A stretch of 64,000 bases of DNA from NCBI GenBank assembly GCA_024238995.1, contig JANBVL010000001.1:74059-138058 (forward strand). The letters run 5' to 3'. This document shows, in pieces, positions 1-64,000 of this stretch. Origin of the DNA: Patescibacteria group bacterium. GTDB lineage: Bacteria > Patescibacteriota > Minisyncoccia > Minisyncoccales > JANBVM01. Every line of letters starts with the position of its first letter. Within the stretch, counting starts at the first letter, position 1. The position numbers were made by a program, and so were the translations under genes. The notes beneath the pieces are model-generated. The model made no database searches. It was given only the letters and a program-made list of their open reading frames with translations, and was not told the origin of the DNA.

Positions 1-380
1 GCAGTACCAGCGTTTTTTGCTTTTACTGTTACCGTAAATAATGTTTTATTCTCTGTCGTGCATGTTGGAATTCCAAGAGAAAAATAAAGATTGCTGCAAG
101 TTAATTTATTATCGGGTGAAGCCATTAAATCACTATTAGGAGAAACACTTTGACAGGAAAGCTTATCTAATAATAATGTTCCTTCAACCATACAAACTTT
201 TTGTCCAGCAGGATTAACCTTTACAGATATATTAAACGTGTCCCCTACTTCTTTGCTTTGACTTGTCGGTGAAACATAAATTGAAGGATTTGCCGCTTCC
301 ACTGAATTAGTAAAACCAAATCCAGCAATTAAAATTCCGACACATCCTAAAGTTAAAATTGTAATTTTATTTTTATTCAT
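1..380 (-). CDS. secreted cohesin-like protein, N-terminal fragment (gene runs off the left window edge)
   Basis: Not in ORF track because there is no stop in the window. Minus-strand ATG at 378-380. My translation is MNKNKITILTLGCVGILIAGFGFTNSVEAANPSIYVSPTSQSKEVGDTFNISVKVNPAGQKV... This gives a signal peptide followed by the same Y-x-SP...VG-x-TF-x-SV-x-VN opening as the paralogs at 31.5-39.6 kb. Confidence 0.45.
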   Translation of the reverse strand, partial: MNKNKITILTLGCVGILIAGFGFTNSVEAANPSIYVSPTSQSKEVGDTFNISVKVNPAGQKVCMVEGTLLLDKLSCQSVSPNSDLMASPDNKLTCSNLYFSLGIPTCTTENKTLFTVTVKAKNAGT

Positions 381-385
381 ATATT

Positions 386-997
386 TTATATCGTGCTCCA
401 ATTTAACATTAAAAGCGCAAAATCATATTTATCTACTTTATTATCACTATTTAAGTCTGAATTATTTGCTCCGATTTTTCCCCAGGCAGCCATAATTAAA
501 GCAAAGTCATATTTATCTACTTCATTGTCTTTATTAACATCTCCAGCTTTATAAGTTGGTGGAGGCGTTGCTCCTCCGCCGCCGCCTCCTCCTCCACCAC
601 CACCTCCAGCAGAAGGAGTTGGAGTTTCCTCTGAAGATGAAGTAGTAATGGCCAAATCAAAGTTAACAGTAGGGATTGTATCAATATTAACAGCCGAAAG
701 CTGATTATTGTCATCAATAATTCCATTAACTTTGAACATTATAGTTTTACCTTCATTAGCTTTACCATCAGGAATTTCAATAAAATATATGCCTTCTCTT
801 ATCATAGTGGCAATAGCAACCTCCACATTGTCTATTTCTGCTGAAATTTCTGTATTAAGAGAAGCCGATTGTCCATCTATAATAACACTGCCATATACCA
901 ATAAAGGTATTGACGGTAGTGATGATATAGCCAAAAGCGTCGTAGGACAAACTAATGTAAAAATCACCAAAAATAATTGTAATTTATTAATTTTCAT
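386..997 (-). CDS. secreted dockerin-domain protein (signal peptide, small beta domain, S/T/P plus 12xGly linker, C-terminal dockerin)
   Basis: Hydrophobic N-terminus LFLVIFTLVCPTTLLA. The C-terminus carries two EF-hand-like dockerin repeats, GDVNKDNEVDKYDFALIMAAWG and DLNSDNKVDKYDFALLMLNW. No catalytic domain is recognisable. Confidence 0.75.
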   Translation of the reverse strand: MKINKLQLFLVIFTLVCPTTLLAISSLPSIPLLVYGSVIIDGQSASLNTEISAEIDNVEVAIATMIREGIYFIEIPDGKANEGKTIMFKVNGIIDDNNQLSAVNIDTIPTVNFDLAITTSSSEETPTPSAGGGGGGGGGGGGATPPPTYKAGDVNKDNEVDKYDFALIMAAWGKIGANNSDLNSDNKVDKYDFALLMLNWSTI

Positions 998-1030
998 AAT
1001 TATTTCTTTTCTCTCTTGTACAATACCTCG

Positions 1031-4000
1031 TTAAGGCACTATATTGCCTATTGCGTTAGCATAAAGCCAATAACCAGAACCTGGGTTCATATTATTGTCT
1101 ATACCTGAGACTGGATGGGCTACTGTAGAATAATTCCCATCATAACCATATACTGTTATATAACTTATTCCTGAAAGATAGGTTGAACTCTTTACTGAAT
1201 CTACTGACTTAAATCCTATTAAATTCCATCCTGAAATTACAGGATAAGTAGGTAGGGTTTCTTCTGGTCCTGGCATTTCCACACCATTAACAGTTAAAAT
1301 ATCATCATCATCTTTCATAAATATCCAATAACCTTTTCCATCTTCCATTGTGATTAAATCGCCACCGATACCAGGAATATAACTTAACCAATCTTCAATT
1401 GAAGGATCATAATATTTCACTGTATCTATGTTAGTGCTTATATCAGCTAAAACATCTTCAATAACAGAGCTCTCTGGTATCAACGGCAATGAAATTAAGT
1501 TCCAACCAGCAGATAAAGGAATATTATAAGTAGTTACTGGATCAGGTGTCATATCCATCATAACCTCTGTAAGGCTTACATTAATCGTTCCTTGAATTAA
1601 TCCATTGTTTGAATTATAAGAAGCAGTTACGATAGTCTGTCCTGCTTCATTTGAAGTCAATACTGCCGTAGCTCTTCCATTTATATCTGAAAGCGTAATA
1701 TTAGATAAAGTTCCAATTATAGCAGCAAAATTAACTACAGCACCTTCTACTGGAATACCATTATCTAATACTTGAGCTATTATCAATGCTTGGCTTGTGC
1801 CGTCAGCAGGTAAACTTGCTTTATTTGATGATACCGTAATGCTTGCTATAGTTGGATTTACTATAAAACTCCATATTTTTGTGGTCGAATTGCCAGCATT
1901 ATCAGCAACAGTCACAGTTGCTTCGTATGTGTTGGGATTTAATGGAATTTGAGGTGTATATGTTACGCTGGCAGTGCTTTTAGTAGCATAATCATCAGCG
2001 TATTCGTCACCGCTAAAAGTTAAACCCACACTGTTAATATTTACTCCTGATCCGTTTTCGTTAAATTGTGCACTAATTTCCGGCGTTGCGTCTGAAGTAG
2101 TATCGTGAAGTTCAGGAGTTAAATTAGTAATTTCCGGCGCGGTTGAATCAACTACAAATTCTGTAACACTTAATTCCGTACTTGCGTTTCCGGCGGAATC
2201 AGTAACTGTAATTGTGCAATCGCTATATGTGCCGTCCTCTAATTCGTTGAAAGTGATTGCATTCTCGCCTATAATTGCGCTAGCAGTCGCACTTAAACAA
2301 CTTCCTCCGTAAGTTATTGCTCCTGTTTCATCCGAACTAAATGTATAATCAGGCGTTGAGTCGTTTGTTAGGGTTGATACTGGAGTTACTTCTTGTAATT
2401 CTGGCGCGGTTGCATCTAGTTTTGCTAAATTTGTAGCGATCTTTACTGTTTCAGTATTACCAGCCGCATCAGCAGTAAAATATTTAATGCTATATTCTCC
2501 ATCTAAACTAATATCTATAATTGTTCCTTGCGCTGAATCTGTAGTCGGATTATTACCATCAGTTGTGTAATAAGTTTTTATCGGAGATAACTCATCGTTT
2601 GTTACGGTTAAAATAATGTCAAATGTGGCTGTCTGCCATTCTAAAGGAGTATTATCAGAAGTTGAAGGAGTTGTTTTGTCTAACAATACTGTCACAGAAT
2701 TTATTTCTTCGTTGTTCCCAGCATTATCTGTAGAATAATATCTGACATAATTAGTGCCTTCGGTGGTAACTAAAACTTCTGTTCCTGCTGTGTTCGGCGT
2801 ACAAGCGTTCGCCTGATCAACACAGTAATAGACTGTAGCCACGCCGCTAGTATCGTCATTAGCAGTTAAAGTAAATATCACATTCGTATTCTGCCAATCT
2901 GTCGAAGCATCATCAGTGGTCGCTGGAGCAGTTTTATCTAACTGTAGAGTATCAGATGCTGTTTTAATCTCCTCTAAATTGCCGGCGTTATCTTCACCTC
3001 TGTATTTAATTGCATACTTTCCATCGGTTGAGACAGTGAATTGCCAATTACTATCTTCGTCAACAAAAGATGAGGCGGTTGTTGGGTTTGTGGTATCAAT
3101 TGTGTAATAAACTTTTAAGCAACCTGAATTACCGCCTGCTGTATCATCACAACTCAAAGTTACAGTGACATCAACTGCTTGCCAACTAGCCGGTACATTG
3201 TCTATTGTTGCCGGCGCTTTTTTATCTATTTTAACTGTTCTTGAAACTGTTTCCTGAACATTTCCAGCATTATCTGTAGAAGCATATCTAAGATAAGTTA
3301 TGCCTTCGTCACTAATTATAACGGGATTAACATAATCAGTTGCGGGATCGCAATTATTATTCGTATCAGTGCAATATTTGGTTGTTGTTACTCCTGACAT
3401 TGCGTCAGTTGGAGTTAAGGTAATAGTTTGATCTTCACTCTGCCAAATATTATCTTTAGCAACGTAATTATCTGATGTTGTTGGCACAATTGTATCTTTA
3501 ACCACTGTATCAGTAACAGCATCGCCTTGATTGTCAACTTGGTCGGTTAAATAAACAGTTAAAGTTAATGTGCCGTCATTTAAACCAGTAACATTAATAT
3601 TTATAATTTGTTGATTAGTAGCTGTAATTGTTCCAGTGCTTGTTATAGTCGTGCCTCCTACCGAACTCTCTATTGAATAATTATAGCTTGCATTTTCTTC
3701 AGCGCCAGTAAAAATAAAGGAAAGTGCGGTTTGGTTGCTGTTGTTAATGTAAGATTGGTCAATGGCAACAGTATATCCCGTTGGCGCGACTCCATCGGTA
3801 ATATCCAAATTTGTTGATCCAACGGCAGAAACAACACCTTTGGTGAAATCGTACATTTTGAAACTTATAATGTAATTTGCTTGTTTGCCAATTTTGGCAT
3901 TAAAAGTTGTTGATAAACCATTAGCGCTTTCATAATCGGATTCATTAACGCCGATTAGAAATCCACCTTCTGGTCCCCAAGCTAAAACTAAATCACCTGC

Positions 4001-7000
4001 GCCAGCACTTACATAACTACGCTCTGTTGCATCAGTTACCTCTGCCGGAATATTATCACCTGAAAAAATTATTTCATTAACGGCTAATCCTGGAATTACT
4101 CCATAAAATCTTACTAAATTATCTTTTTCCGTATCCTTTACATTTCCTTGCGTTGTCACAGTTAATGAAAATTCTGCATTCTGTTTGGCAGTAGCGCCCT
4201 CAGAAGTCATTTGAAGGTTTGTGGCGTCATCAAGAATTGTTAACTGCATTTTTTCGTTGTCACCGTTTATTTTCTTTTTATCGTCAATATCATAAAACAC
4301 AAATTTAATATCATAGACGCCAACTTCGGAAATTTTGGCCTTAAAAGTTGTGGTTAAACCAACATCACTTTCATAGGCAGTTTCAGCGTCACCGATTAGA
4401 AATCCACCTTCTGGTCCCCAAGCTAAAACTAAATCATCTGCGCCAGCGCTTACATAACTACGCTCTGTTGCATCAGTTACCTCTGCCGGAATATTATCAC
4501 CCAAAAAAGTTATTTGACCAATGTCTAATCCCGGAATCACGCCATAAAATCTTACTAAATGATCATTTTGGCTGTCGCGAACATTGCCTTTGGAATTTAT
4601 TTCAACGATGAACTCCAAATCCTGCTTTCGGCTAACATCACTGGCTGTCATATGAATTAAAGTCGGAAACACAACATTGACTTTTCTGGTTACTTCTGTT
4701 GCATTATTGCCAGCTGAATCTTTAATATTATAAGTTATGGTATAAGTACCCACCATACTTGTGTCTACTGGATTGACTATAATAATGTTTGCTGTGATGT
4801 TTCCATCTGTATTATCTTCTGCTGTTGCTCCTGCGTCTGTATAAGTCTCCCCTGTTTCAATTTCCACTGAAATATTTCCTGATAATGTTATCACTGGCGC
4901 GATATTATCAATAATAAATGTATTATTAGTTGCCGTTTCGTTTGGATTACCCGCTATATCTGTACCTAAAATCATTACTGTCGCATTTCCGTCGCTTCCG
5001 GCTGGAACATCATATTGGTGAGTCCATACCATTCCACTACCAGACATTGCTGTCTCGATTAAATCTGTATCAGTTGTATCAATAGCGATTGTCGGCGCAC
5101 TAACCATTGGTTCGTTAAAAGTTGCTGTAATTTCTATGGTGTCATCATCTCTTACGGGCCTATTAGGATTATAAGTTAACGCAACCGTTGGTGCGATATT
5201 GTCAATTATATAAGAAGTTTTACCAGTGGCTGTATCATTTGGATTACCAGCCACATCAATAGCAGTGATAGAAATATCAACATCAACATCATTACTAGAT
5301 GGGACATCCCAAGTATATGTCCATACTAAATTATTTGTCTCTGTCATAGCGGCACCTGTCACAATACTGCCAATAGTAATGGCTGGCATTGGGGTTTCAT
5401 CAATATTATTTGCTTCAGTAAAGGTAGCCGTAATTCTCACTATATTAGCATCTCTAACGATGTTGTCAGGGTGGTCATCTGATAAAATGACGGTTGGATT
5501 TTTAGTGTCAATATCAAAAGCGTTTGATAAATTGCCATCCACCTGTATATTTCCCGCTACATCTGTTGCTCCGCTTACGCTTACATTAATATAGTTCATT
5601 TCTACGCCTGCATCAGCCATATTATAAGTAGCTGTATAAGTCTTATTTGAGTTTGACCATAAGTTACTTACTAATGTTAAAGTAGATTCAATTATTGGAT
5701 CAAAAACAATTATTGGAACTGAATCTGAATTCATTGTTTCGTTGTAACCAATAGCAACTGTGAATACTGTAGATATTGTAGTGTCATCAGTAATTAAATT
5801 TATGCTTGGAGTTATTGTAGTTACTATTGGATCAACTGTATCAACCTTAAAATTTCCTGCCTCATTATCAACAACCATTACATTGCCTGCAACATCTTTT
5901 GCGCCTGTTACAGAAATTGTCACAGTTTCTTCTTTATTGTTATCCGAAAGAGTAAAAGTCTCTATCCATGTAGTTCCCGATGGCCAAACACCGTCGTTTT
6001 TAGTTGTTATAGTTTCTGTTATTCCTGTAAATCCAAGAGTTGGAGTTACTGCATCCATTATTTCGCTAAATAAAACGGTTATGACCACATCTCCTGCTTT
6101 GGCAGGATTAGGATTCGCTATTGCACTGACAATAATTGGATTTAATGCATCAATATCAAAAGCGTTTGATAAATTGCCATCCACCTGTATATTTCCCGCC
6201 ACATCTGTTGCTCCACTAACAGAAATATCTACATCAACAACTTCTATACTTGCGTCAGTTACATCATAAGTAAATTCATAAATATTTGAATTTAACCAGC
6301 TTCCACCGTTATTAAATGATAAGGTAGATGAAACTTCTGGAGTAAAAGTAATTATTGGAACTGAAGTTTGATCCATTGCCTCGTTGTAATTAATTGTAAC
6401 TGTAAATGTGCCGAAACCTGCATCAACATCTGTGATTTGAGTTAAATTTGGAGTTATTAAAGATGTTTCTGGCTTTATACTGTCAATCCTAAAATCTACG
6501 TCACTTTCATCGCTCGCTGTATTACCTGCTAAATCCGCGACCACAATTTTTACTTTGACTGTTTCTGAATTAATAGCAGGCACTGTCCAAGAATATGGAC
6601 TGGTGTTTGCCAAACCTTCCTCAATAGTATTCCAAGTAGCTCCGTTATCAGTAGTGTAATGTAAGCTAATTGGATTATCTTCCAAGTTTGTATCATTAAT
6701 TTTTGTAGCGTCCCATGTAATATCTTTAGAAACTGCTCCTGCCCAAAATTCTCCCCCAATAGGCGAAGTAATAGCGCTAGCATCTACGGTCGGATCAATA
6801 TTATCAATTGTAAAAACTCCTGAGACATTATAAACATCTGAATCAAAAGTATCTCTTACTTTAATGTAAGCATTGCCATCTGCTACTTCTGTAGTGTCCC
6901 AAGGATATAAATAATTGCTACAAGGCACACTGTCAGCAAGTCTGTCAGAAACATTTCCAAAATTGTCAGTAGAATAATAAATATTAACTGTATCCCCTCC

Positions 7001-7198
7001 TTCACAGTTAGCGGTCCAAGTTATATTCTGTGTTTCGTTCCAATATTCCCCATTAATCGGAGAAGTAACAGTAATGCCTGTTACGGCCAAGGCATTAGAA
7101 ATAAAAAAACCGCTAACGATTAACATTGCGGCTAAAATAATAAAAGACCCCTGTTTAAGAATCTTTGGTTTGTTATTAATAAATATATTATTGGTCAT
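1031..7198 (-). CDS. giant 2055-aa multi-Ig-domain cell-surface protein (adhesin-like)
   Basis: Uninterrupted 6.2-kb ORF with an N-terminal signal/anchor GSFIILAAMLIVSGFFISNALA. It contains many Ig-like modules with recurrent D-x-AGN motifs. One is DUF5011/HYR-like (ETYTDAGATAEDNTDGNIT...GTYTITYNIKDSAGN) and one is Big_1-like (ITVSSNKASLPADGTSQALIIAQVLDNGIPVEG). The C-terminal domain reads GWNLISLP...GYWI...GWNLIGF...GYWLY. Confidence 0.85.
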   Translation of the reverse strand: MTNNIFINNKPKILKQGSFIILAAMLIVSGFFISNALAVTGITVTSPINGEYWNETQNITWTANCEGGDTVNIYYSTDNFGNVSDRLADSVPCSNYLYPWDTTEVADGNAYIKVRDTFDSDVYNVSGVFTIDNIDPTVDASAITSPIGGEFWAGAVSKDITWDATKINDTNLEDNPISLHYTTDNGATWNTIEEGLANTSPYSWTVPAINSETVKVKIVVADLAGNTASDESDVDFRIDSIKPETSLITPNLTQITDVDAGFGTFTVTINYNEAMDQTSVPIITFTPEVSSTLSFNNGGSWLNSNIYEFTYDVTDASIEVVDVDISVSGATDVAGNIQVDGNLSNAFDIDALNPIIVSAIANPNPAKAGDVVITVLFSEIMDAVTPTLGFTGITETITTKNDGVWPSGTTWIETFTLSDNNKEETVTISVTGAKDVAGNVMVVDNEAGNFKVDTVDPIVTTITPSINLITDDTTISTVFTVAIGYNETMNSDSVPIIVFDPIIESTLTLVSNLWSNSNKTYTATYNMADAGVEMNYINVSVSGATDVAGNIQVDGNLSNAFDIDTKNPTVILSDDHPDNIVRDANIVRITATFTEANNIDETPMPAITIGSIVTGAAMTETNNLVWTYTWDVPSSNDVDVDISITAIDVAGNPNDTATGKTSYIIDNIAPTVALTYNPNRPVRDDDTIEITATFNEPMVSAPTIAIDTTDTDLIETAMSGSGMVWTHQYDVPAGSDGNATVMILGTDIAGNPNETATNNTFIIDNIAPVITLSGNISVEIETGETYTDAGATAEDNTDGNITANIIIVNPVDTSMVGTYTITYNIKDSAGNNATEVTRKVNVVFPTLIHMTASDVSRKQDLEFIVEINSKGNVRDSQNDHLVRFYGVIPGLDIGQITFLGDNIPAEVTDATERSYVSAGADDLVLAWGPEGGFLIGDAETAYESDVGLTTTFKAKISEVGVYDIKFVFYDIDDKKKINGDNEKMQLTILDDATNLQMTSEGATAKQNAEFSLTVTTQGNVKDTEKDNLVRFYGVIPGLAVNEIIFSGDNIPAEVTDATERSYVSAGAGDLVLAWGPEGGFLIGVNESDYESANGLSTTFNAKIGKQANYIISFKMYDFTKGVVSAVGSTNLDITDGVAPTGYTVAIDQSYINNSNQTALSFIFTGAEENASYNYSIESSVGGTTITSTGTITATNQQIININVTGLNDGTLTLTVYLTDQVDNQGDAVTDTVVKDTIVPTTSDNYVAKDNIWQSEDQTITLTPTDAMSGVTTTKYCTDTNNNCDPATDYVNPVIISDEGITYLRYASTDNAGNVQETVSRTVKIDKKAPATIDNVPASWQAVDVTVTLSCDDTAGGNSGCLKVYYTIDTTNPTTASSFVDEDSNWQFTVSTDGKYAIKYRGEDNAGNLEEIKTASDTLQLDKTAPATTDDASTDWQNTNVIFTLTANDDTSGVATVYYCVDQANACTPNTAGTEVLVTTEGTNYVRYYSTDNAGNNEEINSVTVLLDKTTPSTSDNTPLEWQTATFDIILTVTNDELSPIKTYYTTDGNNPTTDSAQGTIIDISLDGEYSIKYFTADAAGNTETVKIATNLAKLDATAPELQEVTPVSTLTNDSTPDYTFSSDETGAITYGGSCLSATASAIIGENAITFNELEDGTYSDCTITVTDSAGNASTELSVTEFVVDSTAPEITNLTPELHDTTSDATPEISAQFNENGSGVNINSVGLTFSGDEYADDYATKSTASVTYTPQIPLNPNTYEATVTVADNAGNSTTKIWSFIVNPTIASITVSSNKASLPADGTSQALIIAQVLDNGIPVEGAVVNFAAIIGTLSNITLSDINGRATAVLTSNEAGQTIVTASYNSNNGLIQGTINVSLTEVMMDMTPDPVTTYNIPLSAGWNLISLPLIPESSVIEDVLADISTNIDTVKYYDPSIEDWLSYIPGIGGDLITMEDGKGYWIFMKDDDDILTVNGVEMPGPEETLPTYPVISGWNLIGFKSVDSVKSSTYLSGISYITVYGYDGNYSTVAHPVSGIDNNMNPGSGYWLYANAIGNIVP
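3951..4060. repeat. intragenic 110-bp near-identical repeat, copy 1 (partner 4392-4501)
   Basis: ccgattagaaatccaccttctggtccccaagctaaaactaaatca...ctctgccggaatattatcacc differs from copy 2 at 2 positions. The 441-bp offset equals a 147-aa tandem domain duplication (LVRFYGVIPGL...NIPAEVTDATERSYVSAGA.DLVLAWGPEGGFLIG occurs twice). Confidence 0.9.
4392..4501. repeat. intragenic 110-bp near-identical repeat, copy 2
   Basis: Direct comparison with 3951-4060 shows 2 mismatches, both transitions. Confidence 0.9.
5508..5572. repeat. intragenic 65-bp near-identical repeat, copy 1 (partner 6150-6214)
   Basis: tcaatatcaaaagcgtttgataaattgccatccacctgtatatttcccgc(t/c)acatctgttgctcc encodes SGATDVAGNIQVDGNLSNAFDID in both modules. 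The offset is 642 bp (214 aa). Confidence 0.9.
6150..6214. repeat. intragenic 65-bp near-identical repeat, copy 2
   Basis: Direct comparison with 5508-5572 shows 1 mismatch. Confidence 0.9.
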
Positions 7199-7513
7199 AT
7201 TTATTTATTAACTTGATTATTAAATTTTATAATAGTAACCGACTAAGTCACTATTGCTCTTAATAAAATATTGAGCCTTTAGAAAACCCTATCACAATGC
7301 AAAGAAGGCTGTCAAGTATGCTCTTTTTTAGCTTTTATAAACCAAAATATTACGGCCAAATTAGATTTTAGCTAGGACATAACATATAAATTAGGAAGGT
7401 AGGACATAATATTCCATTTTTTTTAAAAATCCAATTTAAAATAAATTGAAATGAATATTTAATGAAAGAGTAACGAAAAATCTTAACTTTTCTTAACATT
7501 TTTAACAGGAAGC

Positions 7514-7575
7514 AACGTCGTACAACATAGATTATGCGACACAAAACAGGGCTTTGAGTCCTCGCTCATAGATTG
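7514..7575. repeat. intergenic repeat family, copy A (short form)
   Basis: aacgtcgtacaacatagattatgcgacacaaaacagggctttgagtcctcgctcatagattg. It shares the GTCG(C/T)ACAACATAG head and the AGGGCTTTGAnTCCTCGCTCATAGATT module with copies at 9993-10120 and 11072-11160. Confidence 0.85.
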
Positions 7576-7590
7576 TAAGACATAAAATCA

Positions 7591-7613
7591 TACAATTTAT
7601 CTTGTGAGAAGTA
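7591..7613. repeat. left arm of perfect 23-bp inverted repeat
   Basis: tacaatttatcttgtgagaagta is the exact reverse complement of 8378-8400. Confidence 0.95.
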
Positions 7614-7636
7614 TACAGATCTAATTGTATTTTAGG

Positions 7637-8170
7637 TTAAGCTTTCTTTGACAATTTAGAGATAATCTTTTTAGAAAGCAAATCTGCTGGTTTAGAAACT
7701 TTTTTTAATTTATTTATTGTATATCCAGTATCTCTTGTGTCTAAACTTTGCAGGTGTAGTTTATTCCTTTCGATTCTAACATAGTTTATTTGTTTAAATT
7801 CGCTGGGAGTTATAATTTTATTTCTTTTTAAATAGCGATTTAAAATTTCAAAGGTGACCCCTTTGTCGTCTATGTTTATATTTTTTTTAATTTTTTTACA
7901 TATAAAAACAGCGTCTTCCTTGAAGACATTGCGGGGAATTTGATGCAAACCTTTAAATTCATCTTTTACGCCAACTATATTTCCTGTCTTTTTACTGTAC
8001 ATCTTTACTAATTGATAAACCATTCCTTCTATTATTGTACAAATCAATACAGTTGCTGATCTAAAATAGGCGGACTTTGCTACATTACTTATTCCTTTTT
8101 TATTAGCTTGTTCGAGATAAACAGCAATAGCGGTTGCTCTCCTTTTTATATTTTGCCAGAAAGTCTTCAT
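7637..8170 (-). CDS. hypothetical helical protein (weak HEPN-like hint only)
   Basis: 177-aa ORF whose start overlaps the upstream small ORF by 4 nt (ATGA). The segment VRIERNKLHLQ gives an R-x6-H / R-x3-H spacing that is only loosely HEPN-like. No family recognised. Confidence 0.5.
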   Translation of the reverse strand: MKTFWQNIKRRATAIAVYLEQANKKGISNVAKSAYFRSATVLICTIIEGMVYQLVKMYSKKTGNIVGVKDEFKGLHQIPRNVFKEDAVFICKKIKKNINIDDKGVTFEILNRYLKRNKIITPSEFKQINYVRIERNKLHLQSLDTRDTGYTINKLKKVSKPADLLSKKIISKLSKKA

Positions 8171-8352
8171 TTTTTAATGCTTTTCTCTGCACGAGATAAT
8201 GCCTTACTCAAGGAAGGAAGACCTTTTTCCTTAAGGTAGTTCCCGAGTTTTTTATCAGAACGTGCAGCAAAATCGACGCCATATTGTTTCTCAATGGTAC
8301 CTATTTTAGTATCGGCTCTTTTTCGCCTAAATTGTGATTTTTTACTAGCCAT
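8167..8352 (-). CDS. small basic protein (61 aa), translationally coupled to 7637-8170
   Basis: ORF-track protein MASKKSQFRRKRADTKIG... has a 4-nt stop/start overlap with the downstream gene. An inward-facing TTGTGA-18-TAAAGT promoter-like sequence lies partly inside the right inverted repeat. Confidence 0.5.
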   Translation of the reverse strand: MASKKSQFRRKRADTKIGTIEKQYGVDFAARSDKKLGNYLKEKGLPSLSKALSRAEKSIKK

Positions 8353-8377
8353 ATGTTTTACTTTATCATAAAAATTC

Positions 8378-8400
8378 TACTTCTCACAAGATAAATTGTA
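8378..8400. repeat. right arm of perfect 23-bp inverted repeat
   Basis: tacttctcacaagataaattgta is the reverse complement of 7591-7613. It is followed by cgac, so 8396-8404 ttgtacgac mirrors gtcgtacaa at 7517-7525. Confidence 0.95.
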
Positions 8401-8450
8401 CGACTTTCATTATCCTATCTTAAATATTGTTTCGGATAAAAATATGGGTT

Positions 8451-8870
8451 TTAAAAATTTTGTAGTTCTCTTAGCTCTTTTTTTCCATTTTTACTTAATA
8501 CTCCTTCTCCATATAATTTCCATAGCAAAACTTTATTCTTGAGATAGTTGTGGTGATTTTCGTTAGTTACAGAATATAATATTTCGCCGATATCTGCTTT
8601 CGGACCTATAATCTCGAAAGGCATGTCTTCTAAGTATAGGGAATCTTTTCTTCTGACTTCAAACGTATTACATTCTTTACCACCTATAACTTCTGAATGT
8701 TTTTTAATTCTATCGTTTGAATTCCAATTAAAATAAGGTAAAATTTTTATTTTTAAAACAAATTCCCTAATAATTTCTTCCTTGGAGAAATCTTCTTTAT
8801 CTATTCTTATAATTAGAGAATAAATATGCTCATCTTTATCGCGTTTTTTTGTTTTATATCCTATATACAT
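8451..8870 (-). CDS. hypothetical protein (139 aa)
   Basis: Clean ORF with no signal peptide and no recognisable family. Confidence 0.5.
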   Translation of the reverse strand: MYIGYKTKKRDKDEHIYSLIIRIDKEDFSKEEIIREFVLKIKILPYFNWNSNDRIKKHSEVIGGKECNTFEVRRKDSLYLEDMPFEIIGPKADIGEILYSVTNENHHNYLKNKVLLWKLYGEGVLSKNGKKELRELQNF

Positions 8871-8968
8871 AATATAATTTTATTTCTTTTAGTTAATCTC
8901 TGCTTGGGTTTTTCGGTATACACCATCAATCTCTCTTAGTCAGAATTATTCTTATTAATTAAAATGAA

Positions 8969-9871
8969 TTATTTTATTTTTTCTTGACGAACAATTTTAA
9001 ATCCTTTTTCTTGTACTTTTTTGATAAAATCATTCTTATATTCTTCTGATTTCTCGTTAACCGCTTGATTTAAAAGCAATGATCTCAATTCTGTTCCTGT
9101 ATTAGAAAATACAAGCAAGCCGAAGTCAAATTTTTTTGTCTTTTGTGGACCATCGTAAGTTATTAAAAATAAATCACCAGCAATATTTAAAGATAGAGGC
9201 TTTGAAACTAACAGATCTATGTCATATAAAAGACTAGATGATTGATTAAATATTCCTACATTTGACAAATCAAGGTAATTCATAAAATCAAGATTATACT
9301 TTTTTAATGATTCTTCAGCTGTGAAGCCTAACCTTATAACCCCTATCTTAGTAGAAATAGCAATAAATTTTAAAAAATCTTGTAAATTTTTTTGAGAAAG
9401 ATATTTAACTATCTCTAAAGTTTGATAAGAAAAGCTTCCTGGTTTTTGAATTTCGCCTGATAGGATTTTAGCTAAAACGTCTTGTAGTCTTTCTCTACTT
9501 ACATTTTGTGCCACATCTAGAAATCTCATAGTCCAATCTTTTTCAACCGGCGCTTCAGAGACGGCTTTTCCTTCTAAATCGTTTCGTGTTTTAACTATAA
9601 TATTTTCGAGATTAATTTGTTTATTATATTGTTCTAGTGCAAACCTTTTCTCTGCGCGCCCAAGTATCTTAATTGCTTTTTCTTGTCCCTCTGCTTGGGC
9701 AATAATTTTTTGTTTCTCTACTTCGGCTTCTGCTTGTCCAATCCTTTTTATTTTTTCAGTATCAAATTCAAATATACGATTACCAACAACGCCTATTCCT
9801 TCAGAGATAGTCTCAATTAATTTCTTTAATGGTTTTTCTAAACCAATAATATCTTTTATCGACGTATTCAT
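8969..9871 (-). CDS. DUF2806-like protein
   Basis: EKDWTMRFLDVAQNVSRERLQDVLAKILSGEIQKPGSFSYQTLEIVKYLSQKNLQDF matches from memory the DUF2806 signature (KDW..RF...A..VS.E..Q.LWAKILAGE...PGSFS.RTL). Confidence 0.6.
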   Translation of the reverse strand: MNTSIKDIIGLEKPLKKLIETISEGIGVVGNRIFEFDTEKIKRIGQAEAEVEKQKIIAQAEGQEKAIKILGRAEKRFALEQYNKQINLENIIVKTRNDLEGKAVSEAPVEKDWTMRFLDVAQNVSRERLQDVLAKILSGEIQKPGSFSYQTLEIVKYLSQKNLQDFLKFIAISTKIGVIRLGFTAEESLKKYNLDFMNYLDLSNVGIFNQSSSLLYDIDLLVSKPLSLNIAGDLFLITYDGPQKTKKFDFGLLVFSNTGTELRSLLLNQAVNEKSEEYKNDFIKKVQEKGFKIVRQEKIK

Positions 9872-9992
9872 ATTTTTTTATATTTTAGCACTTTCAAACC
9901 ATCTTTAAAAATACAGAAATTCAATGTAATAAGCGTATGTCGATTATCGAAAAAATATAAGATTTTGGTGTAATTTTGGCGTAACTCTAATT

Positions 9993-10120
9993 AAGGTCGC
10001 ACAACATAGAAAGTCCTCATTCGTTAATGTTGGTATATTCATTTTTTTTAAGGGCTTTGATCCCTCGTCCATAGATTATGCGACACAAAACAGGGCTTTG
10101 AATCCTCGCTCATAGATTGG
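9993..10120. repeat. intergenic repeat family, copy B (long form, two tandem modules)
   Basis: aaggtcgcacaacatag + aaagtcctcattcgttaatgttggtatattca + T8 + agggctttgatccctcgtccatagatt + atgcgacacaaaac + agggctttgaatcctcgctcatagatt + ggtcgcc. Confidence 0.85.
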
Positions 10121-10201
10121 TCGCCAAAAATATACCTTACGCGACATTTATTTCCTCAACTTCGGGCTAAATTTTATTATTATGATTTTTGTTCCGCGAG
10201 T

Positions 10202-10759
10202 TTACCATTTTTCCCAATGTATATTGTTTTCCTTGAATTTGTCTTTTGGCGATTGGTTTTTTTTAACCGGTACGCCAATCGGAATAACATTTAAAGGAAT
10301 AACATATTCAGGGACTCCTAGAATATTCTGAACATTTTTAACTAATGCCTCGGCGGGAAAAACCGCGGTCCAAACCGCGCCATAACCCAAAGCATGAGCG
10401 GCTAATAAAATATTTTCTGAGGCGGCTGAGCAGTCCTGAACCCAAAAATCTTTAAGTAATGACTTAATTGTCACTTTGAGCACAAAATTTAAAAGCTTTG
10501 ATTTGTCGGGTAGACCGCAAACCACAATGGCCGCGTCGGCTTTTGAAAGCATTTTGGCGTAAGGCAGTTTTTTACAAAGCGCGTCTAAAGTTTCCCGTTT
10601 GGTCACAACGACAAATGACCAGGGCTGTCGATTAGCGGCCGATGGCGCCGACATCGCTGCTTTTAACATCGTCAACAAATCCTCTTTTTTAATCTCATCC
10701 CCCGTGAATTCCCGGACGCTATGGCGAGTAAGAATGTTTTTTAAAGCTTCGTTTTCCAT
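10202..10759 (-). CDS. nitroreductase-family oxidoreductase
   Basis: TRHSVREF...APSAANRQPWSFVVV...AAHALGYGAVW are typical FMN nitroreductase-fold motifs. Confidence 0.85.
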   Translation of the reverse strand: MENEALKNILTRHSVREFTGDEIKKEDLLTMLKAAMSAPSAANRQPWSFVVVTKRETLDALCKKLPYAKMLSKADAAIVVCGLPDKSKLLNFVLKVTIKSLLKDFWVQDCSAASENILLAAHALGYGAVWTAVFPAEALVKNVQNILGVPEYVIPLNVIPIGVPVKKNQSPKDKFKENNIHWEKW

Positions 10760-10775
10760 AAAATATTAAACGTGA

Positions 10776-10931
10776 TTATTTATTTTTCCAGTTATTATAT
10801 TCTTCCCAAGTTATAGCATACTTTTCTCTGCATTTTTCAGAACATTTTTCTTCGTCTTCTGAAAAGATGCTAAACCTATTTTCAAATGATGCTCCAGAGC
10901 AAGTACCAAGACAAGCATCAAATCTAATCAT
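10776..10931 (-). CDS. possible small Cys-containing protein (51 aa)
   Basis: Below the track cutoff. My translation is MIRFDACLGTCSGASFENRFSIFSEDEEKCSEKCREKYAITWEEYNNWKNK. Its ATG overlaps the stop of the upstream mini-ORF (ATGA). Confidence 0.3.
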   Translation of the reverse strand: MIRFDACLGTCSGASFENRFSIFSEDEEKCSEKCREKYAITWEEYNNWKNK

Positions 10932-11026
10932 ATTTCTATTATAAACGTTTTGATTTTGTAAATAAAAACTACAACATCTAAAGCTGCTGTAGTAGAAAAG
11001 AAGATAACTAACGCTTTCTTGTTCAT
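10928..11026 (-). CDS. possible 32-aa hydrophobic peptide
   Basis: My translation is MNKKALVIFFSTTAALDVVVFIYKIKTFIIEI. A TTGACA-17-TAAAAA promoter-like sequence lies on the minus strand at 11035-11063. Confidence 0.2.
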   Translation of the reverse strand: MNKKALVIFFSTTAALDVVVFIYKIKTFIIEI

Positions 11027-11071
11027 ATTATTACTTTTTATGTTTTAAAAAGTGACTTGTCAATAATGAAA

Positions 11072-11160
11072 AACGTCGCACAACATAGAAAGTCCTCATT
11101 CGTTAATGTTGGTACATTCAATTTTTTTTAAGGGTCTCAACTCCTCATCCATAGATTGTA
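11072..11160. repeat. intergenic repeat family, copy C (one long module)
   Basis: aacgtcgcacaacatagaaagtcctcattcgttaatgttggtacattcaattttttttaagggtctcaactcctcatccatagattgta is near-identical to the first 70 bp of copy B. Confidence 0.85.
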
Positions 11161-11170
11161 CGGACTTATT

Positions 11171-11197
11171 AAAAAACCACTGACCTCTAGCCAGTGG
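11171..11197 (-). terminator. Rho-independent terminator candidate
   Basis: Minus strand reads ccactggctagaggtcagtgg followed by tttttt. The stem is 6 bp (ccactg/cagtgg), directly 3' of the 11202-11624 gene. Confidence 0.55.
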
Positions 11198-11201
11198 CTT
11201 T

Positions 11202-11624
11202 TCACCTCCACAACAGCTTAATTTTATGAATAACATCCCTAATAAACTGCCAGAGCCTGTCAAGAAATCCTGGTAATTCTTTTTTTACTTCTTCTTTCTC
11301 TTGTTCAAACTCTTGTTCAATAATTTCTTGTCTAATTTCTATCTCCTGCTCTATCCTAGGACCAAAAAAGTTTTTAACTTTTAACCAGACGTTTGTGTAA
11401 GCCCAGTCATACATTTTCTGCCACATTGGCAGAACTTTTCCATACCAAAGCTCTTTAACGACACCAGGTAAATCTCTTTTGCCAATTTCCAAAACCTCCT
11501 CCCCCATTTGCTGAGCTTGTTCAAAAGTTTCTGGCACTTCAATAATAATATCATCCTGGGCAAAAGAAAAGCCTGATAAAACTAGATTAAAAAGTATAAA
11601 AAGTGTTAAAAATCGTTTTTTCAT
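11202..11624 (-). CDS. secreted hypothetical protein (140 aa)
   Basis: Signal peptide MKKRFLTLFILFNLVLSGFSFA. The rest is Glu/Gln-rich and helical. There is a 4-nt overlap with gltX. Confidence 0.6.
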   Translation of the reverse strand: MKKRFLTLFILFNLVLSGFSFAQDDIIIEVPETFEQAQQMGEEVLEIGKRDLPGVVKELWYGKVLPMWQKMYDWAYTNVWLKVKNFFGPRIEQEIEIRQEIIEQEFEQEKEEVKKELPGFLDRLWQFIRDVIHKIKLLWR

Positions 11625-13210
11625 TGTAATAATTCTTTGGCTTGATTAATCCTTTTTAAAGTCTGCTCTTTCCCTAAAATCTCAGCAATTTCAAAAGGTG
11701 GAGCTGAAGACTTCTGGCCTGTTAGAGCAACTCTTAAAGGCCAAAGCAAATATCCCCTATCTTCAATGCTTTTTATCTTTTTACCAAATTTTTCTGATTC
11801 TTGTAAGAGAATATCTGTTAATTTCTGCAAATCAAACTCTTCTTCTTTTAAATCAGACAATATTTTATTACTCCTATCCAACGCTCTTAATACTTCCTGC
11901 TCTGACATGTCTTTCCATTTCAATAAATCTTTATCGTAATCAAGATTTTTTTTGAAAAAGAAATCAACAAATTCTGGAAGATCAGAAAGTTTTTTTAATC
12001 TTTCCTGATAAATTGAAACGATCTTTGATAAAACATCAAAAGTAATCGGTTTTTTTGTCTGAGTGATTTTAAATTTGTTGATTATTTCTTTTCCTCCATA
12101 AGCAGGTGGAAATTGAATTTGCTTGAATTCTAGTTCAATCAAACTATTTTGAATTAAATGTGGAATGCAAAGTTCTGTTAATTTATTGATAGGTTTTTGC
12201 CTGATATAGACACCGTTTAAGAAATCTAATCTTTTCGTGTTAAACACTGCTCCTGATTTTTGAACTTTTTCCAAAGAAAATTCTTTAATCAAAGCATCCA
12301 AAGAAAATATTTCTTTATTAGTATCAGGATTCCAGCCTAAAAAAGCTAAAAAGTTATTCAAAGCTTCAGGCAAATAGCCAAGCTCTTTATACTCTATCAC
12401 TGAAGCTGCTCCATGTCTTTTTGAAAGCTTGCTTTTATCAGAACCTAAAATCAAAGGCAAATGAGCATATTTAACTTTTGGAAAACCTAAAGCTTTCTGA
12501 AGAAGGATTTGTCTTGGAGTATTAGAAATATGTTCCTCTCCCCTTATGACATGAGTTATTTTCATTTCAAAATCATCAATAACACAAGCAAAATTATATA
12601 AAGGCATAGCATCATCTCTGGCAATAACAGTATCCCCCATTAAAGCACTATCAATCTCTATTTTCCCTCTTATTAAATCATTAAACTCTATTTTCTTTGG
12701 AGCAATCATGAATCTGTAAACAAACTTCTTTTTTTGTTTTAAATTATCTTCAACTTCTTGTTCTGATAAACCAGCGCATTTTCCTGAATAACGAGGAGCT
12801 TGGCCTATTGATAATTGATATTCTTTTTGGATCTTCAATTCTTCCTCTGAACAAAAACAATGATAAGCTTTTTTTTCATCTAAAAGCTTCTCCAAATATT
12901 TCTCGTAAATCTCTTTTCTTTCTGACTGCCTGTATGGTCCATAATTTCCATCAATAGCAGGGCCTTCATCAGGCGAAATGCCAAGCCATTTTAAACTTTC
13001 AATAATATTATCTTCATAAACAGGCTTTGACCTTTCTTTATCAGTGTCTTCAATCCTTAAAACAAAAATCCCATTGTTTTGTTTGGCAAATAAGTAATTA
13101 AATAAAGCAGTCCTTGCTCCTCCAACATGGAAAAAACCAGTAGGAGAAGGAGCTATCCTTGCTCTTACTGCGCCTGCTTTAGTTAGCTTTAATTCTTCTT
13201 GAGAGTTCAT
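11621..13210 (-). CDS. gltX: glutamyl-tRNA synthetase
   Basis: RIAPSPTGFFHVGGARTALFNYLFA carries the HIGH-type motif and KLSKRHGA the KMSKS-type motif. The length of 529 aa fits. Confidence 0.95.
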   Translation of the reverse strand: MNSQEELKLTKAGAVRARIAPSPTGFFHVGGARTALFNYLFAKQNNGIFVLRIEDTDKERSKPVYEDNIIESLKWLGISPDEGPAIDGNYGPYRQSERKEIYEKYLEKLLDEKKAYHCFCSEEELKIQKEYQLSIGQAPRYSGKCAGLSEQEVEDNLKQKKKFVYRFMIAPKKIEFNDLIRGKIEIDSALMGDTVIARDDAMPLYNFACVIDDFEMKITHVIRGEEHISNTPRQILLQKALGFPKVKYAHLPLILGSDKSKLSKRHGAASVIEYKELGYLPEALNNFLAFLGWNPDTNKEIFSLDALIKEFSLEKVQKSGAVFNTKRLDFLNGVYIRQKPINKLTELCIPHLIQNSLIELEFKQIQFPPAYGGKEIINKFKITQTKKPITFDVLSKIVSIYQERLKKLSDLPEFVDFFFKKNLDYDKDLLKWKDMSEQEVLRALDRSNKILSDLKEEEFDLQKLTDILLQESEKFGKKIKSIEDRGYLLWPLRVALTGQKSSAPPFEIAEILGKEQTLKRINQAKELLQ

Positions 13211-13231
13211 TAATTTAAATATGAAACAAGG

Positions 13232-14386
13232 CTATGATTTAGTCAAATAACCCATCATATAGCCAGCAATTATTTTTGCTGCCATTGGTTTTGAAAACTC
13301 TTTGGCAGCAATTTTCATTTTTTCCAACTGCTCTGAATGAGAAAACAGATTTTTTAGTTTTTCAAGGAAAAATCGGGAAGTAAAGTTTTTTTCCTCTAAT
13401 ACTATAGTAGCTCCTTTTTTTGAATAAGCATAAGCATTTTCAACTTGATGATTTTGAGCTGATTCTGATAAAGGAATTAAAATTGAAGGCTTTAGCCAGG
13501 CAGCTATTTCAAAAATACTTCCTGAGCCTGCCCTAGATACTACTAAATCACTTGCGGCATAAGCTTTTTTAAGCTCCTGTTCTTTTAAAAAACCAAATGC
13601 ATGATAATACTTTAATAAATATTCAGGGATTACTACTTTTGCTTCTGCTTTTACTTGTTTTATGTTCTTATCACCACACTGATGTATTATTTCAAAATGC
13701 TCAACTAATTCTGCTAATACTTCTAGAATCTCGTCATTAATGCGCTGGGAACCTTGAGATCCTCCCATAATAAAAACAACTGGTTTTTTCCCTGTAATTT
13801 TGAAAAACTGCTTTGCTTCCTGTTCTGAAATATTTAAAATCTCCCTTCTTATTGGATTTCCAGTTAAAATCATTCTTTTGGTAAAGTATGGTGTTTTCGG
13901 AAAAGAAACAAAAATCTCTGTTGAAAACCTGCCTAATATTCTATTAGCCAAACCAGGAACAACATCTGATTCCTGTAAAAATATGGGGACACCTAACAGC
14001 CAGCCAGCAATTACTGCTGGAAGTGACCCAAAACCTCCTTTTGAAAAAATGACATCAGGAGCCAAAATGAATATATATATAAATGCCTGCAAAAGACCGA
14101 TTGGAATTTTAAAAACTAAATCAATAAAATTATTTAAAATACTTTTAGCATTAACGTATCTTCTAATTTTACCAGCTGAAACATGCCTGACTTTAATATT
14201 TTCTTGGGAAAGAAGAATATCAGCAAAATTATCTTTTGGTCCAAGATAAGAAAAATCAATTTCTTTATTCTTTTTTTGCTCAGAAGGAAGCTTTCTGATT
14301 TCTCTCACTATGGCAATAATTGGGAAAATATGTCCCCCACTGCCCCCTCCAGTAAACAGAATTTTAATTTTTTTACCTTTTTTCAT
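13232..14386 (-). CDS. murG: UDP-GlcNAc:lipid I GlcNAc transferase
   Basis: FTGGGSGGHIFPIIAI N-terminal motif, GGSQGS motif, and a position after ftsW in the dcw block. Confidence 0.92.
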   Translation of the reverse strand: MKKGKKIKILFTGGGSGGHIFPIIAIVREIRKLPSEQKKNKEIDFSYLGPKDNFADILLSQENIKVRHVSAGKIRRYVNAKSILNNFIDLVFKIPIGLLQAFIYIFILAPDVIFSKGGFGSLPAVIAGWLLGVPIFLQESDVVPGLANRILGRFSTEIFVSFPKTPYFTKRMILTGNPIRREILNISEQEAKQFFKITGKKPVVFIMGGSQGSQRINDEILEVLAELVEHFEIIHQCGDKNIKQVKAEAKVVIPEYLLKYYHAFGFLKEQELKKAYAASDLVVSRAGSGSIFEIAAWLKPSILIPLSESAQNHQVENAYAYSKKGATIVLEEKNFTSRFFLEKLKNLFSHSEQLEKMKIAAKEFSKPMAAKIIAGYMMGYLTKS

Positions 14387-15505
14387 TTAAACTTTAGATG
14401 TTTTTGAAATATTTAATAAAATACCCACTGCAATAAGTTCTATAATTAAAGCTGTACCTCCATGACTGACAAATGGCAGCGGTATGCCTGTTAAAGGAAT
14501 AACGCCAACCATAGCGCCGATATTAACTAAAGCCTGAATCAAAATCCACGAAGTAATGCCTAGGGCTGTTAAATTAGTGAATTTATTCTTGCTTTGTTTT
14601 CCAATTTTAAATCCTCGCCACAAAAAGAGTAAAAACAGGAAAATCAAAACAACTGAACCAATAAACCCTGTTTCTTCTGCTAAAACAGCGAAAATTGAAT
14701 CTGATATCGGATGAGGCAAAAGGCCAAGTTTTTGCTGGGACATTCCAAATCCTAATCCCCAGATCCCACCTGAGCCTATTGCAATTAAAGATTGCTTGAT
14801 CTGATAACCTGCTCCCATGGGGTCAGTGCCAGGATTAAGAAATATCAATATTCTTTCTAAACGATAAGGTGAAAAATGAATAAGAAGTGAAATTCCCACT
14901 ATCGCAATTAGCCCTAATATTATTGTATGCAAAACAGGATTATTTGCAAAAAAATACATAAGAAACCCAGTAGCTAAAATTACAACCAAAGTCCCTATAT
15001 CAGACTGAAACCACAAGAGCAGGCCAATTAACCCGAGAACTATAATAAAAGCAGCTAAATTCTCCTTTAAGTCTTTTTGGGTCTTTGGTAATTTAAATTC
15101 CTTTTTCTTTCTGCTTTCCATCCAGCTGGCAATATACAGAATAAAAGTAAGTTTTAATATTTCAGAAGGCTGGAAAGAAACTGGACCCAATGAAATCCAT
15201 CTTGCTGCTCTCCCAACTTTAATTCCAATATGGGGCAAAAAAACAAAAGTCATAAGCATTAAATTAAATAAAAGGAAAGCTGGCGCCCATTTTTTCAAGA
15301 GTCCAAGGTCAATTTTTGAAAATATAAAAGCTAAAATAATCCCTGGGATTAAAGCATAAATCATTTGGTGATTAAAATAATAATAAGTGCTTCCAAACTT
15401 TATTTGAGAAACAGATGTAGAAGCACTGGCAAATATAATAATTCCAAAAACAATTAAAAAACCTGTAATAATTATTAGAGCGTGATCAAATTTTCTACCT
15501 GCCAT
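14387..15505 (-). CDS. ftsW: SEDS-family peptidoglycan polymerase FtsW/RodA
   Basis: Polytopic membrane protein with PEtHTDFIFA-like ISDSIFAVLAEETGFIG and PLPFVSHGGT motifs. It lies between murD and murG. Confidence 0.88.
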   Translation of the reverse strand: MAGRKFDHALIIITGFLIVFGIIIFASASTSVSQIKFGSTYYYFNHQMIYALIPGIILAFIFSKIDLGLLKKWAPAFLLFNLMLMTFVFLPHIGIKVGRAARWISLGPVSFQPSEILKLTFILYIASWMESRKKKEFKLPKTQKDLKENLAAFIIVLGLIGLLLWFQSDIGTLVVILATGFLMYFFANNPVLHTIILGLIAIVGISLLIHFSPYRLERILIFLNPGTDPMGAGYQIKQSLIAIGSGGIWGLGFGMSQQKLGLLPHPISDSIFAVLAEETGFIGSVVLIFLFLLFLWRGFKIGKQSKNKFTNLTALGITSWILIQALVNIGAMVGVIPLTGIPLPFVSHGGTALIIELIAVGILLNISKTSKV

Positions 15506-16808
15506 ATAGTTTTACGTATTTTTTAAACAAATTACCTTTCTCTTTATAATCCTTAAAAAGACTGAAGCTGGGCGAAGCTGTTGATAGAAGACAGATTTTT
15601 CCTTTTTTTGTATGTTCATACGCAAGTTTTACCCCGTCTTTCATGTTTAAAACCATAATTGCCTTGAATTTACTATTTTTATCTAGTTCAACAATCTGTT
15701 TATAAATCTTTCCTCCTGTGTCTGGAAACAAAATCAAGACTTTGATTCTGCTTTTTAAAATTCTTTTTGCCAAACCTTTAAAATCAATTCCCCTGTCCAG
15801 CCCTCCTAAAAATATTGTTTCAACATTATTTCCTAACGCATCTAAGGCAGCTATTGTTGCTTCTGGAACGGTTGACAGGGCATCATTGTAAAACTTAATT
15901 CCCTTATATGTTCCAATGCACTCTAACCTATGTGCTAATGGCTTAAATGTTTTAATAGCTTTTAATATGTCTTTATCCTTTATTTTAAATAACCTTGTTG
16001 CAGCAATTGCTGCTTTAATGTTTTCAACATTAAATTCGCCCTTTAATAGAGTTTCAATTCTTTTAATTTTAACTGAACTAATTGGAATCTTTTGAGCTTT
16101 TGATTTTTTAGCAACTTGATTTATAAGTTTATTCTTTGAATTAAAAACCAAATAATCATTTTTCCCCTGATGCTTTGTAATGTTACTTTTGGCTGACAAG
16201 TATTGCTTAAAATTCTCATAATAATCAAGATGTTCTGAATAAATATTTAAAAAAACAGCAATATCAGGGCTTTTTTTAAGGCTCACAAGCTGATGGCTTG
16301 ATAACTCACAAACATAAACATTTTCTTTTTTATCAGACGATAAAAGAGATAACATTGGTTTTCCAATATTGCCAACTAAATATGCTTTCAATTTATTTTT
16401 CTTTAAAATCTCATAAATTAACGAGGCTGTTGTGCTTTTTCCTTTTGTTGCCGTAATACCAATAATTTTTCCTTTACAGTTATTAAAAAAAATCTCTGTT
16501 TGAGAAGTTATTTTCTGTCCTTTTTCTAAAAATGGTTTTAAAACTTTGGGCGGAATTCCAGGGGTTTTAATTATAGAATCATAGTATTTTAAAAACCCAA
16601 GGTAAGATTCACCTAAATGAAGCCTTAATTTCTTGTCCTTTTTTATTGTTGTCTGGGCCTCAGAGTTAAGCTGATTAAACCTAAGCTTATCTCCTATCGC
16701 AATGACTTTTTGAGGAAAACTTTTCCTTAGAAATTTTAAAGTATCCATTCCTTCAATTCCTAATCCCAAAATCAGTATTTTTTTGTTTTTTAATTTATTT
16801 AATTTCAT
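15495..16808 (-). CDS. murD: UDP-N-acetylmuramoyl-L-alanine--glutamate ligase (MurD family)
   Basis: N-terminal Rossmann-like ILILGLGIEG and Mur ligase P-loop GITATKGKSTTAS, in dcw context. Confidence 0.88.
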   Translation of the reverse strand: MKLNKLKNKKILILGLGIEGMDTLKFLRKSFPQKVIAIGDKLRFNQLNSEAQTTIKKDKKLRLHLGESYLGFLKYYDSIIKTPGIPPKVLKPFLEKGQKITSQTEIFFNNCKGKIIGITATKGKSTTASLIYEILKKNKLKAYLVGNIGKPMLSLLSSDKKENVYVCELSSHQLVSLKKSPDIAVFLNIYSEHLDYYENFKQYLSAKSNITKHQGKNDYLVFNSKNKLINQVAKKSKAQKIPISSVKIKRIETLLKGEFNVENIKAAIAATRLFKIKDKDILKAIKTFKPLAHRLECIGTYKGIKFYNDALSTVPEATIAALDALGNNVETIFLGGLDRGIDFKGLAKRILKSRIKVLILFPDTGGKIYKQIVELDKNSKFKAIMVLNMKDGVKLAYEHTKKGKICLLSTASPSFSLFKDYKEKGNLFKKYVKLYGR

Positions 16809-16875
16809 CCTAATATATTAAAAATAGCACAAAATGTGCTTAAAATAAACTACTATAAAAAGAAAGGGTCGGAGA

Positions 16876-18273
16876 TTATCTAAATAAAAAATCATCAAAC
16901 ACCTTAAGAAATTTGTTTTGCAGATTATGATTTTTATTCCAAGCTTCTAACATGTGTTTGGCTTCTTTCCCTAAGTCTGAATGTTCGGATAAGACTTCAT
17001 CTTCAAAATGCTTTAAAAGATAAGGTAGCTTTTTATTATTTTTATTTACCTTCTTTAAACTTAAGTAAAGAGCAATCAAACTTTCTTTAGTAGTTCCAAC
17101 GCATTCAAAAGGTTTAAACTTTCTCTCCCCTATTAACTCTTTCATTAAACCAAGTAGTTCTTTTTTTTCAAAAAGATTTTTTCCAAAAGCTTGAATAAGC
17201 TTCTTAGTTTCAATAAATGGATATAGAATTAAAAAAACAAATAAGCATTTTGAGCACTTCCCACACCACTTTTTAATCGGTTCTCTTTTCCCTGAGTATG
17301 TTTTATGGGCTTCATTGCAACTTAAAAAAACATTGCCATATTTATTAAAATATTTAGAAAATAATTTTCCAATTTGAATTTCATAAAAAGGTCTTAAAAA
17401 ACTAAAATATTCAATATCTTTAGCCAAATATTTTTTAGAGTATTTTCTGAATTTTTCTTCAAAATTAAATGTTTTTGAGTATTGATGATTAATTATTTTT
17501 CCAAGATGCTCAACATTCCCTTCATTAGAACTTCTCTCATTAGAAAAAGCAATGTATTTATAATCATAAATCACGCCAATAAGTGCTGTTAAAAAAGCAA
17601 GATAAGCTGAAAAAGGAGTGTGGCCATTTAAATATTTTTTTCTATTTAATTCTAAAAGCTTTGAATCAATTCTTCTTTTAACAATAATTGTTTTTTTACA
17701 CCCACCAATTTCAAAGATCTTTTTAACATTGTTATTTGGATTTAGAGAAAAACAAGTTAAAAGATGTTTTGACTTTTTTAATATTTCTAAACTAACTATT
17801 GAATCTTTACCTCCCCCGATTGGAAGCAAAATATTATTACTTAATTTTTTGTTAAAAACATTAAAATCTTTTTTATTGCTTGATATTATTTTTAAAGAAT
17901 CAGCGATCTGCCAATTCATCTTATTTTCATAAAAAAACTGACCCATTCCATTTTTAATTAAGTTTTTCAACCATTTAATTTGAAAACTATCTAACTCACC
18001 ACACTTGATTTCAATAACCTTTGAACATGTTGCTTTCCAATAACTAATAAGCTCAACTAACCCCAAATTAAATATTAAGTTATTTAATATACCCTCCCCT
18101 ATTTTCTCAATTCTTGACTGGTCAATATTTTCAATAATTATTTTCGGCTTAAAAAAAATATCTGGTTCAATCTTAAAATTAAAGAATATCTCCAAATTCT
18201 TTTTGGAGATTTTATATGAATAATCAATATAAATAAACTTAGGATATTTTTTTCTTAAAACCTCTGGCTTCAT
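16876..18273 (-). CDS. PP-loop ATPase-like protein inside the dcw block; candidate MurL-type UDP-MurNAc-L-Ala-L-Glu epimerase
   Basis: PIGGGKDSIVSLEIL resembles the SGGxDS PP-loop. A C-terminal CGKCSKC motif is present. The gene sits between mraY and murD. The MurL assignment rests on context and the reported ATP dependence of MurL, not on an alignment. Confidence 0.45.
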   Translation of the reverse strand: MKPEVLRKKYPKFIYIDYSYKISKKNLEIFFNFKIEPDIFFKPKIIIENIDQSRIEKIGEGILNNLIFNLGLVELISYWKATCSKVIEIKCGELDSFQIKWLKNLIKNGMGQFFYENKMNWQIADSLKIISSNKKDFNVFNKKLSNNILLPIGGGKDSIVSLEILKKSKHLLTCFSLNPNNNVKKIFEIGGCKKTIIVKRRIDSKLLELNRKKYLNGHTPFSAYLAFLTALIGVIYDYKYIAFSNERSSNEGNVEHLGKIINHQYSKTFNFEEKFRKYSKKYLAKDIEYFSFLRPFYEIQIGKLFSKYFNKYGNVFLSCNEAHKTYSGKREPIKKWCGKCSKCLFVFLILYPFIETKKLIQAFGKNLFEKKELLGLMKELIGERKFKPFECVGTTKESLIALYLSLKKVNKNNKKLPYLLKHFEDEVLSEHSDLGKEAKHMLEAWNKNHNLQNKFLKVFDDFLFR

Positions 18274-18277
18274 ATGT

Positions 18278-19360
18278 TTAACTTGTAAAAAGTTTAATTG
18301 CTACTCCTAAAAACACAAAAACCAAATTTAAAATCCAGAATCTCATAGTAACCTTATAGGGGGGCCATCCTTTTGCTTCAAAATGATGATGAATGGGAGT
18401 GCAAAGCCAGACTTTTTTCTTAAAAAACTTCTTTGAAAAAAGCTGGATTAATATTGAACCAACCTCTATTACCATTATTCCAGCAATAATCGGCAAAACC
18501 ATTATTGAGTCGGTTAAAAAGGCAACCACTGTCATAGTTGACGTTAAGCCCAAAACACCGGTTTCCCCCATATAGAATTTAGCTGGCGGAATATTGAACC
18601 ATAAAAACGAAAATAATGTTCCAGCAATAATTGCGCAAAATGTAGCTAAGTCAGCTTTGCCTTGGGTAAAAGCAATTACAGAAAATCCAGCAAAAATTGA
18701 AGCGAAAATACCTCCTGCTAATCCATCAATCCCATCAATAACGCCTCCCGACCAAGAAGCAAGCATTACTAATATGAATAATGGTATATACCACCAGCCA
18801 ATGAAAAAGTTTATTCCTTCTGGAAAATTATACATCAAAGGAATATGAATTGTGCTTTTGCTAAGCTTGAAGTAAAACCACAAACTTCCAACTAAACCAA
18901 TTAAAACTACAATCATTAATCTTCTTAAAAAACTCATTCCTCCTCCGGCATATTTTCCCTTTCCAAACACAGTCAAAGCATCATCTACTAGTCCGACAAT
19001 AGAGCCTGCTACTAAAGTAAATAATGGAAGCCAGGTTTCACCACGAGATAGGAAGTTAAAGTTTTTCAGCCACCAAGGATCTTTAAAATGTGATAAACCA
19101 AAAAAGAGGAACACCATTATTAGAACTGAAACCCAGATTAAAATTCCACCCCCTCTTGGTGTTTTTATTTCATTGTCTTTATGTAAAGAATGAAAAACTT
19201 TAGCTTCTTCATTAGTAATTGTTCTTGTTCTTGCAGTTTTCTTCCAGAACTTAATTCTTCTTAAAATCTTTATTAAAAAAGGCGCCCAAATAAAAGAAAT
19301 TGCAGCGCTTATTGCTGATAATATTAAAAGTCTAATAACGTAGAATGTAAAAAGTGTCAT
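18278..19360 (-). CDS. mraY: phospho-N-acetylmuramoyl-pentapeptide transferase
   Basis: Ten-TM-like profile with TPTMGG-like KTPRGGGILIW, GLVDDAL, and FYMGETGVLGLTS...HHHFE motifs. Confidence 0.92.
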   Translation of the reverse strand: MTLFTFYVIRLLILSAISAAISFIWAPFLIKILRRIKFWKKTARTRTITNEEAKVFHSLHKDNEIKTPRGGGILIWVSVLIMVFLFFGLSHFKDPWWLKNFNFLSRGETWLPLFTLVAGSIVGLVDDALTVFGKGKYAGGGMSFLRRLMIVVLIGLVGSLWFYFKLSKSTIHIPLMYNFPEGINFFIGWWYIPLFILVMLASWSGGVIDGIDGLAGGIFASIFAGFSVIAFTQGKADLATFCAIIAGTLFSFLWFNIPPAKFYMGETGVLGLTSTMTVVAFLTDSIMVLPIIAGIMVIEVGSILIQLFSKKFFKKKVWLCTPIHHHFEAKGWPPYKVTMRFWILNLVFVFLGVAIKLFTS

Positions 19361-20277
19361 GAATTAATCCAGTTAATTAGTTTCTGTATTTCTTCTATTC
19401 TTGTATCTGGTGATTCAGCGCCCAATAATATATTTATGAAATAATTTCCATTCTCATCAGAAAACACAAAAACCACACATCCTCCTGCTTTTTCTGTATA
19501 ACCGGTTTTACCTCCAACAATAATCTGATTGTTTAAAATATAAATTCCTGAAATCCCATTTTCTGATAAATATGGGCCGTTTTCTAAAGAGAATTCAAAT
19601 ATTAAGCCATGGTTGCTTAAAACATATTTTGAAAGATTAGCTAAATCATTAACAGTAGAATAATTTGGAACAATATCTATATCATTAGGATCAAGACCCG
19701 TTGGATTAATAAAATAAGTATTATTAAGACCTAATTCTTTAGATTTTTGGTTCATTTTTGCAACAAAATTATCCAGCCCAATTACTTCGGCTAAGGTAAA
19801 GGCTGCATCATTGCTTGAATAATAGAGCATGTACTTTAAAAGCTGCTCTATTGTAATAATCTGACCAGCTTTTAAATTACCATAAATAGGAATATTGTAT
19901 TGAGATGCAGCTTTTTGAGAAACTATTGTTGTTTTTGATAAATCATAATCATTAAGACGCGTATTCTCCATAACAATTAAAGCAGTCATGAGTTTGCTTA
20001 AAGACGCAATTGGCAGAGTTCTATTAATATTTTTTCCAAAAACCATTCTTTCTTTTCCTATTTTATTAACTTTAATAGAAATAACAGAATTAGCTTTAAT
20101 GTCTGGTTTTTGTTTTTTTGGCCTGGCTGAAATATCTACAGCTGCTAAATTCTTGAAAGGTTGAGTAATTTGAGCATAAAAAAACTGCTCCGTTCCTTGC
20201 TGAAAGAAGCTTATTCCCCACCAAAACAAAGAACTCATAATAAAAGACAGTAAAAAAAACTTAGTATTTTTATTCAT
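19357..20277 (-). CDS. serine-type D-Ala-D-Ala carboxypeptidase (peptidase S11 / PBP5-like)
   Basis: SxxK (ASLSKLMTA), SxN (YSSNDAA) and KTG (GKTGYT) motifs in canonical order, with an N-terminal membrane anchor. Confidence 0.85.
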   Translation of the reverse strand: MNKNTKFFLLSFIMSSLFWWGISFFQQGTEQFFYAQITQPFKNLAAVDISARPKKQKPDIKANSVISIKVNKIGKERMVFGKNINRTLPIASLSKLMTALIVMENTRLNDYDLSKTTIVSQKAASQYNIPIYGNLKAGQIITIEQLLKYMLYYSSNDAAFTLAEVIGLDNFVAKMNQKSKELGLNNTYFINPTGLDPNDIDIVPNYSTVNDLANLSKYVLSNHGLIFEFSLENGPYLSENGISGIYILNNQIIVGGKTGYTEKAGGCVVFVFSDENGNYFINILLGAESPDTRIEEIQKLINWINS

Positions 20278-21677
20278 TTACTTTCTTTCTTTTTTTCAAA
20301 TTGAATCTTTAGATCCTTGAGCTGCTCTTTACTAACTTCAGAAGGAGTGTCCATCATCATTCCCCGATTTTCTCCTGTTTTAGGAAAAGCTATTACTTCT
20401 CTAATATTTGGTTCTTTTTGAACTATTGCCACAAACCTATCAATCCCTGGAGCAATTCCGCCATGAGGAGGAACGCCATATTCAAATGCTTTTAATAAAT
20501 GACCAAATCTTTTCCTTATACCTTCTTTTTTATGGCCCATTATCTCAAAAATGGTTTCAAGCATCTTAGGATCATATATTCTTAAACTTCCTCCCCCAAT
20601 TTCATAACCATTTAAAACTAAATCATACTGATAAGCCAGCATGTCTTTAGCATTCTTTTTAACTTTTGAAATATCTTGCTCCTGGGGCCTGGTAAATGGA
20701 TGGTGCACTGCATCAAGTCTTTTCTCAGACTCTTTCCATTCAAACAAAGGAAAATCAACAACAAATCCAAAAGCCAGCTCATCATCATCTTTTTTATTTT
20801 TTCTCAAATCTGGCTTATCGCTACTATACTTTTCCATTGCCTGCTTATAAGTAATTCTAGGAAATGGTGATTTTGTTATTTTCTTTTTTGGAAATAACTT
20901 CTTAACTAAACTTGTAAAAAGCTCTTCAATTAAATTCAAAATATCATCCTGGCCGACAAATGACATTTCAATATCAAGCTGAGTAAATTCTGCCTGCCTA
21001 TCACCTCTTGGATCTTCATCTCTAAAACACCTTGCAATTTGAAAATACTTTTCAATTCCAGCAACCATTAAAAGCTGTTTGTATTGCTGGGGACTCTGAG
21101 GAAGAGCATAAAAATTACCAGGATAAGTTCTTGAAGGAACTAAAAAATCTCTTGCTCCTTCAGGAGTAGATTTTGTCAATATTGGAGTTTCAACCTCTAA
21201 GAATCCTTTTTCAATAAGAAAATCTCTCATAAACTGAATTGTTTTCTGCCTCATCTTTAAGTTTTCCTTTAGTCTTTGCCTTCTTAAATCCAAATAACGA
21301 TACTTCATCCTTATTTCTTCATTTATCTCATAACCATCAGTGTCAATTGGAAAAGGTAAAGTCTTTGCCCTTGAAAAAACCTCAACTTTTTCTACACCAA
21401 GCTCAATTTCTCCTGTTTTAATCTTAGGATTAATCATGTTTTTTGGCCTTTCTCCAATACTGCCTTCAACTAAAACAACCCATTCTGGTTTTAATTCTTT
21501 TGCTATTTTGTAAATTTCTTTATTCTTAGGAGTAAAAACCAACTGCAAAATACCTTGTTTGTCACGAAGGTCAATGAAAACTATCTTCCCATGAGATCTA
21601 ATAGTATCAACCCAACCGCAAACCTTAACCTTTTCTCCAATATGTTTAATTGTTTCGCTTATTAATATTCTTTTCAT
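20274..21677 (-). CDS. aspS: aspartyl-tRNA synthetase, bacterial-type catalytic core without the GAD insertion domain
   Basis: OB-fold N-terminus. Motif 2 is FRDEDPRGDRQAEFTQLDIEMSF and motif 3 is GGIAPGIDR. Only about 12 residues separate SDKPDLR from VVDFPLFE, where E. coli AspRS has about 130. Confidence 0.92.
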   Translation of the reverse strand: MKRILISETIKHIGEKVKVCGWVDTIRSHGKIVFIDLRDKQGILQLVFTPKNKEIYKIAKELKPEWVVLVEGSIGERPKNMINPKIKTGEIELGVEKVEVFSRAKTLPFPIDTDGYEINEEIRMKYRYLDLRRQRLKENLKMRQKTIQFMRDFLIEKGFLEVETPILTKSTPEGARDFLVPSRTYPGNFYALPQSPQQYKQLLMVAGIEKYFQIARCFRDEDPRGDRQAEFTQLDIEMSFVGQDDILNLIEELFTSLVKKLFPKKKITKSPFPRITYKQAMEKYSSDKPDLRKNKKDDDELAFGFVVDFPLFEWKESEKRLDAVHHPFTRPQEQDISKVKKNAKDMLAYQYDLVLNGYEIGGGSLRIYDPKMLETIFEIMGHKKEGIRKRFGHLLKAFEYGVPPHGGIAPGIDRFVAIVQKEPNIREVIAFPKTGENRGMMMDTPSEVSKEQLKDLKIQFEKKKESK

Positions 21678-21728
21678 AAATAATTAAAAAAACTTTTTTG
21701 AAAAAAAGCAAATAAACTGAAGCTGATT

Positions 21729-22115
21729 TCATTTCAAATACTTTTTTACTTTTTCAACAAACTGTTTGGGAGTAAAATCTGCTTTAATAAGATAATCTTT
21801 TACCCCAAAGTCAATTGCTTTTCTTCTTGCCTCTACTCCATCATAATTTGTAAAAACAATTACTGGTATTGCTGCAATTTCAAGATCTTTTTTAAGCCAT
21901 TTTAAAAAAAATAACCCACTTTCCCTAGGAAGTAAAAGATCAAGAATAATTAAATCAGGTTTTTCCTTTTTTGTAATTTCAAGCGCTTCTTTTGATTCAA
22001 TAGCTGAAATAACTTCAAAACCAGCTTTTACAAATGTATCATAATACATTTCTGCTAATACTTTCTCGTCTTCAACGATCAGTATTTTCTTTTTTAAAGA
22101 TTTTCCTTTGCTCAT
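21729..22115 (-). CDS. single-domain response regulator (receiver only)
   Basis: KILIVEDE...DLIILDLLLP...K receiver motifs and no output domain. It overlaps the kinase gene by 44 nt. Confidence 0.85.
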   Translation of the reverse strand: MSKGKSLKKKILIVEDEKVLAEMYYDTFVKAGFEVISAIESKEALEITKKEKPDLIILDLLLPRESGLFFLKWLKKDLEIAAIPVIVFTNYDGVEARRKAIDFGVKDYLIKADFTPKQFVEKVKKYLK

Positions 22116-23721
22116 ATTTAATAGGAATCTTTATGTTAAAAGCAGAACCTTTTTCCCTTCCAGAACTTTTAACACTAATACTTCCATTATGCATTTCTGC
22201 AAATTCTTTTGCAATGTATAATCCCAATCCAGCGCCTTCTACCCATGTTCTTTTGCCAGCAGACCCCCTTGAGAAGATTTTGAAAAGTTTGTCTAATTCT
22301 GATTTAGTCATGCCTGCCCCAGTGTCAGAAATTTCAATTTCACAAGCACCATTTTCTTGAGCATATTCTATTGTTATTCCCCCTGTTTCAGTGTATTTAA
22401 TTGCATTATCAATAATATTTAAAATAACCTGCCTTATTTTCATCCTATCTAACAACACTCTTTCTAGTCTTGTTTTTGGCTTTTCCCATTTTAAATAAAG
22501 ATTTTTTGCTCTGGCCAAGTTTTTAAGCTCTATTATTATACTACTAATTAAATCTTCTAAAGCAAATTCTTCTGTTGCCACCTCCATTTTCCCAGACTCA
22601 ATCCTTGAAATGCTTAAAAGATCATTAACTAATTTTATTAATCTTTCGACAGAAGTGTAAACATTTTTCAAAGGTTTTTTCATTTTCAATGGAAATTCTC
22701 CATAAGTCTTATCCTTTATCAACGACACATAGCCCTTAATAGCTGTTAAAGGAGTTCTTAATTGATGAGATGCAATAGAAATAAACTCTGATTTAGCAAT
22801 ATCAAGTTTTTTAAGCTCTTTATATGCTTTTTCTAAATCTTGACTTATCTTTTCAATCTGCTCTCTTCTTCTTATCTCGTCTATTGTAGCTCTAATTAAG
22901 TAATAACCAAAAATACAAAATAGGATAAAAACACTAGAATTTAAAACCTTTAACCAGAGAATTTCATTTACCCAAGCTTGAACAAGTAAAATTAGCGCTA
23001 TTACCACTACAAAAAGCTCAACAAGAACTACTTTAATTTGGAAAAGATGGTGCTTGGCAATAGCAACAGTAACAAAAATAGAAAATATAATAGTGGCTAA
23101 TGGACCATAATTGGCAATATTAAAAAAACCAAGATAAGGAAATACAATATTAGTAGTAAAACCAAAGATTAAAGATATTGTTAAACCTGTTAACACATAC
23201 TTAATCTGAAGCTTTTCAATTGTTTTGTCATATTTTCTCAGTTTTAAAAACAAGACAGCTCCAACAAAAAATGAAATCAGAGAATAATTGATAACATAAA
23301 GGTTATATAATTGCCCGTAAACAGTTTCTCGTTGTCCAGGTCCAATTATGATCTCTTCGCTAGCTACCAGCGGCGTAAAAGTTGTCAGGATAAAAAGAGC
23401 CAAAAACAAGGGGATTAGATACTTACTTATCTTCTTGAATTCAAAAAGAGATTCGGTAGGAAAAACTACTGCGAATTTCAATAAATAGTACAAAATTGGA
23501 ATAACCATTGCAAAATTAATTCTTCCCAGCCACAACACCCATTGAGGACTTTCAAGGCTGTAGTATAAAAAAAGAGAAATCAACCAAGCATTTGCAGATA
23601 TTACGCTAAGAAAAAAAGTTTTATTTACTTTTTCCTTTCTGCCTTTTAATAATACAAAACCAGCTAATAAAAAATTAGAAAAAATTGATATAAAGTAAGT
23701 TAAGCTCTCTGTTATGGACAT
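22072..23721 (-). CDS. membrane sensor histidine kinase
   Basis: The roughly 270-aa N-terminus is polytopic. The H-box is IASHQLRTPLT, and HATPase_c N/G boxes follow (NIIDNAIKYT, DTGAGM, GAGLGLYIAKE). Confidence 0.88.
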   Translation of the reverse strand: MSITESLTYFISIFSNFLLAGFVLLKGRKEKVNKTFFLSVISANAWLISLFLYYSLESPQWVLWLGRINFAMVIPILYYLLKFAVVFPTESLFEFKKISKYLIPLFLALFILTTFTPLVASEEIIIGPGQRETVYGQLYNLYVINYSLISFFVGAVLFLKLRKYDKTIEKLQIKYVLTGLTISLIFGFTTNIVFPYLGFFNIANYGPLATIIFSIFVTVAIAKHHLFQIKVVLVELFVVVIALILLVQAWVNEILWLKVLNSSVFILFCIFGYYLIRATIDEIRRREQIEKISQDLEKAYKELKKLDIAKSEFISIASHQLRTPLTAIKGYVSLIKDKTYGEFPLKMKKPLKNVYTSVERLIKLVNDLLSISRIESGKMEVATEEFALEDLISSIIIELKNLARAKNLYLKWEKPKTRLERVLLDRMKIRQVILNIIDNAIKYTETGGITIEYAQENGACEIEISDTGAGMTKSELDKLFKIFSRGSAGKRTWVEGAGLGLYIAKEFAEMHNGSISVKSSGREKGSAFNIKIPIKYEQRKIFKKENTDR

Positions 23722-24572
23722 TAATTATGTAAAAAATGTTTTCTGCTTTTCTCAGTCCACTCTGATATACTCTGTTCAGTTAACTCTTTATTAAAAGCTT
23801 TTTTAGCTAGTTGAAAATAAGGTATGGCTACCAAAACGCAACCCATATCCCCTTTGTTAATTTTTTTTGATACAAGATCTACAAAAATCTCTTTATACTT
23901 TACTCTCTGATTTTTTCCTATTTCTATAATGCTCTGAACTGTATTGAAATAAACTCTTTCTTTAATAGCGTCTATATTCTGTTCTTCGGTGATTATTTCT
24001 CCAACATCCTCCATGAACAAGCATGCAGCACTACTTCTATCTTCAGGTATTCCAATAGCTACTGTTCCATATAAATAAGCAGGGCCTGATTTATAATAGG
24101 ACTTTACAGCGCAAGGAACATGAGTGCCTGGTAAAAGTGGAAAGTGGCGCTTGTCATTGGTGCCAAAAAGCGCTTGAGCTGCTTCTCTTAAATTTTCTCC
24201 ACTCTTAATCTTTATTCCACCAAATTTTTTAAGGCTTTTTTCCGACAAAAAAGAAGGCAATCCTATGCCTTCCTTTTTTGCAACATCATAGCCCCAAATT
24301 AAACCCTGGGGTCCGCAGAATGAAGATACTACGCTCATATTTATCTGACCGATATAAGCACTGCTAACTTCTGCTTTGTCATAAGCTAATATGGAATCAA
24401 GTTTTTTTGAGCCAGGATGGCTAAATACCTGCTTAAAACTCTCTATCCCCACAACTAAAGCAGTTAAATAGCTGTCTTGGCCTGGATATCCTGCACAATA
24501 TTGCTCAAAAGGAGAGATAGCTGATTCTAATATTTTCTTTTCCGAAAAACTAACTTTCATAGATAATCTCAA
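23721..24572 (-). CDS. hdcA: pyruvoyl-dependent histidine decarboxylase-family proenzyme
   Basis: AYDKAEVSSAYIGQINMSVVSSFCGPQG closely parallels Lactobacillus 30a HdcA SYDRAETKNAYIGQINMTTASSFTGVQG as I recall it. The Ser-Ser self-cleavage pair is at codons 83/84 (24321-24326). FPLLPGTHVPCAVK and LFMEDVGE also match. Confidence 0.82.
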   Translation of the reverse strand: MRLSMKVSFSEKKILESAISPFEQYCAGYPGQDSYLTALVVGIESFKQVFSHPGSKKLDSILAYDKAEVSSAYIGQINMSVVSSFCGPQGLIWGYDVAKKEGIGLPSFLSEKSLKKFGGIKIKSGENLREAAQALFGTNDKRHFPLLPGTHVPCAVKSYYKSGPAYLYGTVAIGIPEDRSSAACLFMEDVGEIITEEQNIDAIKERVYFNTVQSIIEIGKNQRVKYKEIFVDLVSKKINKGDMGCVLVAIPYFQLAKKAFNKELTEQSISEWTEKSRKHFLHN

Positions 24573-24649
24573 TTAATTCCAATTTACTGATTTAATCTAG
24601 AGAAATTTATTATATTAAATTATATAACATTAATAAAATTCAAGCAATA

Positions 24650-24682
24650 AAATAAAAAAGGGCCGGAAAGCAATTTCCGGCT
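24650..24682 (-). terminator. Rho-independent terminator
   Basis: Minus strand reads gccggaaattgctttccggc followed by ccttttttatttt. The stem is an 8-bp GC-rich pairing, immediately 3' of the 24690 gene. Confidence 0.7.
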
Positions 24683-24689
24683 AATTATG

Positions 24690-25448
24690 TTATGAGAAAC
24701 GAGAAGCTATTGACATAACGCTCTTGACCTTTGCTGTTGTCACGCTCTGAGCAATCTTTAATACTGATCTGAAATCAGCGTTGTAAAGAAAAACTATCTT
24801 TTTTCCGCCAACTTCAATCTTTCTTATTGGCTTGAACCCCATAAAGATTGCCAGAGGAACGATATTCGACTCTGGAGTGCTCCAAAAAATAGTCTGTTTC
24901 ACTCCTTGTTCAAATGCCATCTCCAGGCCAGGCCTGAAAAGAAAACGGATTGGGTCTATCCCGCCTCTGAACTCTTTCAAAATAGCAAATTCATCATAGA
25001 AAAGGATTTTATCACTTTTTTCCCTCAATAAAGTTTCTATGCTTTGAATTTTTTGTTCATCTACTGATTCAGCTTTCATTAACAGGCTTGCTTTAATTCT
25101 TTCTGCAACACTGCCAGTCTCAATTAGAGACCCCCAACTGAATCCAGCAATAGGATTTTCAGGATTACCGTCCATCATAGTAAGAACAGGTTCGGATTCT
25201 CCAGTGATGTCTCTTTCTATCTTTTCTCTTGTTTCAACCTCTTCCCAAGTTTCTTCCCAAGGTGGTTCAAGAAATACACTTTGATAAGCTTTAACAAGAG
25301 CTTTCAGCATATTTTCAGGAATAATTTTGGAAAAGTAACTATAGTATCTTTGATTTTCTTCGGGTTGAATTGAAGATCCGCCTCGTTCTCTTATTTTTAT
25401 CCTTATGGTCCATAGCCGTAAGAACTTTCGTATTATCCAGTATTTCAT
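24690..25448 (-). CDS. hypothetical protein, possibly GNAT-like acyltransferase
   Basis: The track ORF extends to 25493, but a canonical promoter ends 4 nt before that ATG. GAGG-8 nt-ATG at 25448 (MKYWIIRKF) is the more plausible start. AYQSVFLEPPWEETW and FYDEFAILKEFRGG resemble GNAT motifs only loosely. Confidence 0.55.
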   Translation of the reverse strand: MKYWIIRKFLRLWTIRIKIRERGGSSIQPEENQRYYSYFSKIIPENMLKALVKAYQSVFLEPPWEETWEEVETREKIERDITGESEPVLTMMDGNPENPIAGFSWGSLIETGSVAERIKASLLMKAESVDEQKIQSIETLLREKSDKILFYDEFAILKEFRGGIDPIRFLFRPGLEMAFEQGVKQTIFWSTPESNIVPLAIFMGFKPIRKIEVGGKKIVFLYNADFRSVLKIAQSVTTAKVKSVMSIASRFS

Positions 25449-25495
25449 TTTCATTACCTCTTTTTCAACATGCAACATCGTTGCATACTGCATTG

Positions 25496-25523
25496 ATTAT
25501 ACAAATAAATTTATTTTTGTCAA
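25496..25523 (-). promoter_or_regulatory. sigma70-type promoter
   Basis: Minus strand reads TTGACA, a 16-nt spacer (AAAATAAATTTATTTG), then TATAAT. Confidence 0.6.
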
Positions 25524-25534
25524 CATGGTTGTTA

Positions 25535-25592
25535 AAATAAAAAAGTGCGTGATTTTAAGCTTTAAAAAATTTTAAAACTATATAAATCACGC
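25535..25592 (-). terminator. conserved 3' flank / long-hairpin terminator, copy 1 (partner 25939-25995)
   Basis: Minus strand reads GCGTGATTT...AAATCACGC (9-bp stem) followed by ACTTTTTTATTTT. The roughly 57 bp, including the last codon and TGA, are nearly identical behind both small membrane genes. Confidence 0.5.
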
Positions 25593-25838
25593 CGAATGTT
25601 GAATAACTTTTTCTTCTGTATCACGATCCAGAAAGATTATGAAAGACAGAAGCAAGGGAACGAGCCCAATTATAATGAGTGCCCATCCTCCCAAGATGTG
25701 GGTATCATATTGGGTAGTTGCTGGTTCGCTATCTGGTGGAATATCTATATTCCACTCTACTATTGTTGGCTCACCAAAAATCATTAAGCCCAAACCAGCA
25801 GCTATCAGGAACAAACCTAACATCAAAAGAAACAACAT
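25587..25838 (-). CDS. small two-TM membrane protein, paralog 1
   Basis: MLFLLMLGLFLIAAGLGLMIFGEPTIVEWNIDIPPDSE...LGGWALIIIGLVPLLL. The track start (GTG 25862) lies inside a conserved GGAGGTGATAGAAA leader that is in a different frame in paralog 2. I therefore prefer the ATG at 25838. Confidence 0.6.
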   Translation of the reverse strand: MLFLLMLGLFLIAAGLGLMIFGEPTIVEWNIDIPPDSEPATTQYDTHILGGWALIIIGLVPLLLSFIIFLDRDTEEKVIQHSA

Positions 25839-25886
25839 TATTTTCTCTCTTATTTCTATCACCTCCTTGAAAGAACTTAAGATTTA

Positions 25887-25917
25887 TTATAATAACAGAG
25901 ATAACAATTTTGTCAAT
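25887..25917 (-). promoter_or_regulatory. conserved promoter-like leader of paralog 1
   Basis: Minus strand TTGACAAAATTGTTATCTCTGTTATTATAAT aligns with TTGACAAAATTATTAGTTTTGTTATCGTGATAAAT upstream of paralog 2 (26277-26312). Confidence 0.45.
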
Positions 25918-25938
25918 GTGTCTATAATATTAGGATAT

Positions 25939-25995
25939 AAATAAAAAAAATGCGTGATTTTAAGCTTTAAAATTTTAAAACTATATAAATCACGC
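25939..25995 (-). terminator. conserved 3' flank / long-hairpin terminator, copy 2
   Basis: Same gcgtgattt...aaatcacgc hairpin and T-run as 25535-25592. Confidence 0.5.
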
Positions 25996-26286
25996 TATTG
26001 GAGGAATTTGTTCTTCTTTATAGTGTTGCGACAAAGGACTTGCTAACATTATAAATATTAATCCAGTTACAACCATCCCTAATCCCATCTGGATGTGATG
26101 GCTGTATTCATTATTTGTGTCTTGCGGGATATCTATATCCCAAGTTGCTGTTGCTGGCTCACCAAAAGACATGATGGATATCCCAACAATTATCAGGATT
26201 AATCCTGATAAGAAAAACAAATCCAGATTATTGGTTCCTATTTTTCTATCACCTCCTGATATACAAAAGAACTTAGAATTTATCAC
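25990..26286 (-). CDS. small two-TM membrane protein, paralog 2 (true start probably internal)
   Basis: FGEPATATWDIDIPQDT and the two TM segments parallel paralog 1. The N-terminal roughly 20 codons overlap the conserved leader, so the start is uncertain. Confidence 0.55.
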   Translation of the reverse strand: MINSKFFCISGGDRKIGTNNLDLFFLSGLILIIVGISIMSFGEPATATWDIDIPQDTNNEYSHHIQMGLGMVVTGLIFIMLASPLSQHYKEEQIPPIA

Positions 26287-26332
26287 GATAACAAAACTAA
26301 TAATTTTGTCAATAAATCCTGCTTCCGCCCCT

Positions 26333-27628
26333 TTATCCGCCCTTCAGCTTTAAACTCACATCATCATAAATGTTGCCAGCACCCATAATTATAATAACTT
26401 CTTGTCCATTTAAATTCTGCCTTAAAAATTCGATTATCTTCTCTTTTGCAATATAAATCACAGAGTCTTTATTTACAGCTTTAACTAATTTTTCAGAACT
26501 TATTTCTTCCCTTATTTCTTCATCTTCCCTGCCAACTACATCGTAAATGTCAGTAATAATCAATTTATCTACTGGTGCATTTTTAAAAGTTTCAATGAAA
26601 TCATCAAATAAATAATGAGTTCTTTGATATTGATGAGGTTGAAAAAAACACCAAATCTTTTTTTTAGGATATTTCTCACGAGCTGCTTTTAAAGTAAGGT
26701 TAATTTCTGTTGGATGATGAGCATAATCGTCAATTAGGGTATATGGTTTAGGGTTTAATATTTCAGTAATTTCAAATCTTCGCCAAGATCCTTTATATCG
26801 TGACAATACCTTATGAGAATCTATATCTTTAATTTTTAAAATTCTTGCAACTTTTAAAGCCGCTAAAGCATTAGAAACATTAAAATCGCCAGGAATCTGC
26901 AGAACATCTTTCATCCCTACAGCTTCTTTATCCTTTAAAGAATACCAATCTGCTTCTTCAACAATCTTATGAATGTTTTCATCATCCTTGTTTGCAACTA
27001 TAATTCCATCTTCTTTTAAATTAGCAATAAACTTTTTAAATCCATTTAAAACGCCTTGTAAATTACCATAATGGTCTAAATGATCTGCTTCAATTGTTGT
27101 TAAAACAATTATATTAGGATAGTAATTTAAAAACGATTCAAAATGTTCACAAGCTTCAATAACTAAATACTTTGAATTTCCCACTCTACAGCTTGAGTTG
27201 TCAAATTCTTTAAGCTTTGTTCCCACAATCACAGTTGGATCCAAGCCTGCTTCAATCAATAACAAACCTATCATTGCAGTTGTTGTACTTTTCCCATGAG
27301 TTCCAGTAATAGCTATAGTAAAATATTTCTTACTTAACTCTCCAAGAGCTTGAGGGTAAGTCATTATCTTTAAACCATTTCTTTTAGCTTTTTCAAGTTC
27401 AGGATTACTTTCTGGTACTGCAGGACTATAAATTACTAAATTAATATTATCAGCCATGTTTTCAGATTTATGCTTTCCTATAAAAATCTTTACTTTTCTT
27501 TTTTCAAACCAATCAGTGATTTCTGTTGAACCTAAATCAGAACCAGTTATATTGTGGCCTTTTTCAAGATAATATTTAGCTAAAGCTGATACTCCAATTC
27601 CACCAATTCCAATAAAATGAATTTTCAT
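26333..27628 (-). CDS. murC: UDP-N-acetylmuramate--L-alanine ligase
   Basis: MKIHFIGIGGIGVSALAKYYLEKGHNITGSD is a MurC-type N-terminus. The P-loop is GTHGKSTTTAM. Confidence 0.92.
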   Translation of the reverse strand: MKIHFIGIGGIGVSALAKYYLEKGHNITGSDLGSTEITDWFEKRKVKIFIGKHKSENMADNINLVIYSPAVPESNPELEKAKRNGLKIMTYPQALGELSKKYFTIAITGTHGKSTTTAMIGLLLIEAGLDPTVIVGTKLKEFDNSSCRVGNSKYLVIEACEHFESFLNYYPNIIVLTTIEADHLDHYGNLQGVLNGFKKFIANLKEDGIIVANKDDENIHKIVEEADWYSLKDKEAVGMKDVLQIPGDFNVSNALAALKVARILKIKDIDSHKVLSRYKGSWRRFEITEILNPKPYTLIDDYAHHPTEINLTLKAAREKYPKKKIWCFFQPHQYQRTHYLFDDFIETFKNAPVDKLIITDIYDVVGREDEEIREEISSEKLVKAVNKDSVIYIAKEKIIEFLRQNLNGQEVIIIMGAGNIYDDVSLKLKGG

Positions 27629-27636
27629 AGCAAAGC

Positions 27637-28194
27637 TTATGGTTTTAATGGGAATGATTGCATCACTGAATACTCTGCGTCAGTTCGTTTTAATTGACTT
27701 TCCATTATTTCAATTGAGTTTACTTCAAAACTTAAATTAATGCCTTGTTCAATCTGCAGTCTTTCTTCTGGCTCAATATTTCTAAACTCCCATTGCCTTA
27801 ACCTAGCTAAAGTTATATGGGGACTATATGCTCTTTTTTCTTTTTTAAAAGAAAGATTAGACAATGAATTTTCTAAATCCGCTCGTAATTCTCCCAATTG
27901 CTCTGATATCTCACCTACTGCCCAAATCATTCTTGGTGTTTTTTTAGGCGGACCATAACAGATTTTATTTAAAGTTAAGGAAAAAAAATTATGATTTTTA
28001 ACAACTTGTTCTGTATTTTTTAGTATTTCAGATATTTCATCTTCTTGAACATAACCTAAAAAAAGCAAAGTAATATGAATATTTTGTTTTTTTGTCCATC
28101 TTGCTGGCAATTCCTGGTATTTTAAACTATAACCATTAAGCTTGTTTTTAACTTTTTCAGGCAAATTAATAGCAATAAAGAGTCTGTGGCGCAT
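27637..28194 (-). CDS. thpR: RNA 2',3'-cyclic phosphodiesterase (2H family, ThpR/LigT)
   Basis: Two HxT motifs (HITLLFLG and HITLAR) at the expected spacing. Confidence 0.85.
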   Translation of the reverse strand: MRHRLFIAINLPEKVKNKLNGYSLKYQELPARWTKKQNIHITLLFLGYVQEDEISEILKNTEQVVKNHNFFSLTLNKICYGPPKKTPRMIWAVGEISEQLGELRADLENSLSNLSFKKEKRAYSPHITLARLRQWEFRNIEPEERLQIEQGINLSFEVNSIEIMESQLKRTDAEYSVMQSFPLKP

Positions 28195-28274
28195 AATTTT
28201 ACTATAACACAGGTTTAAATTTAATAAAGCTATAATTGATGAATCTTTCTAAATAGTCTAAAATAAAAAAACAC

Positions 28275-29444
28275 ATGAAACAAAAACTTTTAGAGGTAGG
28301 AATAAGTGAGATAGCTGTTTCCATTCCAAAATGGCATATTGGCGTGGAAAAAATAGCTCAACAAGGCAGTCTGTCCAAAGAGTATGTAAGTGGAGGACTT
28401 GGCCTTATTCAAGCCAGAATCCCCTATCAAACCTCTCTAGAACAGCTAATAACCAGAGCGCTTAAGAAAATAAACCATCAAGACATTGATAGGTTTTTTA
28501 TTGCAACTGAATCAGACTATGATATTTCCAAAGCAGAAATAGGAATAACAACTATTAAAAACCTTAATCTTACTGCAGTTCCATTTCAATTGAAGTTTGC
28601 CTGTCTTTCAGGAGTCCAGGCATTGCTTTTAGCATGTGAATATACTGTTGCCCACAATAAACCTGCTATTGTCATAGCAGCAGACCGTTCAGTTTATGAA
28701 GATGAAAAAGCAGAAGTTACTCAAGGGGCAGGAGCAGTAGCTATTAGGATTGAACAAAACCCAAAACTATTAATATTAGACTTTAAAAACATTGGGCAAT
28801 ATTCAAAAGATATAAATGACTTTAGAGTGCCGATTAACACTGCTCCATTTCCAAAAGTTGATGGTCCTCTAACAAAACCAGCTTTTATAAAATGTATCAT
28901 TAAAGCAACTAATGACTACAAAACAAAAAATCAAGGATGTGATTCAATAGTAAAAACAGCCGACCATATTGTTATGCATACTCCATTTCCTAAAATGATT
29001 GTCTGGGCCTCAGCAGCGCTCTGGTATTATGAAAAATACAAAAGCGGATTAGATCTGCTAAAAGAATGTTTAATTAATCCTCAGTTATTTACTAAATTTA
29101 AAGAAATATTAGACAGGACGAGAAAAGCTCTGGATTTTCAGACATTCTTTCAGCAAAAAGTAAGACCCGGGCTTCGTTACAACCCCTATATTGGAAATTG
29201 CTATACAGTTTCTGTTTTTATTTCCTTAATTTCCGCTTTAGAGCAAGCTAAAAACAATCAAAATATCTGTATTATAGGCTATGGAGGTGGCTCAGGATCT
29301 TTAGCTTTAATGGGTAAATCAGTAAAATCTAACTTCCAAAGTGACTTAATTCATCAAATAAAAAATGGCAATGAATTAACCTTCCAGCAATATCAAGAGT
29401 GGCGAACTAATGCTGTAAAAAAAATAAGGGGGTCTCTGGCTTAA
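28275..29444 (+). CDS. mvaS: hydroxymethylglutaryl-CoA synthase
   Basis: ATESDYDISKA (the GTES.D Glu), catalytic Cys context FACLSGVQALLLACEY (compare EACYAATPAIQLAKDY), MHTPFPKM His motif, and GNCYTVSVFISL Asn motif. Confidence 0.78.
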   Translation: MKQKLLEVGISEIAVSIPKWHIGVEKIAQQGSLSKEYVSGGLGLIQARIPYQTSLEQLITRALKKINHQDIDRFFIATESDYDISKAEIGITTIKNLNLTAVPFQLKFACLSGVQALLLACEYTVAHNKPAIVIAADRSVYEDEKAEVTQGAGAVAIRIEQNPKLLILDFKNIGQYSKDINDFRVPINTAPFPKVDGPLTKPAFIKCIIKATNDYKTKNQGCDSIVKTADHIVMHTPFPKMIVWASAALWYYEKYKSGLDLLKECLINPQLFTKFKEILDRTRKALDFQTFFQQKVRPGLRYNPYIGNCYTVSVFISLISALEQAKNNQNICIIGYGGGSGSLALMGKSVKSNFQSDLIHQIKNGNELTFQQYQEWRTNAVKKIRGSLA

Positions 29445-29445
29445 T

Positions 29446-29745
29446 ATGAGATTTTCAATTAAAAATAAGAATAAATACAATTTTGCTATGTTGCTTAGAA
29501 AGATCGGATATAAGTATCTGGGCAAAACTGACAAGCAAGAGTATAATCTTGTTAAACCTTTTGAAAGAGGCGGTTATCCAAGATTTCATATTTATTTAAT
29601 AATCAATGAAAAAGAAATGGTTTTTAATATACATTTAGATCAAAAAAAACCTATATACAAAGGCGCTCCAGCTCACGGCGCTGATTATGAAGGCAAAGTT
29701 ATAGAACAAGAAGCTCAAAGAATAAAACAAGCTTTATTAGAATGA
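29446..29745 (+). CDS. hypothetical protein (99 aa)
   Basis: Tightly packed between mvaS (1-nt gap) and the next gene (4-nt overlap). No family recognised. Confidence 0.55.
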   Translation: MRFSIKNKNKYNFAMLLRKIGYKYLGKTDKQEYNLVKPFERGGYPRFHIYLIINEKEMVFNIHLDQKKPIYKGAPAHGADYEGKVIEQEAQRIKQALLE

Positions 29746-30410
29746 TTAATAAAAAAGTAGCTCAAATATTATACGAGATAGGAGACTTATTAGATATTCA
29801 GGGAGTAGCTTATAAACCTAAAGCTTATAGAAAGGCTGCCAAGACTTTAGGGGACCTGAAAGAAAATATTTCCCAAATTTATAAGAAACAAGGAATTAAG
29901 GGAATTAAAAAGATTCCAGGTATTGGGGAAAGCATTGCCAAAAAAATTGAAGAATATTTAAAAAAGAAAAGGATTAAATATCATGAAGAGCTAAAAGAAA
30001 AATCAACCATTCGACAAATTATTACTCATTATTTTAAAACCAAAGGACTGAGCTTAGCAGAACTTAAAAAAAACGCTAAAAAAAGAAAAATAGTTTACTC
30101 CCGCTTCACTAAGCCGGCTAAACAACTTCTGACACTAGCAGGTTCTGTGGAAAAAGCTAAAGCTGCAATTTCCAAAGTGGCCGGATGGGCAAAATCTAGG
30201 AATTTAGATTATGCGATTGAAACAGTTTTTAAAAAATGGCTGGAACTTGATAGATTAAAACCAAAAGAAATTGTCAAAAAACCATATTATAGAAACGATC
30301 CAATGATCTGGTCAGAAACAAAAAAAAAGTGGTATGTTATTGATAGAAACGGCGATTGGCTTGAATTTGCTGATCAAGAATCAAAAATTGAATGGCGTAT
30401 TGTTAAATAA
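29742..30410 (+). CDS. helix-hairpin-helix protein with Pol X N-terminal-like domain
   Basis: VAQILYEIGDLLDIQGVAYKPKAYRKAAKTLGDL...IPGIGESIAKKIEEYL resembles the family X polymerase 8-kDa/HhH region. No polymerase palm is present. Confidence 0.6.
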   Translation: MINKKVAQILYEIGDLLDIQGVAYKPKAYRKAAKTLGDLKENISQIYKKQGIKGIKKIPGIGESIAKKIEEYLKKKRIKYHEELKEKSTIRQIITHYFKTKGLSLAELKKNAKKRKIVYSRFTKPAKQLLTLAGSVEKAKAAISKVAGWAKSRNLDYAIETVFKKWLELDRLKPKEIVKKPYYRNDPMIWSETKKKWYVIDRNGDWLEFADQESKIEWRIVK

Positions 30411-30417
30411 TAGAATT

Positions 30418-30978
30418 ATGCTCTCTTATTCAGAATTAAAAAGAAAATCAAGGATTATTATAGATAAAGAACCATATGAAATAATAGAAGCAAACTCTAC
30501 TGTAAAAGCTAGGGGCTCCTCTGTTTTGCAAACCAAGTTAAGGAATTTAAAAACAGGGAATGTAGTTTCTAAAACATTTCATCCTTCAGATTCTTTAGAA
30601 GAACCTGAAATTTCAAAATTAGAAGTAAAATTCATTTATTCTCATAAAGATAAATTTGTCTTCACTAAAAAAGATAATCCATCTGAAAGATTTGAATTAA
30701 CAGCTGGCCAGATTGGTGAACAAGTAATTTTTTTAACACAAAATTCTATAGTAGAAGCTTTAGTCTTTAATAATGAAGTAATTAATATTTCCCTGCCCAT
30801 TAAAGTGAACTTAAGAGTCAAAGAAGCTCCGCCAAGCGTAAAAGGAGAATCTCAATCTGGGAATAAAAGTGTTGTTTTAGAAACTGGAGCTAAAATCACT
30901 GTCCCCTCTTTTATAAAAACTGGGGATGTTGTTGAAGTGAATACTGAGAGTAAAGAGTATGTAAGAAGGATTGAGTAA
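30418..30978 (+). CDS. efp: elongation factor P
   Basis: The EF-P N-terminus MLSYSELKRKSRIIIDKEPYEIIEA begins at ATG 30418. The track start 30334 overlaps the previous gene and adds non-EF-P residues. Confidence 0.92.
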   Translation: MLSYSELKRKSRIIIDKEPYEIIEANSTVKARGSSVLQTKLRNLKTGNVVSKTFHPSDSLEEPEISKLEVKFIYSHKDKFVFTKKDNPSERFELTAGQIGEQVIFLTQNSIVEALVFNNEVINISLPIKVNLRVKEAPPSVKGESQSGNKSVVLETGAKITVPSFIKTGDVVEVNTESKEYVRRIE

Positions 30979-31007
30979 ATAGTAATTTAAACCCCAAAAT
31001 GGAAAGA

Positions 31008-31030
31008 GGAAGCAATATATTATTGCTTCC
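31008..31030. terminator. bidirectional hairpin terminator between convergent genes
   Basis: ggaagcaata-tat-tattgcttcc is a perfect 10-bp stem with T/A-rich flanks. Confidence 0.6.
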
Positions 31031-31054
31031 TATAAATTATTTAATCTACCCTAT

Positions 31055-31390
31055 TTACAGAGTAAAGTGTTGTTTAATCAGCTCTAAAAAAATGTCTTTT
31101 TCAACTGGTCCTACATCCAGGCCCCTTACTATCAACATGATAATATTTAGGGTATTGATGGATAGTTCACTAAGATGATTTTTAGCAAACTCGGAAAGAA
31201 TTTCTTGCTTATTCATTCCTATGCCTTGATCTTCAACCATTTTCATAGTTACATCTATGCCCAGTGCCTCACCAACACTGATTTCGGACTTCTCAAAGAA
31301 ATCTGGACTTTCTTTTAGAGTTTTTCTCAATTGATTTGCTTGTTTTTGTAGCTGTTCTATAAAGATATCTTCTTTCGTTTTCTCTTTCAT
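31055..31390 (-). CDS. hypothetical protein (111 aa)
   Basis: Clean helical ORF with its own promoter. No family recognised. Confidence 0.5.
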   Translation of the reverse strand: MKEKTKEDIFIEQLQKQANQLRKTLKESPDFFEKSEISVGEALGIDVTMKMVEDQGIGMNKQEILSEFAKNHLSELSINTLNIIMLIVRGLDVGPVEKDIFLELIKQHFTL

Positions 31391-31424
31391 TTTTATCGCC
31401 AGATGGTATTAGCCATCCAAATAA

Positions 31425-31453
31425 AGTATACAACTATTGTACTATTTTGTCAA
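31425..31453 (-). promoter_or_regulatory. sigma70-type promoter
   Basis: Minus strand reads TTGACA, a 17-nt spacer, then TATACT. Confidence 0.55.
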
Positions 31454-31513
31454 TATTACTTAAGCCAGTGAACAAGCGCGGGCTGATAATTTTAACTACT
31501 ATTAAAATATCGT

Positions 31514-33247
31514 TTATTCTAATTCTTTTTCTATGTCTTCAATCTCCTTGCCAATGAAATCCTGAACAATTTTAAAGTCTTCTCTTAAATCATCGTAAAG
31601 TTTCCTTTCCTTTTTATTAAAACCAGACCGTGAATCAAACATCTCAATTTGACTCTCAACCTCCTTTTCTAGCAATTCAAATCCTCGAAGAACGCTCTTT
31701 CTTACTTCCCGAGTCTCTTTTCGCAACGTCTTTTTTGTCTGCCCGACATTATAAACAAGGTATCCTATAAAAAGAAATCCTAGGAACAAAGATAAAGATA
31801 AAAACAGAATTATGCTTTTAAAAGAAATTGTGAATATGCCTAAGGATATGCCGCTTAATGATACTTCAATTTTATGAACATCTGAATCATTGCTGAAAAC
31901 TCCTCTTTCATCCTGTACTTTAGCTGATAAGGAATAAATGCCTGACTGGACTAGCTCTTTTGTAGAAAAAGACCATTCTCCTAGTTGATTGCTTCTGCTG
32001 TACCATTCTTTCACATTTTGGCCATTTTTTTCCAAAGAAATTATGATCTTAACTTCAGGCAGCGCTTGGCCCTCAAGATAGAATATTTCTTCTCCAGCAA
32101 TATATTTTTCCGGCCAGACACTAATAACAGGAGTTTCAATAGGCTCTATGTCAACCAAAGTATTTGCTTGAGCGCTATTACCAGCCCTATCTACTGCTCT
32201 GACTATGATTCTGTGACTGCCTGGAACCTGAAAAGGCATAGAAAAAGGATTAATCTGGGCAAGCAGCACATTATAAAAGTCTCCTTCTCCAATTTTAAGC
32301 TCATAACGACTGATTCCTGAAACGTCATCATCTGTTTCAAAATACAAGTCTGGTTCAGGATTAGTAACATCTCCTTTATTATCAATTGTCACTTCAAATG
32401 GATAAGGCGACAGGTTGTCAACTTGAATCCTATAATGAACTGATTGAGTCCATTCTGTTTCATTTTCTAATCTAAGATGGAAATACCATACACCATCAGC
32501 AACTCCTTTATAGGTTTTAGATTGAATCAAACCTTCAGATTTAGTATCAGGTATGGTTTCTGAATTTTGATCTAACAAGAAGCTAACTCCAGTAGTGTCA
32601 GGTGTTAACACCCATTGGAAATAAGGGTCATTGTTGTTATACCATTCGTCTTGCTGGACATGGGTTGGACTAAAAATCTGCAAAGGAGCAGTTTCTAATT
32701 CAGATTGAGAAATAACTGTTGTTTGTTGAATAAAATACTTAGCTTCCTTAAGAAAGAGTAAAACATTTGTTCCTTCTCCATCATCAGCTAAAATCTTACC
32801 CTCACCAAAGGCAATATGAACTATTCCTTGTTTTTTCCCTTTAAAGTTTATGGTTATTATGTTTCCTATTTGCTGAAAACCAGGATGCGGCAACCCTCCA
32901 GCAAATGAAATTGTACCGTCAGAATTAGAAAAAGCTGGTTCTTCTGGCCAAAGAGCAAAAACAGAATCATCTTGGGAAATACTTAACACCTCTAGTGTAT
33001 CAGCAGGAAAATGAATAACAGCTTGAGCAGAATTAATAGGGATATCTCCTGTCTTGATTTTCACTTCCACAGAAAAACTATCTCCTAATTTAAAAGTTTC
33101 ACTGCCAGGAGAAAGAAAAAGTGAAGATCCTTTAACCTCAACAGCCTGGCTTATTCTTACACCTAAAACCAGCACCAGAACAACACCAAGAAGAAAAACA
33201 ACAATACTGACTATGCTTTTTTTACATTTGTTAATATTTTTAATCAT
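31514..33247 (-). CDS. cohesin-like single-pass membrane protein, paralog 6 (577 aa, extra Ig-like domain)
   Basis: Signal peptide, then SLFLSPGSETFKLGDSFSVEVKIKTGDIPINSAQAVIHFPADTLEVLSIS...GTISFAGGLP. The middle motif is DGVWYFHLR. There is a C-terminal TM (ILFLSLSLFLGFLFIGYLVY) and a charged tail. Confidence 0.75.
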   Translation of the reverse strand: MIKNINKCKKSIVSIVVFLLGVVLVLVLGVRISQAVEVKGSSLFLSPGSETFKLGDSFSVEVKIKTGDIPINSAQAVIHFPADTLEVLSISQDDSVFALWPEEPAFSNSDGTISFAGGLPHPGFQQIGNIITINFKGKKQGIVHIAFGEGKILADDGEGTNVLLFLKEAKYFIQQTTVISQSELETAPLQIFSPTHVQQDEWYNNNDPYFQWVLTPDTTGVSFLLDQNSETIPDTKSEGLIQSKTYKGVADGVWYFHLRLENETEWTQSVHYRIQVDNLSPYPFEVTIDNKGDVTNPEPDLYFETDDDVSGISRYELKIGEGDFYNVLLAQINPFSMPFQVPGSHRIIVRAVDRAGNSAQANTLVDIEPIETPVISVWPEKYIAGEEIFYLEGQALPEVKIIISLEKNGQNVKEWYSRSNQLGEWSFSTKELVQSGIYSLSAKVQDERGVFSNDSDVHKIEVSLSGISLGIFTISFKSIILFLSLSLFLGFLFIGYLVYNVGQTKKTLRKETREVRKSVLRGFELLEKEVESQIEMFDSRSGFNKKERKLYDDLREDFKIVQDFIGKEIEDIEKELE

Positions 33248-34552
33248 CTACATTTTATGTATTTTTCTTTTTAATTCTTCTTCTTTTTTCTTCCATTCAG
33301 TCTTAACTTTATCTAAAACATCCATCCTTTTATAAATGTATTTATGGCTTTTCCACCAGCGAGAGATATTTATGGCAATGAAGATTGATAAAGGAACAAG
33401 AAACAGAATCGCCTTCCACCAAGAAAGGAAAATAGTAAATATGCTTATCCCGCTTTTTGAAATGTAAAATAATCTTGTGCTGGGAATAATTTCTATTCTT
33501 TCTGAAGCATCCTGCCAATTCATAGCTTGGTCATAGGCTCTTACTACTATCTCATATTCTCCTAAGTCAAGATTATGCAGCCGGTAAGGACTATTCACTT
33601 CTACAAAGAAACTGGCTTCTTTGTTCTGAACAGTTTTTCTAAGATTAACTGCTTTCATTTCATAATGATCTAAGCCAGAAAGAGCATCAGTAGTAATAAA
33701 AGAAACAACTGGCGCTCTGGCAGCAGTAACTGGTGAGTTGGGGGTAGGTTCAAAGCTAAGTTTAAAAATGGCTGGTGGAGTTGTATCTATTTGAACAAGA
33801 TAATGAGTAACCCCTCCCCAACCTCCTCCTTTCTTGGCTTTTATGTGAAAATACCATATTCCATCTTCTAAATCGACGTAAGAAACTGACGCATGACTTC
33901 CCTCAGAAATATTATCTGGTACTGTATGAAAATTCTGGTCAATACTATAGCTGAAATCAGTTACTCCTGTTTCTTTTTGCCAAGCAAAAGCTGGATTATT
34001 GTTTTTGTACCATTTATTTTGGTCAGTGTAAGTAGAAGAAAATACTTTTGGTCCTGCTGGCGGAGGAATCTTTAAACTATAAAAGCCCTCTCCCATTGAA
34101 GTTAAAATATTAGTTCCTTTGCCATCGTCTAAAAGAACCTGAGAAGAATCTAAGAATTCAATAAAAGTTTCTCCTGGAGAAATGACTCTAAAAGTAATTG
34201 TAGAAACCAATCCCGAAGAAGTGTTGATTCCTGGAGATGGCACTCCTCCTTGAAAAGAAACAGTTCCTTCAATATTAGAATAAGTGGGTTGAGCAATCCA
34301 GACTGAAATGAATGATTTTCCAGCAACCGGGCTAGCTACCTGAAGTTTTCTAGGATCAAATTTCAAATCTACTTCTACGGCATTAATATCATTTCCTCCA
34401 GTATTAACAAAAATAGAAACATTAAAAGTGCTTCCAATGAAAAAAGTGCCAATATTAGGAGAGAAATACAAAGAAGCACCTTCAGCACTAACGACAAAAG
34501 GCACGAAAAAGGAAAATATTATAATAAATACTATATAAAATGATTTTTTCAT
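33248..34552 (-). CDS. cohesin-like single-pass membrane protein, paralog 5
   Basis: ASLYFSPNIGTFFIGSTFNVSIFVNTGGNDINAVEVDLKFDPRKLQV...GTVSFQGGVPSPGI, then DGIWYFHIKAKKGG, a C-terminal TM, and a Lys/Glu tail. Confidence 0.78.
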   Translation of the reverse strand: MKKSFYIVFIIIFSFFVPFVVSAEGASLYFSPNIGTFFIGSTFNVSIFVNTGGNDINAVEVDLKFDPRKLQVASPVAGKSFISVWIAQPTYSNIEGTVSFQGGVPSPGINTSSGLVSTITFRVISPGETFIEFLDSSQVLLDDGKGTNILTSMGEGFYSLKIPPPAGPKVFSSTYTDQNKWYKNNNPAFAWQKETGVTDFSYSIDQNFHTVPDNISEGSHASVSYVDLEDGIWYFHIKAKKGGGWGGVTHYLVQIDTTPPAIFKLSFEPTPNSPVTAARAPVVSFITTDALSGLDHYEMKAVNLRKTVQNKEASFFVEVNSPYRLHNLDLGEYEIVVRAYDQAMNWQDASERIEIIPSTRLFYISKSGISIFTIFLSWWKAILFLVPLSIFIAINISRWWKSHKYIYKRMDVLDKVKTEWKKKEEELKRKIHKM

Positions 34553-34588
34553 CGCTAATAATATAATTATAGCATACTCTAAAGTCTG

Positions 34589-36016
34589 CTAAATTCCTTT
34601 ATTTGATTCATTATTATTGAAAGGAGGTTTTTCACCTCTTAATTTTCTTGCTAATCTCTCTGCTTCTTCTACTTCTTTTCCTTCTTCAGGCTTTATTTTA
34701 CGGATTTTCTCCTCTAATTTCTTAACATCTTCAATCTCTTTTTCAGCTTGTTCTACTTCTTTGCGCAATCTTACTGACAAGTCTTTTCTTTGCTTACGCT
34801 GATATATTAAAATTCCCGAAACAATACCTATCAATAATATCATATAAGCTAACCACCAAGGAAAGAATAAATCCCTTATCCTTAATCCCTGACTATCGTA
34901 AAAAATAAAAGAATTAACAATATTTAAAGTTGTTTTAGCTTCAGTGGAATTTCCAGCTTTATCATATGTCATAACAATAATAGCGTATTTCCCTGCCCTC
35001 TCAAACGGAATTCTATAAGGTGAAACCACTTCTATGAAAAATGGATTGGCTTCACTTTTAGAATCAGAAAGATCAACTATGCTAACTTCATAATAATCAA
35101 TGCCAGAAAGCAAATCATCAGTAGAAAAATAAGCGAAGAATCTTGATCCAGTTACCCCGCCTATTGTTTCAATATCAATTTTAAATTCTTGAGGAGGGAT
35201 AGCATCAATATGCAAAGGATAATGAGTGGTTCCTCCAAAAACACCTCCTTTTTTTGCTTTTATATGAAAATACCAGATTCCATTTTTAACATCATTAAAA
35301 GTAACTGAATTCTCTTTACCTTCAGAAATATTGTCTGGGATTCCTTGAGGGTCTTGGTCTAAACTATAACTAAAATCAGTTACTCCTGGTTCTGTACTCC
35401 AAAAAAAACTTGGGTTATTGTTTTTATACCAAGTAGTAAGGCTGGGATGAGTGGGCGAAAAAAGCTTGGGTCCTTCAGGCGGAGAAAGTACTAAAGTATA
35501 GTTTCCAATAGCAGTGCTTTTAAGAATATTTGTGCCTTTTCCATCAGCCAGTAAAACCTTTGAAGAATCTGAAAATGAGATGGTAACTATTCCTGGAGCT
35601 TTGGCTCGAAAACTAATTGTTGACACCAAACCAGCTGAGGTTTTGATTCCAGGAGAAGGCACGCCTCCTTTAAAACTAATAATGCCTTGTTTATTTGAAT
35701 AAAACGGCTGGTCAGCCCAAACTGAAATAAAAGAAGAGCCAGCAGTTGGACTGGTAACTTGAAGAAGACCTGGTGAGAATTCTAAATCTACTTGAACAGC
35801 ATTAATACTGCTTCCTTCAGTATTTACAAAAACAGAAACATCAAAAGTAGTGCCAACAAAAAAAGTGCCCTGATAAGGAGAGAGATACAAAGAAGCACTT
35901 TCTCCTTCTGCTTTTGTTGGTTTGATTAAAAAAGCTCCTAATAGAAAGACCACGATAAACAAAGCTATAATCTTAATAAGCTTTCCTGTTTTTTCTAATA
36001 TAAAATTCTGCTTCAT
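34589..36016 (-). CDS. cohesin-like single-pass membrane protein, paralog 4
   Basis: ASLYLSPYQGTFFVGTTFDVSVFVNTEGSSINAVQVDLEFSPGLLQV..., then NGIWYFHIKAKKGG, TM AYMILLIGIVSGILIY, and a coiled-coil-like tail. Confidence 0.78.
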   Translation of the reverse strand: MKQNFILEKTGKLIKIIALFIVVFLLGAFLIKPTKAEGESASLYLSPYQGTFFVGTTFDVSVFVNTEGSSINAVQVDLEFSPGLLQVTSPTAGSSFISVWADQPFYSNKQGIISFKGGVPSPGIKTSAGLVSTISFRAKAPGIVTISFSDSSKVLLADGKGTNILKSTAIGNYTLVLSPPEGPKLFSPTHPSLTTWYKNNNPSFFWSTEPGVTDFSYSLDQDPQGIPDNISEGKENSVTFNDVKNGIWYFHIKAKKGGVFGGTTHYPLHIDAIPPQEFKIDIETIGGVTGSRFFAYFSTDDLLSGIDYYEVSIVDLSDSKSEANPFFIEVVSPYRIPFERAGKYAIIVMTYDKAGNSTEAKTTLNIVNSFIFYDSQGLRIRDLFFPWWLAYMILLIGIVSGILIYQRKQRKDLSVRLRKEVEQAEKEIEDVKKLEEKIRKIKPEEGKEVEEAERLARKLRGEKPPFNNNESNKGI

Positions 36017-37371
36017 TTTTCTTCTTGTGATGATTTTTCTTTTTCCTTTAATTTCTTTTCCAATTCTTGTTTTTTTTCTTCAAACTCTTCTGCAAATTCT
36101 TCTGTAGCTTCTTCTGTTTTTCTTTTTCTTTTTTCAATCTTTTTAATTTCAGACAAAGCTTCTTCAATTTCTTTTGTCGCTTTTTTAAATCCAAGCTTAC
36201 CTCTTCTCTTATAGGCCGCTACAACCAAATACCCAATCCCAAATCCAATTGCATAAATTAAACTCCGTGGAAGAAGAAAGTTTTTGAATTGAAGTCCTTT
36301 ACCTTCAATGTAAGAAAGAACTGGACTAATCAATCGAAAAGTAATTTGCTCCTGTCTTAAATTGCCTGATTTATCAAAAACCCTGACAATAATGTTATAT
36401 CTTCCAGATTTCTCATAAGGAATTTTATAAGGAGAAACAGCTTCAGTAAAAAAAGGCTGTGAAAGTTCAGGCTCTCTAAGATCTCTCAAACTAATTTCAT
36501 AATAGTCTATGCCTGAATAAATATCTTTGGTTTCAAAATAAATAAAGCGGGAATAAGTATCAATCTCTGGATTAAAACTTTGAGGCGGATTATTATCTAT
36601 CTTTATTATATAATGACTAGTCTTACCCCAAACTCCTGACTTTTTAGCCCTTAAGTGAAAATACCAGATGCCGTCTGCAACATCTGCATAAGATTTAAAG
36701 TTAATGTCTCCCTCAGATACTTCATCTGGCTCTTCTTGCGGATTTTGAGAAAGACTAAAGCTAAAATCAGTCATGCCATACTCCCTTATCCAATTAAAAG
36801 AAGGGTTATTATCCTGATACCAGACATCAAGATCTGGATGCGATGTCGATAAAAGCCTTGGTCCTTCTGAAGGTGGTACTGAAATCTGATAACTGCCTCC
36901 AATTAATATAGGAGAAATTGATGTGCCTTTCCCGTTATTAAGCAGAACTTTTGAAGAATCTAAAAATCCTATATTCGCTTTCCCAGGCATCTTGGCCCTG
37001 AAAGTAATGGTTGAAATCAATCCTGCAGAAGTAGTAATTCCTCCTGGCATTCCTCCTCTGAAAGAAATCTTTCCTGTGGCATTAGAATAAGTTGGAGGAG
37101 AAAGCCATTGAGAAACAAAAGATTCTCCACTGACTGGGCTAGTAACCTGAATTATGTCTGGAGGGAATGTTAAATCCACATCTACTGCATTAACCTCTTC
37201 GCCTTTAGTATTTATATATATAGATACATTAAAAGTGCTTCCCATGAAAAAAGTGCCGCTCTTGGGAGAAAGATATAAAGTGGCAGTGTCAGCTTTAACC
37301 ATTATGGGCACCATACCAATCATTGCTGATACAAAAGTAAATATTAATAAAGTAATAATGCTTTTTTTCAT
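36013..37371 (-). CDS. cohesin-like single-pass membrane protein, paralog 3
   Basis: ATLYLSPKSGTFFMGSTFNVSIYINTKGEEVNAVDVDLTFPPDIIQV..., then DGIWYFHLRAKKSG, a TM, and a Glu/Lys tail. Confidence 0.78.
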   Translation of the reverse strand: MKKSIITLLIFTFVSAMIGMVPIMVKADTATLYLSPKSGTFFMGSTFNVSIYINTKGEEVNAVDVDLTFPPDIIQVTSPVSGESFVSQWLSPPTYSNATGKISFRGGMPGGITTSAGLISTITFRAKMPGKANIGFLDSSKVLLNNGKGTSISPILIGGSYQISVPPSEGPRLLSTSHPDLDVWYQDNNPSFNWIREYGMTDFSFSLSQNPQEEPDEVSEGDINFKSYADVADGIWYFHLRAKKSGVWGKTSHYIIKIDNNPPQSFNPEIDTYSRFIYFETKDIYSGIDYYEISLRDLREPELSQPFFTEAVSPYKIPYEKSGRYNIIVRVFDKSGNLRQEQITFRLISPVLSYIEGKGLQFKNFLLPRSLIYAIGFGIGYLVVAAYKRRGKLGFKKATKEIEEALSEIKKIEKRKRKTEEATEEFAEEFEEKKQELEKKLKEKEKSSQEEK

Positions 37372-37386
37372 TCTTTAATTTGAGAG

Positions 37387-38634
37387 TTATGGATAACCTT
37401 TCTTAGTATATTTTTTCCGCAGCCACCATATTAAAACACCTGCTCCGCCTAATAAAACAAATGTTAAAAGCCAAACCAACCACCAGGAAAAAAGAGTTCC
37501 TCTGATTTCCAGACCACTGCCTTCAATATGAGTTATTAGAGGGGTCATCAACCTAAACCTGATTTCCTGTTCCCTTATATTCCCTGCTCTATCTACTGCT
37601 TTAATAATAACATTATATTTACCAGGTTTTTTGAAAGGAACTTTGTAAGGTGATGTTTCTTCTGTTAAAAATACCCGGGATGGTTCTGGCACACTTAAAT
37701 CAATCAAACCCACCTCATAATGGTCAATGCCTGAATAATCATCGCTAGTTTCAAAATAAATCAATGTCTGGTAGCTAACCAAACGATTATAGCTTTTAAC
37801 TTCAGGCTTAAATTCCTTTGGAGTATTAACATCTGCGCGAATCTGAACATGACTTGTTTGTCCCCAGACTCCTTGTTTTTTTTGCCTTAAATGAAAATAC
37901 CATATTCCATCAGAGACATCAGTAAAAGAAACCTGGCCTTCATTTCCTTCTGAAATGCCGTCTGGTCTTTTACTAGGATTTTGGTCGAAACTCCAAGAAA
38001 AATCAGTTACTCTGCTTTCTTTTTCCCAGGAAAAAGCTGGGCTTGAGTCTGAATACCAAACATTTGGATTAGGATGAGTTGGAGAAAAAACTTCAGGACC
38101 TTCTGGCGGAGGAATTAGAATCTGGTATTTTGCATTAATAGTGCTGGTTAAAATATCAGTTCCTTTGGCATCATTTAAAAGCACTTTTGATGATTCTGTA
38201 AATTCAATTCTAGCAGTTCCAGAAGTTACTGCTCTAAAAGTAATGGAAGAAACCAAACCAGCAGAAGTGCTGATGCCTCCTGGGATCCCTCCTTGAAAAC
38301 TAATAATTCCTCTTTCATTTGAGTAACTGGGAGGAGTAATCCATTCAGTAATCAAAGAAGTGCCAGCAGTAGGAGATGTAACTTGCAAGATGTTTGGAGG
38401 AAACTTCAATTCAGTTTGAACAACATTGATTTCATTACTTTCAGTATTAATAAAAATAGAAACACTAAAAGTACTGCCCACTAAAAAACTGCCTGACGAA
38501 GGAGAAAGATAAAGTTGAGCACTGTTTGATTGGACAGCTTGAGGAAATCCCAAAACCCAGGAGAGTAAAACACCAAACAACAATAATTTACTATTCACCT
38601 TCTTCATAATGGTTTCTTGAAGCAGACTCATCAT
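37387..38634 (-). CDS. cohesin-like single-pass membrane protein, paralog 2 (start probably MKKVNSK at 38607)
   Basis: AQLYLSPSSGSFLVGSTFSVSIFINTESNEINVVQTELKFPPNILQV..., then DGIWYFHLRQKKQG, and C-terminal TM WLLTFVLLGGAGVLIWW. Confidence 0.78.
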   Translation of the reverse strand: MMSLLQETIMKKVNSKLLLFGVLLSWVLGFPQAVQSNSAQLYLSPSSGSFLVGSTFSVSIFINTESNEINVVQTELKFPPNILQVTSPTAGTSLITEWITPPSYSNERGIISFQGGIPGGISTSAGLVSSITFRAVTSGTARIEFTESSKVLLNDAKGTDILTSTINAKYQILIPPPEGPEVFSPTHPNPNVWYSDSSPAFSWEKESRVTDFSWSFDQNPSKRPDGISEGNEGQVSFTDVSDGIWYFHLRQKKQGVWGQTSHVQIRADVNTPKEFKPEVKSYNRLVSYQTLIYFETSDDYSGIDHYEVGLIDLSVPEPSRVFLTEETSPYKVPFKKPGKYNVIIKAVDRAGNIREQEIRFRLMTPLITHIEGSGLEIRGTLFSWWLVWLLTFVLLGGAGVLIWWLRKKYTKKGYP

Positions 38635-39559
38635 GAAACAAGGCGGAATCTTTATGTTGTCTTTTCTTTTTTAACCATATCAGTCCTGCTCCAATGAGAA
38701 TGCTAAAAGTAATTATCCAATAAAACAAAGCTTTATTCTTTTTAATTACTGGAATATGTTCAGCAATATATTCATTACCTGCTTTGTCAATTGCTTTTAC
38801 CCTTATTGTATCATTTAATCCCTGGTCTTCCAGCAAATAGGGGCTGTCAGCTCTTTTCCATTCCCTTTCTCCTTCCTGAACTTCATAATGAGCAATACCT
38901 GTTTGTTTATCAGTAGTAGAAAATGTAATAAAATATTTACCTTCAAAAACACCAGGGCTCTGTTCAAGTATTATTAGGAATGATTCTGGAATAGTAACAT
39001 CACCTTTTAACAGCTCCTGCCACTCTTGTCTTGGAAACTCTGGTATTCCAGACAATATGCTTAAAAGCGCTCCATTTGTAATAAGAGAAGCTTTTGTGCC
39101 TAATCCATCATGAAGCAACACATAGGAATTTTCTGAGAATTCTATTTTGGTAGAAATTGGTTTATTTACTAATGGAGTTTGATATACCTGAAAGATCATT
39201 CTTCCAAGCAGATTACTTGTTCCAGGATCACCAGCTAACTCACCACAATATCCTCCTGGAATCCCGCCTGAAAAAGAAACTAAACCTGTTTCATTAGAAA
39301 ATTCTGGTTCCTTTGCCCAAAGAGAAAGCAATGAATTTCCTTGACTAAAATCTTTAATTTCTAAAACATTGCTGGCAAAACTTAATTCAACTTTCACTGT
39401 ATTAATACACTCTCCTTGTGTATCTATTTTTGCTTCTACTATAAAGGTGTCGCCTTGATAATATCCACTGCTGGACGGTTCTAGATATAAAATAGCTGCC
39501 CCACTTGATAAGGGGAAAAATAATAATAGTAGAAGTATGAATAATGAATTACGAGTCAT
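38591..39559 (-). CDS. cohesin-like single-pass membrane protein, paralog 1 (short, lacks the WYFH middle domain)
   Basis: AILYLEPSSSGYYQGDTFIVEAKIDTQGECINTVKVELSFASNVLEI...GLVSFSGGIPGG, with C-terminal TM FYWIITFSILIGAGLIW. Confidence 0.72.
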   Translation of the reverse strand: MTRNSLFILLLLLFFPLSSGAAILYLEPSSSGYYQGDTFIVEAKIDTQGECINTVKVELSFASNVLEIKDFSQGNSLLSLWAKEPEFSNETGLVSFSGGIPGGYCGELAGDPGTSNLLGRMIFQVYQTPLVNKPISTKIEFSENSYVLLHDGLGTKASLITNGALLSILSGIPEFPRQEWQELLKGDVTIPESFLIILEQSPGVFEGKYFITFSTTDKQTGIAHYEVQEGEREWKRADSPYLLEDQGLNDTIRVKAIDKAGNEYIAEHIPVIKKNKALFYWIITFSILIGAGLIWLKKKRQHKDSALFHDESASRNHYEEGE

Positions 39560-39591
39560 GAATTATGATAAATTTGTTTTTAATTCTTAAT

Positions 39592-40677
39592 TTATCCTGT
39601 CCACCAATACATAAGTATTGAGAAATCAATTAAATCAACAATCCCATCTTTATTTTGGTCAACACAAGCGTCATATTTCCCCCACCAATAAAGCAGAATA
39701 GAAAAATCAACAAGACTGGTCCTTCCGTTTTTATTAAAATCAGCTCTAGGGCAAAATGCTGGCACTATTGCTTCACCAATTACAAATTCTAAAGCATGGG
39801 AAAAACTACTCACAAGCCCCTCAGGAGACAAAGCACTGGCTTTGATATAGTAAGAATCCTCGTCTAGTAAAGAGGTGTTAAAAGAAAAAGTGTAATCTCC
39901 TCTTTGGTCAGCTTTAACTTTATTTATAATAGTCTCTTGGGTATCCAAAGATTTAAGATAAAGACTTATTTCACTTTGAGGAGCAGTCTGGCCTGAAACA
40001 TGCAATAACTCTCCTTTTTCAAGCTGGTTTTTCTCTATCTTAATAGTAGGAGGAATAAGAATATCACCAATAACTACTGTCATGCCAAGAGAAATAGTTA
40101 CTGTAAGAGAAAAAGTAATGGATTTTCTTCCTGCCTTATCTTCAGCCCAAAGTCCAAAAGTATAAGTACCGCCTGTAAGACTATTAATCTCTATTTTAAA
40201 TGCAGCTAATGAATCAGCTCGTGCAGTAGCAATTATGTTTCCATCTTTTAATGTGAAAATTGAGGCATATGGGTAAGCTTTTCCCTGAAGAATAACTTTG
40301 GTCACTGGCTCTCTTGGATAAGGAAGTCCAGGTGGAGTTGGCGGAGGAGGCTCTATTAAACAAGTAGAACTACAACCATCGCCAGAATTAGCATTACTGT
40401 CATCACATTCCTCTCCTTCTCCGTCTTGAATAATCCCATCACCACAACGAGGACCTAAACCACTGCAATCATTTTTACAGAAACCGTATTCTCCGTTATT
40501 CACTCCATCATCACATTCTTCTTCTATTTCAAGAATATCATTTCCACATACCCCTAATATCTTAGCACTAATAGAAACTCCGCTCTGGGCTTGAACGGAG
40601 TCAAAGCTAAAAGCCAATATTAAAAGTACAGAACTAAGTATTGAAATAATTAAAAATAAATTTAGCCATTTTTTCAT
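39592..40677 (-). CDS. secreted Cys-rich-repeat protein with C-terminal dockerin
   Basis: Signal peptide, then CGNDILEIEEECDDG...CGDGIIQDGEGEECDD...GDGCSSTC (DUF4215-type Cys-rich repeats). A Pro-rich linker and an Ig-like middle follow. Dockerin repeats are ADFNKNGRTSLVDFSILLYWWG and DQNKDGIVDLIDFSILMYWW. Confidence 0.78.
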   Translation of the reverse strand: MKKWLNLFLIISILSSVLLILAFSFDSVQAQSGVSISAKILGVCGNDILEIEEECDDGVNNGEYGFCKNDCSGLGPRCGDGIIQDGEGEECDDSNANSGDGCSSTCLIEPPPPTPPGLPYPREPVTKVILQGKAYPYASIFTLKDGNIIATARADSLAAFKIEINSLTGGTYTFGLWAEDKAGRKSITFSLTVTISLGMTVVIGDILIPPTIKIEKNQLEKGELLHVSGQTAPQSEISLYLKSLDTQETIINKVKADQRGDYTFSFNTSLLDEDSYYIKASALSPEGLVSSFSHALEFVIGEAIVPAFCPRADFNKNGRTSLVDFSILLYWWGKYDACVDQNKDGIVDLIDFSILMYWWTG

Positions 40678-40703
40678 TTTTCATTCTCTTTAAAATTGAA
40701 GAG

Positions 40704-41768
40704 TTACTTTATGCCCATTGCTTTCTTCTTTTTTACTATTCTTTTTTTTGTTTTCGTTGTTTCTCTTCTTTTTATTTGCATCCCAGCTTTAGCTAATATC
40801 CATTTATTATACCACTTAATTACTTGAAAAATAATAAATAATATTATTATTGTAATTAAAGAATTTAATAGCATCAACCTCCAAGGAAGAATCCAAAAAC
40901 TTAAGCTGTCTTGAGCGCTTTTTTCCTCTTTCCCAAATTCTATATCTAAAATAGCACGATAATAACCAAATCCAAGGCTATTTTTCTCTTTTTTTAATTC
41001 TTCAAAAAATCCCTGCGCATCCGCTTTATCAATAGGATTTTCTGCATTTAACGTAATAGAAAATGCTCTTTCAGCTCCTGGCAATGCATAATATTTATTT
41101 GGGTTAGCTGAAAGAACAGATATTGCTTTGCCAAAAATATTTTTAATTGTTATTTTTCCTTCAGGTTTTAAATGTACAGTTCCATTGTTTTTTAATAGAT
41201 AACTAAAATCAATTGGCAAATAATTAAAAAATTCTTTATTGGTTTGAAAGTTTTTAATTTGTCCATCTTCAATTACTTCTCCTGAAACATTAAGCAAGAC
41301 CAATATTGCTATTCTACTGCTAATTCCAACACTGCCGTCACCAGATCCTTTTGGAGAAGAAGTTCCCCAAAAAATAGCTGCATAATTACCACCTGCATTT
41401 GCATTTTCAGGAATTCTAATAGTAAAAGAAGTTCTTATTCGTTCTTTCATCTTTAAATGCACTTCTGAAGGAGAAACTTCAATCCACGAAGCCAGTCCTG
41501 ATACTTCTCCAGTGAAAACTGGATCTCCCCAAGTCCCCTGCGTTTCAACACTCTCAAAAGAAGAATAAAAAGTTGAGTCACGGTTTCCACTATTAATTAA
41601 AGTAATTGTTCCAGAAATTACATCTCCTGGATCACCTGAAAATTCAACTTTTGCCGGAGAGACAGTTAAGGCGTAAGAGTTTGAAATAAAAATACTGCAA
41701 CCCAAAATAATAAAAACTATAAGAATAAGTGGTTTTTTCATTTCATTTAAATTAAATAGCCAAGTCAA
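40704..41768 (-). CDS. surface protein with two Ig-like (DUF916 / PapD-like) domains and C-terminal TM anchor
   Basis: Signal peptide, then LTVSPAKVEFSGDPGDVISGTITLINSGNRDSTF and SWIEVSPSEVHLKMKERIRTSFTIRIPENANAGGNYAAIF. The C-terminal TM is LMLLNSLITIIILFIIFQVI, followed by a Lys-rich tail. Confidence 0.6.
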   Translation of the reverse strand: MTWLFNLNEMKKPLILIVFIILGCSIFISNSYALTVSPAKVEFSGDPGDVISGTITLINSGNRDSTFYSSFESVETQGTWGDPVFTGEVSGLASWIEVSPSEVHLKMKERIRTSFTIRIPENANAGGNYAAIFWGTSSPKGSGDGSVGISSRIAILVLLNVSGEVIEDGQIKNFQTNKEFFNYLPIDFSYLLKNNGTVHLKPEGKITIKNIFGKAISVLSANPNKYYALPGAERAFSITLNAENPIDKADAQGFFEELKKEKNSLGFGYYRAILDIEFGKEEKSAQDSLSFWILPWRLMLLNSLITIIILFIIFQVIKWYNKWILAKAGMQIKRRETTKTKKRIVKKKKAMGIK

Positions 41769-41811
41769 TATAAAATTAACATGGAACTAAACAATTTCTT
41801 TAAAAATTGCC

Positions 41812-42429
41812 TTAAAGAGTATTAGAACAAGTGTAAGTAATTATATCTGAATAACTACCGGCTAGGTTTGCTCCACTAATTGCTGCTTGATAATACAAAA
41901 TAAGTCTTGCATCAACTACAGCACCTGTACTTGAAGCCACATTGACATCAGTAATTTCAAAACCACCAACATCACTAGTTGTTGATGCATTGTCATATCT
42001 GGCAGCTATTGTCATAGCAGTTCCAAAATCAGTACTTGTAGCCTGCAAACCATAACCCTCTGTTCCTGCTCCCAAACTAGATGTATTCCCAAAAGAACCA
42101 TCAGCTGAACCGATAAGATCAGGGCCACCAGCATAGTATAATCCTGGATCTGAAGTATCTCCATCGTCCTGAGCTTTAAGAACAGCAACAGCATTACTAT
42201 TAAGATTAACTGTAGTGCTACCGTAAGCAGTTGTCACTGAACCTGTAGTTAAAGTTCCAAAACTAGCAGTATTAGTGCTGAAATTACAACTAATACCTGA
42301 TCCCACTGTTGCTGAAATAGTAACATCATCACTCTTAGCCACATTTAAATTAGATGATAATGAAATAATTACAGCTAAACCCAATACCGCAATAATAAAT
42401 AAATCTTCTTTCTTAATTATCATTTTCAA
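41812..42429 (-). CDS. secreted pilin-like protein (205 aa) with SCPU/Csu-like sequence pattern
   Basis: Signal peptide, then ISCNFSTNTASFGTLTTGS...LAGSYSDIITYTCS. This is a Cys first strand plus FGTL and a terminal aGxYxDxitytC pattern. The whole mature part is homologous to the C-terminus of 42546-44354. Confidence 0.6.
   Translation of the reverse strand: MKMIIKKEDLFIIAVLGLAVIISLSSNLNVAKSDDVTISATVGSGISCNFSTNTASFGTLTTGSVTTAYGSTTVNLNSNAVAVLKAQDDGDTSDPGLYYAGGPDLIGSADGSFGNTSSLGAGTEGYGLQATSTDFGTAMTIAARYDNASTTSDVGGFEITDVNVASSTGAVVDARLILYYQAAISGANLAGSYSDIITYTCSNTL
41945..42015. repeat. 71-bp near-identical stretch shared by the two pilin-like genes, copy 1
   Basis: acatcagtaatttcaaaaccaccaacatca(c/t)tagttgttgatgcatt(g/a)tcatatctggcagctattgtcat has 2 mismatches versus 42679-42749. 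Confidence 0.9.
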
Positions 42430-42545
42430 TTTTACTTTACTTTAATTTTCTATTTTTAAATGAATCGAAAACGACCTTTTATTTTTTATACTATCTAATT
42501 AATTTATCATAATAAGTCAAATTTTGAAATTGTGGAAAACTTTTT

Positions 42546-44354
42546 TCATTCACTTACTGAACAAGTATAAGTAATTACGTCTGCATAACTACCCACTACA
42601 TTTGACACACTACTTGCTGCTTTATAATACAAAATAATCCGCCTGTTGGTTACAGCAGCAGTACTTGAAGCCATAGTCACATCAGTAATTTCAAAACCAC
42701 CAACATCATTAGTTGTTGATGCATTATCATATCTGGCAGCTATTGTCATTACAGCGCCACTTCCATAATCAGTACTTGTAGCTTGCAAACCATAACCTTC
42801 TATTCCTGCTATCAAACTAGCTGTATTCCCAGAAGCACTATCAGCTGAACCGATAAGATCAGTTGTAGCGCTGGACTTATATAGTCCTGGATTTCCAGTA
42901 TCTCCATCGTCCTGAACTTTAACAAAAACAGTACCACCACTTGTAATATCAATAGTAGTACTGCCATAAGCAGTTAAAACTGCACTTGATGTCAAAGTTC
43001 CAAAACTAGCAGTAGTAGTGCTGAAATTACAGGTTAAAGAAGGAGCTTCAGTAACTATTGCTGGATAACCATCAGCATTATAACCATCCAATAAAGTACT
43101 ATTAGATTTTATCATTCGAAAACAATAAGTGGTACTGCCTGGGGCATTGTTATTTTGAACCACCCAATCCCATTCTCCATCTTGGCCATTAGCAATAGCC
43201 AAAAGATTAGCTACCGAGGGATTAGCTTCTTCATAAGATTCTCTAACATTAGAACTGCTTAACAAAGTAGAAGTGGTAGTGGCCTCCTCATCTGTGCCTG
43301 TATTATCATAGCCTCGCCAGATGACTCCAGAAGCTAATCCTCCTACATCACTCCAGGAAGCAACAGCCGGACAACCAGTGGTTGAAGTGCCGTACTGAAG
43401 TTTAAAGGCCTGGGTAGAGGTAGTTAAATCAACTGTGCCAATTGTAATATTCATCCTTATTCGATAAACCGCACTTGAGGTAGCATTAGTAGAGGTAGTG
43501 TTTTCATTAGCCATTGCTCCCGCTGGTTGCACTGAATCTGCATTCCAATACCATCGTGAGTCATTTTGAGTAAAAGTAGGGGTAGGCACAGGATTAAGAC
43601 TAACTCCAGCTTCTATCCAGTCTACACCCAGTCCTAATGTCCATGCCATATCAGATTGAGCATCATTAGCAGTAACACTGCTTCCTGCTCCATCACAGTT
43701 ATTTGTACTATCGTTCCATTGCTGTGCTCCATCTCCGCTTTCGGTCAATGTTGTTGAATTTGCAGCAGATACTACATCATAAACTAAATCCCCTGAAGTA
43801 GTAGGAATTGGTATGTTTGCTGCTAGTCCACTTCCAAAATTACTATTCCAACCATCATCAGGAGTTGTAGTATCAATGCTTGAAAAAACTACTGCTGTAT
43901 GAACTGAACCATTCCAATTAGAATTGTTATCATCCCAAGTTATTGTAACTGTGGCAGATTTTTGAGTAGGTGAAATTTTTTTATAAATATGAACAGTAGC
44001 TTTACCATTCTGGGCTTCTCCTACTAAAGAAAGAGGTTCATTTGCTGTTGCAGCATCCCAGACAACCGAAGAAGCAAATTTACCAGTACTCTTTTGCATG
44101 GCTGAAATAAAAACATAAATAGCTGTCCCCGCTGTAGCATCTACGCTAGTAATTGTTGAAGAAAGGGACTTCTTATCAAAAGATGTAGTTGTGCTTTCAA
44201 CTGTAATTGCCGCCTGTGCTTTTTGAACTTCCGGCGGAAACGGTGGATTCTGCCAAATCCTCGGCTGACCAGAAAACAACCAACTTATCGTTAGCAAGAA
44301 AATAAGGCAAGTCAGTAAAAAATTCCCTAATTTATTCTTGACAAGTTTTGTCAT
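42546..44354 (-). CDS. large secreted/anchored protein (602 aa) ending in the same pilin-like module
   Basis: N-terminal hydrophobic segment NFLLTCLIFLLTISWLF and a Thr/Ser/Asn-rich beta region. The C-terminal approximately 160 aa (LTCNFSTTTASFGTLTSS...VGSYADVITYTCS) parallel 41812-42429. Confidence 0.65.
   Translation of the reverse strand: MTKLVKNKLGNFLLTCLIFLLTISWLFSGQPRIWQNPPFPPEVQKAQAAITVESTTTSFDKKSLSSTITSVDATAGTAIYVFISAMQKSTGKFASSVVWDAATANEPLSLVGEAQNGKATVHIYKKISPTQKSATVTITWDDNNSNWNGSVHTAVVFSSIDTTTPDDGWNSNFGSGLAANIPIPTTSGDLVYDVVSAANSTTLTESGDGAQQWNDSTNNCDGAGSSVTANDAQSDMAWTLGLGVDWIEAGVSLNPVPTPTFTQNDSRWYWNADSVQPAGAMANENTTSTNATSSAVYRIRMNITIGTVDLTTSTQAFKLQYGTSTTGCPAVASWSDVGGLASGVIWRGYDNTGTDEEATTTSTLLSSSNVRESYEEANPSVANLLAIANGQDGEWDWVVQNNNAPGSTTYCFRMIKSNSTLLDGYNADGYPAIVTEAPSLTCNFSTTTASFGTLTSSAVLTAYGSTTIDITSGGTVFVKVQDDGDTGNPGLYKSSATTDLIGSADSASGNTASLIAGIEGYGLQATSTDYGSGAVMTIAARYDNASTTNDVGGFEITDVTMASSTAAVTNRRIILYYKAASSVSNVVGSYADVITYTCSVSE
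42679..42749. repeat. 71-bp near-identical stretch, copy 2
   Basis: See 41945-42015. The flanking roughly 450 bp are also clearly similar by eye. Confidence 0.9.
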
Positions 44355-44556
44355 TTTTTTTATTTTATCAAATTTTATTCAGCAAAGAAACTGTGAAAAA
44401 CTTTAATGCAAAATTATTTTTCTTTTTATTCTGTTATTTTACCAAAAACCAAAAAATCATCAAACAAAAAAGAGCAAGGCTTGATAAAATACATCAGAAA
44501 GATTAAAATAAATAATGATTATTCTTGAAAATCTTACTATTCTAATATTATAAAAC

Positions 44557-44781
44557 ATGACCCTTCGTCACATACCTTTAAATAAACAAAAAAAATACCT
44601 CAAAATAAAAGAGGTGGCAGAATTATTTGGAGTCACTCCTTTAACGCTTCGTAATTGGGATAAAGCAGGAAAATTAAAAGCTTATCGCCACCCCATAAAT
44701 AATTACCGCATTTACAAACCACAAGAAGTTGAGCTTTTTCTGCGAAAGATTGAATCAGGAAAAAAAACAATGCTTGGATAG
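44557..44781 (+). CDS. MerR/excisionase-family helix-turn-helix protein (74 aa)
   Basis: LKIKEVAELFGVTPLTLRNWDKAGKLKAYRHPINNYRIY is the typical HTH_17 / MerR-like N-terminal pattern. Confidence 0.75.
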   Translation: MTLRHIPLNKQKKYLKIKEVAELFGVTPLTLRNWDKAGKLKAYRHPINNYRIYKPQEVELFLRKIESGKKTMLG

Positions 44782-44794
44782 AACTATGAACATT

Positions 44795-44826
44795 AAAAAA
44801 CTGACAGATAATCCTGTCAGTTTTTT
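44795..44826. terminator. bidirectional Rho-independent terminator
   Basis: aaaaaa-ctgacag-ataatc-ctgtcag-tttttt is a 7-bp perfect stem flanked by A6 and T6. Confidence 0.75.
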
Positions 44827-44842
44827 AATTTATCATTTTTAA

Positions 44843-44992
44843 CTATCGCCTAGATTTTATTGGGCCAGATTCTGAAGCCCGCAAGCGCGTCATGGCAGTT
44901 CTTGCTCTGTTAGCAGAAGGATAAGTTTTTTTCTTAGTCCACTTACCTCCTTTTTTCTCAAATAAGGTTTTCTTAAATCTTTTATAAGGCAT
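44843..44992 (-). CDS. possible small basic protein (49 aa)
   Basis: Below the track cutoff. My translation is MPYKRFKKTLFEKKGGKWTKKKTYPSANRARTAMTRLRASESGPIKSRR. It ends just before the bidirectional terminator. Confidence 0.3.
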   Translation of the reverse strand: MPYKRFKKTLFEKKGGKWTKKKTYPSANRARTAMTRLRASESGPIKSRR

Positions 44993-45061
44993 AATTGTAT
45001 ATTATGTTTGTAAGATAGCTTTATTTTCAAAAAATTTCAAGTATAAAAAATCTATCAATTT

Positions 45062-45745
45062 TTAAAGCAATTTGAACTTATTTATCACCAACCCAAACTT
45101 ATAGCCTAAGTGTTTTGCTGCTTTTCGGCAGTAAATCATTCTATCAGTAAAAATCTCAAAGTATTCCATTACAGGAACAAAATTAGTGTCAATTTTTAAA
45201 GTTAAGCTAATGTTTTTTACTTTTTTATTAATTCCAAGCTTTGAAAATTCAGTAGCATAATTAACCCTGTCATGAATATCAGTTTTAATGTCATTAACAT
45301 TATTGGAATTTACCCTTGAGCGACGAACATCTGATTTATCAGCTAAAATGACAACAGCTGAAACAGAGCTTGGTAACTCAATATCTTCGTGTTTAGGTAG
45401 AATATCTTCTTTATCATGAAAAGTAATTGCCTGCATAATTAAAGCCAGTTCTTCAGGTAAAAAATCATCTTTAAATACTTGGCTAAAAAGCATGGAACCA
45501 AGGTAATTATGATGGCTTCTGCTTAAAAAATTACCCATGTCATGACAAAAGCCAGCAATAGCTGATAGTTCCTGTTTTTGAGTTGAAAGACCTATTTCTT
45601 TTGCAATTGTTCTTGCCCTATCAGCCACTAAACTTGAATGCTCTAAACCATGTTCAGTATAACCTGATTTTTTTAAAACATTTTCAGTTTGTTTAATAAA
45701 TTCTAAAATGTATGGATTTTTTTTGACTTCAGTTAAAGTAATCAT
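45062..45745 (-). CDS. HD-domain phosphohydrolase
   Basis: LEHSSLVA...GFCHDMGN contains the H...HD metal-binding motif. Confidence 0.8.
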   Translation of the reverse strand: MITLTEVKKNPYILEFIKQTENVLKKSGYTEHGLEHSSLVADRARTIAKEIGLSTQKQELSAIAGFCHDMGNFLSRSHHNYLGSMLFSQVFKDDFLPEELALIMQAITFHDKEDILPKHEDIELPSSVSAVVILADKSDVRRSRVNSNNVNDIKTDIHDRVNYATEFSKLGINKKVKNISLTLKIDTNFVPVMEYFEIFTDRMIYCRKAAKHLGYKFGLVINKFKLL

Positions 45746-45972
45746 ATTCTCTTTAAAATTTCTAAATACTGCTTAGGATTAATCCCAAGAATTCTTAAGT
45801 TATTTCGGATAACAAAAATCGGTAGCTCTTTATCTCGAGGAACAACTACCGGTCTTTTTAAATCTTCTCGCCAATATATTCGGTGGTCTCCTTTTTCTCT
45901 TTTGAAATAACAACCTACAAATAAAAGAAATTTTTCAAACTTTTTATAATTGATGGGCGTCAAACGAGCCAT
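45742..45972 (-). CDS. hicA: HicA-family mRNA interferase toxin
   Basis: 76 aa. KGDHRIYWRED..RPVVVPRDKELPIFVIRNNLRILGI is a YcfA/HicA-like pattern. Confidence 0.78.
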   Translation of the reverse strand: MARLTPINYKKFEKFLLFVGCYFKREKGDHRIYWREDLKRPVVVPRDKELPIFVIRNNLRILGINPKQYLEILKRI

Positions 45973-45978
45973 ACTTTA

Positions 45979-46311
45979 TCATACTGAAACCTGAACAGTT
46001 TCAGATTCTTGAGAGATAATTATTGGCGGAACCCATTCTTTTTGGCTTTTTTTCCAACCCAATCCTTGCAGGACTTCTTCTAGTGTGCCTTTTTTAACAA
46101 GCTCTTCAAAAAAAATATTAACGATTTCTATAAATCGTTTTTTAGCTTCCTCATAGCTCTTGCCTGAAGTAGATAAATCAAGGGTTGGTGTATAGGCAAT
46201 AAATCTTTTACCCTCTCGAAGCATAGAAACTGAAAGTTTAAATTCTAGTTTAGTTTTTCTCATATTTTTTAATTCCGAAAGAATTAAGATTATGAGACGA
46301 TTTCGTCTCAT
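45979..46311 (-). CDS. hicB: HicB-like antitoxin (start likely MRKTKLEF at 46263)
   Basis: REGKRFIAYTPTLDLSTSGKSYEEAKKRFIEIVNIFFEEL has the HicB/UPF0150 N-domain pattern. It lies directly upstream of hicA. Confidence 0.68.
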   Translation of the reverse strand: MRRNRLIILILSELKNMRKTKLEFKLSVSMLREGKRFIAYTPTLDLSTSGKSYEEAKKRFIEIVNIFFEELVKKGTLEEVLQGLGWKKSQKEWVPPIIISQESETVQVSV

Positions 46312-46384
46312 GTTCTTATTATATTACGTTTAAAGCTTATGTCAATTTAAAAAATTTAAAACAATCATATTTTTATGCTTTTAA

Positions 46385-47668
46385 TTATTCTAACAAATCT
46401 TGCGTTGTTGTTGAAAGCGCTCCTCTTGTATAAAAGTTTTCTGGGCTCCAGATCATGAAACCAGAAAAATCATCTTTTAAAGCATCTTGAACTGCATTAA
46501 TTTCTAACCTCACTTCCTCTTCCCCATATTCAGCTCCTAAATCAAAATCCTGAAGCCATGGCCTTAACTTGGCTTGTGTTGAAGTGGTAGTTTTAAAAGC
46601 ATTAAGTTTAAACAAGCCAGCTTCCATTGCATTTTTAACTACCTCATAAGGATACTCAGCCGGATTGTCATATCCAATGTAACCTTGGGCATAATGAGAA
46701 GGATAAACCATTGGAGAAACAAAATCAAAATACTGATAAGCATGTTCAATTTTTTGACCAATTCCCAAATCAGATATTTCAGTAGAAAGTCCAAAAAGAT
46801 CAGCTGACAAAACAGCATTAGGAAGCTTTTCTCTTAAATAAGAATAAAAGCCTTTAATCACTGAAATTCTTGTAGTGCCGGTGCTATTCCATAAAGAAAA
46901 ACTTAAATCCCCTAAATCACCGTCAGAAGGAAAACGAATATAGTCAAAATTCAACTCATCAAAGCCCTGATTTAAAACATCTCTAGCAATAGCAATATTA
47001 TAATCCCATGCTTCTTCGCTTGATGGATCAATCCAGGCCAAACCCATCTTATCAAGCCAAAGCAAAGAGTCATCTGATTTCCTCTTCACTGCTAAATCAG
47101 GCCTTGACCAAGCTAGAATAGGATCCTGGAAAACACTAATTCTGGCAATAGTATAAATTCCATTTTTGTGAAATTTCTCAACTAAAGCTTTAACATCTGG
47201 AATTAAATATCTTTCAGCATTATATTCTTCAACCTCAGCAACCTCAGTATTATAGCTTACATAACCTGACCAGTCTTTGATATCAATCACAACAGCATTA
47301 ATCTCTGTGTTTTTAGCCAAATCAATCACATAATTAGTCATATAAGGACTAGCTGCTGACCAAGCAGTTAAATAAACTGCTTTTATTATTTCAGGCGCCT
47401 GAAAACCTGATTTTTCAATTTCGAGTTCAGTACTAGTAGCTGTTTTAGAAACAATTACAGAAAGAATTTCTTTTTCAGTAATCTCTTCTTCAACAATTTC
47501 TTGCTCTTCAACATGTTCTTCAGATTCATATTCTTGATATTCCTGCTGCTCTGGCAAAAAAACAGACTCATAAACATTAACAAAAGAATCTTTAAGAAAA
47601 AACAATACTATAAAAAACAAAAAAATTACAAAATACTGATTTTTAAGCAAGTCTTTAACGCTCTTCAT
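46385..47668 (-). CDS. putative glycoside hydrolase, DUF4015 (GHL) TIM-barrel family
   Basis: IKAVYLTAWSA...NAVVIDIKDWSGYVSY...IYTIARISVFQD...LAWIDPSSEEAWDYNIAIARDVLNQGFDELNFDYIRFP matches the DUF4015 pattern. An N-terminal TM anchor is present. Confidence 0.78.
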   Translation of the reverse strand: MKSVKDLLKNQYFVIFLFFIVLFFLKDSFVNVYESVFLPEQQEYQEYESEEHVEEQEIVEEEITEKEILSVIVSKTATSTELEIEKSGFQAPEIIKAVYLTAWSAASPYMTNYVIDLAKNTEINAVVIDIKDWSGYVSYNTEVAEVEEYNAERYLIPDVKALVEKFHKNGIYTIARISVFQDPILAWSRPDLAVKRKSDDSLLWLDKMGLAWIDPSSEEAWDYNIAIARDVLNQGFDELNFDYIRFPSDGDLGDLSFSLWNSTGTTRISVIKGFYSYLREKLPNAVLSADLFGLSTEISDLGIGQKIEHAYQYFDFVSPMVYPSHYAQGYIGYDNPAEYPYEVVKNAMEAGLFKLNAFKTTTSTQAKLRPWLQDFDLGAEYGEEEVRLEINAVQDALKDDFSGFMIWSPENFYTRGALSTTTQDLLE

Positions 47669-48026
47669 TTTTCAAGTTTTTGAATAAAAAAACAGCCTTT
47701 AATTATTAGGTTGTTTTTTAATATTCTAATTTTATTCCTAATTTGTCTGCAATTTGTTTTATCCATTTTTCATGACGATTCACTTTATATGATAAAATAA
47801 GCATTTCTTAAAAATAAGCATCAGCTCTTTTCGCATAAGCATCAACAGAAATTTGAAGCTCTGAAAAACTGTTTAACATTTCTTCTTTAAAAGACAAAAA
47901 ATCTTCTTTGGTGGCAAAGACTTCTTTATTAGCTTCAATTATTCTCTGTATATCTTTATCAGTAAGCATATTAATTTTCCTCTACTCATTTTTATTATAA
48001 CTTGTAAAGTAATCGTGTCAAACTTT

Positions 48027-48557
48027 TTACTTTTCAATTCCAAATTCCATTGATTTTTTAATTTGAATCATTTCTAAAGGATCAACATCTTTTAAAGAAT
48101 TGCCTTTAAACTCTTGAATCACTTTAATTCCTTCAATGTCAATATCAACACGGCTCCTTGAAGCTAATATTAAATTGGGTTCTCTTATTTCACCCTCAGC
48201 AGGGCCTTTAGTTATAAAGCATTTTCTTGCATCCATAATAATTAAGTCAGGATGAATTAATTTGTTTAACTCAGCTATTTTTTCCTGAAGATTTTTCAAA
48301 TGAAGCCTGACGCGCTCAATTGGCTTCATAAAACCAATAGATAATTTTAAAGCTCCGGTAAATTGAGCATATGAATGAGTTTTTAAATTAGGTAAAAGTA
48401 TCAACTTGTCAGCTCTTTCTAAAAATTCAGTTACTGAAACTGTCTTTAGAAATTTACCATTGGGAACTTGTTTTTTAATCCATTTCCTTTCATCAAAATT
48501 ATATATTCTTGGAGGTATTTCTATTTTCTCCAAATCAAAAACACCAAGCTTTTCCAT
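48027..48557 (-). pseudogene. DUF362 gene, C-terminal fragment (split by element insertion)
   Basis: LILLPNLKTHSYAQFTGALKLSIGFMKPIERVRLH is the DUF362 core. The apparent ATG abuts the recombinase stop (1-nt overlap). The N-terminal fragment is at 62660-62923. Confidence 0.8.
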
Positions 48558-50149
48558 TACTTTACGAGTATTGAGGCGTAGTCAAAGGTTGGTATAGGTA
48601 GCTTCATTAGTTCCTCTTTTCTCTTTGTTGAGAGCTTGGAAATTGAAATATAACCAGTTATCATTATCCTTCCTGTATCAGAATTGTAAGTGATTGTTTT
48701 TACAATACTCTTAAGCAGTTTTTTAATCTGTTCAGGCTTTAATATATTCAACTGAACTTTGGTCAGACTGGCAAACTCTTTTAAGCTGTTGATTATATCC
48801 TGCTTACTGGTTGCTTGAGATAACCTTACTTCAATCCCTTTTAAATCTTTCTTGATTTCCCTTTCAATCAAAGTATAGTTCTCTATCTTTGCCTCAAATT
48901 CTTCTATGCTTATAAAATCTTTATCCCAAAGTCGCCATACCTCACTCTTCTTTTTCTTTGTAATGGCTTGGTGCTTTAATAGGTCTTGTTTTAAATCACC
49001 TAACGATTGCTTTTCTTTGTCCCCTTCTTTTAACCGAAATATGTATTTGATAAGGATTTTAGGATTCTGTAATGCCTCTTTGATTTTGCCCCAGATATAA
49101 TCTTCAATAAACTCCTTCTTTATCATTCTAGAATTACATTTAAAAACCTCTGGAAAACTCTTGGGCTTTGAACTGCATACATAATAGGAATACTTATTAT
49201 GATGGCAGATACCAACCATTCTTGAGCCACACTTTTCACACCTCATTAAGCCACTCAAAAGATAAGTGTTCTTTGTTTTACCATAGAGCTTAAAATTCTT
49301 TTTTCTCAACTCCTGAACTTTATCAAATGTTTCTCTGTCAATTATGGCAGGGACTTTAACCATCAACCAATCTTTTCTGTTATTATTCACTTTGCTTGAT
49401 TTGACTTTTCTATTAAATTTCACTCTCTTGTTCTTTGGTTCAGAACTTTTGGTTTTATTGTAATACCAATTACCAATGTAGGTTTCACTCTTTAGAACTC
49501 TAGCAATTCCCTGTGGTCTCCAAATCTTATTATCCCCATAACGTATTTTTTTCAAGTGAAATGCTTTAGTTGTTCCAGTAATGGTTTGGTGTTCAAGATA
49601 AAGATTGAAGATAAGTTTTACAATCTTTGCTTCTTCAGGTTCTATCTTTAACTGCCAATCCCCCTTCTTGTTTTTAATGAACCTATAACCATAAGTTGCA
49701 CAACTCCTGATAAGCTTCCCATTTTTTACTTTGTGCAGTTTCCCTCTGCGACTTCTTTCTATGAATTGCCTTTTTTCGTGTTCAGCTAACAAGCTCTCAA
49801 TATCAGTTAAAAGTTTGTTTTCTTCTGTTAGCACTCGGTCTTTAAAGACCACTTCAATTCCTCGCTTCTCTAATTCTTTTAACACTATGAGTTGGTTAAG
49901 ATGGTCTCTGCTCAACCTATCGGCAGAATGAACATAAAGAGCTTCAAACAAACCTTCTTTAGCGTCATCTCTTAACTTGTCTAGAGAGGGTCTTGCCAAA
50001 GTTCCACCACTCCAACCATTATCAATATATTCTTTAACTATTTCAAAGTCTTTACAGATTTCCTTTAATACTGCCAACTGACTTTCAATAGTCCTTTCGT
50101 CTTTTTGTCTTTGGGTGCTAACCCTAACGTAGATTGCTACTTTTTTCAT
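48557..50149 (-). CDS. large serine recombinase (integrase)
   Basis: The resolvase catalytic N-terminus VAIYVRVSTQRQ carries the Ser nucleophile context. A recombinase domain, a zinc ribbon (CEKCGSRMVG...YYVCS) and a long coiled-coil C-terminus follow. Length is 530 aa. Confidence 0.92.
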   Translation of the reverse strand: MKKVAIYVRVSTQRQKDERTIESQLAVLKEICKDFEIVKEYIDNGWSGGTLARPSLDKLRDDAKEGLFEALYVHSADRLSRDHLNQLIVLKELEKRGIEVVFKDRVLTEENKLLTDIESLLAEHEKRQFIERSRRGKLHKVKNGKLIRSCATYGYRFIKNKKGDWQLKIEPEEAKIVKLIFNLYLEHQTITGTTKAFHLKKIRYGDNKIWRPQGIARVLKSETYIGNWYYNKTKSSEPKNKRVKFNRKVKSSKVNNNRKDWLMVKVPAIIDRETFDKVQELRKKNFKLYGKTKNTYLLSGLMRCEKCGSRMVGICHHNKYSYYVCSSKPKSFPEVFKCNSRMIKKEFIEDYIWGKIKEALQNPKILIKYIFRLKEGDKEKQSLGDLKQDLLKHQAITKKKKSEVWRLWDKDFISIEEFEAKIENYTLIEREIKKDLKGIEVRLSQATSKQDIINSLKEFASLTKVQLNILKPEQIKKLLKSIVKTITYNSDTGRIMITGYISISKLSTKRKEELMKLPIPTFDYASILVK

Positions 50150-50285
50150 AATTCTTTTTTTGCTTATTTTTTTTAGATTTTAAAATATCACTTACAAATT
50201 GTGTAAATTCTTCTTTATGATTAGGATTCGGCTCAAACTTTATAATCAGTTTAGTTTGTTTCTTTCTTTTCTGTCTTTTTGCCAT
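50124..50285 (-). CDS. small basic ORF (53 aa) overlapping the recombinase start; KFEPNP family
   Basis: My translation is MAKRQKRKKQTKLIIKFEPNPNHKEEFTQFVSDILKSKKNKQKKNYEKSSNLR. The first roughly 35 aa parallel ORF 60593-60784. Confidence 0.4.
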   Translation of the reverse strand: MAKRQKRKKQTKLIIKFEPNPNHKEEFTQFVSDILKSKKNKQKKNYEKSSNLR

Positions 50286-50299
50286 AATTTTGTTAAGGT

Positions 50300-50354
50300 T
50301 TAGAGATTTCAGAAATGGTCGCCCAAAACTGAAACCTCTAAATCTGCGACCATT
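50300..50354. promoter_or_regulatory. two interleaved inverted repeats plus GGTCGCCCAAAACTGAA motif
   Basis: IR-a is ttagagatttcag (50300-12) against ctgaaacctctaa (50329-41), 12/13 matched. IR-b is aatggtcgc (50314-22) against gcgaccatt (50346-54), 9/9 matched. The arms interleave, so the two structures are mutually exclusive. Confidence 0.5.
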
Positions 50355-50385
50355 ATTTTAATTATCTATGCCAACCTTTTAATTA

Positions 50386-50940
50386 TTATATGTCTTTTTT
50401 AATTGCTTTAACACACAAATGCCCACCTAACATTCTCAAACTTGGCAAATATCTTTTATTAAGTTTATCGCTTGTTATTTCAACCTTAAATCCTTTTAAT
50501 AATCTCTCAATGGCATTTGGAGTATAAAAAAGTTTGTGGTCTTCATCTCCTATGCTGTCTTCTCTTTTTAGTAAAAATCTCAAAATTCTATGAAGAGCAT
50601 AAGGATTAGGAGTAGTTAGAATCAATAATCCATTCGTTTTTAAAACTCTTTTCGCTTCTGATATAAAAGATTGTGGAGAATATGTATGTTCTAATAACTC
50701 TGCCATTATAATTGTATCAAAGGTTTCATCTTTAAAAGGTAAGTCATCGGCATTTCCTATTACTTGATTCTTTAAATTTAATTTCTTGGCTAATCTTTTA
50801 TTATTATCTAATCCAATTATTTGTGGAAACATAACTTGAAGTTCTTTAAATAGTTTTCCATCTCCTCCTAAATTGCCTATGTCTAAAATTGATTGACCAA
50901 CAATACTTTCTTTTATGAAACTGATTCGTGTTCCTAACAT
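50386..50940 (-). CDS. class I SAM-dependent methyltransferase
   Basis: ILDIGNLGGDG is motif I, and DTIIMAELLEH and NGLLILTTPN follow in a Methyltransf_11-like layout. No DPPY/NPPY DNA-MTase motif is present. Confidence 0.78.
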   Translation of the reverse strand: MLGTRISFIKESIVGQSILDIGNLGGDGKLFKELQVMFPQIIGLDNNKRLAKKLNLKNQVIGNADDLPFKDETFDTIIMAELLEHTYSPQSFISEAKRVLKTNGLLILTTPNPYALHRILRFLLKREDSIGDEDHKLFYTPNAIERLLKGFKVEITSDKLNKRYLPSLRMLGGHLCVKAIKKDI

Positions 50941-50944
50941 TATT

Positions 50945-51115
50945 TTAATAATCTGTTATGGTTATTTTCCTTCTGCCCTTTCCCTTATCCCATCTATCAA
51001 GAATGTTTTTGATTTTACCAACATAGTCCTTGATTTTTACAAGGCGTTTTTGGTCTCTTTTAAACTGGAGATATATCACTAAGTCTATTGTGATTTTTCG
51101 TCTTTTATTTGTCAT
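50945..51115 (-). CDS. possible small basic protein (56 aa)
   Basis: Below the track cutoff. My translation is MTNKRRKITIDLVIYLQFKRDQKRLVKIKDYVGKIKNILDRWDKGKGRRKITITDY. It lies 4 nt upstream of the methyltransferase start. Confidence 0.3.
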   Translation of the reverse strand: MTNKRRKITIDLVIYLQFKRDQKRLVKIKDYVGKIKNILDRWDKGKGRRKITITDY

Positions 51116-51271
51116 ATACTAGTATTATGACTTTTTCATAAACTAATGTCAAGTATTTTTTTAATTGATTCTATTTTTATGGCTCTTTTTTGAAAATACT
51201 ACAATTTGATACCCCCTCAAACGCCCACTTGACACCCCTAAGAACTTAATATAGATTAAACTATTAAAAAA

Positions 51272-51289
51272 GGTCGTCCCAAAACTGAG
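51272..51289. promoter_or_regulatory. second copy of GGTCG(C/T)CCCAAAACTGA motif in the divergent control region
   Basis: ggtcgtcccaaaactgag compared with ggtcgcccaaaactgaa at 50317-50333. Confidence 0.4.
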
Positions 51290-51333
51290 GGATTATATCA
51301 GTATATAGAAAGCAATTAAAATAGGAAGAAAAT

Positions 51334-52302
51334 ATGAACAAAATAGAGATAAAAAACTTACTCAAAAAAAGTCCTATTGCAATGATTGTAGCTGGATTGT
51401 TAGGAGCTGGAATAGTTTCAGCAATGGTTTTAGCTGTCTATACTACAATGCTAGGAGTGGGTAATGTAGAACAAGCAGTCATATTTGGAAATGGAGATGT
51501 TGAAAAAACATATACTATTGGAAGCTCTAATGCAATTGCTGGAAACACCTATACCCAAGATTATAATTTGAAGAACCAATCAGAAACCACAGCACCGATT
51601 AAGTTTATCACTACACAATGTATAGTTGGTGGTGGAAATTGTAATACTCCAGAACACATTGAAGAAGGTGTAAAAACTTCTTACTGGAGTGCTGTAGAGT
51701 TAGAGAATAAAAACCCTGATTGGAATATTATAGATGATAATACAAGAGCAACTTTGACTTATGAATTATTATCTCCGACCTTCAATTATGAATTTGAAGC
51801 TACAGGACTAGATGTTAATGAAAACTATTCCTTGATTTACTACGCAGATAAACCTGAAAGGTTTGAAAATTGGGGTGGTAATAATCCAGGAGTATTGATT
51901 GCTGAATTTATAACTGATGATGAGGGAAACATTTCTGAAGAAGGAAACAAAAATCTTCAAATGAATTTGCCTACTTCACCAGATTGGAATGCTACTGCCG
52001 AAGCAAATTATTGCGATAGCGATAGTTATGATTTATGCAGAGGAGCAAAGATTTGGTTAGTTCCATCATCTAGTTATAATGATATAACAAAGGAACTTAA
52101 TGGTTGGAATCCAGATACTTACTTATTTGAAACAGACCTGATTACTTATGACGATACTGACACAGATGGAGTGGCGTTATATTTAGGAACAGGAATGCTG
52201 AATTTCTTTGTTAAGAATGAATTTGCAGTCAATCTTGCACCTGGCGAATATAAGGTAAAGACAGAAGTAATCCCAGTAGCAGAGCTAATAGCAGAATTGT
52301 AA
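51334..52302 (+). CDS. N-terminally anchored extracellular protein (322 aa), unknown family
   Basis: TM/signal PIAMIVAGLLGAGIVSAMVLAVY, then an acidic, Asn/Thr-rich beta-type sequence. First gene of a 4-gene plus-strand operon. Confidence 0.6.
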   Translation: MNKIEIKNLLKKSPIAMIVAGLLGAGIVSAMVLAVYTTMLGVGNVEQAVIFGNGDVEKTYTIGSSNAIAGNTYTQDYNLKNQSETTAPIKFITTQCIVGGGNCNTPEHIEEGVKTSYWSAVELENKNPDWNIIDDNTRATLTYELLSPTFNYEFEATGLDVNENYSLIYYADKPERFENWGGNNPGVLIAEFITDDEGNISEEGNKNLQMNLPTSPDWNATAEANYCDSDSYDLCRGAKIWLVPSSSYNDITKELNGWNPDTYLFETDLITYDDTDTDGVALYLGTGMLNFFVKNEFAVNLAPGEYKVKTEVIPVAELIAEL

Positions 52303-52309
52303 AGAAAAC

Positions 52310-52370
52310 CTGATAGCTATACAAGGAATAGCTATCAGAGGTAGGTTTATTTCTTTGAAGTAAATCTACC
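52310..52370 (+). promoter_or_regulatory. two consecutive intercistronic hairpins
   Basis: ctgatagcta-tacaaggaa-tagctatcag is a perfect 10-bp stem. It is followed by ggtaggtttat...gtaaatctacc (imperfect), ending 8 nt before ATG 52378. Confidence 0.55.
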
Positions 52371-52377
52371 CCTGATT

Positions 52378-53232
52378 ATGAACAAAATATCAAAAAGTTT
52401 AATAGTTCTATTTTTAGCTTTTCTTTTTGGAAGTAGTTTTGGGATTTTTTCTATCCAAGCTCAAAATGATAAACTTATTTTAGAACTATCTTCTAAAGAA
52501 TGCGATATTCAATATAGTGGTGAGAGTTGCATTATTGAACTGAAACTTACTAATAATACTGATAAAATTCTTAATGGAGAAACATCTTTACATATAGATT
52601 ATAAAGGTATTTGTGGAGATGGTTTTTTTGATGGAGAAGGAATTAAAGCTCAATTTTCTATTACAGATAATAGTTGGTTAGACTTCTTGGGTTGGAAAGA
52701 TGGAACAACAGCAGTTTCAGGTTTTGAAATCGTTAAAGGCGAAACTCAATCAAAACTTAAGATAAAGACTGCTTCAAATCTTTGCCCTGGAGAATATACT
52801 TTCATTCTTGAATTAAAAGGAACTACTGCTGAAGAAGAATACACAAGCATTCCACTAGTAATGATACAAATAGGTGATGCGATAATTCTTCCTCAACCTT
52901 TTTTAGAAATTCCAGAAATTGACACTACTGATACTGAAAAGATAGTTGCCGTCTCAGGAGAAGAAGAAATAACTACTTTAACTAAAAAGGATTCTGAAAC
53001 TGAATTTATTGGAGAAAAAGAGGAAGAAAAGGAGAAAGGAGAGGAAAAAGTTGTTATTGAAGGGATTCAAAAAGGTTTAGTTTCAATGATAGCGTCTATA
53101 GGTATGATTTGGGGAGAAATCAGTAAATCTGCTTTTCTAACAATTATTGTGATTTTATGTTTAATGGGTTTAGTTCTTATCGGTATCAAAGAGTGGAGAC
53201 TATTTCAGAAAAAAAAAGAAGAAAGAAAATAG
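52378..53232 (+). CDS. type I membrane protein with Ig/CARDB-like ectodomain (284 aa)
   Basis: Signal peptide LIVLFLAFLFGSSFGIFSIQA, then ESCIIELKLTNNTDKILNGETSLHIDY. An acidic linker follows, then C-terminal TM FLTIIVILCLMGLVLIGI and a KKKEERK tail. Confidence 0.6.
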   Translation: MNKISKSLIVLFLAFLFGSSFGIFSIQAQNDKLILELSSKECDIQYSGESCIIELKLTNNTDKILNGETSLHIDYKGICGDGFFDGEGIKAQFSITDNSWLDFLGWKDGTTAVSGFEIVKGETQSKLKIKTASNLCPGEYTFILELKGTTAEEEYTSIPLVMIQIGDAIILPQPFLEIPEIDTTDTEKIVAVSGEEEITTLTKKDSETEFIGEKEEEKEKGEEKVVIEGIQKGLVSMIASIGMIWGEISKSAFLTIIVILCLMGLVLIGIKEWRLFQKKKEERK

Positions 53233-53289
53233 CTTGTTGGTCGGCTAAGCTATAAAGTAAATAATTAAATAAAAAACCAATGGAATAAA

Positions 53290-53799
53290 ATGTTTAAAAA
53301 ACTTACAGCTTTATTAGTGTTATCTGCTCTGCTTTTAGTTAGTGGAGCTTTTACATTTGCTAGTAATGAGGAAGCCATTATCGGCTCTATAACTCCTAAA
53401 GTCTTAAATGTTTCCATTAGCACAGATGGGGAAATTGACTGGGGACTTATGGATTTGGGGCAAGTTAAAGACACAATGACTTTAATAGATACACAGACCA
53501 TCACAAATATTGGTTCAGTTTCATTTACAATCAGTTTGAAAGTTTCGGATTCAATTCCTTCAAATTGGCAATACATAAATGCTATACCAAGTTTGACAAA
53601 CGAATTCAGTCAGGAGTGGGCTTTGAATTCTTCTGGGTGGACGTTCTTCAATGCTGATAATTCTTACTTGGCAAGTGGTATGACATTAGACCCTTCAACT
53701 TCAGTAAGTATGGATTTAAGATTCTATATGCCAGTAGTTCTCAGCTCAGGAGTCGCTCCACAAACTTTTCTGACATCAGTTTTGGCAGTTGCTTTGTAA
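53290..53799 (+). CDS. secreted beta-rich protein (169 aa), possibly pilin-like
   Basis: Signal peptide LTALLVLSALLLVSGAFTFA. ITPKVLNVSISTDGEIDWGLMDLGQ...ITNIGSVSFTISLKV is reminiscent of the first strands of 41812-42429. Confidence 0.6.
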   Translation: MFKKLTALLVLSALLLVSGAFTFASNEEAIIGSITPKVLNVSISTDGEIDWGLMDLGQVKDTMTLIDTQTITNIGSVSFTISLKVSDSIPSNWQYINAIPSLTNEFSQEWALNSSGWTFFNADNSYLASGMTLDPSTSVSMDLRFYMPVVLSSGVAPQTFLTSVLAVAL

Positions 53800-53815
53800 G
53801 GTTTGGATTTGTTGA

Positions 53816-53838
53816 GGTGGGTATTTTCTCTACCCACC
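53816..53838 (+). promoter_or_regulatory. intercistronic hairpin just before start codon
   Basis: ggtgggta-ttttctc-tacccacc is a perfect 8-bp stem ending 4 nt before ATG 53843. The right arm CTACCC resembles the one before ATG 52378. Confidence 0.5.
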
Positions 53839-53842
53839 AATT

Positions 53843-54388
53843 ATGAAACTAAAACTTATAACAACAATTATTTTATTTTCATTGATAAGCTCTAGTGCTT
53901 CAAGCATTGGAATCTATCCTGTCGCTTTAAAGTTTGATGATGAGCTTTTAATGGGCAAACGATATAAAAATTCACAAATTACTATTATCAATACAAATGA
54001 TGAGGCAGGTTATTTTAAAGTCGGTGTAGCCAATTTAACAAAAGAGAATTTTGATAAGCTGAATTCTGATTGGATAAAAATTAAACCTGAAAAGTTCTAT
54101 CTAGAGGTAGGTTCTAGTCAAACGATTACTTTATCATTAAAAATTCCTCCCAAAACAAGATTGATATATTTTCAAGTTTATGGCGTTATAGAAACTTTTT
54201 CTGTTGAAGAAGTTGAATCAGGAGTTATGGGTGTGGGAGTTGCTGTGGGTTCTAAACTATCTTTTAAGGTTTCTAAAAAGAATGTCCCAAAATGGAAATT
54301 GCTCTGGTGGAACATTACAGACAGATTAAGATATTTTATGGCTTGGGGTGGTAATTTTATGCCTTTCAGTTTTACTCTTAAAAGATAA
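53843..54388 (+). CDS. secreted Ig-like (DUF916 / chaperone-like) protein (181 aa)
   Basis: Signal peptide, then IGIYPVALKFDDELLMGKRYKNSQITIINTNDEAGYF and WIKIKPEKFYLEVGSSQTITLSLKIPPKT. These parallel LTVSPAKVEF...ITLINSG and WIEVSPSEVHL...FTIRIPENA of 40704-41768. Confidence 0.55.
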   Translation: MKLKLITTIILFSLISSSASSIGIYPVALKFDDELLMGKRYKNSQITIINTNDEAGYFKVGVANLTKENFDKLNSDWIKIKPEKFYLEVGSSQTITLSLKIPPKTRLIYFQVYGVIETFSVEEVESGVMGVGVAVGSKLSFKVSKKNVPKWKLLWWNITDRLRYFMAWGGNFMPFSFTLKR

Positions 54389-54470
54389 GAAGTTGAGGTT
54401 TGATACCATTAAATACCCTGTATGATGGTTCTTTACTTGTAAAAGGACTTTAAATGCGTCTAACAGCATT

Positions 54471-54686
54471 TTAAACTAGGTTCTCCCTGTAATCAGCTAG
54501 ATTCTTCCTAACAAACCAAACTGCGTTTTTCTCCTCATCAGAAAGTTTTACTCCCCTCTTGCGATTCATAAGCCAAAGTGCTGTGTTAATAATGGTTCTC
54601 TTTTTAACAGGCACTCCAAAGAAATCTTTTGTCGCTTCAATGATTTGTTTTTGCTTTTCAGATTGTTTTGTGGGTAGAGTTCTCAT
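54471..54686 (-). CDS. hypothetical protein (71 aa)
   Basis: Begins 2 nt after the terL stop. No family recognised. Confidence 0.5.
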   Translation of the reverse strand: MRTLPTKQSEKQKQIIEATKDFFGVPVKKRTIINTALWLMNRKRGVKLSDEEKNAVWFVRKNLADYRENLV

Positions 54687-54688
54687 AG

Positions 54689-56233
54689 TTATTCATAAGC
54701 ATTGCCTCTGCTCCTTCTGTCCAGTATTGCTTGAACTTTCTTTTGGCTTTTTACTTTATCTCCTATTTTTTCAAAAGTAATTTTCTTTTCTTTGTAATTT
54801 TCAAATTGTTCAAATAAAGATTTTCTGGAAGTGATTATGTCTTTATCTTCCATTTCCCAGAATCCTAACAGAGTTGAAATAACATCATCATCGTGAAAGG
54901 AACGTTCTGCTCCTGCTCCTGACTGCCGTGCTGAATCATTCCAGACAAACGTTTTAAATTCTTCACAAGTTTGCTTATCATAGATACTAACTAAATCTTT
55001 TCTTAATAAGTCCTGAAAATTACTAATCAGGGCTTGTTTAGTTTGATAGCTTGTTTTCCAGCCGAGCTTCTGGGTTTCTTTTCTTCCCCAAGAGCTAGTA
55101 TCAAAAGTTGTTCTTCTATAAATGTTTAGATCACTAATACCCAATAAAAGAGCCTGACCACTAGCATTTACTTCTGGAATTATTAGGGGAGTTAAACTGC
55201 TCCTTTTGTTATATTTTTCATAAATGAATCTTGTCTTTTCTATTAAGGCAGGAATAGGAATCTTGCCATTAAACTTTGCAACTTTCTGACCATCAGAAGA
55301 AATAACACTTATACTACTTGGGTCAATGACACCTTCACTTCCATCAACCCCAATCTGATAAAACTTATTCATTGGTTGCTCCCAGATTTCAAATCCTTCT
55401 TCAACAGCAATCGGTTCTTTCACCATTGCTTCAAACTTTTTTATGTATTCTGTGGCAAAAACATTGTTCTGCAACAATAGGGATATGTCCCAATTTCCCT
55501 TAACATACCTTTGAATGTAATTCTCATCGTGTTGCAACTGGTCTTGCAAATAGTCATCTGGCAAATAAGGATTATCTAGCATTGAGAATTGAAAAGTTTC
55601 AAAATCAGTTCTCTTATTTACATTCTGTATAAATTCAGGATAAACCCAAAAGTTAGCAGGATTCATATTTAAAAAAGCACATCTGATTGGAGAAGTTGTC
55701 CTCCTCAATCTTCCACACAAGGTTAGAAAAACTGATTTTTCAATTTCTTCTGCTTGGTCTAGGGCAAATCCTGACAGGTTCATTCCTTTCAAAGACTGGT
55801 TGGCTTTTCTGATGTCTGACAGGCTTCCGCTCATTAAAGCGTCTAAACCAAAAAATATAATTTTACTGCCATTAAAAAACTCAACAATGCCTGACTTAAC
55901 CCTGTGCTTATACCATTTGGCATTTGGAATTAACTCCCACAGCAAAGGCAAAATTGTTTTTTCAAGGTCTGCAACATAACGTCTGCCCAACAGAAATTCA
56001 GAATTAGGAAAGAACCAACAAAGCAGAAGCATTTTACTCAACATTGCTAGAGTTTTACCAGAACCTAAACCTCCATACAAAATCTGAAATCTTGCTTTGC
56101 TATTCAGGAACTTAATCTGCTCTGGCAGAAATTTATATTTCTTTTTTCCATACTGCCACTCTTTGACTTGATAACCCTTAAGCCATTCTTCACCCAGTTT
56201 ATTAAATTGTTTTGTCAGTTCTTGTGTATTCAT
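54689..56233 (-). CDS. terL: phage terminase large subunit
   Basis: Walker A is YGGLGSGKT and Walker B-like is GFALDQAEE. The C-terminal RNase H-like nuclease has IGVDGSEG and FHDDDVISTLLG. Confidence 0.8.
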   Translation of the reverse strand: MNTQELTKQFNKLGEEWLKGYQVKEWQYGKKKYKFLPEQIKFLNSKARFQILYGGLGSGKTLAMLSKMLLLCWFFPNSEFLLGRRYVADLEKTILPLLWELIPNAKWYKHRVKSGIVEFFNGSKIIFFGLDALMSGSLSDIRKANQSLKGMNLSGFALDQAEEIEKSVFLTLCGRLRRTTSPIRCAFLNMNPANFWVYPEFIQNVNKRTDFETFQFSMLDNPYLPDDYLQDQLQHDENYIQRYVKGNWDISLLLQNNVFATEYIKKFEAMVKEPIAVEEGFEIWEQPMNKFYQIGVDGSEGVIDPSSISVISSDGQKVAKFNGKIPIPALIEKTRFIYEKYNKRSSLTPLIIPEVNASGQALLLGISDLNIYRRTTFDTSSWGRKETQKLGWKTSYQTKQALISNFQDLLRKDLVSIYDKQTCEEFKTFVWNDSARQSGAGAERSFHDDDVISTLLGFWEMEDKDIITSRKSLFEQFENYKEKKITFEKIGDKVKSQKKVQAILDRRSRGNAYE

Positions 56234-56682
56234 AAGTCTTTAAAATTAAATCTGTGTGGGTTGGGTATATATTATAATGTAAGGAATCAAGTGGTTGGTC
56301 TCCCCCCCCTTATGTTCGGTTAATGTTCGGTTGTTGATAGGTCTCACAATATATCTTGTGCGACGTTATTTGTTCTTAAATCAGTATTCTTAATAGGTTC
56401 GTTATTCTTGACTGGCTCTAAACCTTGCTAGGAGCTGATTCTATGCCTCTAATATGAAGCGAGGAATTAACCTTGCCCTAGTTTATTAAGCTGAATATAT
56501 CCTTATCTAACCTCTTTGTGCCTGGGATTGTGGTGGGAAAGAAAGAGCGTGTGTATATGGTGCAGATACCATTCAGATATAACCATTAAGAGTTAATACC
56601 ATTCAATAACTATTCATTAGTATCTTTCTTTTCTTTGCGATTTGTTAAGACCAGTTCTTTGTGTTCTATCCTTATCTGTTTT
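56234..56682. other. 449-bp non-coding spacer between terS-like gene and terL with several short direct repeats
   Basis: No ORF on the coding strand. atgttcggtt occurs twice in tandem (56312-56332). gtgtgtatat is at 56549-58. ataccattca occurs twice, 30 bp apart (56566-75 and 56596-605), with ataaccatta between them. Confidence 0.7.
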
Positions 56683-57168
56683 CTATGTTTCTTCTTTATT
56701 CTTTTTCTTTGTGCCATTCTTTTGTTCTATCACTTCTCCTTGTTCTATCTGCTCCTTTTCTTTTGGAGCTGACATAGTTATATTAAGAGAGCCTAAATCT
56801 ATCAGAGCCTTATCTTCTCTAGGATAATGCGACAGAACTTTATTGTATTCTTGGACAGCTTGAAGTTTAGCTCTCGTATCTCCACTTTCAATTAGCCCTT
56901 TTAATATACTAGCGACTTCAGTAGGACTTATTAACGACCTCAAAATATCAGCAAACTTCTTGCCCTCATCTAACTTAATCAGTTCCACCAAATCTTTTTG
57001 TTTCTTTAACTCTTTTTGATATAGTTCGTTCTTGCCCAATTTAAAACCAATCTGATAAGCATTGGCTCTATCTTTTGCGTTATAGCATTGTAAAACAGCG
57101 TCATTTCTATCAATGCCCCTTGCCTCTAAATCAAGGACACATTTTTGTTTTAGTGTTAAATTTCTCAT
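56683..57168 (-). CDS. terminase small subunit-like HTH protein
   Basis: LTLKQKCVLDLEARGIDRNDAVLQCYNAKDRANAYQIGFKLGKN resembles the Terminase_2 N-terminal HTH (ltpkq..F...y...n...Aa..AGY). It is positioned upstream of terL. Confidence 0.55.
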   Translation of the reverse strand: MRNLTLKQKCVLDLEARGIDRNDAVLQCYNAKDRANAYQIGFKLGKNELYQKELKKQKDLVELIKLDEGKKFADILRSLISPTEVASILKGLIESGDTRAKLQAVQEYNKVLSHYPREDKALIDLGSLNITMSAPKEKEQIEQGEVIEQKNGTKKKNKEET

Positions 57169-57232
57169 TATTTTACTTTTTCAGGCTTCTAGGTTGCGTT
57201 CTAACAAGAGTAAAACAGATAGTTGATAGTTA

Positions 57233-57745
57233 TTATTCATACTGACTTCTAGCTCTTGGTTTAGGTTTCTGTCCTCTGTCTTTCTCTATTGCTTTCTCTC
57301 TTTCCCTTTCATCAACAGCAATCCTTTTAGCTATGGTTTCTTTCTTTTCTTTCTCTTTGGCTAACCTTTCATTCTCAAAAATAACAGATTCTTTTAATGA
57401 TTTCTCTTGGTTTTTTACTGCCTGTTCTCGCAATGGCATTAAAGTAATTCTTGAGTTAAGTTTCTTTTCCAACTTTGAAATTTTGGCTTTCTCCCGATTG
57501 TAAGCTATAAATTCTTTTCCATATTTATCCCTTTCTCTTTGTGTAATTTCTCCAACCTCTTTTGCAAATGGGTCTCTCTTGGATTTAATCATTTCCATTA
57601 ACTCTTTAGCGTCTTTTGATAATTGCCTTCTTCTTGCCAGAATAATTTGTTTCATTCTAGGAATTGAAACTTTAGATTCATTAACTTTTCCTTTCAATCT
57701 CTGAAAGTTCTTATATTTACTTTTTAATATCTCCTCTTGGTTCAT
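57233..57745 (-). CDS. Lys/Glu-rich coiled-coil protein (170 aa)
   Basis: Clean ORF of low complexity. No family recognised. Confidence 0.5.
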   Translation of the reverse strand: MNQEEILKSKYKNFQRLKGKVNESKVSIPRMKQIILARRRQLSKDAKELMEMIKSKRDPFAKEVGEITQRERDKYGKEFIAYNREKAKISKLEKKLNSRITLMPLREQAVKNQEKSLKESVIFENERLAKEKEKKETIAKRIAVDEREREKAIEKDRGQKPKPRARSQYE

Positions 57746-57763
57746 AATTTATTGTTTGATTAG

Positions 57764-57985
57764 TTATTTACCCTGCCATTCAGAAAAGGATTGATGTTTC
57801 TTTTTAGGAGGAGTTGAATAGTCAGGGACATAAGGGATAGAAGAAAACTCTTTGGCTTTTGTCTCTTCAAAAGACTGAACCTTAGGTTGTTTCCCCCACC
57901 CCTCCTTTTTAGCAACTTTATCTATTGCTTCATTAAGTTCCCTTAACTTATCCTCTTGCCACTTTTTAAACTCATCAGGGGTCAT
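57764..57985 (-). CDS. hypothetical protein (73 aa)
   Basis: It shares DEFKK and a C-terminal SF-x-x-W motif with 58165-58539. Confidence 0.5.
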   Translation of the reverse strand: MTPDEFKKWQEDKLRELNEAIDKVAKKEGWGKQPKVQSFEETKAKEFSSIPYVPDYSTPPKKKHQSFSEWQGK

Positions 57986-58141
57986 TTAGTTATTCTTAAT
58001 TGTTTCTCTTTTTTGCTTACCTGCAATATCCTTGTTCATTTTTTGAACTTGTTTTTTTGGTAAGCTAGGGTGGAAGTTCTCAACTTTCTTTCGGCTTAAC
58101 ATTTTGCTCCTTTTTGGCGATTTTGATTTGTTTCCTCGCAT
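57986..58141 (-). CDS. possible small basic protein (51 aa)
   Basis: Below the track cutoff. My translation is MRGNKSKSPKRSKMLSRKKVENFHPSLPKKQVQKMNKDIAGKQKRETIKNN. Its stop directly abuts the ATG of 57764-57985. Confidence 0.35.
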   Translation of the reverse strand: MRGNKSKSPKRSKMLSRKKVENFHPSLPKKQVQKMNKDIAGKQKRETIKNN

Positions 58142-58164
58142 AGTTTTTTATTTATTTTTAGTTA

Positions 58165-58539
58165 TTATTTTTTCTTCAACCTTTTAGCTCTCCAACTTTC
58201 AAAAGAGGGGTATTTCTTTGGAGTTTCTTGAACAGAAGCTCCTCCCTCAATTTCATTTTGGGCAATCACTCCCTTTTTAAACTCATCAAAAGGTAAGATT
58301 GTTTCTAATTCTGTTCCAGACTTCTCTAATCTCATTCCCTCAATCCCTTGTTTAACAAAATCACTTTCAGCTGTTTCAGAAAGAGTTTCCCCTCTTCCTT
58401 TTGCTACTACCTTAATTTCTTTAATTTCCTCATCAGAATAACCCTCTAAAACAAGAGCTTCTTCCTCTTGAGCCATTGTTTTTTCTTTTGTTTCTTTATT
58501 TTCTTCTGACATAATCTTTTTTGGCTGGGGAAGAGCCAA
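58165..58539 (-). CDS. acidic hypothetical protein (124 aa)
   Basis: PFDEFKKG and the C-terminal PSFESWRAKRLKKK parallel 57764-57985. Confidence 0.5.
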   Translation of the reverse strand: MALPQPKKIMSEENKETKEKTMAQEEEALVLEGYSDEEIKEIKVVAKGRGETLSETAESDFVKQGIEGMRLEKSGTELETILPFDEFKKGVIAQNEIEGGASVQETPKKYPSFESWRAKRLKKK

Positions 58540-58664
58540 GCGACTGACGAATGACTCTGACCCAGCGTTATTTTAATCTTTTACTTATTTTTCTTTGAAA
58601 ATGACCTTTATATCTGCGATCTAACAAGTTTTTTAATTAAAGTTGATATTTTATACTTACAAAT

Positions 58665-58754
58665 ATATAGGGGGGAAGGAGTGTATGCACACACCAAGAT
58701 ATAGATTTGAGGTGTATGCACCAAACGTGTGTGTATACAACCCTCTCCCCCTAT
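58665..58754. promoter_or_regulatory. ori-like iteron cluster bracketed by G-rich/C-rich inverted arms
   Basis: atataggggggaagg ... gtgtatgcac (58681-90) ... gtgtatgcac (58712-21) ... gtgtgtatac (58729-38) ... ccctctccccctat. An AT-rich tract lies immediately upstream (58600-58664). The cluster is directly 3' of the P-loop replication gene. Confidence 0.5.
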
Positions 58755-60079
58755 TGTTTTGACTCTACTTTTTCTTGAATTGGTATAATCAACATCTTCC
58801 TTCTGTCCATTGAGTCAGGCTCTTGGGTAATAAGACCAGCAGTAGACCACATAGGCACTATTTCTCGCCTTAATTGTTCATCAGATATAGGTCTTCCATA
58901 ACATCTAAAATGTTCATTCATTATTTCTTGCCTAGTTATTCCAACAATACCTTCAATCCACAGGGGTAAAACAATTTTATTGAAAAGGTCAAAAATGTAA
59001 GGTGGCAAATTGAGTTCTTGGCTTTGGGAGATTACTTCCCATATTTTTAAAGCATTCTTAAAATCTTCTTTCTTGCAAGTAATAACCTTATTTTCATTTA
59101 TTCCCCTGTGCCAGAGATTCAATAAAGCAAATGCTTTGGTCAAAGAAATCAATCTGGCAATATCTCTACTATGTCTTGGTTTTAAAAACTTCTTATGTCT
59201 TGATAAAAACTCCTTTTCTATTGTTTCTTTAAGCTGTTCAGAAATCTCAATACCCTTAACCCCAGTTTGTCTAATAGACTCAATCCTTTCTTTTAATTCA
59301 GTCCTTTTTGGGTTTGCTTCTAACTCTTTTCTATAAGTTTTATAGTTTGATTCTTTTTTTATTCTTTCAATTATTGATTCCCTAATTTTCTCTTGGGAGA
59401 TTTCAGGGCTTAAGAGAAGAAATCTTGTCGCTTCTTGCTCATCAATCTTTAATCCAGCAGAGCAGAAAATAACTGATGGGTAGCCCCTAACAACAATGTT
59501 TTTGGTTCGCAGTTTTCTTTTACTTCGGTCTGTAATCTTCACAAGAATTTCCTTCTTGTCGTGGGATAAAACAGGTCTCAAATGCTGAAGTAATAAAGTG
59601 TGTGGTTGGTCTAAAAATACTAAAATTTTCCTTTCAAGATTTATGACATACTGCCCATCTTTATTTTTTTTGGCTTGGTCGTGAAAAAAAGCTGTTGGGC
59701 TACAATACCCTACCTCAATCAAATCTTCTTTTGGAAATAATTTTCCAACTTCCAGAGGAATATAACTTTTTCCTGTGGAGCTTGGAGCATTGAAACTAAT
59801 GTTAAATTGAGATTTCTCTGTAAAAGCTGATAACTGGCAAAGGAAAGTTGCTAGTTTATTTTCTTGGTCTGATTTGATTGTTAAGCCCAAAACATTAAGC
59901 AATTCTTCCACCGATAAATAATCAAAAGTTTTAGGTGCTTCTTTCTTTTCTTCTTCTTTTGAAACAAATTGTTTCTCTATTTTTTTTCTTAAATCTTCAA
60001 ATACCATTACCCTTTCAAGCTGTTTGTCAGAGGCAAGTAGGAAAGGGTTTAAACTTAACCACTCACCCCCAACAAACAA
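58751..60079 (-). CDS. P-loop NTPase, putative replication initiator/helicase
   Basis: Walker A is NAPSSTGKSY and Walker B-like is ILVFLDQPH. The gene follows the primase zinc-finger gene. No closer family recognised. Confidence 0.5.
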   Translation of the reverse strand: MFVGGEWLSLNPFLLASDKQLERVMVFEDLRKKIEKQFVSKEEEKKEAPKTFDYLSVEELLNVLGLTIKSDQENKLATFLCQLSAFTEKSQFNISFNAPSSTGKSYIPLEVGKLFPKEDLIEVGYCSPTAFFHDQAKKNKDGQYVINLERKILVFLDQPHTLLLQHLRPVLSHDKKEILVKITDRSKRKLRTKNIVVRGYPSVIFCSAGLKIDEQEATRFLLLSPEISQEKIRESIIERIKKESNYKTYRKELEANPKRTELKERIESIRQTGVKGIEISEQLKETIEKEFLSRHKKFLKPRHSRDIARLISLTKAFALLNLWHRGINENKVITCKKEDFKNALKIWEVISQSQELNLPPYIFDLFNKIVLPLWIEGIVGITRQEIMNEHFRCYGRPISDEQLRREIVPMWSTAGLITQEPDSMDRRKMLIIPIQEKVESKQ

Positions 60080-60087
60080 CTTTTAAG

Positions 60088-60663
60088 TTAGTTATTTAAC
60101 ATTTTAACTGCTGACACAAAATCTAAACCTCGTAATTTCATTGTTAGGTCAATGATGTCTCCTGATTCTTTGCAAGAAAAACAATGGTAAAATTCATTTT
60201 TTAAATAAAGAGATGGTCTCTTGTCTGGGTGGAAAGGACATAAAGCCCAGATTTTATTTCTTATCTCAAGGAATTTAGAAAAAGGTTGCTGTTTAGCTCT
60301 TTGAATATCCTCGTTAGTTATTTTTCCTTTTCTAAATCTTGGAGGATTTAGCAACCAACTCAATTCTTTATGCTCTTTTATCAGCCTATCTAACTTATCT
60401 CCTGCCCAGACTTTAATTATTTGCTGTTGAAACCATTTCTTAAAGCCCTTAAGCAAAAGGGTTCTTTTTAAACTGATTTTAATTTGTAATGTTAAAGTTT
60501 TAATCTCTTTTTCTAACTTAATTAACCTTTCTTCTAAATACCTTTTTGCCTCTGGAAAAATCTCTAATAGTTGCCTATCAGTAAAAAACTCCTTATTTTC
60601 TAGATAACTTTTTTCCCACTCTTGAATTAGATTCCTTAAAATTGTTTCCTCGCTTATCAGCAT
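60088..60663 (-). CDS. CHC2 (DnaG-type) zinc-finger protein without TOPRIM domain
   Basis: CPFHPDKRPSLYLKNEFYHCFSCKESGDIIDL matches the zf-CHC2 pattern CPFH.EKTPSF.V......CFGCG..GD.I.F. Confidence 0.7.
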   Translation of the reverse strand: MLISEETILRNLIQEWEKSYLENKEFFTDRQLLEIFPEAKRYLEERLIKLEKEIKTLTLQIKISLKRTLLLKGFKKWFQQQIIKVWAGDKLDRLIKEHKELSWLLNPPRFRKGKITNEDIQRAKQQPFSKFLEIRNKIWALCPFHPDKRPSLYLKNEFYHCFSCKESGDIIDLTMKLRGLDFVSAVKMLNN

Positions 60664-60784
60664 TTTGATATTTCTTAAAATTTTCTCTTAAATCACTACC
60701 CAAAAAACTAAAAACCTTTTCCATCATTTGAGGATTTGGTTCAAATTTGTAATTAAGTTTGAAAGGTTTTTTAGTTTTCTTCAT
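60593..60784 (-). CDS. small basic ORF (63 aa) overlapping the zinc-finger gene start; KFEPNP family
   Basis: MKKTKKPFKLNYKFEPNPQMMEKVFSFLGSDL parallels the mini-ORF at 50124-50285. The DNA is also similar (aggatttggttcaaatttgtaattaagttt against aggattcggctcaaactttataatcagttt). Confidence 0.45.
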   Translation of the reverse strand: MKKTKKPFKLNYKFEPNPQMMEKVFSFLGSDLRENFKKYQNADKRGNNFKESNSRVGKKLSRK

Positions 60785-60909
60785 TGTTGGCAGTAAAGAA
60801 CATTCTTGCTAGTTTCACCTTACCACGCACTTTTGAAGAATTTGGCAAATCCTAGACAATCAAAAAAAACACTCATTTTAAGAGTGTTTTGTATCAAATC
60901 AAGTCTTAA

Positions 60910-62121
60910 CTAATCTTTAAATGGTGGGATATTACCCTCTAACCAAAACTGGTAAGAGGATTTTTCTTTTTTGATTCTCTTTAATCTTGGCAATATCATT
61001 CTTTCTTTACCAGTCTTTCTTTTAATAAACTTTTGATATTCTTTTTCCATCTTATTTTGGTATTCTTGGTCATCATAATACCTAACTAAATCACCCTTTA
61101 GTTCAACATACTTTATTAGCGTTAATGGTGGTCTTAAATATCTTTTTAAAGTTTTAGAGGATTGAGTTTTTGGTTTTACTGCGTTTAACCAATCTTCCCA
61201 GTCTTTTTCTGCTATCTCAATAAGATTTAAGGCTGGATATTTTTCTGCAAGATAGCGAAGTCTTGGATTAATGTTAAGATTGATTTGTTTTTCTGTTGAA
61301 GGAGTCCTTTCACTTTCATAAAAATTCCTTTTAAAAAAAGCATCTATTACTTCATCAGGCGACGCTTTTTCTATCTGTTTATAAATCTTTTTAAGATACC
61401 TTTTTTGCTTTTCATTTGTTGGATAAATCGGCAATAAAGTTGTTGGTTCAAGAATTGAGATTGGTATTTCAAGTTCTATATCATAAAGAAAATTATTGAA
61501 AACCCAAACAAAACCTGCTTGTTCATTCAAGGGGCTGAAACCTTTAACAATTTGCTTAATATCTTCTATCATTGGTTTCCAATCCCAACGTGCTTGTTTA
61601 AGAACCCATTTTGAGAGTTCAGGAGTTAGGTAAAGATTTCTCTCCTCATTTTTAATTTTAATCTTTGAATCATCTTTTTGTTTAAGTGGTCGGTAGAGCT
61701 TATATTTTTCTCTAAATAACTTTTTTCTTTGCTGATATTCTTTATCATTAACTACCATTATAGACAAGTTTTGGTTTCTTCTTTCATAATCTTTTAGGTC
61801 AAAGTCTTTAGATGAGTAATCAAAAATAGGAATTTCAATAATTGGTTTTATTTCAACTTTTCTCTTATTAACAGAAAGACCACCTTTAACCATTTTCTTT
61901 AACCTTACTACCCCCCACATTCCTTTTCTTTCTTTCCAAAGCCCTCTTAAACGTTTCTTGTTTTTCCTATTTTTAATCGCTTTCTCAAATTCTTCTTTTG
62001 TGGGTAGTCTTTTAAACCTAACTTCTTGCCATAATTTTTTTACTATCGCTTCAAATTCTTCAAAGACTTTTACAAAAGAAATGTCTATTTTTTTAATTGT
62101 GTTTTTTTTCTGTTTTGCCAT
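60910..62121 (-). CDS. Lys-rich hypothetical protein (403 aa)
   Basis: Long clean ORF. No family recognised. Confidence 0.55.
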   Translation of the reverse strand: MAKQKKNTIKKIDISFVKVFEEFEAIVKKLWQEVRFKRLPTKEEFEKAIKNRKNKKRLRGLWKERKGMWGVVRLKKMVKGGLSVNKRKVEIKPIIEIPIFDYSSKDFDLKDYERRNQNLSIMVVNDKEYQQRKKLFREKYKLYRPLKQKDDSKIKIKNEERNLYLTPELSKWVLKQARWDWKPMIEDIKQIVKGFSPLNEQAGFVWVFNNFLYDIELEIPISILEPTTLLPIYPTNEKQKRYLKKIYKQIEKASPDEVIDAFFKRNFYESERTPSTEKQINLNINPRLRYLAEKYPALNLIEIAEKDWEDWLNAVKPKTQSSKTLKRYLRPPLTLIKYVELKGDLVRYYDDQEYQNKMEKEYQKFIKRKTGKERMILPRLKRIKKEKSSYQFWLEGNIPPFKD

Positions 62122-62135
62122 TGGTTAAAGGGCTT

Positions 62136-62180
62136 TTCGTGAGGCAAAAACCAATGGAAATTTTAATCTTGCCCCACGAA
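62136..62180. promoter_or_regulatory. 12-bp inverted repeat (operator or hairpin)
   Basis: ttcgtgaggcaa-21 nt-ttgccccacgaa, 11/12 complementary, between two element genes. Confidence 0.45.
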
Positions 62181-62206
62181 TAACCCTGATTTATTTTTAT
62201 TCTTGC

Positions 62207-62422
62207 TTAAGGTCTTAAATTTTCTTTTCCCCTCAATTCTTCTGCTTTTTTAATAAGGTATTTTGCCAACTCACTAACAAACTCATTTATGTCTTTACTC
62301 TTCTCTGCAATTTCTTCTATTTCATTTCTTTTTTGCCAAAACAACTTGTGTGTTGCTTGACTAGTAGCAAGAAAATTTAAAGCTTGTTCTAACAATACAA
62401 ATGCACCTGCATTTAATTTCAT
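62207..62422 (-). CDS. hypothetical helical protein (71 aa), first gene at the element's right end
   Basis: Clean ORF. No family recognised. Confidence 0.5.
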   Translation of the reverse strand: MKLNAGAFVLLEQALNFLATSQATHKLFWQKRNEIEEIAEKSKDINEFVSELAKYLIKKAEELRGKENLRP

Positions 62423-62487
62423 AGATTTAAGTTAATTTTTATTTAATAAATTCCGACCTTGAAAAGTTATTTTTATTCAAACCAAAA

Positions 62488-62570
62488 AGGGACAACCCTG
62501 CTGGATACCACCTTATTTAAGGGCAGAACAGAATTGTCCCTCTTTACCCTTAAATATAAATTGGTATCCA
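62488..62570. promoter_or_regulatory. nested inverted-repeat structure near the right end of the element
   Basis: Pairs are agggacaa/ttgtccct, ggatacca (62503-10)/tggtatcc (62562-69), and ccttatttaaggg/cccttaaata. Confidence 0.5.
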
Positions 62571-62659
62571 CTTTTCATCTTACTTGTTTCAAACAAAAAA
62601 TCAAAGCTTTTTAAACTTTGATTTTAATGTTAAATTGTAATGAAATGTAATCTAAGCCT

Positions 62660-62923
62660 TTAACTTCCTCTCTTTAAACTCATGGTAGAAGAATCACCTA
62701 TCATTACAATTTTAGCGCCACACTCATAAATCAATTCAACAACAGCTCTTAAAAATCCAATGTCAGTTGAAGCCGGGCTTGGGTCAGCCGTATTAAAATT
62801 AGGTTTTAGCAAAACTGTTTCTCCCCTATTTATGAATTTTTTAAAACCACCAATTTCATTTACAGCTTTTAAAACTGACTCTTTTAAATTACTTTCAACT
62901 TTTACCTTGCTGACTTTATTCAT
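62660..62923 (-). pseudogene. DUF362 gene, N-terminal fragment
   Basis: GETVLLKPNFNTADPSPASTDIGFLRAVVELIYECGAKIVMIGDSS is the DUF362 N-terminal pattern. The reading frame ends 4 codons into foreign sequence (..SLKRGS*). Confidence 0.8.
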
Positions 62924-62966
62924 ATCTATTATTTTAAGTTTTTAAGGGTTTTTTGTCTATTTTAAA

Positions 62967-62989
62967 TAAAAAAACTGGCTCTAGGCCAG
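62967..62989 (-). terminator. weak terminator candidate after uppS
   Basis: Minus strand reads ctggc-ctaga-gccag followed by tttttttattt. The stem is only 5 bp. Confidence 0.35.
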
Positions 62990-63016
62990 CTCCTAAATAT
63001 AAACTGAAATAGACAG

Positions 63017-63697
63017 CTATCCTCCGTATCTTCTTTGTCTTTTTACGTATTCTGAAATTGCCCGATTTAAATCCTTTTTATTAAAATCAGGCCAATATTT
63101 TTTAAAAAAGTAAAGCTCGCTATAAGCAGCCTGCCAAATTAAAAAATTAGAAATACGCTGCTCTTTTCCTGTTCTGATTATTAAATCCAAATCAGAAGTC
63201 CAAAGATTTTGAGAAATATCATCTTCACTAATTTTATCAACAGGAATTTTCTGCTTAATAATGTTTTTAACAGCTTCAACAATCTCTGCCCTGCCCCCAT
63301 AACTTAATGCAAAATTCAAGGTCATGGCTTTATTGTTCTTGGTTAAATCTTCTATTTTTTTAATTGACAACTGAACAGCCTTTGGTAATCTGTCCCTTTG
63401 CCCAATCACTTTTATTTTAATATCTTGTTTAGAGGCTTCCTTAAAATGTGACTGCATTTTTTCAACTAGCTTCATTAAATAATTTATTTCTTTTTTTGGT
63501 CTTTTCCAATTTTCAGTTGAAAACACAAAAAGCGTTAAGGTCTTGACTCCTTTTTCTTTGCACCAATTTATCACCTTTTTAATATTGTCCAATCCCTCTT
63601 TATGACCTTCAAAAGCAGACAATCCCTTCTCTTTTGCCCACCTTCTATTGCCATCTAAGATAATGCCTAAATGGCTTGGAACTTGTTTAATGCTCAT
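63017..63697 (-). CDS. uppS: undecaprenyl-diphosphate synthase (cis-prenyltransferase)
   Basis: HLGIILDGNRRWAKEKGL, LTLFVFSTENWKRP and RTGKEQRISNFLIWQAAYSELYF are canonical UppS motifs. Confidence 0.93.
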   Translation of the reverse strand: MSIKQVPSHLGIILDGNRRWAKEKGLSAFEGHKEGLDNIKKVINWCKEKGVKTLTLFVFSTENWKRPKKEINYLMKLVEKMQSHFKEASKQDIKIKVIGQRDRLPKAVQLSIKKIEDLTKNNKAMTLNFALSYGGRAEIVEAVKNIIKQKIPVDKISEDDISQNLWTSDLDLIIRTGKEQRISNFLIWQAAYSELYFFKKYWPDFNKKDLNRAISEYVKRQRRYGG

Positions 63698-64000
63698 AAT
63701 AAGAAATCGCTTTCTATTTTAAAATTTGTTGGCAGCGCCCATGGAGCTTTAAAACCAAAAAAATATGCTGATTTTGTTGCTAATTTTGAAAAATTAATTC
63801 TTGGTAAAAAAAACCTTTTAAGCTCTTTTTTATATTTTAAAAAATCTGGGAAATTTTTCAATAGAATGTCGGCTCCAATAAGGCCCCAGATGACTCCCCC
63901 GCCTGACCATGGTTTAGTCAATCCTGCAGCATCGCCACATAAAGTGATGCGGTTATTAGATGGTATTATAAGGCCTTGAGGTATTAAAGCTGAAACAAAG
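63694..64000 (-). CDS. FAD-dependent oxidoreductase, geranylgeranyl-reductase family (C-terminal part; gene runs off the right edge)
   Basis: The frame stays open to the window end upstream of the track's TTG start. It reads ...RITLCGDAAGLTKPWSGGGVIWG, the GDAAG..P.SG.GI motif of this family. Confidence 0.6.
   Translation of the reverse strand, partial: FVSALIPQGLIIPSNNRITLCGDAAGLTKPWSGGGVIWGLIGADILLKNFPDFLKYKKELKRFFLPRINFSKLATKSAYFFGFKAPWALPTNFKIESDFLL

Follow-up and report, generated by a model that had tools for sequence, protein, structure and literature searches.

A predicted split-anchor system that would display a giant Ig-repeat protein through a dockerin adaptor and a membrane cohesin in a Patescibacterium

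Introduction

In the sca cluster of Ruminococcus flavefaciens, cttA lies directly upstream of scaE. The products of these two genes form a pair in which a surface-anchored single cohesin (ScaE) holds a non-enzymatic substrate-binding protein (CttA) by its C-terminal dockerin, an interaction that serves attachment and not catalysis (PMC4266597). Here, a three-gene locus with a comparable logic is described from a Patescibacterium, probably a relative of Ca. Nealsonbacteria. The genes encode a giant Ig-repeat protein, a small dockerin-bearing adaptor and a cohesin protein with a membrane anchor. The preferred reading, which is given a probability of roughly 60%, is that the trio is a non-cellulosomal split-anchor system which displays the giant on the cell surface via the dockerin adaptor and the membrane cohesin.

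The tiny-celled bacterium belongs to the Patescibacteria (CPR). This group accounts for a large part of bacterial diversity, and an attached life on other cells is assumed for most of its members. To our knowledge, few of the molecules that mediate this attachment have been identified. In the one relative that is open to genetics, the envelope proteins found to be essential include a dockerin-domain protein (PMC10633639). No description of the cassette reported here was found in the literature searched on cohesin or dockerin in CPR, Patescibacteria, Parcubacteria or DPANN.

Organisation of the locus

The trio occupies the left edge of the window, by which is meant the whole 64-kb stretch of DNA that was analysed. 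Its features are as follows.

1031-7198, minus strand: giant Ig-repeat gene (the cargo gene), an open reading frame of 2055 aa
7082-7198, minus strand: N-terminal hydrophobic signal/anchor segment of the giant (aa 1-39), read from the sequence
1034-1549, minus strand: T domain of the giant (aa 1884-2055), a C-terminal twin 'GWNLIS.P ... G.GYW', recognised by its motifs
998-1030, minus strand: 33-bp gap between the giant and adaptor genes
386-997, minus strand: adaptor gene, an open reading frame of 203 aa with signal peptide, N domain, 12-Gly linker and dockerin
638-916, minus strand: adaptor N domain (aa 28-120), a beta-sandwich with the motif 'IPLLVYG' that begins right behind the signal peptide
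572-607, minus strand: 12-glycine linker (aa 131-142)
389-547, minus strand: dockerin module (aa 151-203) with two F-hand calcium loops
381-385: 5-bp gap between the adaptor and cohesin genes
1-380, minus strand: 5' part of the cohesin-anchor gene (aa 1-126 of 254), with its ATG at 380 and open past the left edge

Because the minus strand encodes all three genes, the giant is transcribed first, followed by the dockerin adaptor and the cohesin anchor. An earlier note on this DNA had given the positions of the open reading frames, their shared direction and the gaps of 33 and 5 bp correctly, but had the two small genes preceding the giant, an order which the strand reverses. The giant and adaptor genes share one reading frame, and no terminator-like site was found on the minus strand of the gap between them. 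Promoter and terminator scans gave the same counts as shuffled sequence, and hence say nothing on co-transcription. Scans of the 64-kb window for tRNAs and Rfam families returned no matches.

The giant is recorded at NCBI as MCP6717999.1, a 'DUF5011 domain-containing protein' from a Patescibacteria group bacterium. Searches with Pfam and NCBIfam models assigned Bact_surface_Ig-like, Big_13, Big_5, Big_1/Invasin_D3, CHB_HEX_C_1 and four OmpL47-type barrels, all of them Ig-like or beta-sandwich domains, in keeping with the Ig-repeat character first given to the protein, and found no enzyme, cohesin or dockerin domain in it. This Ig-like domain content only hints at an adhesin. The first 45 aa of the giant are 74% identical to those of the giant at another of the loci (L008), while the bodies of the two proteins differ, and from the sequence the segment of aa 1-39 presumably acts as a signal peptide.

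The T domain at the end of the giant consists of a unit of about 75-95 aa that is duplicated in tandem (hhalign 99.1%, E=1e-18). It has no match in Pfam, NCBIfam or PDB sequences and carries no database annotation; it is found in 32,760 representative clusters, nearly always at the extreme C-terminus. The only proteins returned when the T-domain profile was compared with PDB sequences were designer Kelch 'SAKe' proteins, in which a 23-residue motif recurs six times with each stretch at E of about 100, and these were discarded as a repeat artefact. Comparisons by hhalign of T with N, T with cohesin and N with cohesin gave no relationship.

The dockerin and cohesin modules

The adaptor belongs to a family of 86 homologues, nearly all of which carry PF00404, and its AF2 model has a pLDDT >87 in both the N domain and the dockerin. 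The N domain has no model in Pfam or NCBIfam, and its AF2/Foldseek matches are weak. These matches are to transthyretin-like/carboxypeptidase-regulatory-like sandwiches (E 6e-4 to 1e-2, TM 0.26-0.32 on the query) and include the PapC C-terminal domain (3l48), carboxypeptidase M (1uwy), teneurin and the SusC N-terminal extension domain. The name 'PGF-pre-PGF', borne by one cluster of N proteins, was set aside, as it refers to another region of that protein and not to N. The run of glycines described in the earlier note, which joins the N domain to the dockerin, is exactly 12 residues long, and a glycine run is kept across the adaptor family. Also as described there, the protein has no enzyme domain by Pfam or NCBIfam.

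The dockerin exceeds the gathering cut-off of PF00404 (32.7 against 22.9 bits, E=8.8e-8, residues 151-197), which bears out the dockerin repeats that had been proposed. Both calcium loops, DVNKDNEVDKYD (aa 153-164, window 506-541) and DLNSDNKVDKYD (aa 181-192, window 422-457), are complete, following D-x-N-x-D-x-x-V-D-x-x-D with D/N ligands at positions 1, 3, 5, 9 and 12, and each is followed by a helix in the AF2 model (162-170 and 190-198). The modelled dockerin superimposes on the type II dockerin 2y3n_B with a TM of 0.81 and an rmsd of 1.0 Å. In searches against the PDB the family profile matches dockerins, the best being the Clostridium perfringens GH84C dockerin (2jnk/2ozn, E=4.4e-7).

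The gene at the left edge was completed from the source contig (L001:10618-11382) and encodes 254 aa. The protein consists of a signal peptide (294-380), a cohesin domain (3-293 within the window, which covers most of the domain), a long acidic linker or stalk, a C-terminal transmembrane helix and a KSRRKKS tail. Its Pfam scores fall short of the PF00963 cut-off of 24.1 bits, both for the fragment in the window (20.6 bits, E=5.3e-4) and for the full protein (20.1 bits), as does that of its homologue P0001 (20.5 bits); across the family of the 254-aa protein only 7 of 44 members reach E<0.01 against PF00963 and none reaches the cut-off. The cohesin assignment is therefore made on the predicted fold, together with profile links to paralogues which do pass Pfam. 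The AF2 model was built on P0001, which is 93% identical to the window protein and not the exact protein, and has a cohesin core with pLDDT 92-98. When this model was compared with the PDB by Foldseek, cohesins accounted for all of the top 16 matches and for 27 of the top 28, including 2xdh from Archaeoglobus fulgidus and 2w1n from C. perfringens (E 4.7e-8 to 1.3e-4; single-cohesin chains have a target-normalised TM of 0.60-0.69). The sole non-cohesin among these 28 was the CLIPPER adhesin domain 9ifr at rank 17. The truncated gene thus has the cohesin fold which the earlier note had ascribed to it. The profile of the 254-aa family gave no matches among PDB sequences.

At the C-terminus, the homologue P0042 has a sortase signal (LPKTG) in place of the transmembrane anchor and matches PF00746. 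The window protein has no LPXTG, and instead shows 'LSLGTNNAW' followed by the transmembrane helix and basic tail. 'LSLGT' was considered as a variant sortase motif and rejected, as it is not kept across the family and the window ORFs that were scanned include no sortase.

About 30 kb away, the window contains a second dockerin/cohesin locus with the following features.

39592-40677, minus strand: dockerin protein of 361 aa with Big_6, DUF4215 and a divergent dockerin
31514-39559, minus strand: six tandem cohesin paralogues, each with signal peptide, cohesin, transmembrane helix and Lys/Glu-rich cytoplasmic tail

The dockerin at this locus is below the Pfam threshold (Dockerin_1, 18.3 bits), while the family dockerin HMM recognises it (E=1e-10) and two F-hand-like repeats are visible. 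Three of the six paralogues pass the Pfam Cohesin cut-off (28.0, 31.6 and 26.1 bits), and the HMM of the 254-aa cohesin family matches all six (E 1e-10 to 1e-17). The claim that the same cohesin-plus-dockerin logic occurs at two loci holds in that the second locus exists. Beyond the outline the two are not the same: the second lacks a giant, and its one divergent dockerin is followed by six cohesin paralogues that have cytoplasmic tails. Judged from the sequences, pairing of cohesins and dockerins across the two loci is unlikely, because dockerin and cohesin types co-vary strictly.

Conservation and module exchange

The order of cargo, dockerin adaptor and cohesin anchor recurs in Patescibacteria in the eight loci which were read in detail, which lie in differing genomic contexts. 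The T domain is present on seven of the eight cargoes (and on five of six in the first trio loci), and a T-type cargo precedes each of the 14 N-type adaptors for which upstream sequence could be read. Where the cargo is of a non-T kind (L010 and L055), the N domain of the adaptor is likewise of a different kind. Among 46 genome loci, which were collected via this dockerin pattern, a cohesin-family gene lies directly downstream of the dockerin in every case (E 1e-34 to 1e-64). In 11 of these 46 the adaptor is missing and the dockerin is borne by the cargo itself, an Ig-repeat protein of 840 to >1390 aa; such fusions count as Rosetta-stone evidence for the proposed system.

The pairing of T and N extends beyond Patescibacteria. 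Of 80 metagenome loci with a T gene, 66 have an N gene next downstream (45 of 54 when clustered at 70% identity). The median gap between the two genes is 26 bp, and the loci differ widely in GC content. Among 66 T loci whose downstream sequence is long enough, 6 have no N gene. Outside Patescibacteria, N-domain proteins have long extracellular domain arrays of their own and end either in a transmembrane helix with a basic tail or in a CFI-box-CTERM domain, and on account of these C-terminal ends they are taken to be anchors themselves. Some loci have a tandem pair of N genes, and one natural protein (L064) joins N to a single T unit.

Exact Mantel tests over the eight loci, which are phylogenetically related, showed that dockerin and cohesin vary together (r=0.86, p=3e-4), as do N and T (r=0.92, p=1.7e-4). 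Modules which share a polypeptide do not: the correlation is absent both between dockerin and N (r=-0.08, p=0.56) and between cohesin and anchor (r=0.00, p=0.47). The uncorrelated histories of N and dockerin (r=-0.08) suggest that the 12-Gly linker sits at an apparent recombination break-point between them. Three dockerin types are set apart by KY, VL/IF and FD at loop positions 10-11, which are the classical specificity positions of cellulosomal dockerins. Exchange is also seen between two Nealsonbacteria genomes with GltX 98.5% identical, which carry unrelated cargo and N domains at the same locus, together with dockerin, cohesin and anchor regions that are 77-85% identical.

The co-inheritance of these pairs could also come from recombination blocks with break-points in low-complexity linkers, and not from selection on interfaces, because T with N and dockerin with cohesin are each contiguous DNA separated by gaps of only 33 and 5 bp. 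However, the spacing from N to dockerin (about 90 bp) is not above the T-to-N or dockerin-to-cohesin spacing, and distance alone therefore fails to predict the alternating pattern.

Interpretation of the locus

In the proposed split-anchor system, all three products would be exported. The product of the third gene would carry its single cohesin on the outer face of the membrane, held by the C-terminal transmembrane helix that lies behind a long acidic stalk. The adaptor, encoded by the second gene, would plug its C-terminal dockerin into this cohesin with calcium, and its N-terminal beta-sandwich N would hold the twin 'GWNLIS' T domain at the C-terminus of the giant. The product of the first gene would then project from the cell as a 2055-aa rod of Ig-like domains, most plausibly as an adhesin or surface fibril. 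With two joints (T:N and dockerin:cohesin), related strains would be able to trade the T+N block and the dockerin+cohesin block independently. Physical binding between dockerin and cohesin is strongly predicted, and binding between N and T is predicted with moderate strength. The modular attachment apparatus imagined in the earlier note gains support from the conservation of the trio across contexts, from the adjacency of dockerin and cohesin in 46/46 loci and from the exchange of matched pairs of modules; an epibiotic lifestyle with an adhesin role for the trio is speculation.

Several other readings of the locus have been weighed. It is considered unlikely that the cohesin and dockerin tether only the small adaptor, with the giant merely co-transcribed, T binding the envelope or another target itself and N having a separate ligand such as a glycan. 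The contact between N and T is one that we infer, and T is so widespread (32,760 clusters) that a general role in envelope binding or sorting is conceivable for it; sandwiches of the transthyretin-like kind are often carbohydrate binders or spacers, and the 6/66 T loci without an N gene would also suit this reading. However, a T gene followed at short distance by an N gene in most loci (66/80, median 26 bp, across very different GC contents) points to a partnership, as does the joint swapping of N and T types when N and dockerin of one protein are not swapped together. Non-T cargo goes with a different kind of adaptor N domain (L010, L055), and fusions in which the cargo itself bears the dockerin exist. 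It is considered quite unlikely that the N protein is an assembly or export partner of T proteins (a chaperone, usher-like factor or polymerisation primer), which the cohesin-dockerin joint would only localise at the membrane. The best fold matches of N do include the PapC usher C-terminal domain and the SusC N-terminal extension domain, the fusion of N to a single T unit (L064) would suit head-to-tail assembly, and two tandem N genes are present at some loci. These fold matches are, however, weak and generic, N proteins outside Patescibacteria look structural and not catalytic given their own long extracellular arrays and membrane anchors, and the genes on either side of the trio include no pilin-like or secretion genes.

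Cohesin and dockerin are hallmark modules of the cellulosome, and a DUF4015 glycoside-hydrolase-like gene lies in the window (46385-47668), which would suit a small cellulosome-like system organising polysaccharide-degrading enzymes. This reading was rejected as highly improbable for lack of enzyme and carbohydrate-binding modules. The trio proteins carry no catalytic or carbohydrate-binding module, each anchor has one cohesin and no multi-cohesin scaffoldin is present, neither of the two dockerin proteins in the 64-kb window has a catalytic domain, and the DUF4015 protein has no dockerin.

Under the split-anchor reading, the conserved operon predicts binding partners, and the three natural dockerin/cohesin types are predicted to be orthogonal; such short orthogonal pairs could serve as protein-assembly parts. 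T (with more than 32,000 clusters) and its partner N are two new domain families without a database model, whose genes are adjacent across phyla. That nearly identical strains have different cargo at one and the same chromosomal position suggests that the cell surface diversifies rapidly. A wider proposal, held tentatively and at somewhat less than even odds, is that T and N form a previously undescribed cargo/anchor coupling pair across several phyla, that Patescibacteria have split the anchor into an N-dockerin adaptor and a cohesin membrane stub, and that the resulting two-joint cassettes are swapped between strains to vary the surface. If so, the exchange of cassettes from strain to strain might serve, for example, host range or phage evasion.

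Comparison with described systems

Like ScaE, the cohesin protein of the window has a single cohesin with a C-terminal cell-surface anchor. The logic of ScaE and CttA is also found in the fused two-gene variants, where a cargo-dockerin gene is followed by a cohesin anchor (11 related loci). However, ScaE is anchored by an LPXTG sortase signal and the window protein by a transmembrane helix and basic tail, with LPKTG seen only in the homologue P0042. CttA ends in an X-module-dockerin, whereas the trio shows no recognisable X module, and the window dockerin stands on a separate 203-aa adaptor, which adds the second, unannotated joint between N and T. The cargo is likewise different, being an Ig-repeat giant without carbohydrate-binding modules, and the host is a Patescibacterium without a cellulosome, unlike R. 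flavefaciens.

A second likeness is to the anchoring of CipA in C. thermocellum, where the cell-bound cohesins of SdbA, OlpB and Orf2p capture the C-terminal type II dockerin of a large non-catalytic protein; the CipA-type dockerin and that of the window both have two F-hand repeats. In C. thermocellum, however, SLH domains fix the anchoring proteins to the cell wall, and these proteins capture a multi-cohesin scaffoldin that carries enzymes; the trio shows none of these features. The pair described here is unrelated to cellulose, as are the non-cellulosomal modules of C. perfringens GH84C/NagJ and of Archaeoglobus fulgidus (2xdh). Those modules belong to secreted enzymes or to proteins of unknown role, and their genes do not form adjacent 1:1 pairs, whereas the pair in Patescibacteria is strictly operonic (46/46), has one membrane-anchored partner and falls into discrete, co-varying types.

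Layout and genomic setting

ORF listing and translation place the genes considered here as follows.

7198 to 1031, minus strand: giant, a 2055-aa Ig-repeat protein (the cargo)
997 to 386, minus strand: adaptor, a 203-aa protein consisting of a signal peptide, N domain, 12-Gly linker and dockerin
from the ATG at 380 past the left edge, minus strand: cohesin-anchor gene, 126 codons visible
31514 to 40677: second dockerin/cohesin locus, one divergent dockerin protein gene followed by six cohesin paralogues

The three left-hand genes are co-directional and separated by 33 and 5 bp, as the earlier note had stated, and the glycine run that it reported in the dockerin protein is exactly 12 residues long. 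Its description of the small genes as preceding the giant was mistaken: the genes are read from the minus strand, which puts the giant first and not last. The window has a GC content of about 33% and contains a murD-ftsW-murG-gltX block. The giant's NCBI record (MCP6717999.1) is assigned to a 'Patescibacteria group bacterium' MAG, and the window's GltX and MurG share about 77% identity with their counterparts in two complete Ca. Nealsonbacteria genomes with the same gene context. Defence-type and mobile genes occur on both sides of the cassette. On one side (7637-10759) lie a HEPN/RiboL-PSP-like gene, a small gene with a 4-bp overlap to it, DUF2806 and a nitroreductase; on the other, past the left edge of the window, are GmrSD_N and a tyrosine integrase (11518-14538 of L001, the same locus on its longer source contig). 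Methylase, Vsr and HATPase genes occupy the same chromosomal site in the Nealsonbacteria genomes.

Elsewhere in the window, a pyruvoyl-dependent histidine decarboxylase gene (23721-24572, minus strand; PF02329, E=7e-43) adjoins a histidine kinase gene (22072-23721). A prophage-like stretch on the minus strand, 48557-62121, encodes a large serine recombinase at 48557-50149 and, at 54689-56233, a terminase large subunit, besides several ORFs without a Pfam match.

Components of the cassette

The truncated left-edge gene was completed from the source contig (ENA ERZ23499938 scaffold_308), identified by an exact match of the 203-aa protein. In its 254-aa product, the signal peptide is followed by a four-Cys domain of about 125 aa, then by an acidic stalk rich in Glu, Thr and Val, and finally by a C-terminal end of FLAAIGNILSLGTNNAW, a transmembrane helix and KSRRKKS. 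It scores 20.1 bits against the Pfam Cohesin model (cut-off 24.1); among 44 family members, E<0.01 is reached by 7 and the cut-off by none. An AF2 model built from the 44-sequence alignment on a homologue 93% identical to the window protein (P0001; core pLDDT 92-98) matches cohesins as the top 16, and 27 of the top 28, folds in the PDB (lowest E 4.7e-8; TM 0.60-0.69 for single-cohesin chains), including the non-cellulosomal cohesins of A. fulgidus (2xdh) and C. perfringens (2w1n). The family HMM also matches the six paralogues at 31514-39559 (E 1e-10 to 1e-17), three of which pass the Pfam cut-off. On the strength of these modelled fold matches and the HMM link to Pfam-passing paralogues, we accept the protein as a cohesin by fold and homology, as the earlier note had proposed, though its Pfam score lies below the cut-off. 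Another homologue (P0042) carries a genuine LPKTG sortase signal in place of the transmembrane tail, which fits a role as cell-surface anchor. In many family members the stalk holds a Cys-rich insert in the linker region of the family alignments (A1/A2), 'C.C..W..WQ...CG.G.C...Q...TR.R.C.P..C', resembling a thrombospondin type-1-like repeat.

The dockerin repeats of the adaptor, which the earlier note had recognised, pass the PF00404 threshold (32.7 bits, cut-off 22.9) and contain two complete calcium loops, DVNKDNEVDKYD and DLNSDNKVDKYD. The AF2 model (pLDDT ~90) fits the dockerin 2y3n_B with TM 0.81 and rmsd 1.0 Å, and the best PDB sequence match of the family profile is 2jnk (E=4.4e-7), the dockerin of the non-cellulosomal C. 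perfringens GH84C. The N domain (aa 28-120) is a confidently modelled beta-sandwich without a model in Pfam or NCBIfam, weakly resembling transthyretin-like or carboxypeptidase-regulatory-like domains in fold comparison. The poly-Gly linker is kept across the family; some adaptors carry another Cys-rich insert, 'C.I.NG.G.QTW...W..C....SCN.GYH'.

Domain scans bore out the giant as an Ig-repeat protein, all its recognisable parts being Ig-like or beta-sandwich modules: Big_7-like, Big_12, Bact_surface_Ig-like/DUF5011, four OmpL47-type barrels, CHB_HEX_C, Big_13, Big_5 and Big_1/Invasin_D3. The scans found no enzyme, cohesin, dockerin or C-terminal anchor in it. Its last 172 residues form the T domain, a tandem duplication (hhalign 99.1%) of a unit of about 75-95 aa marked by GWNLI(S/G) near the start and G-x-G-Y-W near the end. 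This domain has no model in databases, yet it is very common: a search of 1.84 billion representatives (E≤1e-3) found it in 32,760 clusters, nearly always at the very C-terminal end.

Recurrence and module swapping

The order cargo, dockerin-adaptor, cohesin-anchor was read in eight loci with different flanks, seven of which have a T domain in the cargo. Scanning a genome collection with the adaptor alignment gave 46 loci, nearly all from Patescibacteria (Nealson-, Staskawicz-, Gribaldo-, Jorgensen-, Wildermuth-, Wolfe- and Nomurabacteria, Paceibacterota), and in 46/46 the next gene after the dockerin gene is of the cohesin family (230-430 aa, E 1e-34 to 1e-64). Two architectures occur. In the three-gene form, as in the window, the cargo is T-type in front of each of the 14 N-type adaptors whose upstream sequence could be read. 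The two-gene form, seen in 11 loci, has the dockerin fused to the C-terminal end of an Ig-repeat protein (840 to >1390 aa) that shares Ig-like modules with the window giant; this provides a Rosetta-stone argument that the adaptor would serve to link cargo and cohesin. At L011:182-5342, T-type cargo lies between two tandem pairs, each a dockerin gene and then a cohesin gene.

For five modules, sequence identities between the eight loci were computed pairwise and compared by exact-permutation Mantel tests. Dockerin co-varies with cohesin (r=0.86, p=3e-4) and N with T (r=0.92, p=1.7e-4), whereas dockerin does not follow N in the same protein (r=-0.08, p=0.56), nor cohesin its own anchor (r=0.00, p=0.47). 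The two resulting partitions cross-cut one another.

Module types at the eight loci (locus; dockerin/cohesin type; N/T type)
Window (L001); A; 1
L003; A; 1
L004; A; 2
L006; A; 3
L007; A; 2
L008; B; 2
L010; B; 4
L009; C; 1

The dockerin types are unlike at loop positions 10-11 (KY; VL/IF; FD), which in cellulosomal dockerins are the classical determinants of specificity. The clearest swap is between L008 and L010 (CP179890.1 and CP179889.1), the same locus in two Ca. Nealsonbacteria: GltX is 98.5% identical and the dockerin, cohesin and anchor modules 77-85%, whereas the cargo (a 1681-aa T-type giant versus a 236-aa protein without T) and the adaptor N domains are unrelated.

The second locus encodes a Big_6, DUF4215 and dockerin protein and cohesins each with a transmembrane helix and Lys/Glu-rich cytoplasmic tail. 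The suggestion that the same logic operates at both loci thus holds for the order of a dockerin gene and then cohesin genes, but not for the architecture or the dockerin/cohesin types, and given the strict type co-variation, pairing across the two loci seems unlikely. Just upstream of this cluster, two secreted proteins of 205 and 602 aa (41812-42429 and 42546-44354, minus strand), neither with a Pfam match, share about 65 aa of C-terminal sequence, 'AARYDNASTT.DVGGFEITDV...ITYTC'.

T-N pairing outside Patescibacteria

Of 80 metagenome loci found with the T alignment, 66 have a gene that begins right behind the T gene and encodes an N domain immediately following the signal peptide; this applies to 60 of the 66 loci in which the downstream sequence reaches 900 bp or more, and to 45 of 54 clusters at 70% identity. 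A median of 26 bp separates the two genes, and none of the 80 has an N gene upstream of the T gene. Dockerin and cohesin are also present only in the 4-5 low-GC loci; in the high-GC loci, the C-terminal part of the N-domain proteins is either a transmembrane helix with a basic tail or a CFI-box-CTERM domain (NF041770). On the simplest reading, N-domain proteins are generally the cell-bound partners of T-domain cargo, and Patescibacteria swapped a covalent N-to-membrane-anchor link for a dockerin-cohesin joint. T and N are possibly a new, widely distributed domain pair. Two unusual proteins were seen: one of 207 aa in which an N domain is joined to just one T unit (L064:2923-3546), and a multicopper-oxidase-like protein of >1160 aa in which Thr-Pro linkers separate three or more N domains (L074:4005-7495).

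Proposed mechanism and alternatives

The best explanation, to which we give a probability of about 0.6, is a tether in which the membrane-anchored cohesin would bind the adaptor's dockerin, the adaptor would hold the T domain of the giant through its N domain, and the rod of Ig repeats would project from the cell. Fold, invariable adjacency and type co-variation argue strongly for dockerin-cohesin binding; adjacency, co-swapping and the anchors on N proteins argue moderately for N-T binding; and domain content hints weakly at an adhesive function. The earlier note's observation is confirmed, and the conserved trio and matched-pair swapping support and extend its reading of a modular attachment apparatus.

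Since T and N, like dockerin and cohesin, are contiguous DNA, recombination blocks breaking in the poly-Gly and acidic linkers would yield the same co-variation. The module spacings are comparable (N-to-dockerin ~90 bp, T-to-N ~114 bp, dockerin-to-cohesin ~92 bp), and the alternating correlations are therefore not predicted by distance alone. Attachment of the giant to the cell independently of the adaptor is unlikely. A little less probable still is that the N protein serves as an assembly or export factor, and a cellulosome-like system organising enzymes is very improbable.

Comparison with known systems

Cohesins and dockerins are widespread outside cellulosomes. The cassette belongs to cohesin-dockerin surface anchoring, a known kind of system, in a new variant form; a literature search found no description of it, which is no proof of absence. 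In a cultured Saccharibacterium, a dockerin protein is essential (PMC10633639). The closest analogue is the ScaE-CttA adhesion complex of R. flavefaciens, in which a single cohesin anchored to the cell holds a binding protein without enzymatic function via that protein's dockerin (PMC4266597). The cassette differs in that the anchor is a transmembrane helix and not a sortase signal, no X module was recognised, the adaptor adds a further joint, the cargo is made of Ig repeats, pairing is strictly 1:1 and operonic, and the modules come in discrete swappable types.

Follow-up and report, generated by a model that had tools for sequence, protein, structure and literature searches.

A tandem array of probable Xer/dif-type core sites divides accessory genes into cassettes near the replication terminus of a Patescibacteria genome

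Three related intergenic repeats, copies A, B and C, separate small accessory genes at one locus in the genome of a Patescibacteria group bacterium. What kind of element these repeats represent, and how they relate to the genes between them, is the question addressed here. The window, i.e., the whole stretch of DNA analysed, comprises 64,000 nt. All three copies are found where the initial annotation had placed them, and the ends of copies B and C are now set at 10125 and 11165, respectively. The head GTCGYACAACATAG has 3 exact occurrences in the window against 0.20 expected at up to 2 mismatches, and the tail AGGGYYTNNANNCCTCRYYCATAGATT has 4 against 0.01 expected; every copy of either falls inside 7514-11165, and the rest of the 64 kb has none. 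Copies B and C have 62-90 nt in common (~92% identity), and copy A shares 61 nt with the second half of copy B (90% identity).

The best reading, with a probability of about 0.7, is that seven tyrosine-recombinase core sites of the Xer/dif type stand in direct orientation in a tandem array, the repeats being its composite junctions. All seven sites have the invariant 6-bp centre CATAGA in direct orientation (cores at 7526, 7567, 10005, 10070, 10111, 11084 and 11150), with core-to-core spacings of 41, 2438, 65, 41, 973 and 66 nt. Left of the core is either the arm GTCGYACAA or a second class of flank, GGGCTTTGAnnCCTCGyy; on the right, either TTRTRCGAC follows, which is the inverted repeat of that arm, or a unit of 41 bp or 65 bp begins. 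CATAGA is kept in all seven junctions, and it is precisely there that the flank classes of the two sides change partners. Each composite junction has canonical arms at both ends and one or two of the short units between, each unit ending in its own CATAGA. The features are listed in Table 1.

Table 1. Sites, repeat units, cassettes and genes of the array and of the related phage-region site (window coordinates)
Feature	Position	Strand	Description	Basis
S1	7517-7540	+	complete site: left arm GTCGTACAA, 6-bp centre CATAGA, right arm TTATGCGAC	full-site pattern
41-bp unit, copy A	7526-7566	+	starts with core and right arm TTATGCGAC, ends with L2 flank GGGCTTTGAGTCCTCGCT
S2	7567-7581	+	core CATAGA and right arm TTGTAAGAC; outer boundary of cassette 1
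Cassette 1	7582-9995	-	HEPN-like, 61-aa, 139-aa orphan and DUF2806 genes
X1	7587-7610	-	same arm family, different centre: TTCTCACAA-GATAAA-TTGTATGAT
HEPN-like gene	7637-8170	-	177 aa	weak HEPN match
61-aa ORF	8167-8352	-
X2	8381-8404	+	TTCTCACAA-GATAAA-TTGTACGAC, inverted relative to X1
Orphan gene	8451-8870	-	139 aa
DUF2806 gene	8969-9871	-	300 aa
S3	9996-10010	+	left arm GTCGCACAA and core CATAGA; copy B head
65-bp unit, copy B	10005-10069	+	core, AAGTCCTCATTCG..., T8 run, L2-type flank
S4	10070-10110	+	core and 41-bp unit, copy B
S5	10111-10125	+	core CATAGA and degenerate right arm TTGGTCGCC; cassette 2 boundary
Half site	10136-10152	+	extra arm-like half site CTTACGCGACATTTATT	seen by eye
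Cassette 2	10126-11074	-	nitroreductase, 51-aa ORF, TTGACA box
Nitroreductase gene	10202-10759	-
51-aa ORF	10776-10931	-
TTGACA box	11058-11063	-
S6	11075-11089	+	left arm GTCGCACAA and core; copy C head
66-bp unit, copy C	11084-11149	+
S7	11150-11165	+	core and right arm TTGTACGGAC; adjoins terminator of 140-aa gene
Terminator of 140-aa gene	11171-11197	-	CCACTGGCTAGAGGTCAGTGG then T6; intrinsic, separate from the repeat
140-aa gene	11202-11624	-	secreted protein, conserved gltX neighbour; anchors the locus
Phage-region site	56341-56367	+	same family, GTCTCACAA-TATATC-TTGTGCGAC-GTT

At one mismatch or fewer, the full-site pattern has 4 matches in the window against 0.00 expected. These 9-6-9 sites with palindromic arms are S1, X1, X2 and the site at 56341 in a phage-like region, and all four show the two inverted arms of 9-11 bp around a 6-8-bp central region that characterize Xer/dif sites. 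Reverse-complemented, the right half of the 56341 site is identical to the head AACGTCGCACAA. The second-class flanks, L2 and R2, are direct rather than inverted relative to each other and are unlike recombinase arms. It should be noted that five of the seven array sites have a single canonical arm and may be inert.

The gene content between the copies agrees with the initial annotation. Both cassettes, 1 and 2, are discrete gene modules bounded by CATAGA sites, 1-2.5 kb in size, with 2-4 small accessory genes as their only cargo. Nested in cassette 1, the inverted pair X1 and X2 (30-nt inverted repeats) brackets the two-gene HEPN-like module. No recombinase is found among the cassette genes, and no member of the XerC/D family in the 64-kb window.

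Two further classes had been offered initially, a MITE-like non-autonomous transposon with CATAGATT termini and a family of 3′-end RNA structures or terminators. The copies are indeed short, intergenic and 3′ of genes, and a near-identical 61-nt copy occurs in an unrelated genome (L085). However, in the window they are confined to one locus, transposon-type terminal inverted repeats and target duplications are absent, and the shared CATAGA is enclosed by the canonical arms instead of lying outside an element, so that CATAGATT is the shared crossover core and not a terminus. At the RNA level, the caacat...atgttg pairing and the T8 run pointed out earlier both exist, but they do not amount to an RNA structure: compared with shuffled sequence, the repeats fold with z-scores of -0.55 to +0.22 over both strands. 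An Rfam search of the repeats with a cut-off as loose as E<=1 gave no match, a tRNA search was negative, and a terminator scan detected no intrinsic terminator in the copies; the 140-aa gene has its actual terminator in a hairpin apart from them. The transposon and RNA readings are thus very improbable and largely refuted. What stands of the initial interpretation is its option of reiterated recombination or attachment scars, now made specific as Xer/dif-type core sites, and this assignment replaces the view that the repeats belong to no known class.

A cognate recombinase and a matching site are encoded by the source genome outside the window. The canonical arm of the array matches the arm of a dif-like palindrome, GTCGCACAA-TGATGG-TAAAGCGAC, in the leader of a XerC/D-family gene (L083, 13582-14538) that lies ~10 kb from the array, just beyond the window, at the GC-skew maximum. 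Its 318-aa product has XerD/XerC as best matches (1e-65) and PDB XerD at 3e-40, and scores under both equivalog cut-offs, that for XerC and that for XerD. The module recurs in ~80 Paceibacteria loci, in the order gltX, small protein, promoter with GTCGCAMAA-N6-TWAAGCGAC, xer, terminator and half site AATGTCGCACAATATTAA, and the source genome has this order too. By eye, the array's own half site CTTACGCGACATTTATT looks like TTGTGCGACATTTATT, a half site in mirrored orientation next to the xer module. Within 6 kb of gltX the arm 9-mer is found 44-50 times towards the terminus versus 2 times on the other side, and in divergent lineages both arms of the xer-linked site change together.

GC skew and coding strand flip at the gltX-xer locus in 33 of 37 relatives, and the cumulative GC skew of the source genome peaks at xer. 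The conserved order of gltX, small protein, site, xer and half site thus marks the Paceibacteria terminus (33/37 loci), and the array lies 10-14 kb from the xer-linked site at the skew maximum. To our knowledge, a dif/Xer system was previously undescribed in the Patescibacteria phylum. Read in gltX orientation, the array centre is TCTATG and the centre of the best dif candidate is TGATGG, a mismatch at 4 of the 6 bases; simple integration at dif therefore does not describe the array. The position of the TCTATG site in L091 hints, however, that this site may itself be the true dif, in which case the array would be integrated at dif after all.

The arm motifs could instead be operators for a Xer autorepressor or another regulator, reiterated before accessory genes, with their coincidence with cassette boundaries secondary. 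The xer full site lies between promoter and start codon in most relatives, heads are found upstream of cassette genes, and difSL occupies the same position, for which autoregulation has been speculated (PMC1914069). Regulation has no need of identical 6-bp centres, however, and predicts neither the reassortment of flanks at the centre, nor presence/absence breakpoints there, nor a terminus-specific distribution, which leaves operators a quite improbable explanation. An integron-like arrangement, in which an integron integrase would recombine the composite repeats as attC-type sites in folded, single-stranded form, has in its favor cassettes that are co-oriented and poor in promoters, with a repeat of 60-130 nt after each, and the outermost arms of each composite, which are inverted repeats. 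But intI is absent, the sole nearby recombinase scores 93 bits on the integron-integrase model against a cut-off of 265, and single-strand folds are no better than those of shuffled sequence on both strands. Since the internal cores are direct and not inverted, no attC-like hairpin can form. With neither IntI nor attC-type folding, the integron reading is effectively refuted, and its probability is minimal.

Comparison with related genomes is consistent with core sites as the boundaries of exchange. In L089 (76% GltX identity) an uninterrupted site, ATCCGTGCAA-TCTATG-TTGTGCGAC-GTT, is found exactly at the position of copy C, and L093 and L091 have the same uninterrupted site; S7 is orthologous to its ATCCGTGCAA-TCTATG portion. 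The excess of copy C over the L089 site is the 66-bp stretch plus one core. The adjacent terminator of the 140-aa gene is conserved in all three genomes, and the 140-aa protein matches its L013 counterpart at blastp E=5e-7. The array in L089 also has a chromosomal site, ATCTCACAA-TATACC-TTGTGCGAC, near-identical to the 56341 site. Slot content at the array position differs in every genome compared, and the genes between copies vary as units among related genomes, the outcome of the synteny check proposed at the outset. L086, a distinct population because its adhesin differs, joins window position 7575 to 10070, so that 2.5 kb with cassette 1 is absent and the junction lies at a core. The S5 junction is retained there, cassette 2 is 98.5% identical and the chromosomal flank 94%. 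The missing 2.5 kb and the uninterrupted L089 site both fit recombination at the central region, although homologous recombination or a collapsed assembly may also lie behind them; in L086 a RecA-dependent deletion could have used the pair of 41-bp units.

The repeat units differ in their distribution. The 65-bp unit is found in the source genome only, and the 41-bp unit is shared across genera, with homologues beside unrelated cassettes in L017 (E=1e-14), L009 (5e-6) and L085 (97% identical); the S2 junction CATAGATTGTAAGAC is likewise present in L085. L085 shares only the 41-bp unit, so that it is not a case of the same module with flanking sites in different replicons, and no flanking sites were found around homologous HEPN-like modules in other genomes, including L111-L113. 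In viral contigs, L116 has a 28/28-nt match to the 41-bp unit of copy A and L117 has a perfect site, GTCGTACAA-TCTATG-TTGTGCGAC; a search of viral contigs for an L2-CATAGA-R2 donor junction found none.

These comparisons also bear on whether the repeats are passively duplicated intergenic sequence, with cassettes gained and lost by homologous recombination between direct repeats of 40-60 nt and no dedicated recombinase. The stretches common to A and B (61 nt) and to B and C are long enough for RecA-dependent deletion, and the L086 junction falls within a repeated unit. Passive duplication is nevertheless unlikely; it leaves unaccounted for the same 6 bp at every boundary next to the arm found in the xer-linked palindrome, the orthologous uninterrupted 24-bp site in L089, L093 and L091, the 41-bp unit beside unrelated cargo across genera, and the perfect site in a viral contig.

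If the sites are Xer-type, recombination between any two cores would excise the intervening DNA as a circle with one complete site, any pair being suitable because all cores are identical and direct, and the reverse reaction would insert a circle at a core. In this way accessory genes would come to sit in separate cassettes, each gained or lost as a whole. We infer catalysis by Xer, and sites that may still be active; the host's own Xer recombinase, working in trans, is the likeliest enzyme, because the cassettes encode no recombinase. Since none is encoded in the window either, this choice of enzyme follows from arm identity and proximity only. The 41-bp and 65-bp units are too small to have been circles. 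They may be relics or hybrid half-sites from earlier integrations, with at least one suggested to be phage-derived. A broader and speculative proposal, for which the odds are rather low, is that the Paceibacteria (CPR) possess at the terminus a platform for gene capture that resembles an integron but is driven by Xer. It would be made up of the self-contained dif-xer module and an adjacent array of dif-like direct repeats with a private centre, the conserved 41-bp unit being a cassette-associated recombination partner. If true, CPR populations sharing a habitat would swap small accessory or defence cassettes, and site-mimic phage DNA, by means of a housekeeping recombinase alone.

Among known systems, the closest to an array of probable Xer-type attachment sites bounding exchangeable cassettes (the same ~0.7 applies) are the arrays of integrative mobile elements exploiting Xer (IMEX) and the dif modules of Acinetobacter. 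Examples of IMEX are CTXphi, RS1 and TLCphi at dif1 of Vibrio cholerae. As in IMEX arrays, the cassettes have no integrase of their own and presumably rely on Xer, their boundaries are dif-like sites that share the arms of the host site, they are in tandem in the terminus region, and a phage contig (L117) has a mimic of the site. Unlike IMEX, the cassettes are only 1-2.5 kb and lack genes for replication, transfer or virions, their common centre is not that of the best dif candidate, the junctions hold extra 41-bp or 65-bp units with reiterated cores, and the host is a member of the Patescibacteria. The element LME-1 at the Legionella dif, with XerL, is a case where mobile DNA revealed a previously undescribed dif/Xer system (PMC9765430), and the putatively mobile DNA of the array likewise points to one.

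For the neighbouring xer module rather than the repeats themselves, the likeness is to XerS/difSL, XerH/difH and XerL/dif, in that the source genome and its relatives have a dif-like site directly upstream of a single xer gene with its own terminator, at the terminus; difSL-xerS is the precedent for this arrangement (PMC1914069). The CPR protein is closest to XerD/XerC and not to XerS, and its module is additionally bracketed by mirrored half-site-plus-hairpin blocks of ~60 nt.

The pdif modules and xrs cassettes of Acinetobacter are similar in that small adaptive or toxin-antitoxin-like modules lie between 28-bp Xer-type sites. Most xrs pairs are inverted (PMC11705084), as is the X1/X2 pair around the HEPN-like module, whereas the seven CATAGA sites all point the same way and share one centre, in an array that is chromosomal and terminus-proximal and not plasmid-borne. 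In the reported assays, Xer did not excise cassettes that have xrs on their flanks (PMC11705084), and flanking sites are thus no proof of mobility. Integron arrays differ in having IntI and attC hairpins, where the array has double-strand sites with palindromic arms, and the resemblance is one of function: both line up small accessory cassettes in order and in one orientation, most of them poor in promoters, with a recombination site marking off each one.

The initial annotation had placed three copies of an intergenic repeat between a giant adhesin and gltX, and all three (A, B and C) are present at those positions, with the genes between them as described. In the window, the head sequence GTCGYACAACATAG has three exact occurrences, against 0.20 expected at up to 2 mismatches, and the tail motif has four against 0.01 expected. 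The sole related sequence elsewhere in the 64 kb is one site at 56341-56367. The hexamer CATAGA is found seven times within the copies, as cores S1 to S7. Their left flanks (20 nt) are of two classes, the arm (A)ACGTCGYACAA at S1, S3 and S6 and GGGCTTTGAnnCCTCGyy at S2, S4, S5 and S7. The right 20 nt fall into three classes: a 41-bp unit starting TTATGCGAC (S1, S4), a 65-bp unit starting AAGTCCTCATTCG (S3, S6), and, at S2, S5 and S7, sequences with only a 9-10-nt arm in common (TTGTAAGAC, TTGGTCGCC or TTGTACGGAC). Left and right flank classes are freely reassorted, and the switch in similarity is always exactly at the core. An extra arm-like half site, CTTACGCGACATTTATT, lies just inside cassette 2 (a nitroreductase and a 51-aa ORF) and resembles the mirrored half site adjoining xer (TTGTGCGACATTTATT).

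The sequence TTRTRCGAC is an inverted repeat of GTCGYACAA, thus S1 is a complete 9-6-9 site with palindromic arms; of the seven sites, five carry a single canonical arm. The pattern TCRYACAA-N6-TTGTRYGA, at ≤1 mismatch, is found at S1, at the inverted sites X1 and X2 of cassette 1 (HEPN-like 177-aa protein, 61-aa ORF, 139-aa orphan and DUF2806 protein) and at a fourth full site in the phage-like region of the window, against 0.00 expected. As judged from sequence, the 9-6-9 sites are built like dif and other tyrosine-recombinase core sites. The copies are probably Xer-type core sites (probability roughly 0.7), and we infer Xer to be the acting enzyme. Repeated integration and excision of circular DNA at these sites would account for the hybrid junctions, both short units and the exchangeable cassettes. 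The predicted circular junctions are GTCGCACAA-CATAGA-TTGTAAGAC for cassette 1 and GTCGCACAA-CATAGA-TTGGTCGCC for cassette 2, and the predicted empty-site forms are GTCCGTACAA-TCTATG-TTGTGCGAC without the 65-bp unit, and a junction of copy A with copy C.

Coordinates of the features discussed
Feature	Sequence	Position	Detail
Copies A, B, C	window	7514-7575; 9993-10125; 11072-11165	intergenic
Cores S1 to S7	window	7526; 7567; 10005; 10070; 10111; 11084; 11150	CATAGA, direct
X1, X2	window		within 30-nt inverted repeats around 2-gene module; TCTCACAA-GATAAA-TTGTAYGA
Arm-like half site	window	10136-10152	10 nt inside cassette 2
Terminator of 140-aa gene	window	11171-11197	hairpin + T6, distinct from copy C
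Phage-like region	window	45000-64000	
Large serine recombinase	window	48557-50149	phrog_95, 4e-94
Methyltransferase-like	window	50386-50940	
Terminase large subunit	window	54689-56233	
Primase-like	window	60088-60663	
Non-coding gaps with full sites	window; L117; L017	56234-56682; 4895-5390; 12700-13200	
41-bp unit body matches	L116; L114; L115	336-363; 9053-9092; 3885-3924	phage tail-region ORFs
Full site bounding GmrSD/NsnA-like segment	L083	11451-11474	outside window
Arm with centre GATAAC	L089	12980-12994	
Promoter-like sequences	L089	12078-12115; 13107-13145	before two successive array cassettes
Module with mirrored blocks	L083; L095; L017	13193-14600; 9379-11013; 12654-14395	blocks bracket dif-like site and xer
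Non-coding G+C-rich stretch	L017	12713-13190	between mirrored half site and dif-like site
Giant surface protein	window; L086; L089; L091	1031-7198; 1-2374; 15230-; 12316-18903	
Stretches 3′ of HEPN-like pairs	L111; L112; L113	5510-5700; 5520-5790; 4640-4810, 5560-5750	G+C-richer

The repeats had also been proposed to be a family of RNA structures at the 3′ ends of genes, or a MITE-like element. No Rfam match was detected at the gathering threshold in the window and seven relatives, nor at E≤1 in the array, and single-strand DNA folds of all copies, on both strands, were no better than shuffled sequences (z −0.55 to +0.22). These z-scores led to rejection of the attC reading and of the hairpin and terminator readings, and with Rfam and folding negative the RNA-structure reading failed its defining tests. 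So did the MITE reading and, considered separately, an integron reading. Integration into an RNA gene was likewise dropped, since Rfam was negative and ARAGORN, run on the window and 18 loci, detected neither a tRNA nor a tmRNA at the sites.

The option of recombination or attachment scars, also raised in the initial annotation, is supported by sites at the junctions and by slot contents that differ between relatives. In every genus-level relative (72-76% GltX identity), the slot flanked by small protein and adhesin is different. One of them (L089/L090) has an uninterrupted ATCCGTGCAA-TCTATG-TTGTGCGAC-GTT directly after the conserved terminator, followed by other genes and two more sites with other centres; copy C is the L089 site with 59 nt and a second TCTATG interposed. 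In L093, ATCCGTATAA-TCTATG-ATGAACGAC is followed by different genes. In L091 the slot is empty, and TTCGTGCAA-TCTATG-TTGTGCGAC is found past the adhesin block, at the point where the genes switch orientation; the locus examined has no xer, and the sequence beyond the TCTATG site is short. The two promoter-like sequences of the L089 array have the form TTGACCTTTT..GA.AGAATA.AGTTATTTTGAAA. The giant Big/beta-helix surface protein is itself hypervariable, and the proteins of relatives (2195-2411 aa) have a conserved upstream region in common.

A metagenome scan with the unit-plus-core pattern returned two loci. The first, L086, matches the window at 94-98.6% identity, with window position 7575 joined straight to 10070 and the junction at a core; cassette 1 is missing from it, together with one 65-bp and one 41-bp unit. 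Its nitroreductase cassette is 98.5% identical, above the chromosomal flank. Only the first 44 residues of its giant protein are in common with that of the window, hence L086 is a distinct population; the promoter region and these residues are kept (94% nt identity), and the body is unalignable. Homologous recombination or assembly collapse could also have produced the L086 structure. The second locus, L085, is from an otherwise unrelated genome and has the 41-bp unit with the CATAGATTGTAAGAC junction at 97% identity, adjoining a radical-SAM/HEPN cassette. Diverged homologues of the 41-bp unit are found near xer, with unrelated cargo, in L017 (same core) and L009 (full-site centre TATGGA, unit end TGATGGAT). 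Logan contigs for each cassette stop at shared 31-mers, as expected for repeats, and gave no alternative junctions.

The source organism is a Paceibacteria-like member of the Patescibacteria, metagenome-derived, and 80 species-level relatives were collected via GltX. Among these, 44-50 copies of the arm 9-mer lie within 6 kb downstream of gltX and 2 within 6 kb upstream. A recurring arrangement is gltX, then a small secreted protein (counterpart of the 140-aa ORF beside copy C), a sigma-70-like promoter, after it the full site GTCGCAMAA-T(R)(W)(W)GG-TWAAGCGAC, an XerC/D-family recombinase of ~320 aa, a terminator and a half site, AATGTCGCACAA-TATTAA. The full site is present within 3 mismatches in 17 of 46 loci, compared with 0.4% of random segments. 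Most other loci have a lineage variant, TTCGCATAA-N6-TTWAnCGAA, which replaces GTCGCACAA-N6-TWAAGCGAC where Xer is only 58-62% identical (L005-L078). Both arms are altered together, the outermost base of each shifting in concert from G...C to T...A, as would be expected if a symmetric site and the protein that binds it had co-evolved. Across the locus GC skew changes sign, +0.09 on one side and −0.12 on the other (33/37 loci), and coding-strand use goes from 97% plus to 88% minus; thus the gltX-xer locus is the replication terminus. The G+C-rich stretch of L017 (~450 nt) has its own TTGACA/TATAAT promoter and no Rfam match at the gathering threshold. The Paceibacteria locus is organised as described for difSL-xerS (PMC1914069), with a lone xer gene at the terminus, a dif-like site just before it and a terminator of its own.

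There is no xer gene in the window. The source scaffold (L083) extends past its left edge, and ~6 kb beyond is a module consisting of a mirrored half site with hairpin, a 62-aa ORF, a promoter, a site (ATGTCGCACAA-TGATGG-TAAAGCGAC), the recombinase, a terminator and AACGTCGCACAATATTAA. The recombinase (318 aa) matches XerD/XerC at E about 1e-65, under the equivalog cut-offs, and a PDB XerD at 3e-40. Cumulative GC skew of the joined sequence has its maximum at the xer-linked site. The array itself was rejected as terminus, since skew within the window is uniformly negative and the turning point is at xer, outside it. With the module and the skew peak so placed, 10-14 kb separate the best dif candidate from the array, which lies on one replichore. 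In the source genus a ~12.5-kb stretch separates the small protein from xer, a separation absent from most other Paceibacteria; the array and the giant adhesin are both within it, as is a GmrSD/NsnA-like segment. Another full site, GTCGTACAA-GTTATC-TTGTGCGTC, bounds that segment and precedes the GmrSD/NsnA-like defence gene. The same arm recurs in L089 with its centre reverse-complemented.

The repeat heads match the arm of the xer-linked sites exactly (AACGTCGCACAA, 12/12), and the central 6 bp are unlike: TCTATG in the array (gltX orientation) vs TGATGG at the xer-leader site. The true dif of the source genus would be either the TCTATG site or the xer-leader site, the latter being the best candidate. 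Several centre "compatibility groups" (TCTATG, TTTATC/GTTATC, TATAYC, TATTAA, TGATGG) coexist in one terminus region. Each of the mirrored ~60-nt blocks combines a half site (TTAATATTGTGCGACAT / ATGTCGCACAATATTAA) with a hairpin that resembles a terminator and has a conserved loop. The dif-xer unit looks like a module bounded by inverted repeats and conserved across genera.

Sites of this type are also found in phage sequences. Viral contig L117 has a perfect GTCGTACAA-TCTATG-TTGTGCGAC in a 500-nt non-coding gap, with a chance expectation far below one and no recognisable integrase in the 13.7 kb of the contig that were covered. In the phage-like region of the window, GTCTCACAA-TATATC-TTGTGCGAC lies beside the terminase gene, in a 450-nt G+C-richer non-coding gap upstream of it, and the chromosomal array of L089 has the near-identical ATCTCACAA-TATACC-TTGTGCGAC. 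The three gaps with full sites have the site alone in common. Unexpectedly, phage tail-region ORFs in IMG/VR contigs match the 41-bp unit body, at 28/28 nt (L116) and, including the CGTAGA end, at 38/44 nt (L114, L115). The plus frame of the unit reads YATQNRALSPRS and ends in a stop codon, the TAG of CATAGA; the phage ORFs encode ATQNRAL where it matches. A scan of viral contigs for TCTCACAA-N6-TTGTGCGAC gave 9 matches, 6 from one conserved coding region and 3 singletons, which is chance level, and a scan for the predicted donor junction (second-class left flank, CATAGA, second-class right flank) gave 0.

The X1/X2 module has 17 homologues, and none of the three contexts inspected has flanking arm sites or inverted repeats. 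With PADLOC and NCBIfam, the sole match for the cargo was the out-of-window GmrSD/NsnA-like gene. In other Patescibacteria, homologues of the HEPN-like gene and small ORF are accompanied by a 200-300-nt G+C-richer non-coding stretch with a terminator end, which may be an associated non-coding RNA. In L111, two HEPN-like gene pairs lie within a region rich in restriction and defence genes.

The CPR/Patescibacteria have tiny genomes with few recognisable mobile elements. We know of no chromosome-dimer-resolution system described for them, and our literature search turned up no paper that connects them to dif or Xer. The locus supplies a specific dif/xer candidate for an entire class of these bacteria, and shows strain-specific genes (surface adhesin, defence-like genes, orphans) swapped in a terminus-proximal zone. 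The motif GTCGCACAA-N6-... can be used now on CPR metagenome bins, to find termini as well as variable islands. If a housekeeping recombinase does drive cassette exchange, this would explain how reduced genomes remain flexible without integrases, and the array would be a chromosomal, direct-repeat counterpart to the dif modules of Acinetobacter plasmids, whose mobilisation mechanism is debated.

The array is similar to IMEX arrays and to Acinetobacter xrs/pdif cassettes in having exchangeable DNA at Xer-type sites, and Legionella LME-1/XerL is an earlier case in which mobile DNA brought a dif system to light. However, it differs from all of these in that its centre is not that of the best dif candidate, its cassettes are without element functions, and its sites are direct and chromosomal. 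The units with reiterated cores have no described counterpart.

Follow-up and report, generated by a model that had tools for sequence, protein, structure and literature searches.

The two genes between positions 7591 and 8400 of the window (i.e. the whole 64-kb stretch of Patescibacteria DNA analysed here), which encode a 61-aa basic protein and a 177-aa HEPN-fold protein, on balance probably form a dif-module-like, possibly invertible, toxin-antitoxin-like cassette set between portable recombination-type sites. Judged from sequence, the repeats that bracket the pair are not private to this operon but are members of a palindromic site family, GTCGCAyAA-N6-TTGTGmGAy, that is also present at neighbouring cassette junctions (7517-7540, ~10000 and ~11100) and in a prophage-like region (56341-56364).

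The 23-mer TACAATTTATCTTGTGAGAAGTA at 7591-7613 on the plus strand has its exact reverse complement at 8378-8400, making a perfect 23-nt inverted repeat, as the original prediction had stated. With up to 3 mismatches allowed, these two are the only matches of the arm in the 64-kb window, versus 0 in 100 shuffles. A longer form of 30 nt, identical at 28/30 positions (93%), spans 7584-7613 and 8378-8407 and ends there because the flanks on either side are unrelated. Also as predicted, the arms enclose only two ORFs, both on the minus strand, the 61-aa gene (8167..8352) and the 177-aa gene (7637..8170), whose start overlaps the upstream stop in ATGA. The same sequence in the same orientation is found in an ENA scaffold and in a Logan contig, which are other assemblies of the sample; hence, the locus is not an artefact of one assembly. 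That the module shows one orientation only in the three assemblies counts against active inversion. Folded as a hairpin, an arm yields -0.5 kcal/mol, no better than shuffles, and no terminator is called; this rules out a hairpin or terminator role for the arms, and speaks for a site that works as a duplex.

Each arm of the repeat lies within a site built of two 9-11-nt arms and a 6-nt spacer, a layout like that of dif/Xer core sites. The right dif-like site (8379..8406, minus strand) reads AAGTCGTACAA-TTTATC-TTGTGAGAAGT, with its outer arm toward the upstream cassette and its inner arm toward the 61-aa gene, whose ATG is 26 nt further on, while the left one (7585..7612, plus strand) reads AAATCATACAA-TTTATC-TTGTGAGAAGT and begins 24 nt past the stop codon of the 177-aa gene. 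The two are identical at 26/28 positions in inverse orientation, and their 6-nt spacer, TTTATC, is found in no other site of the family. The left site shares inner arm and spacer with the right one and is inverted with respect to all other copies; its outer arm, ATCATACAA, is its own but degenerate, which counts against the dif-like reading.

Together with these two, a third site (P1) and a fourth (P4) fit GTCGCACAA-N6-TTGTG[A/C]GA with few mismatches. The site pattern, with up to 2 mismatches, gives 5 strand-hits in the window compared with 0 in 100 shuffles, and about 4 intact sites only are present in the 64 kb, tied to variable regions. P1 (7515..7542, minus strand, GTGTCGCATAA-TCTATG-TTGTACGACGT) is complete, separate and in the common (gene) orientation; its core at 7517-7540 reads GTCGTACAA-CATAGA-TTATGCGAC on the plus strand. 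P4 (56341..56364, minus strand, GTCGCACAA-GATATA-TTGTGAGAC), the fourth intact site, lies in non-coding DNA upstream of the terminase gene of the prophage-like block and is identical at 26/27 positions to a site in the metagenome contigs L025/L028.

The left arm had originally been read as split by insertion of a repeat module, with GTCGTACAA as its displaced part. Both GTCGTACAA at 7517-7525 and a repeat-family stretch before the left arm (7526-7590) are indeed there, but GTCGTACAA turns out to be one arm of the complete site P1, not demonstrably displaced, and the left arm has the degenerate outer arm of its own described above. The filler between P1 and the left site (7543..7584, minus strand) corresponds to a single unit of the small repeat family, with a half-site, GTCTTACAA-TCTATG, at 7567-7581. 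Other copies of this family lie at ~10029-10130 and 11072-11170, and insertion with a short duplication is proven at two junctions, B and C, only, and not at the left arm. Junction B (9993..10160, minus strand), between the nitroreductase and DUF2806 cassettes, is a composite of partial sites and of one further site that a 65-nt insertion (10005-10069) divides. Junction C (11075..11165, minus strand) consists of GTCCGTACAA-TCTATG, a 66-nt insertion (11084-11149) and TTGTGCGAC; at this position the relative L017 has the same site without the insertion. A scan of a genome collection with the small-repeat pattern returned single copies only in other CPR genomes, as well as two further matches, in Cognatishimia and Bdellovibrionales, that are probably due to chance. 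A tRNA or ncRNA origin of the repeats was rejected, since ARAGORN found no tRNA and Rfam gave no match at gathering thresholds anywhere in the window; at E<=10, the interval 9900-11300 yielded nothing but noise. A small ORF in the repeats (MDEE/MSED..KP) was rejected because its frame differs between copies.

Comparison with relatives marks the interval between gltX and the giant surface-protein gene as a cassette hotspot. The last sequence common to the relatives before the variable region is the conserved terminator hairpin (11171..11197, minus strand) of a 140-aa gene downstream of gltX, and the far boundary is set at 7199..7440 (minus strand), since homology with the relatives restarts there, in the conserved upstream and promoter DNA that precedes the 2055-aa surface-protein gene. 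In the window the hotspot holds three cassettes: cassette 1 (10202..10934, minus strand), with a 51-aa Cys-rich ORF and a nitroreductase, cassette 2 (8451..9871, minus strand), with a DUF2806 protein (300 aa) and a 139-aa protein, and, as the third, the 61-aa + HEPN pair. Four direct sites (C, B, the right site and P1) separate these three, and the GC content of the cassette block is 0.29 versus 0.33-0.38. Other cassettes, parted by family sites, occupy the hotspot in L017. L019 shows MurG-GltX-139aa, 313 nt and then the giant gene, without cassette and without site; an empty locus lacking any site is unexpected under a simple model of integration at a resident site and counts against it. Also on the negative side, most sites of the array point the same way, and so lack the alternation seen in Acinetobacter dif modules.

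Outside the window, the suggested search for the arm itself had a divided outcome: the exact 22-mer has no other occurrence in JGI metagenomes or IMG/VR, whereas the site family, searched as the pattern GTCGYACAANNTATNTTGTGAGA, is found in 12 unrelated JGI metagenome contigs, all low-GC. These contigs agree also at positions that the pattern leaves free (the Y is C, and GAGA is followed by C/T). The degenerate pattern has no match in IMG/VR. When L022/L031 are compared with L026/L017, the common sequence is the 28-29-nt site only, at 100% identity, and the homology between L026 and L017 (1639 nt, 92.7%, including a DUF8370 gene) stops exactly at the end of the site, the loci being otherwise different. 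In L031 two sites bracket a single 338-aa gene. L030 and L032 are small circles (99-nt terminal overlap) with one site each, no ORF >242 aa and no recognisable integrase, and the five largest ORFs of the related contig L029 have no Pfam match; phage-like DNA (L024) carries a site as well. On this comparative evidence from sequence, the site family is portable and marks cassette edges in this Patescibacteria lineage. A second context bounded by the same kind of site was found for the DUF8370 cassette (L026/L017) only, and none for the HEPN module.

Concerning the proteins, the 61-aa product of the first gene is modelled as four helices and belongs to a family of 161 clusters across Patescibacteria (CPR) classes, with no Pfam, PDB or fold match (fold search included). 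The 177-aa protein is a putative RNase toxin. Its AF2 model (pLDDT 89.7) has HEPN toxins (HepT/HEPN) as top PDB matches by Foldseek, and in its family, where PF18735 matches 11/17 members (sub-threshold) and DUF4145 7/17, R132, R135, N136, K137 and H139 are invariant, giving the motif RxERNKxH (R132-x6-H139). PADLOC and NCBIfam yielded nothing useful for either protein, and a PDB sequence search nothing for the pair. Most likely, the pair acts as a toxin-antitoxin or abortive-infection module, made of a HEPN RNase, presumably the toxic component, and a small neutralising or regulatory partner. The module is conserved in Patescibacteria and occurs in unrelated contexts, some of them defence-island-like.

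The homologues also delimit what belongs to the pair itself. The nucleotide match with L033/L035 starts at the ATG of the small gene, stops shortly before the HEPN gene ends and leaves out the flanks; in L033, direct copies of another junction repeat, 82 nt long, stand on either side of the pair. At six loci with homologues (L004, L005, L006, L008, L033 and L035) there are no flanking inverted repeats or palindromes; the inverted repeat is therefore not inherent to the two genes, and its absence at these loci is also counted against site-driven mobility of the module. A second "pair" in L004 (7371/7561) proved non-homologous. The proposal of a mobile toxin-antitoxin-like cassette is favoured by the comparative data as regards the conserved pair and the hotspot, while the suggested search for homologues returned the pair in other Patescibacteria but with no such sites in the flanks.

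In the mechanism that we favour, a ~28-bp site with the consensus GTCGCAyAA-nnTATn-TTGTGmGAy, i.e. 9-11-bp inverted arms around an asymmetric 6-bp spacer, would delimit exchangeable cassettes, and the 61-aa + HEPN pair would be one such cassette in the hotspot, beside two others parted by the same kind of site. The sites would serve as crossover sites for a host-encoded site-specific recombinase, whose leading candidate is an Xer-like tyrosine recombinase because the arm-6-arm layout and the CGyAyAA...TTrTG core are common to dif/pdif. That the enzyme may be supplied by the host is suggested by the integrase-less circles L030/L032 with their single sites. No recombinase lies adjacent to the HEPN module and no tyrosine recombinase was found among the window ORFs scanned; the one recombinase in the window is a large serine recombinase (48557-50149) of the prophage-like block, 40 kb away. 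The outer arms AAGTCGTACAA and AAATCATACAA match the pdif XerC sites ATTTCGTATAA and ATTTCATATAA at 8/11 positions each, and GTGTCGCATAA of P1 matches the pdif XerC site GATTCGCATAA at 9/11. The inner arm TTGTGAGAAGT matches the XerD site at 7/11, and an XerD-type outer arm (GTTAAAT) is matched in none of the sites. The E. coli dif sequence was taken from PMC3025954. When nine dif/pdif sites from the literature were combined into a PWM, it ranked the right site 6th of ~128,000 positions with a score of 9.6, below significance given 14-19 in shuffled windows, and for this reason the Xer assignment is kept as putative. The flanking sites are inverted and have identical spacers, so recombination between them, provided that they are active at present, as we infer, would invert the HEPN module. 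The predicted inversion junctions join outer-right with inner-left (...GATAATGAAAGTCGTACAATTTATCTTGTGAGAAGTATACAGATC...) and outer-left with inner-right (...CATAAAATCATACAATTTATCTTGTGAGAAGTAGAATTTTTATG...). Transfer to another replicon would require a two-step cointegrate/resolution route, as proposed for Acinetobacter dif modules. An invertible segment had been suggested from the start and is, with portable sites at cassette edges, among the readings that the comparative data favour.

Elsewhere, gene pairs placed between inverted sites have been reported chiefly from Acinetobacter plasmids ("dif modules"). The modules of Acinetobacter Rep_3 plasmids (PMC13141974, PMC6449649, PMC6160057) are small and very often toxin-antitoxin, as here, and are likewise bounded by two inverse 28-bp sites with 11-bp arms and a 6-bp spacer. 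Recombination of dif modules needs identical or near-identical spacers in the partner sites, and experiments have documented inversion between pdif sites that face opposite ways and have the same spacer (PMC13141974); the two TTTATC sites share such an identical spacer. Arrays with partial, mutated and fused sites, in which some modules are ORF-free, add to the likeness. The modules have been described as native to Acinetobacter plasmids (PMC13141974), whereas the locus studied here is chromosomal and from Patescibacteria. In addition, TTGTGAGAAGT, the inner arm, does not follow the XerD consensus (TTATGTTAAxT), and the near symmetry of the two arms suggests a single recombinase. The neighbouring sites are mostly direct and the HEPN module has a single known context, two further differences from the Acinetobacter case.

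Integrative mobile elements exploiting Xer (IMEX), e.g. CTXphi/TLC at the Vibrio dif, are integrase-less and carry one dif-like site. The circles L030 and L032 resemble them, and plasmid multimer-resolution sites (cer, psi), in being integrase-less one-site elements, and the tandem IMEX arrays parted by direct site repeats have a counterpart in C, B, the right site and P1 around three cassettes, as does phage-like DNA with a site in P4 and L024. In contrast to IMEX, no chromosomal dif or terminus is recognisable at the array, across which cumulative GC skew stays monotonic with no switch, the empty locus of L019 has no site, and the flanks of the HEPN module are inverted, not direct. Integron cassettes offer a third comparison, with compact same-strand cassettes of unrelated function, imperfect palindromes and a fixed hotspot, all paralleled here; toxin-antitoxin cassettes are common in integron arrays. 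Integron attC sites, however, are 57-141 bp long and conserved in structure (R''/L''/L'/R' boxes) and not in sequence, while the present sites are 24-28 bp and sequence-conserved and the cassettes consist of two genes. The 64-kb window contains no IntI, attI or Pc, the array being flanked by gltX/140-aa and by the surface-protein gene.

Several other explanations have to be weighed against this one. The sites may be inert scars or REP/MITE-like intergenic repeats, with cassettes exchanged by homologous or illegitimate recombination, the inverted pair made by local duplication or inversion and no dedicated machinery at work now. This is unlikely, even though REP/BIME, REPIN and MITE sequences share with our sites short palindromic units, mosaic repeats, intergenic location and inverted pairs. 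The arms adjoin a dispersed, gene-oriented small repeat family (41/66 nt) that is REP/BIME-like and abundant elsewhere among CPR genomes (8 kb of L014 contain 5 copies); 65-66-nt insertions break sites B and C, several sites are partial and the left outer arm is degenerate. Against inertness, the repeat unit has just the length of a site (~28-30 bp) and lies between unrelated flanks, intact sites are strongly conserved over 28 bp across unrelated contigs, the arms form no hairpins, unlike REP or IS200-type ends, and intact copies are few, about 4 per 64 kb, and tied to variable cassette regions.

Rather unlikely, too, is that the arms are operator/promoter palindromes. A regulator, either the small basic protein as an autoregulating antitoxin or a lineage-wide accessory-gene repressor, would bind ACAA-N6-TTGT at the right arm (promoter) and at the downstream left copy, perhaps with looping. 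Toxin-antitoxin operons are classically autoregulated at palindromes, several sites precede the next gene and share its orientation (B, C, L017a and L026b, the last at 48 nt), and the right arm, which ends 26 nt before the ATG, coincides in part with the one promoter of consensus grade, TTAAGA-17-TACAAT. The latter differs from the promoter first proposed. TTGTGA does face inward in both arms, but when a -10 box was sought 16-18 nt from it on each arm, no acceptable sigma-70-type promoter emerged on either; the right arm would contribute TACAAT, at its outer end, as the -10, and the antisense promoter assigned to the left arm has no acceptable -10. Moreover, the same site type stands beside unrelated genes and cassettes and on small circles, at the 3' end of the DUF8370 cassette it stays linked to the gene before it while a different one follows, its distance to the next start codon ranges from 26 to >400 nt, identity over 28-29 nt including the spacer in unrelated contexts exceeds what an operator needs, and homologous HEPN pairs elsewhere have no comparable palindrome. 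These observations displace the idea of a private symmetric operator pair. A non-autonomous transposon, whose terminal inverted repeats are moved in trans by a DDE transposase with the gene pair as cargo, would account for a compact cargo inside a perfect 23-nt terminal repeat, yet the flanks, GTAAGACAT and CATTATCCT, show no target-site duplication, the window lacks a transposase, no second copy of this single arm pair occurs in the window, JGI metagenomes or IMG/VR, and the arm family elsewhere is single or in direct orientation, which makes this very improbable. The least probable account places the role in RNA, with a read-through transcript pairing the arms into a 23-bp duplex that closes the operon mRNA (as an RNase III target or stabiliser), or with the left arm as operon terminator. 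Read-through is possible given that the stretch from the upstream 139-aa gene to the right arm has no predicted terminator; against it, neither arm is a terminator-like hairpin and the family site is single in most places.

A dif-module-like cassette being the preferred reading, a wider scheme can be put forward tentatively, as one with rather less than even chances. In CPR bacteria a host Xer-type enzyme may recombine a ~28-bp near-symmetric site (GTCGCACAA-nnTATn-TTGTGAGAY), cassettes of one or two genes, the HEPN toxin-like pair among them, may thereby move between chromosomal hotspots, integrase-less circles and phages, and the small repeat may insert specifically into the spacers of these sites and inactivate them. 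Up to about 13% of genome length in the tiny Patescibacteria genomes has been attributed to horizontal transfer, with no mention of a mechanism at the level of recombination sites (PMC12455944), and among the papers listed by our literature search none joins a CPR term with dif or Xer. If the scheme is true, the dif-module mechanism would reach the chromosomes of a major uncultivated lineage, hence being more general than Acinetobacter plasmids, and a concrete route of gene flow in reduced genomes would be at hand. A 28-bp cassette-edge site in chromosomes, small circles and phage-like DNA would offer a testable mechanism of gene transfer, and accessory and defence genes of Patescibacteria could be sought by means of it.

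A final point concerns the relation of the pair to HEPN-MNT (HepT-MntA) type II/VII systems. These share with the 177-aa protein the HEPN fold and the R...H catalytic-type motif, and with the pair a two-gene operon, here translationally coupled and in part in defence-island-like contexts. In contrast to HEPN-MNT, the partner is the basic four-helix 61-aa protein, encoded upstream, and not an MNT nucleotidyltransferase, and the HEPN protein has an inserted beta-hairpin, the motif RxERNKxH and no PADLOC/NCBIfam match. The HEPN + 61-aa pair is in itself a widespread, uncharacterised two-gene system.

The stretch TACAATTTATCTTGTGAGAAGTA at 7591-7613 of the window recurs as its exact reverse complement at 8378-8400, and a search of the 64 kb with up to 3 mismatches returned these two matches only, against 0 in 100 shuffles. 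The similarity between the arms reaches 30 nt (28/30, 7584-7613 and 8378-8407) and ends abruptly on both sides. Only two ORFs are enclosed, both on the minus strand and coupled by an ATGA overlap, encoding proteins of 61 aa (8167-8352) and 177 aa (7637-8170). At this locus two other assemblies of the sample, an ENA scaffold and a Logan contig, agree fully with the window in sequence and orientation, the only orientation seen in the available assemblies; the Logan contig breaks at 7528 and 10025, both within copies of a small repeat family. The perfect inverted repeat around a two-gene unit reported in the original prediction is thus confirmed, and arms plus enclosed genes are a real, non-random feature.

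In the source MAG the NCBI locus tag is KJI70_00430, and the GltX of the window is closest to that of Nealsonbacteria-like genomes. The 177-aa protein has 17 relatives (E<=1e-3); 11/17 match Pfam HEPN_RiboL-PSP below threshold and 7/17 match DUF4145, and R132, R135, N136, K137 and H139 are invariant, defining the motif RxERNKLH. The best PDB matches of its AlphaFold model (pLDDT 89.7) are HEPN proteins, namely YutE (1ylm), 1wwp, the HEPN toxins of HEPN-MNT systems (7ae6/7ae8), HepT (6m6w) and SO_3166 (5yep), with probabilities of 0.9-0.99 but weak E-values of 0.1-1. The 61-aa protein is much more widespread, with 161 clusters at 57-85% identity over Patescibacteria (CPR) lineages, Nealsonbacteria, Magasanikbacteria and Kaiserbacteria among them; it has no Pfam match, and its predicted structure of four helices (pLDDT 85.5) found no structural neighbours in a fold search. 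In L036, a distant example, the small gene overlaps that of a 202-aa remote HEPN-family homologue (hhalign 96.9%; RKERNKIH in common). Across Patescibacteria the two genes therefore occur repeatedly as one module, with restriction enzymes, GmrSD/HNH, IS110 and phage-like genes as neighbours in other loci; PADLOC and NCBIfam both lack it. Architecture and modelled fold make the pair toxin-antitoxin-like, and from them we infer toxicity; the small partner is no MNT, which rules out a HEPN-MNT system.

The arms are not confined to the operon. Each by itself is an imperfect palindrome (9-11 nt / 6 nt / 9-11 nt), and in gene orientation the right arm (8379-8406) reads AAGTCGTACAA-TTTATC-TTGTGAGAAGT, the left arm (7585-7612) reading AAATCATACAA-TTTATC-TTGTGAGAAGT on the opposite strand. 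Two further intact sites in gene orientation are P1 (7515-7542), GTGTCGCATAA-TCTATG-TTGTACGACGT, and P4 (core 56341-56364), ACGTCGCACAA-GATATA-TTGTGAGACCT; the TTTATC spacer is common to both arms and found in no other family member. The pattern GTCGCACAA-N6-TTGTG[A/C]GA with up to 2 mismatches gives 5 strand-hits in the window and 0 in 100 shuffles. Two more sites, B (~10000) and C (~11100), carry a 65/66-nt insertion exactly between spacer and right arm of the site, with CTATG duplicated, and the relative L017 has an uninterrupted site at the equivalent place, TCCGTGCAA-TCTATG-TTGTGCGAC. Insertion into a site is proven at B and C only. The 66 bp left of the left arm, previously assigned to a repeat family, are indeed a unit of it. 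GTCGTACAA at 7517-7525, taken for a displaced outer piece of the left arm, is part of the complete site P1, and the left arm has a degenerate outer arm of its own, thus an arm interrupted by insertion with target duplication is not the simplest reading. P4 lies upstream of the terminase gene in a prophage-like block (48557-62121) with a serine recombinase (48557-50149), the terminase large subunit (54689-56233), a CHC2 zinc-ribbon protein (60088-60663) and many ORFs without Pfam matches; the site falls in a 450-nt non-coding stretch of odd composition (56234-56682).

Relatives found via GltX show that the locus is a cassette hotspot between gltX and a giant surface-protein gene. L019 (GCA_964450805.1; GltX 73% identity) has MurG-GltX-139aa, then 313 nt holding no cassette and no site, and then the giant gene. 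In L017 and L018 (GltX 76% identity) there are a 70-aa + 189-aa cassette and a 502-aa DUF8370 cassette, with family sites between. Three cassettes occupy this interval in the window, 51 aa + nitroreductase, DUF2806 + 139 aa and 61 aa + HEPN, preceded by site C, site B and the right arm, respectively, the left arm and P1 standing after the last. Sequence shared with the relatives runs as far as the terminator of the 140-aa gene (11171-11197), which is conserved, and is met again at ~7440, in the promoter region of the giant gene; GC of the cassette block is 0.29, below 0.33-0.38. Upstream of the giant gene, repeated TAGGACA(T) motifs (7370-7412) are kept in two relatives (L017:14980-15100; L019:12055-12085, oppositely oriented); they are candidates for an operator or for an invertible element close to the promoter.

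The pattern GTCGYACAANNTATNTTGTGAGA matched 12 JGI contigs, every one low-GC, and all 12 agree on C at the degenerate position and on C/T following GAGA, neither of which the pattern specified. The sole sequence that the metagenome contigs L022 and L031 have in common with L026 and L017 is the 28-29-nt site, at 100% identity. Unrelated neighbouring proteins identify L026 and L017 as different loci; both nevertheless contain the DUF8370 cassette (92.7% over 1639 nt), and the homology ends exactly at the site end. In L031 two sites bracket one 338-aa gene, L024 is phage-like (gp32 and PolA), and L030 and L032 assemble as circles (99-nt terminal overlap) of 3.9 and 5.4 kb (3957 and 5479 nt) with one dif-like site apiece and no recognisable integrase. 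By these comparisons the site is portable and marks the edges of cassettes in other loci. The sites of the low-GC circles have extended palindromic flanks, ACTTAGT...ACTAAGT, and a variable segment separates versions of such circles; L021 and L029 are related to them, the five largest ORFs of L029 lacking a Pfam match.

The flanks of the protein homologues do not repeat the arrangement, as six other loci with homologous pairs have neither a flanking inverted repeat nor a palindrome, and nucleotide homology of the window with two of the homologous loci, L033 and L035, runs from the small-gene ATG to just short of the HEPN gene end, excluding the flanks. In L033 direct copies of an unrelated 82-nt repeat (329-410, 4699-4780, 5634-5715, 7124-7205) flank the homologous pair and the cassette next to it. 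This second, different junction system supports the cassette nature of the pair and shows that such systems vary between lineages. An IS110 transposase is found near these cassettes.

Two inverted arms around a 6-bp asymmetric spacer are also the plan of tyrosine-recombinase core sites, dif/pdif in particular. E. coli dif is GGTGCGCATAA-TGTATA-TTATGTTAAAT (PMC3025954), and plasmid dif (pdif) sites of Acinetobacter recombining in experiments are ATTTCGTATAA/CGTGTA/TTATGTTAATT, GATTCGCATAA and ATTTCATATAA (PMC13141974, Table 1). The spacer TGTATA occurs in one metagenomic site of the family. The window outer arms match pdif XerC-binding arms at 8-9/11 positions; the XerD-type outer arm has no match in the window sites. 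A blind window scan with a PWM of nine published sites placed the right arm 6th among ~128,000 positions, with P1, P4 and the left arm in the top 50, though shuffled windows score higher; with this outcome and the unmatched XerD-type arm, the likeness to Xer sites is suggestive rather than demonstrated. Arms this close to symmetry would suit a system with a single recombinase, and with a conserved central TA a serine recombinase is possible too. Among the window ORFs scanned none encodes a tyrosine recombinase; the sole recombinase found there is the large serine recombinase of the prophage-like block.

Most likely the HEPN pair is a cassette between two inverted site copies with identical spacers. 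In Acinetobacter dif modules, whose commonest cargo is toxin-antitoxin modules, inversely oriented pdif sites with identical spacers gave inversions observed experimentally (PMC13141974). By analogy, the HEPN module could invert, or move by a two-step cointegrate/resolution route. The right arm lies 26 nt from the ATG of the 61-aa gene, and the sole consensus-grade promoter predicted there has its -10 box, TACAAT, at the outer end of the arm; inversion could therefore, speculatively, also cut the operon off from its promoter. TTGTGA, earlier proposed as a -35 box on the arms, pairs with no acceptable -10 box on either in the promoter predictions.

A dif-module-like cassette in a Patescibacteria cassette hotspot is the best explanation, which we place slightly above an even chance, and it would give gene flow in CPR bacteria a concrete site that can be tested. 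The repeat, its site family, the association with cassette edges, the hotspot, and the family and fold of the proteins are shown, whereas the recombinase, present activity, inversion and toxicity are inferred. Against it, the exact arm has no further occurrence in JGI metagenomes or IMG/VR, the HEPN module was seen in no second context flanked by family sites, the empty relative L019 lacks a resident site, array sites are mostly direct rather than alternating, and assemblies agree on a single orientation. That the arms are inert repeat scars is unlikely, and marginally less probable is the symmetric operator pair, an idea weakened in that unrelated cassettes carry the site and homologous modules lack it. 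A transposon with terminal inverted repeats is improbable, and pairing of the arms at the RNA level more so. As single strands the arms fold at -0.5 kcal/mol, no better than shuffled sequence, which counts against terminator, REP and IS200-type hairpin roles.

The small inserted repeat (~41-66 nt), starting (C)TATGGAyGAGGAG..TyrAArCCC, has its copies at sites B and C at 10005-10069 and 11084-11149. Other CPR genomes, a Saccharibacteria contig among them, have it too, with copies in L011 (960-1120, 3880-4130) and L013 (3388-3575), and L014, from a 516-kb chromosome, has five within 8 kb, all gene-oriented (461-520, 2686-2750, 3337-3369, 4312-4388, 4991-5075). Terminator hairpins are fused to some of the copies; the repeat is not in Rfam, and a site-targeting MITE and a 3'-UTR element are possible identities. 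Elsewhere in the window, cellulosome-like parts for a CPR genome (386-997, 1031-7198, 33248-38634) comprise a dockerin-domain protein, a 2055-aa Ig-like surface protein and four tandem cohesin-domain paralogues. Between a 267-aa gene and that of a Mur ligase, tandem direct repeats of ~400 nt (25533-26313; 78-81% identity) occupy a 101-aa ORF and its surroundings. On the plus strand the last 77 nt of the ORF of an HHH_8 domain protein (29742-30410) are also the beginning of the EF-P ORF (30334-30978), whose start the mechanical ORF list probably mis-calls.
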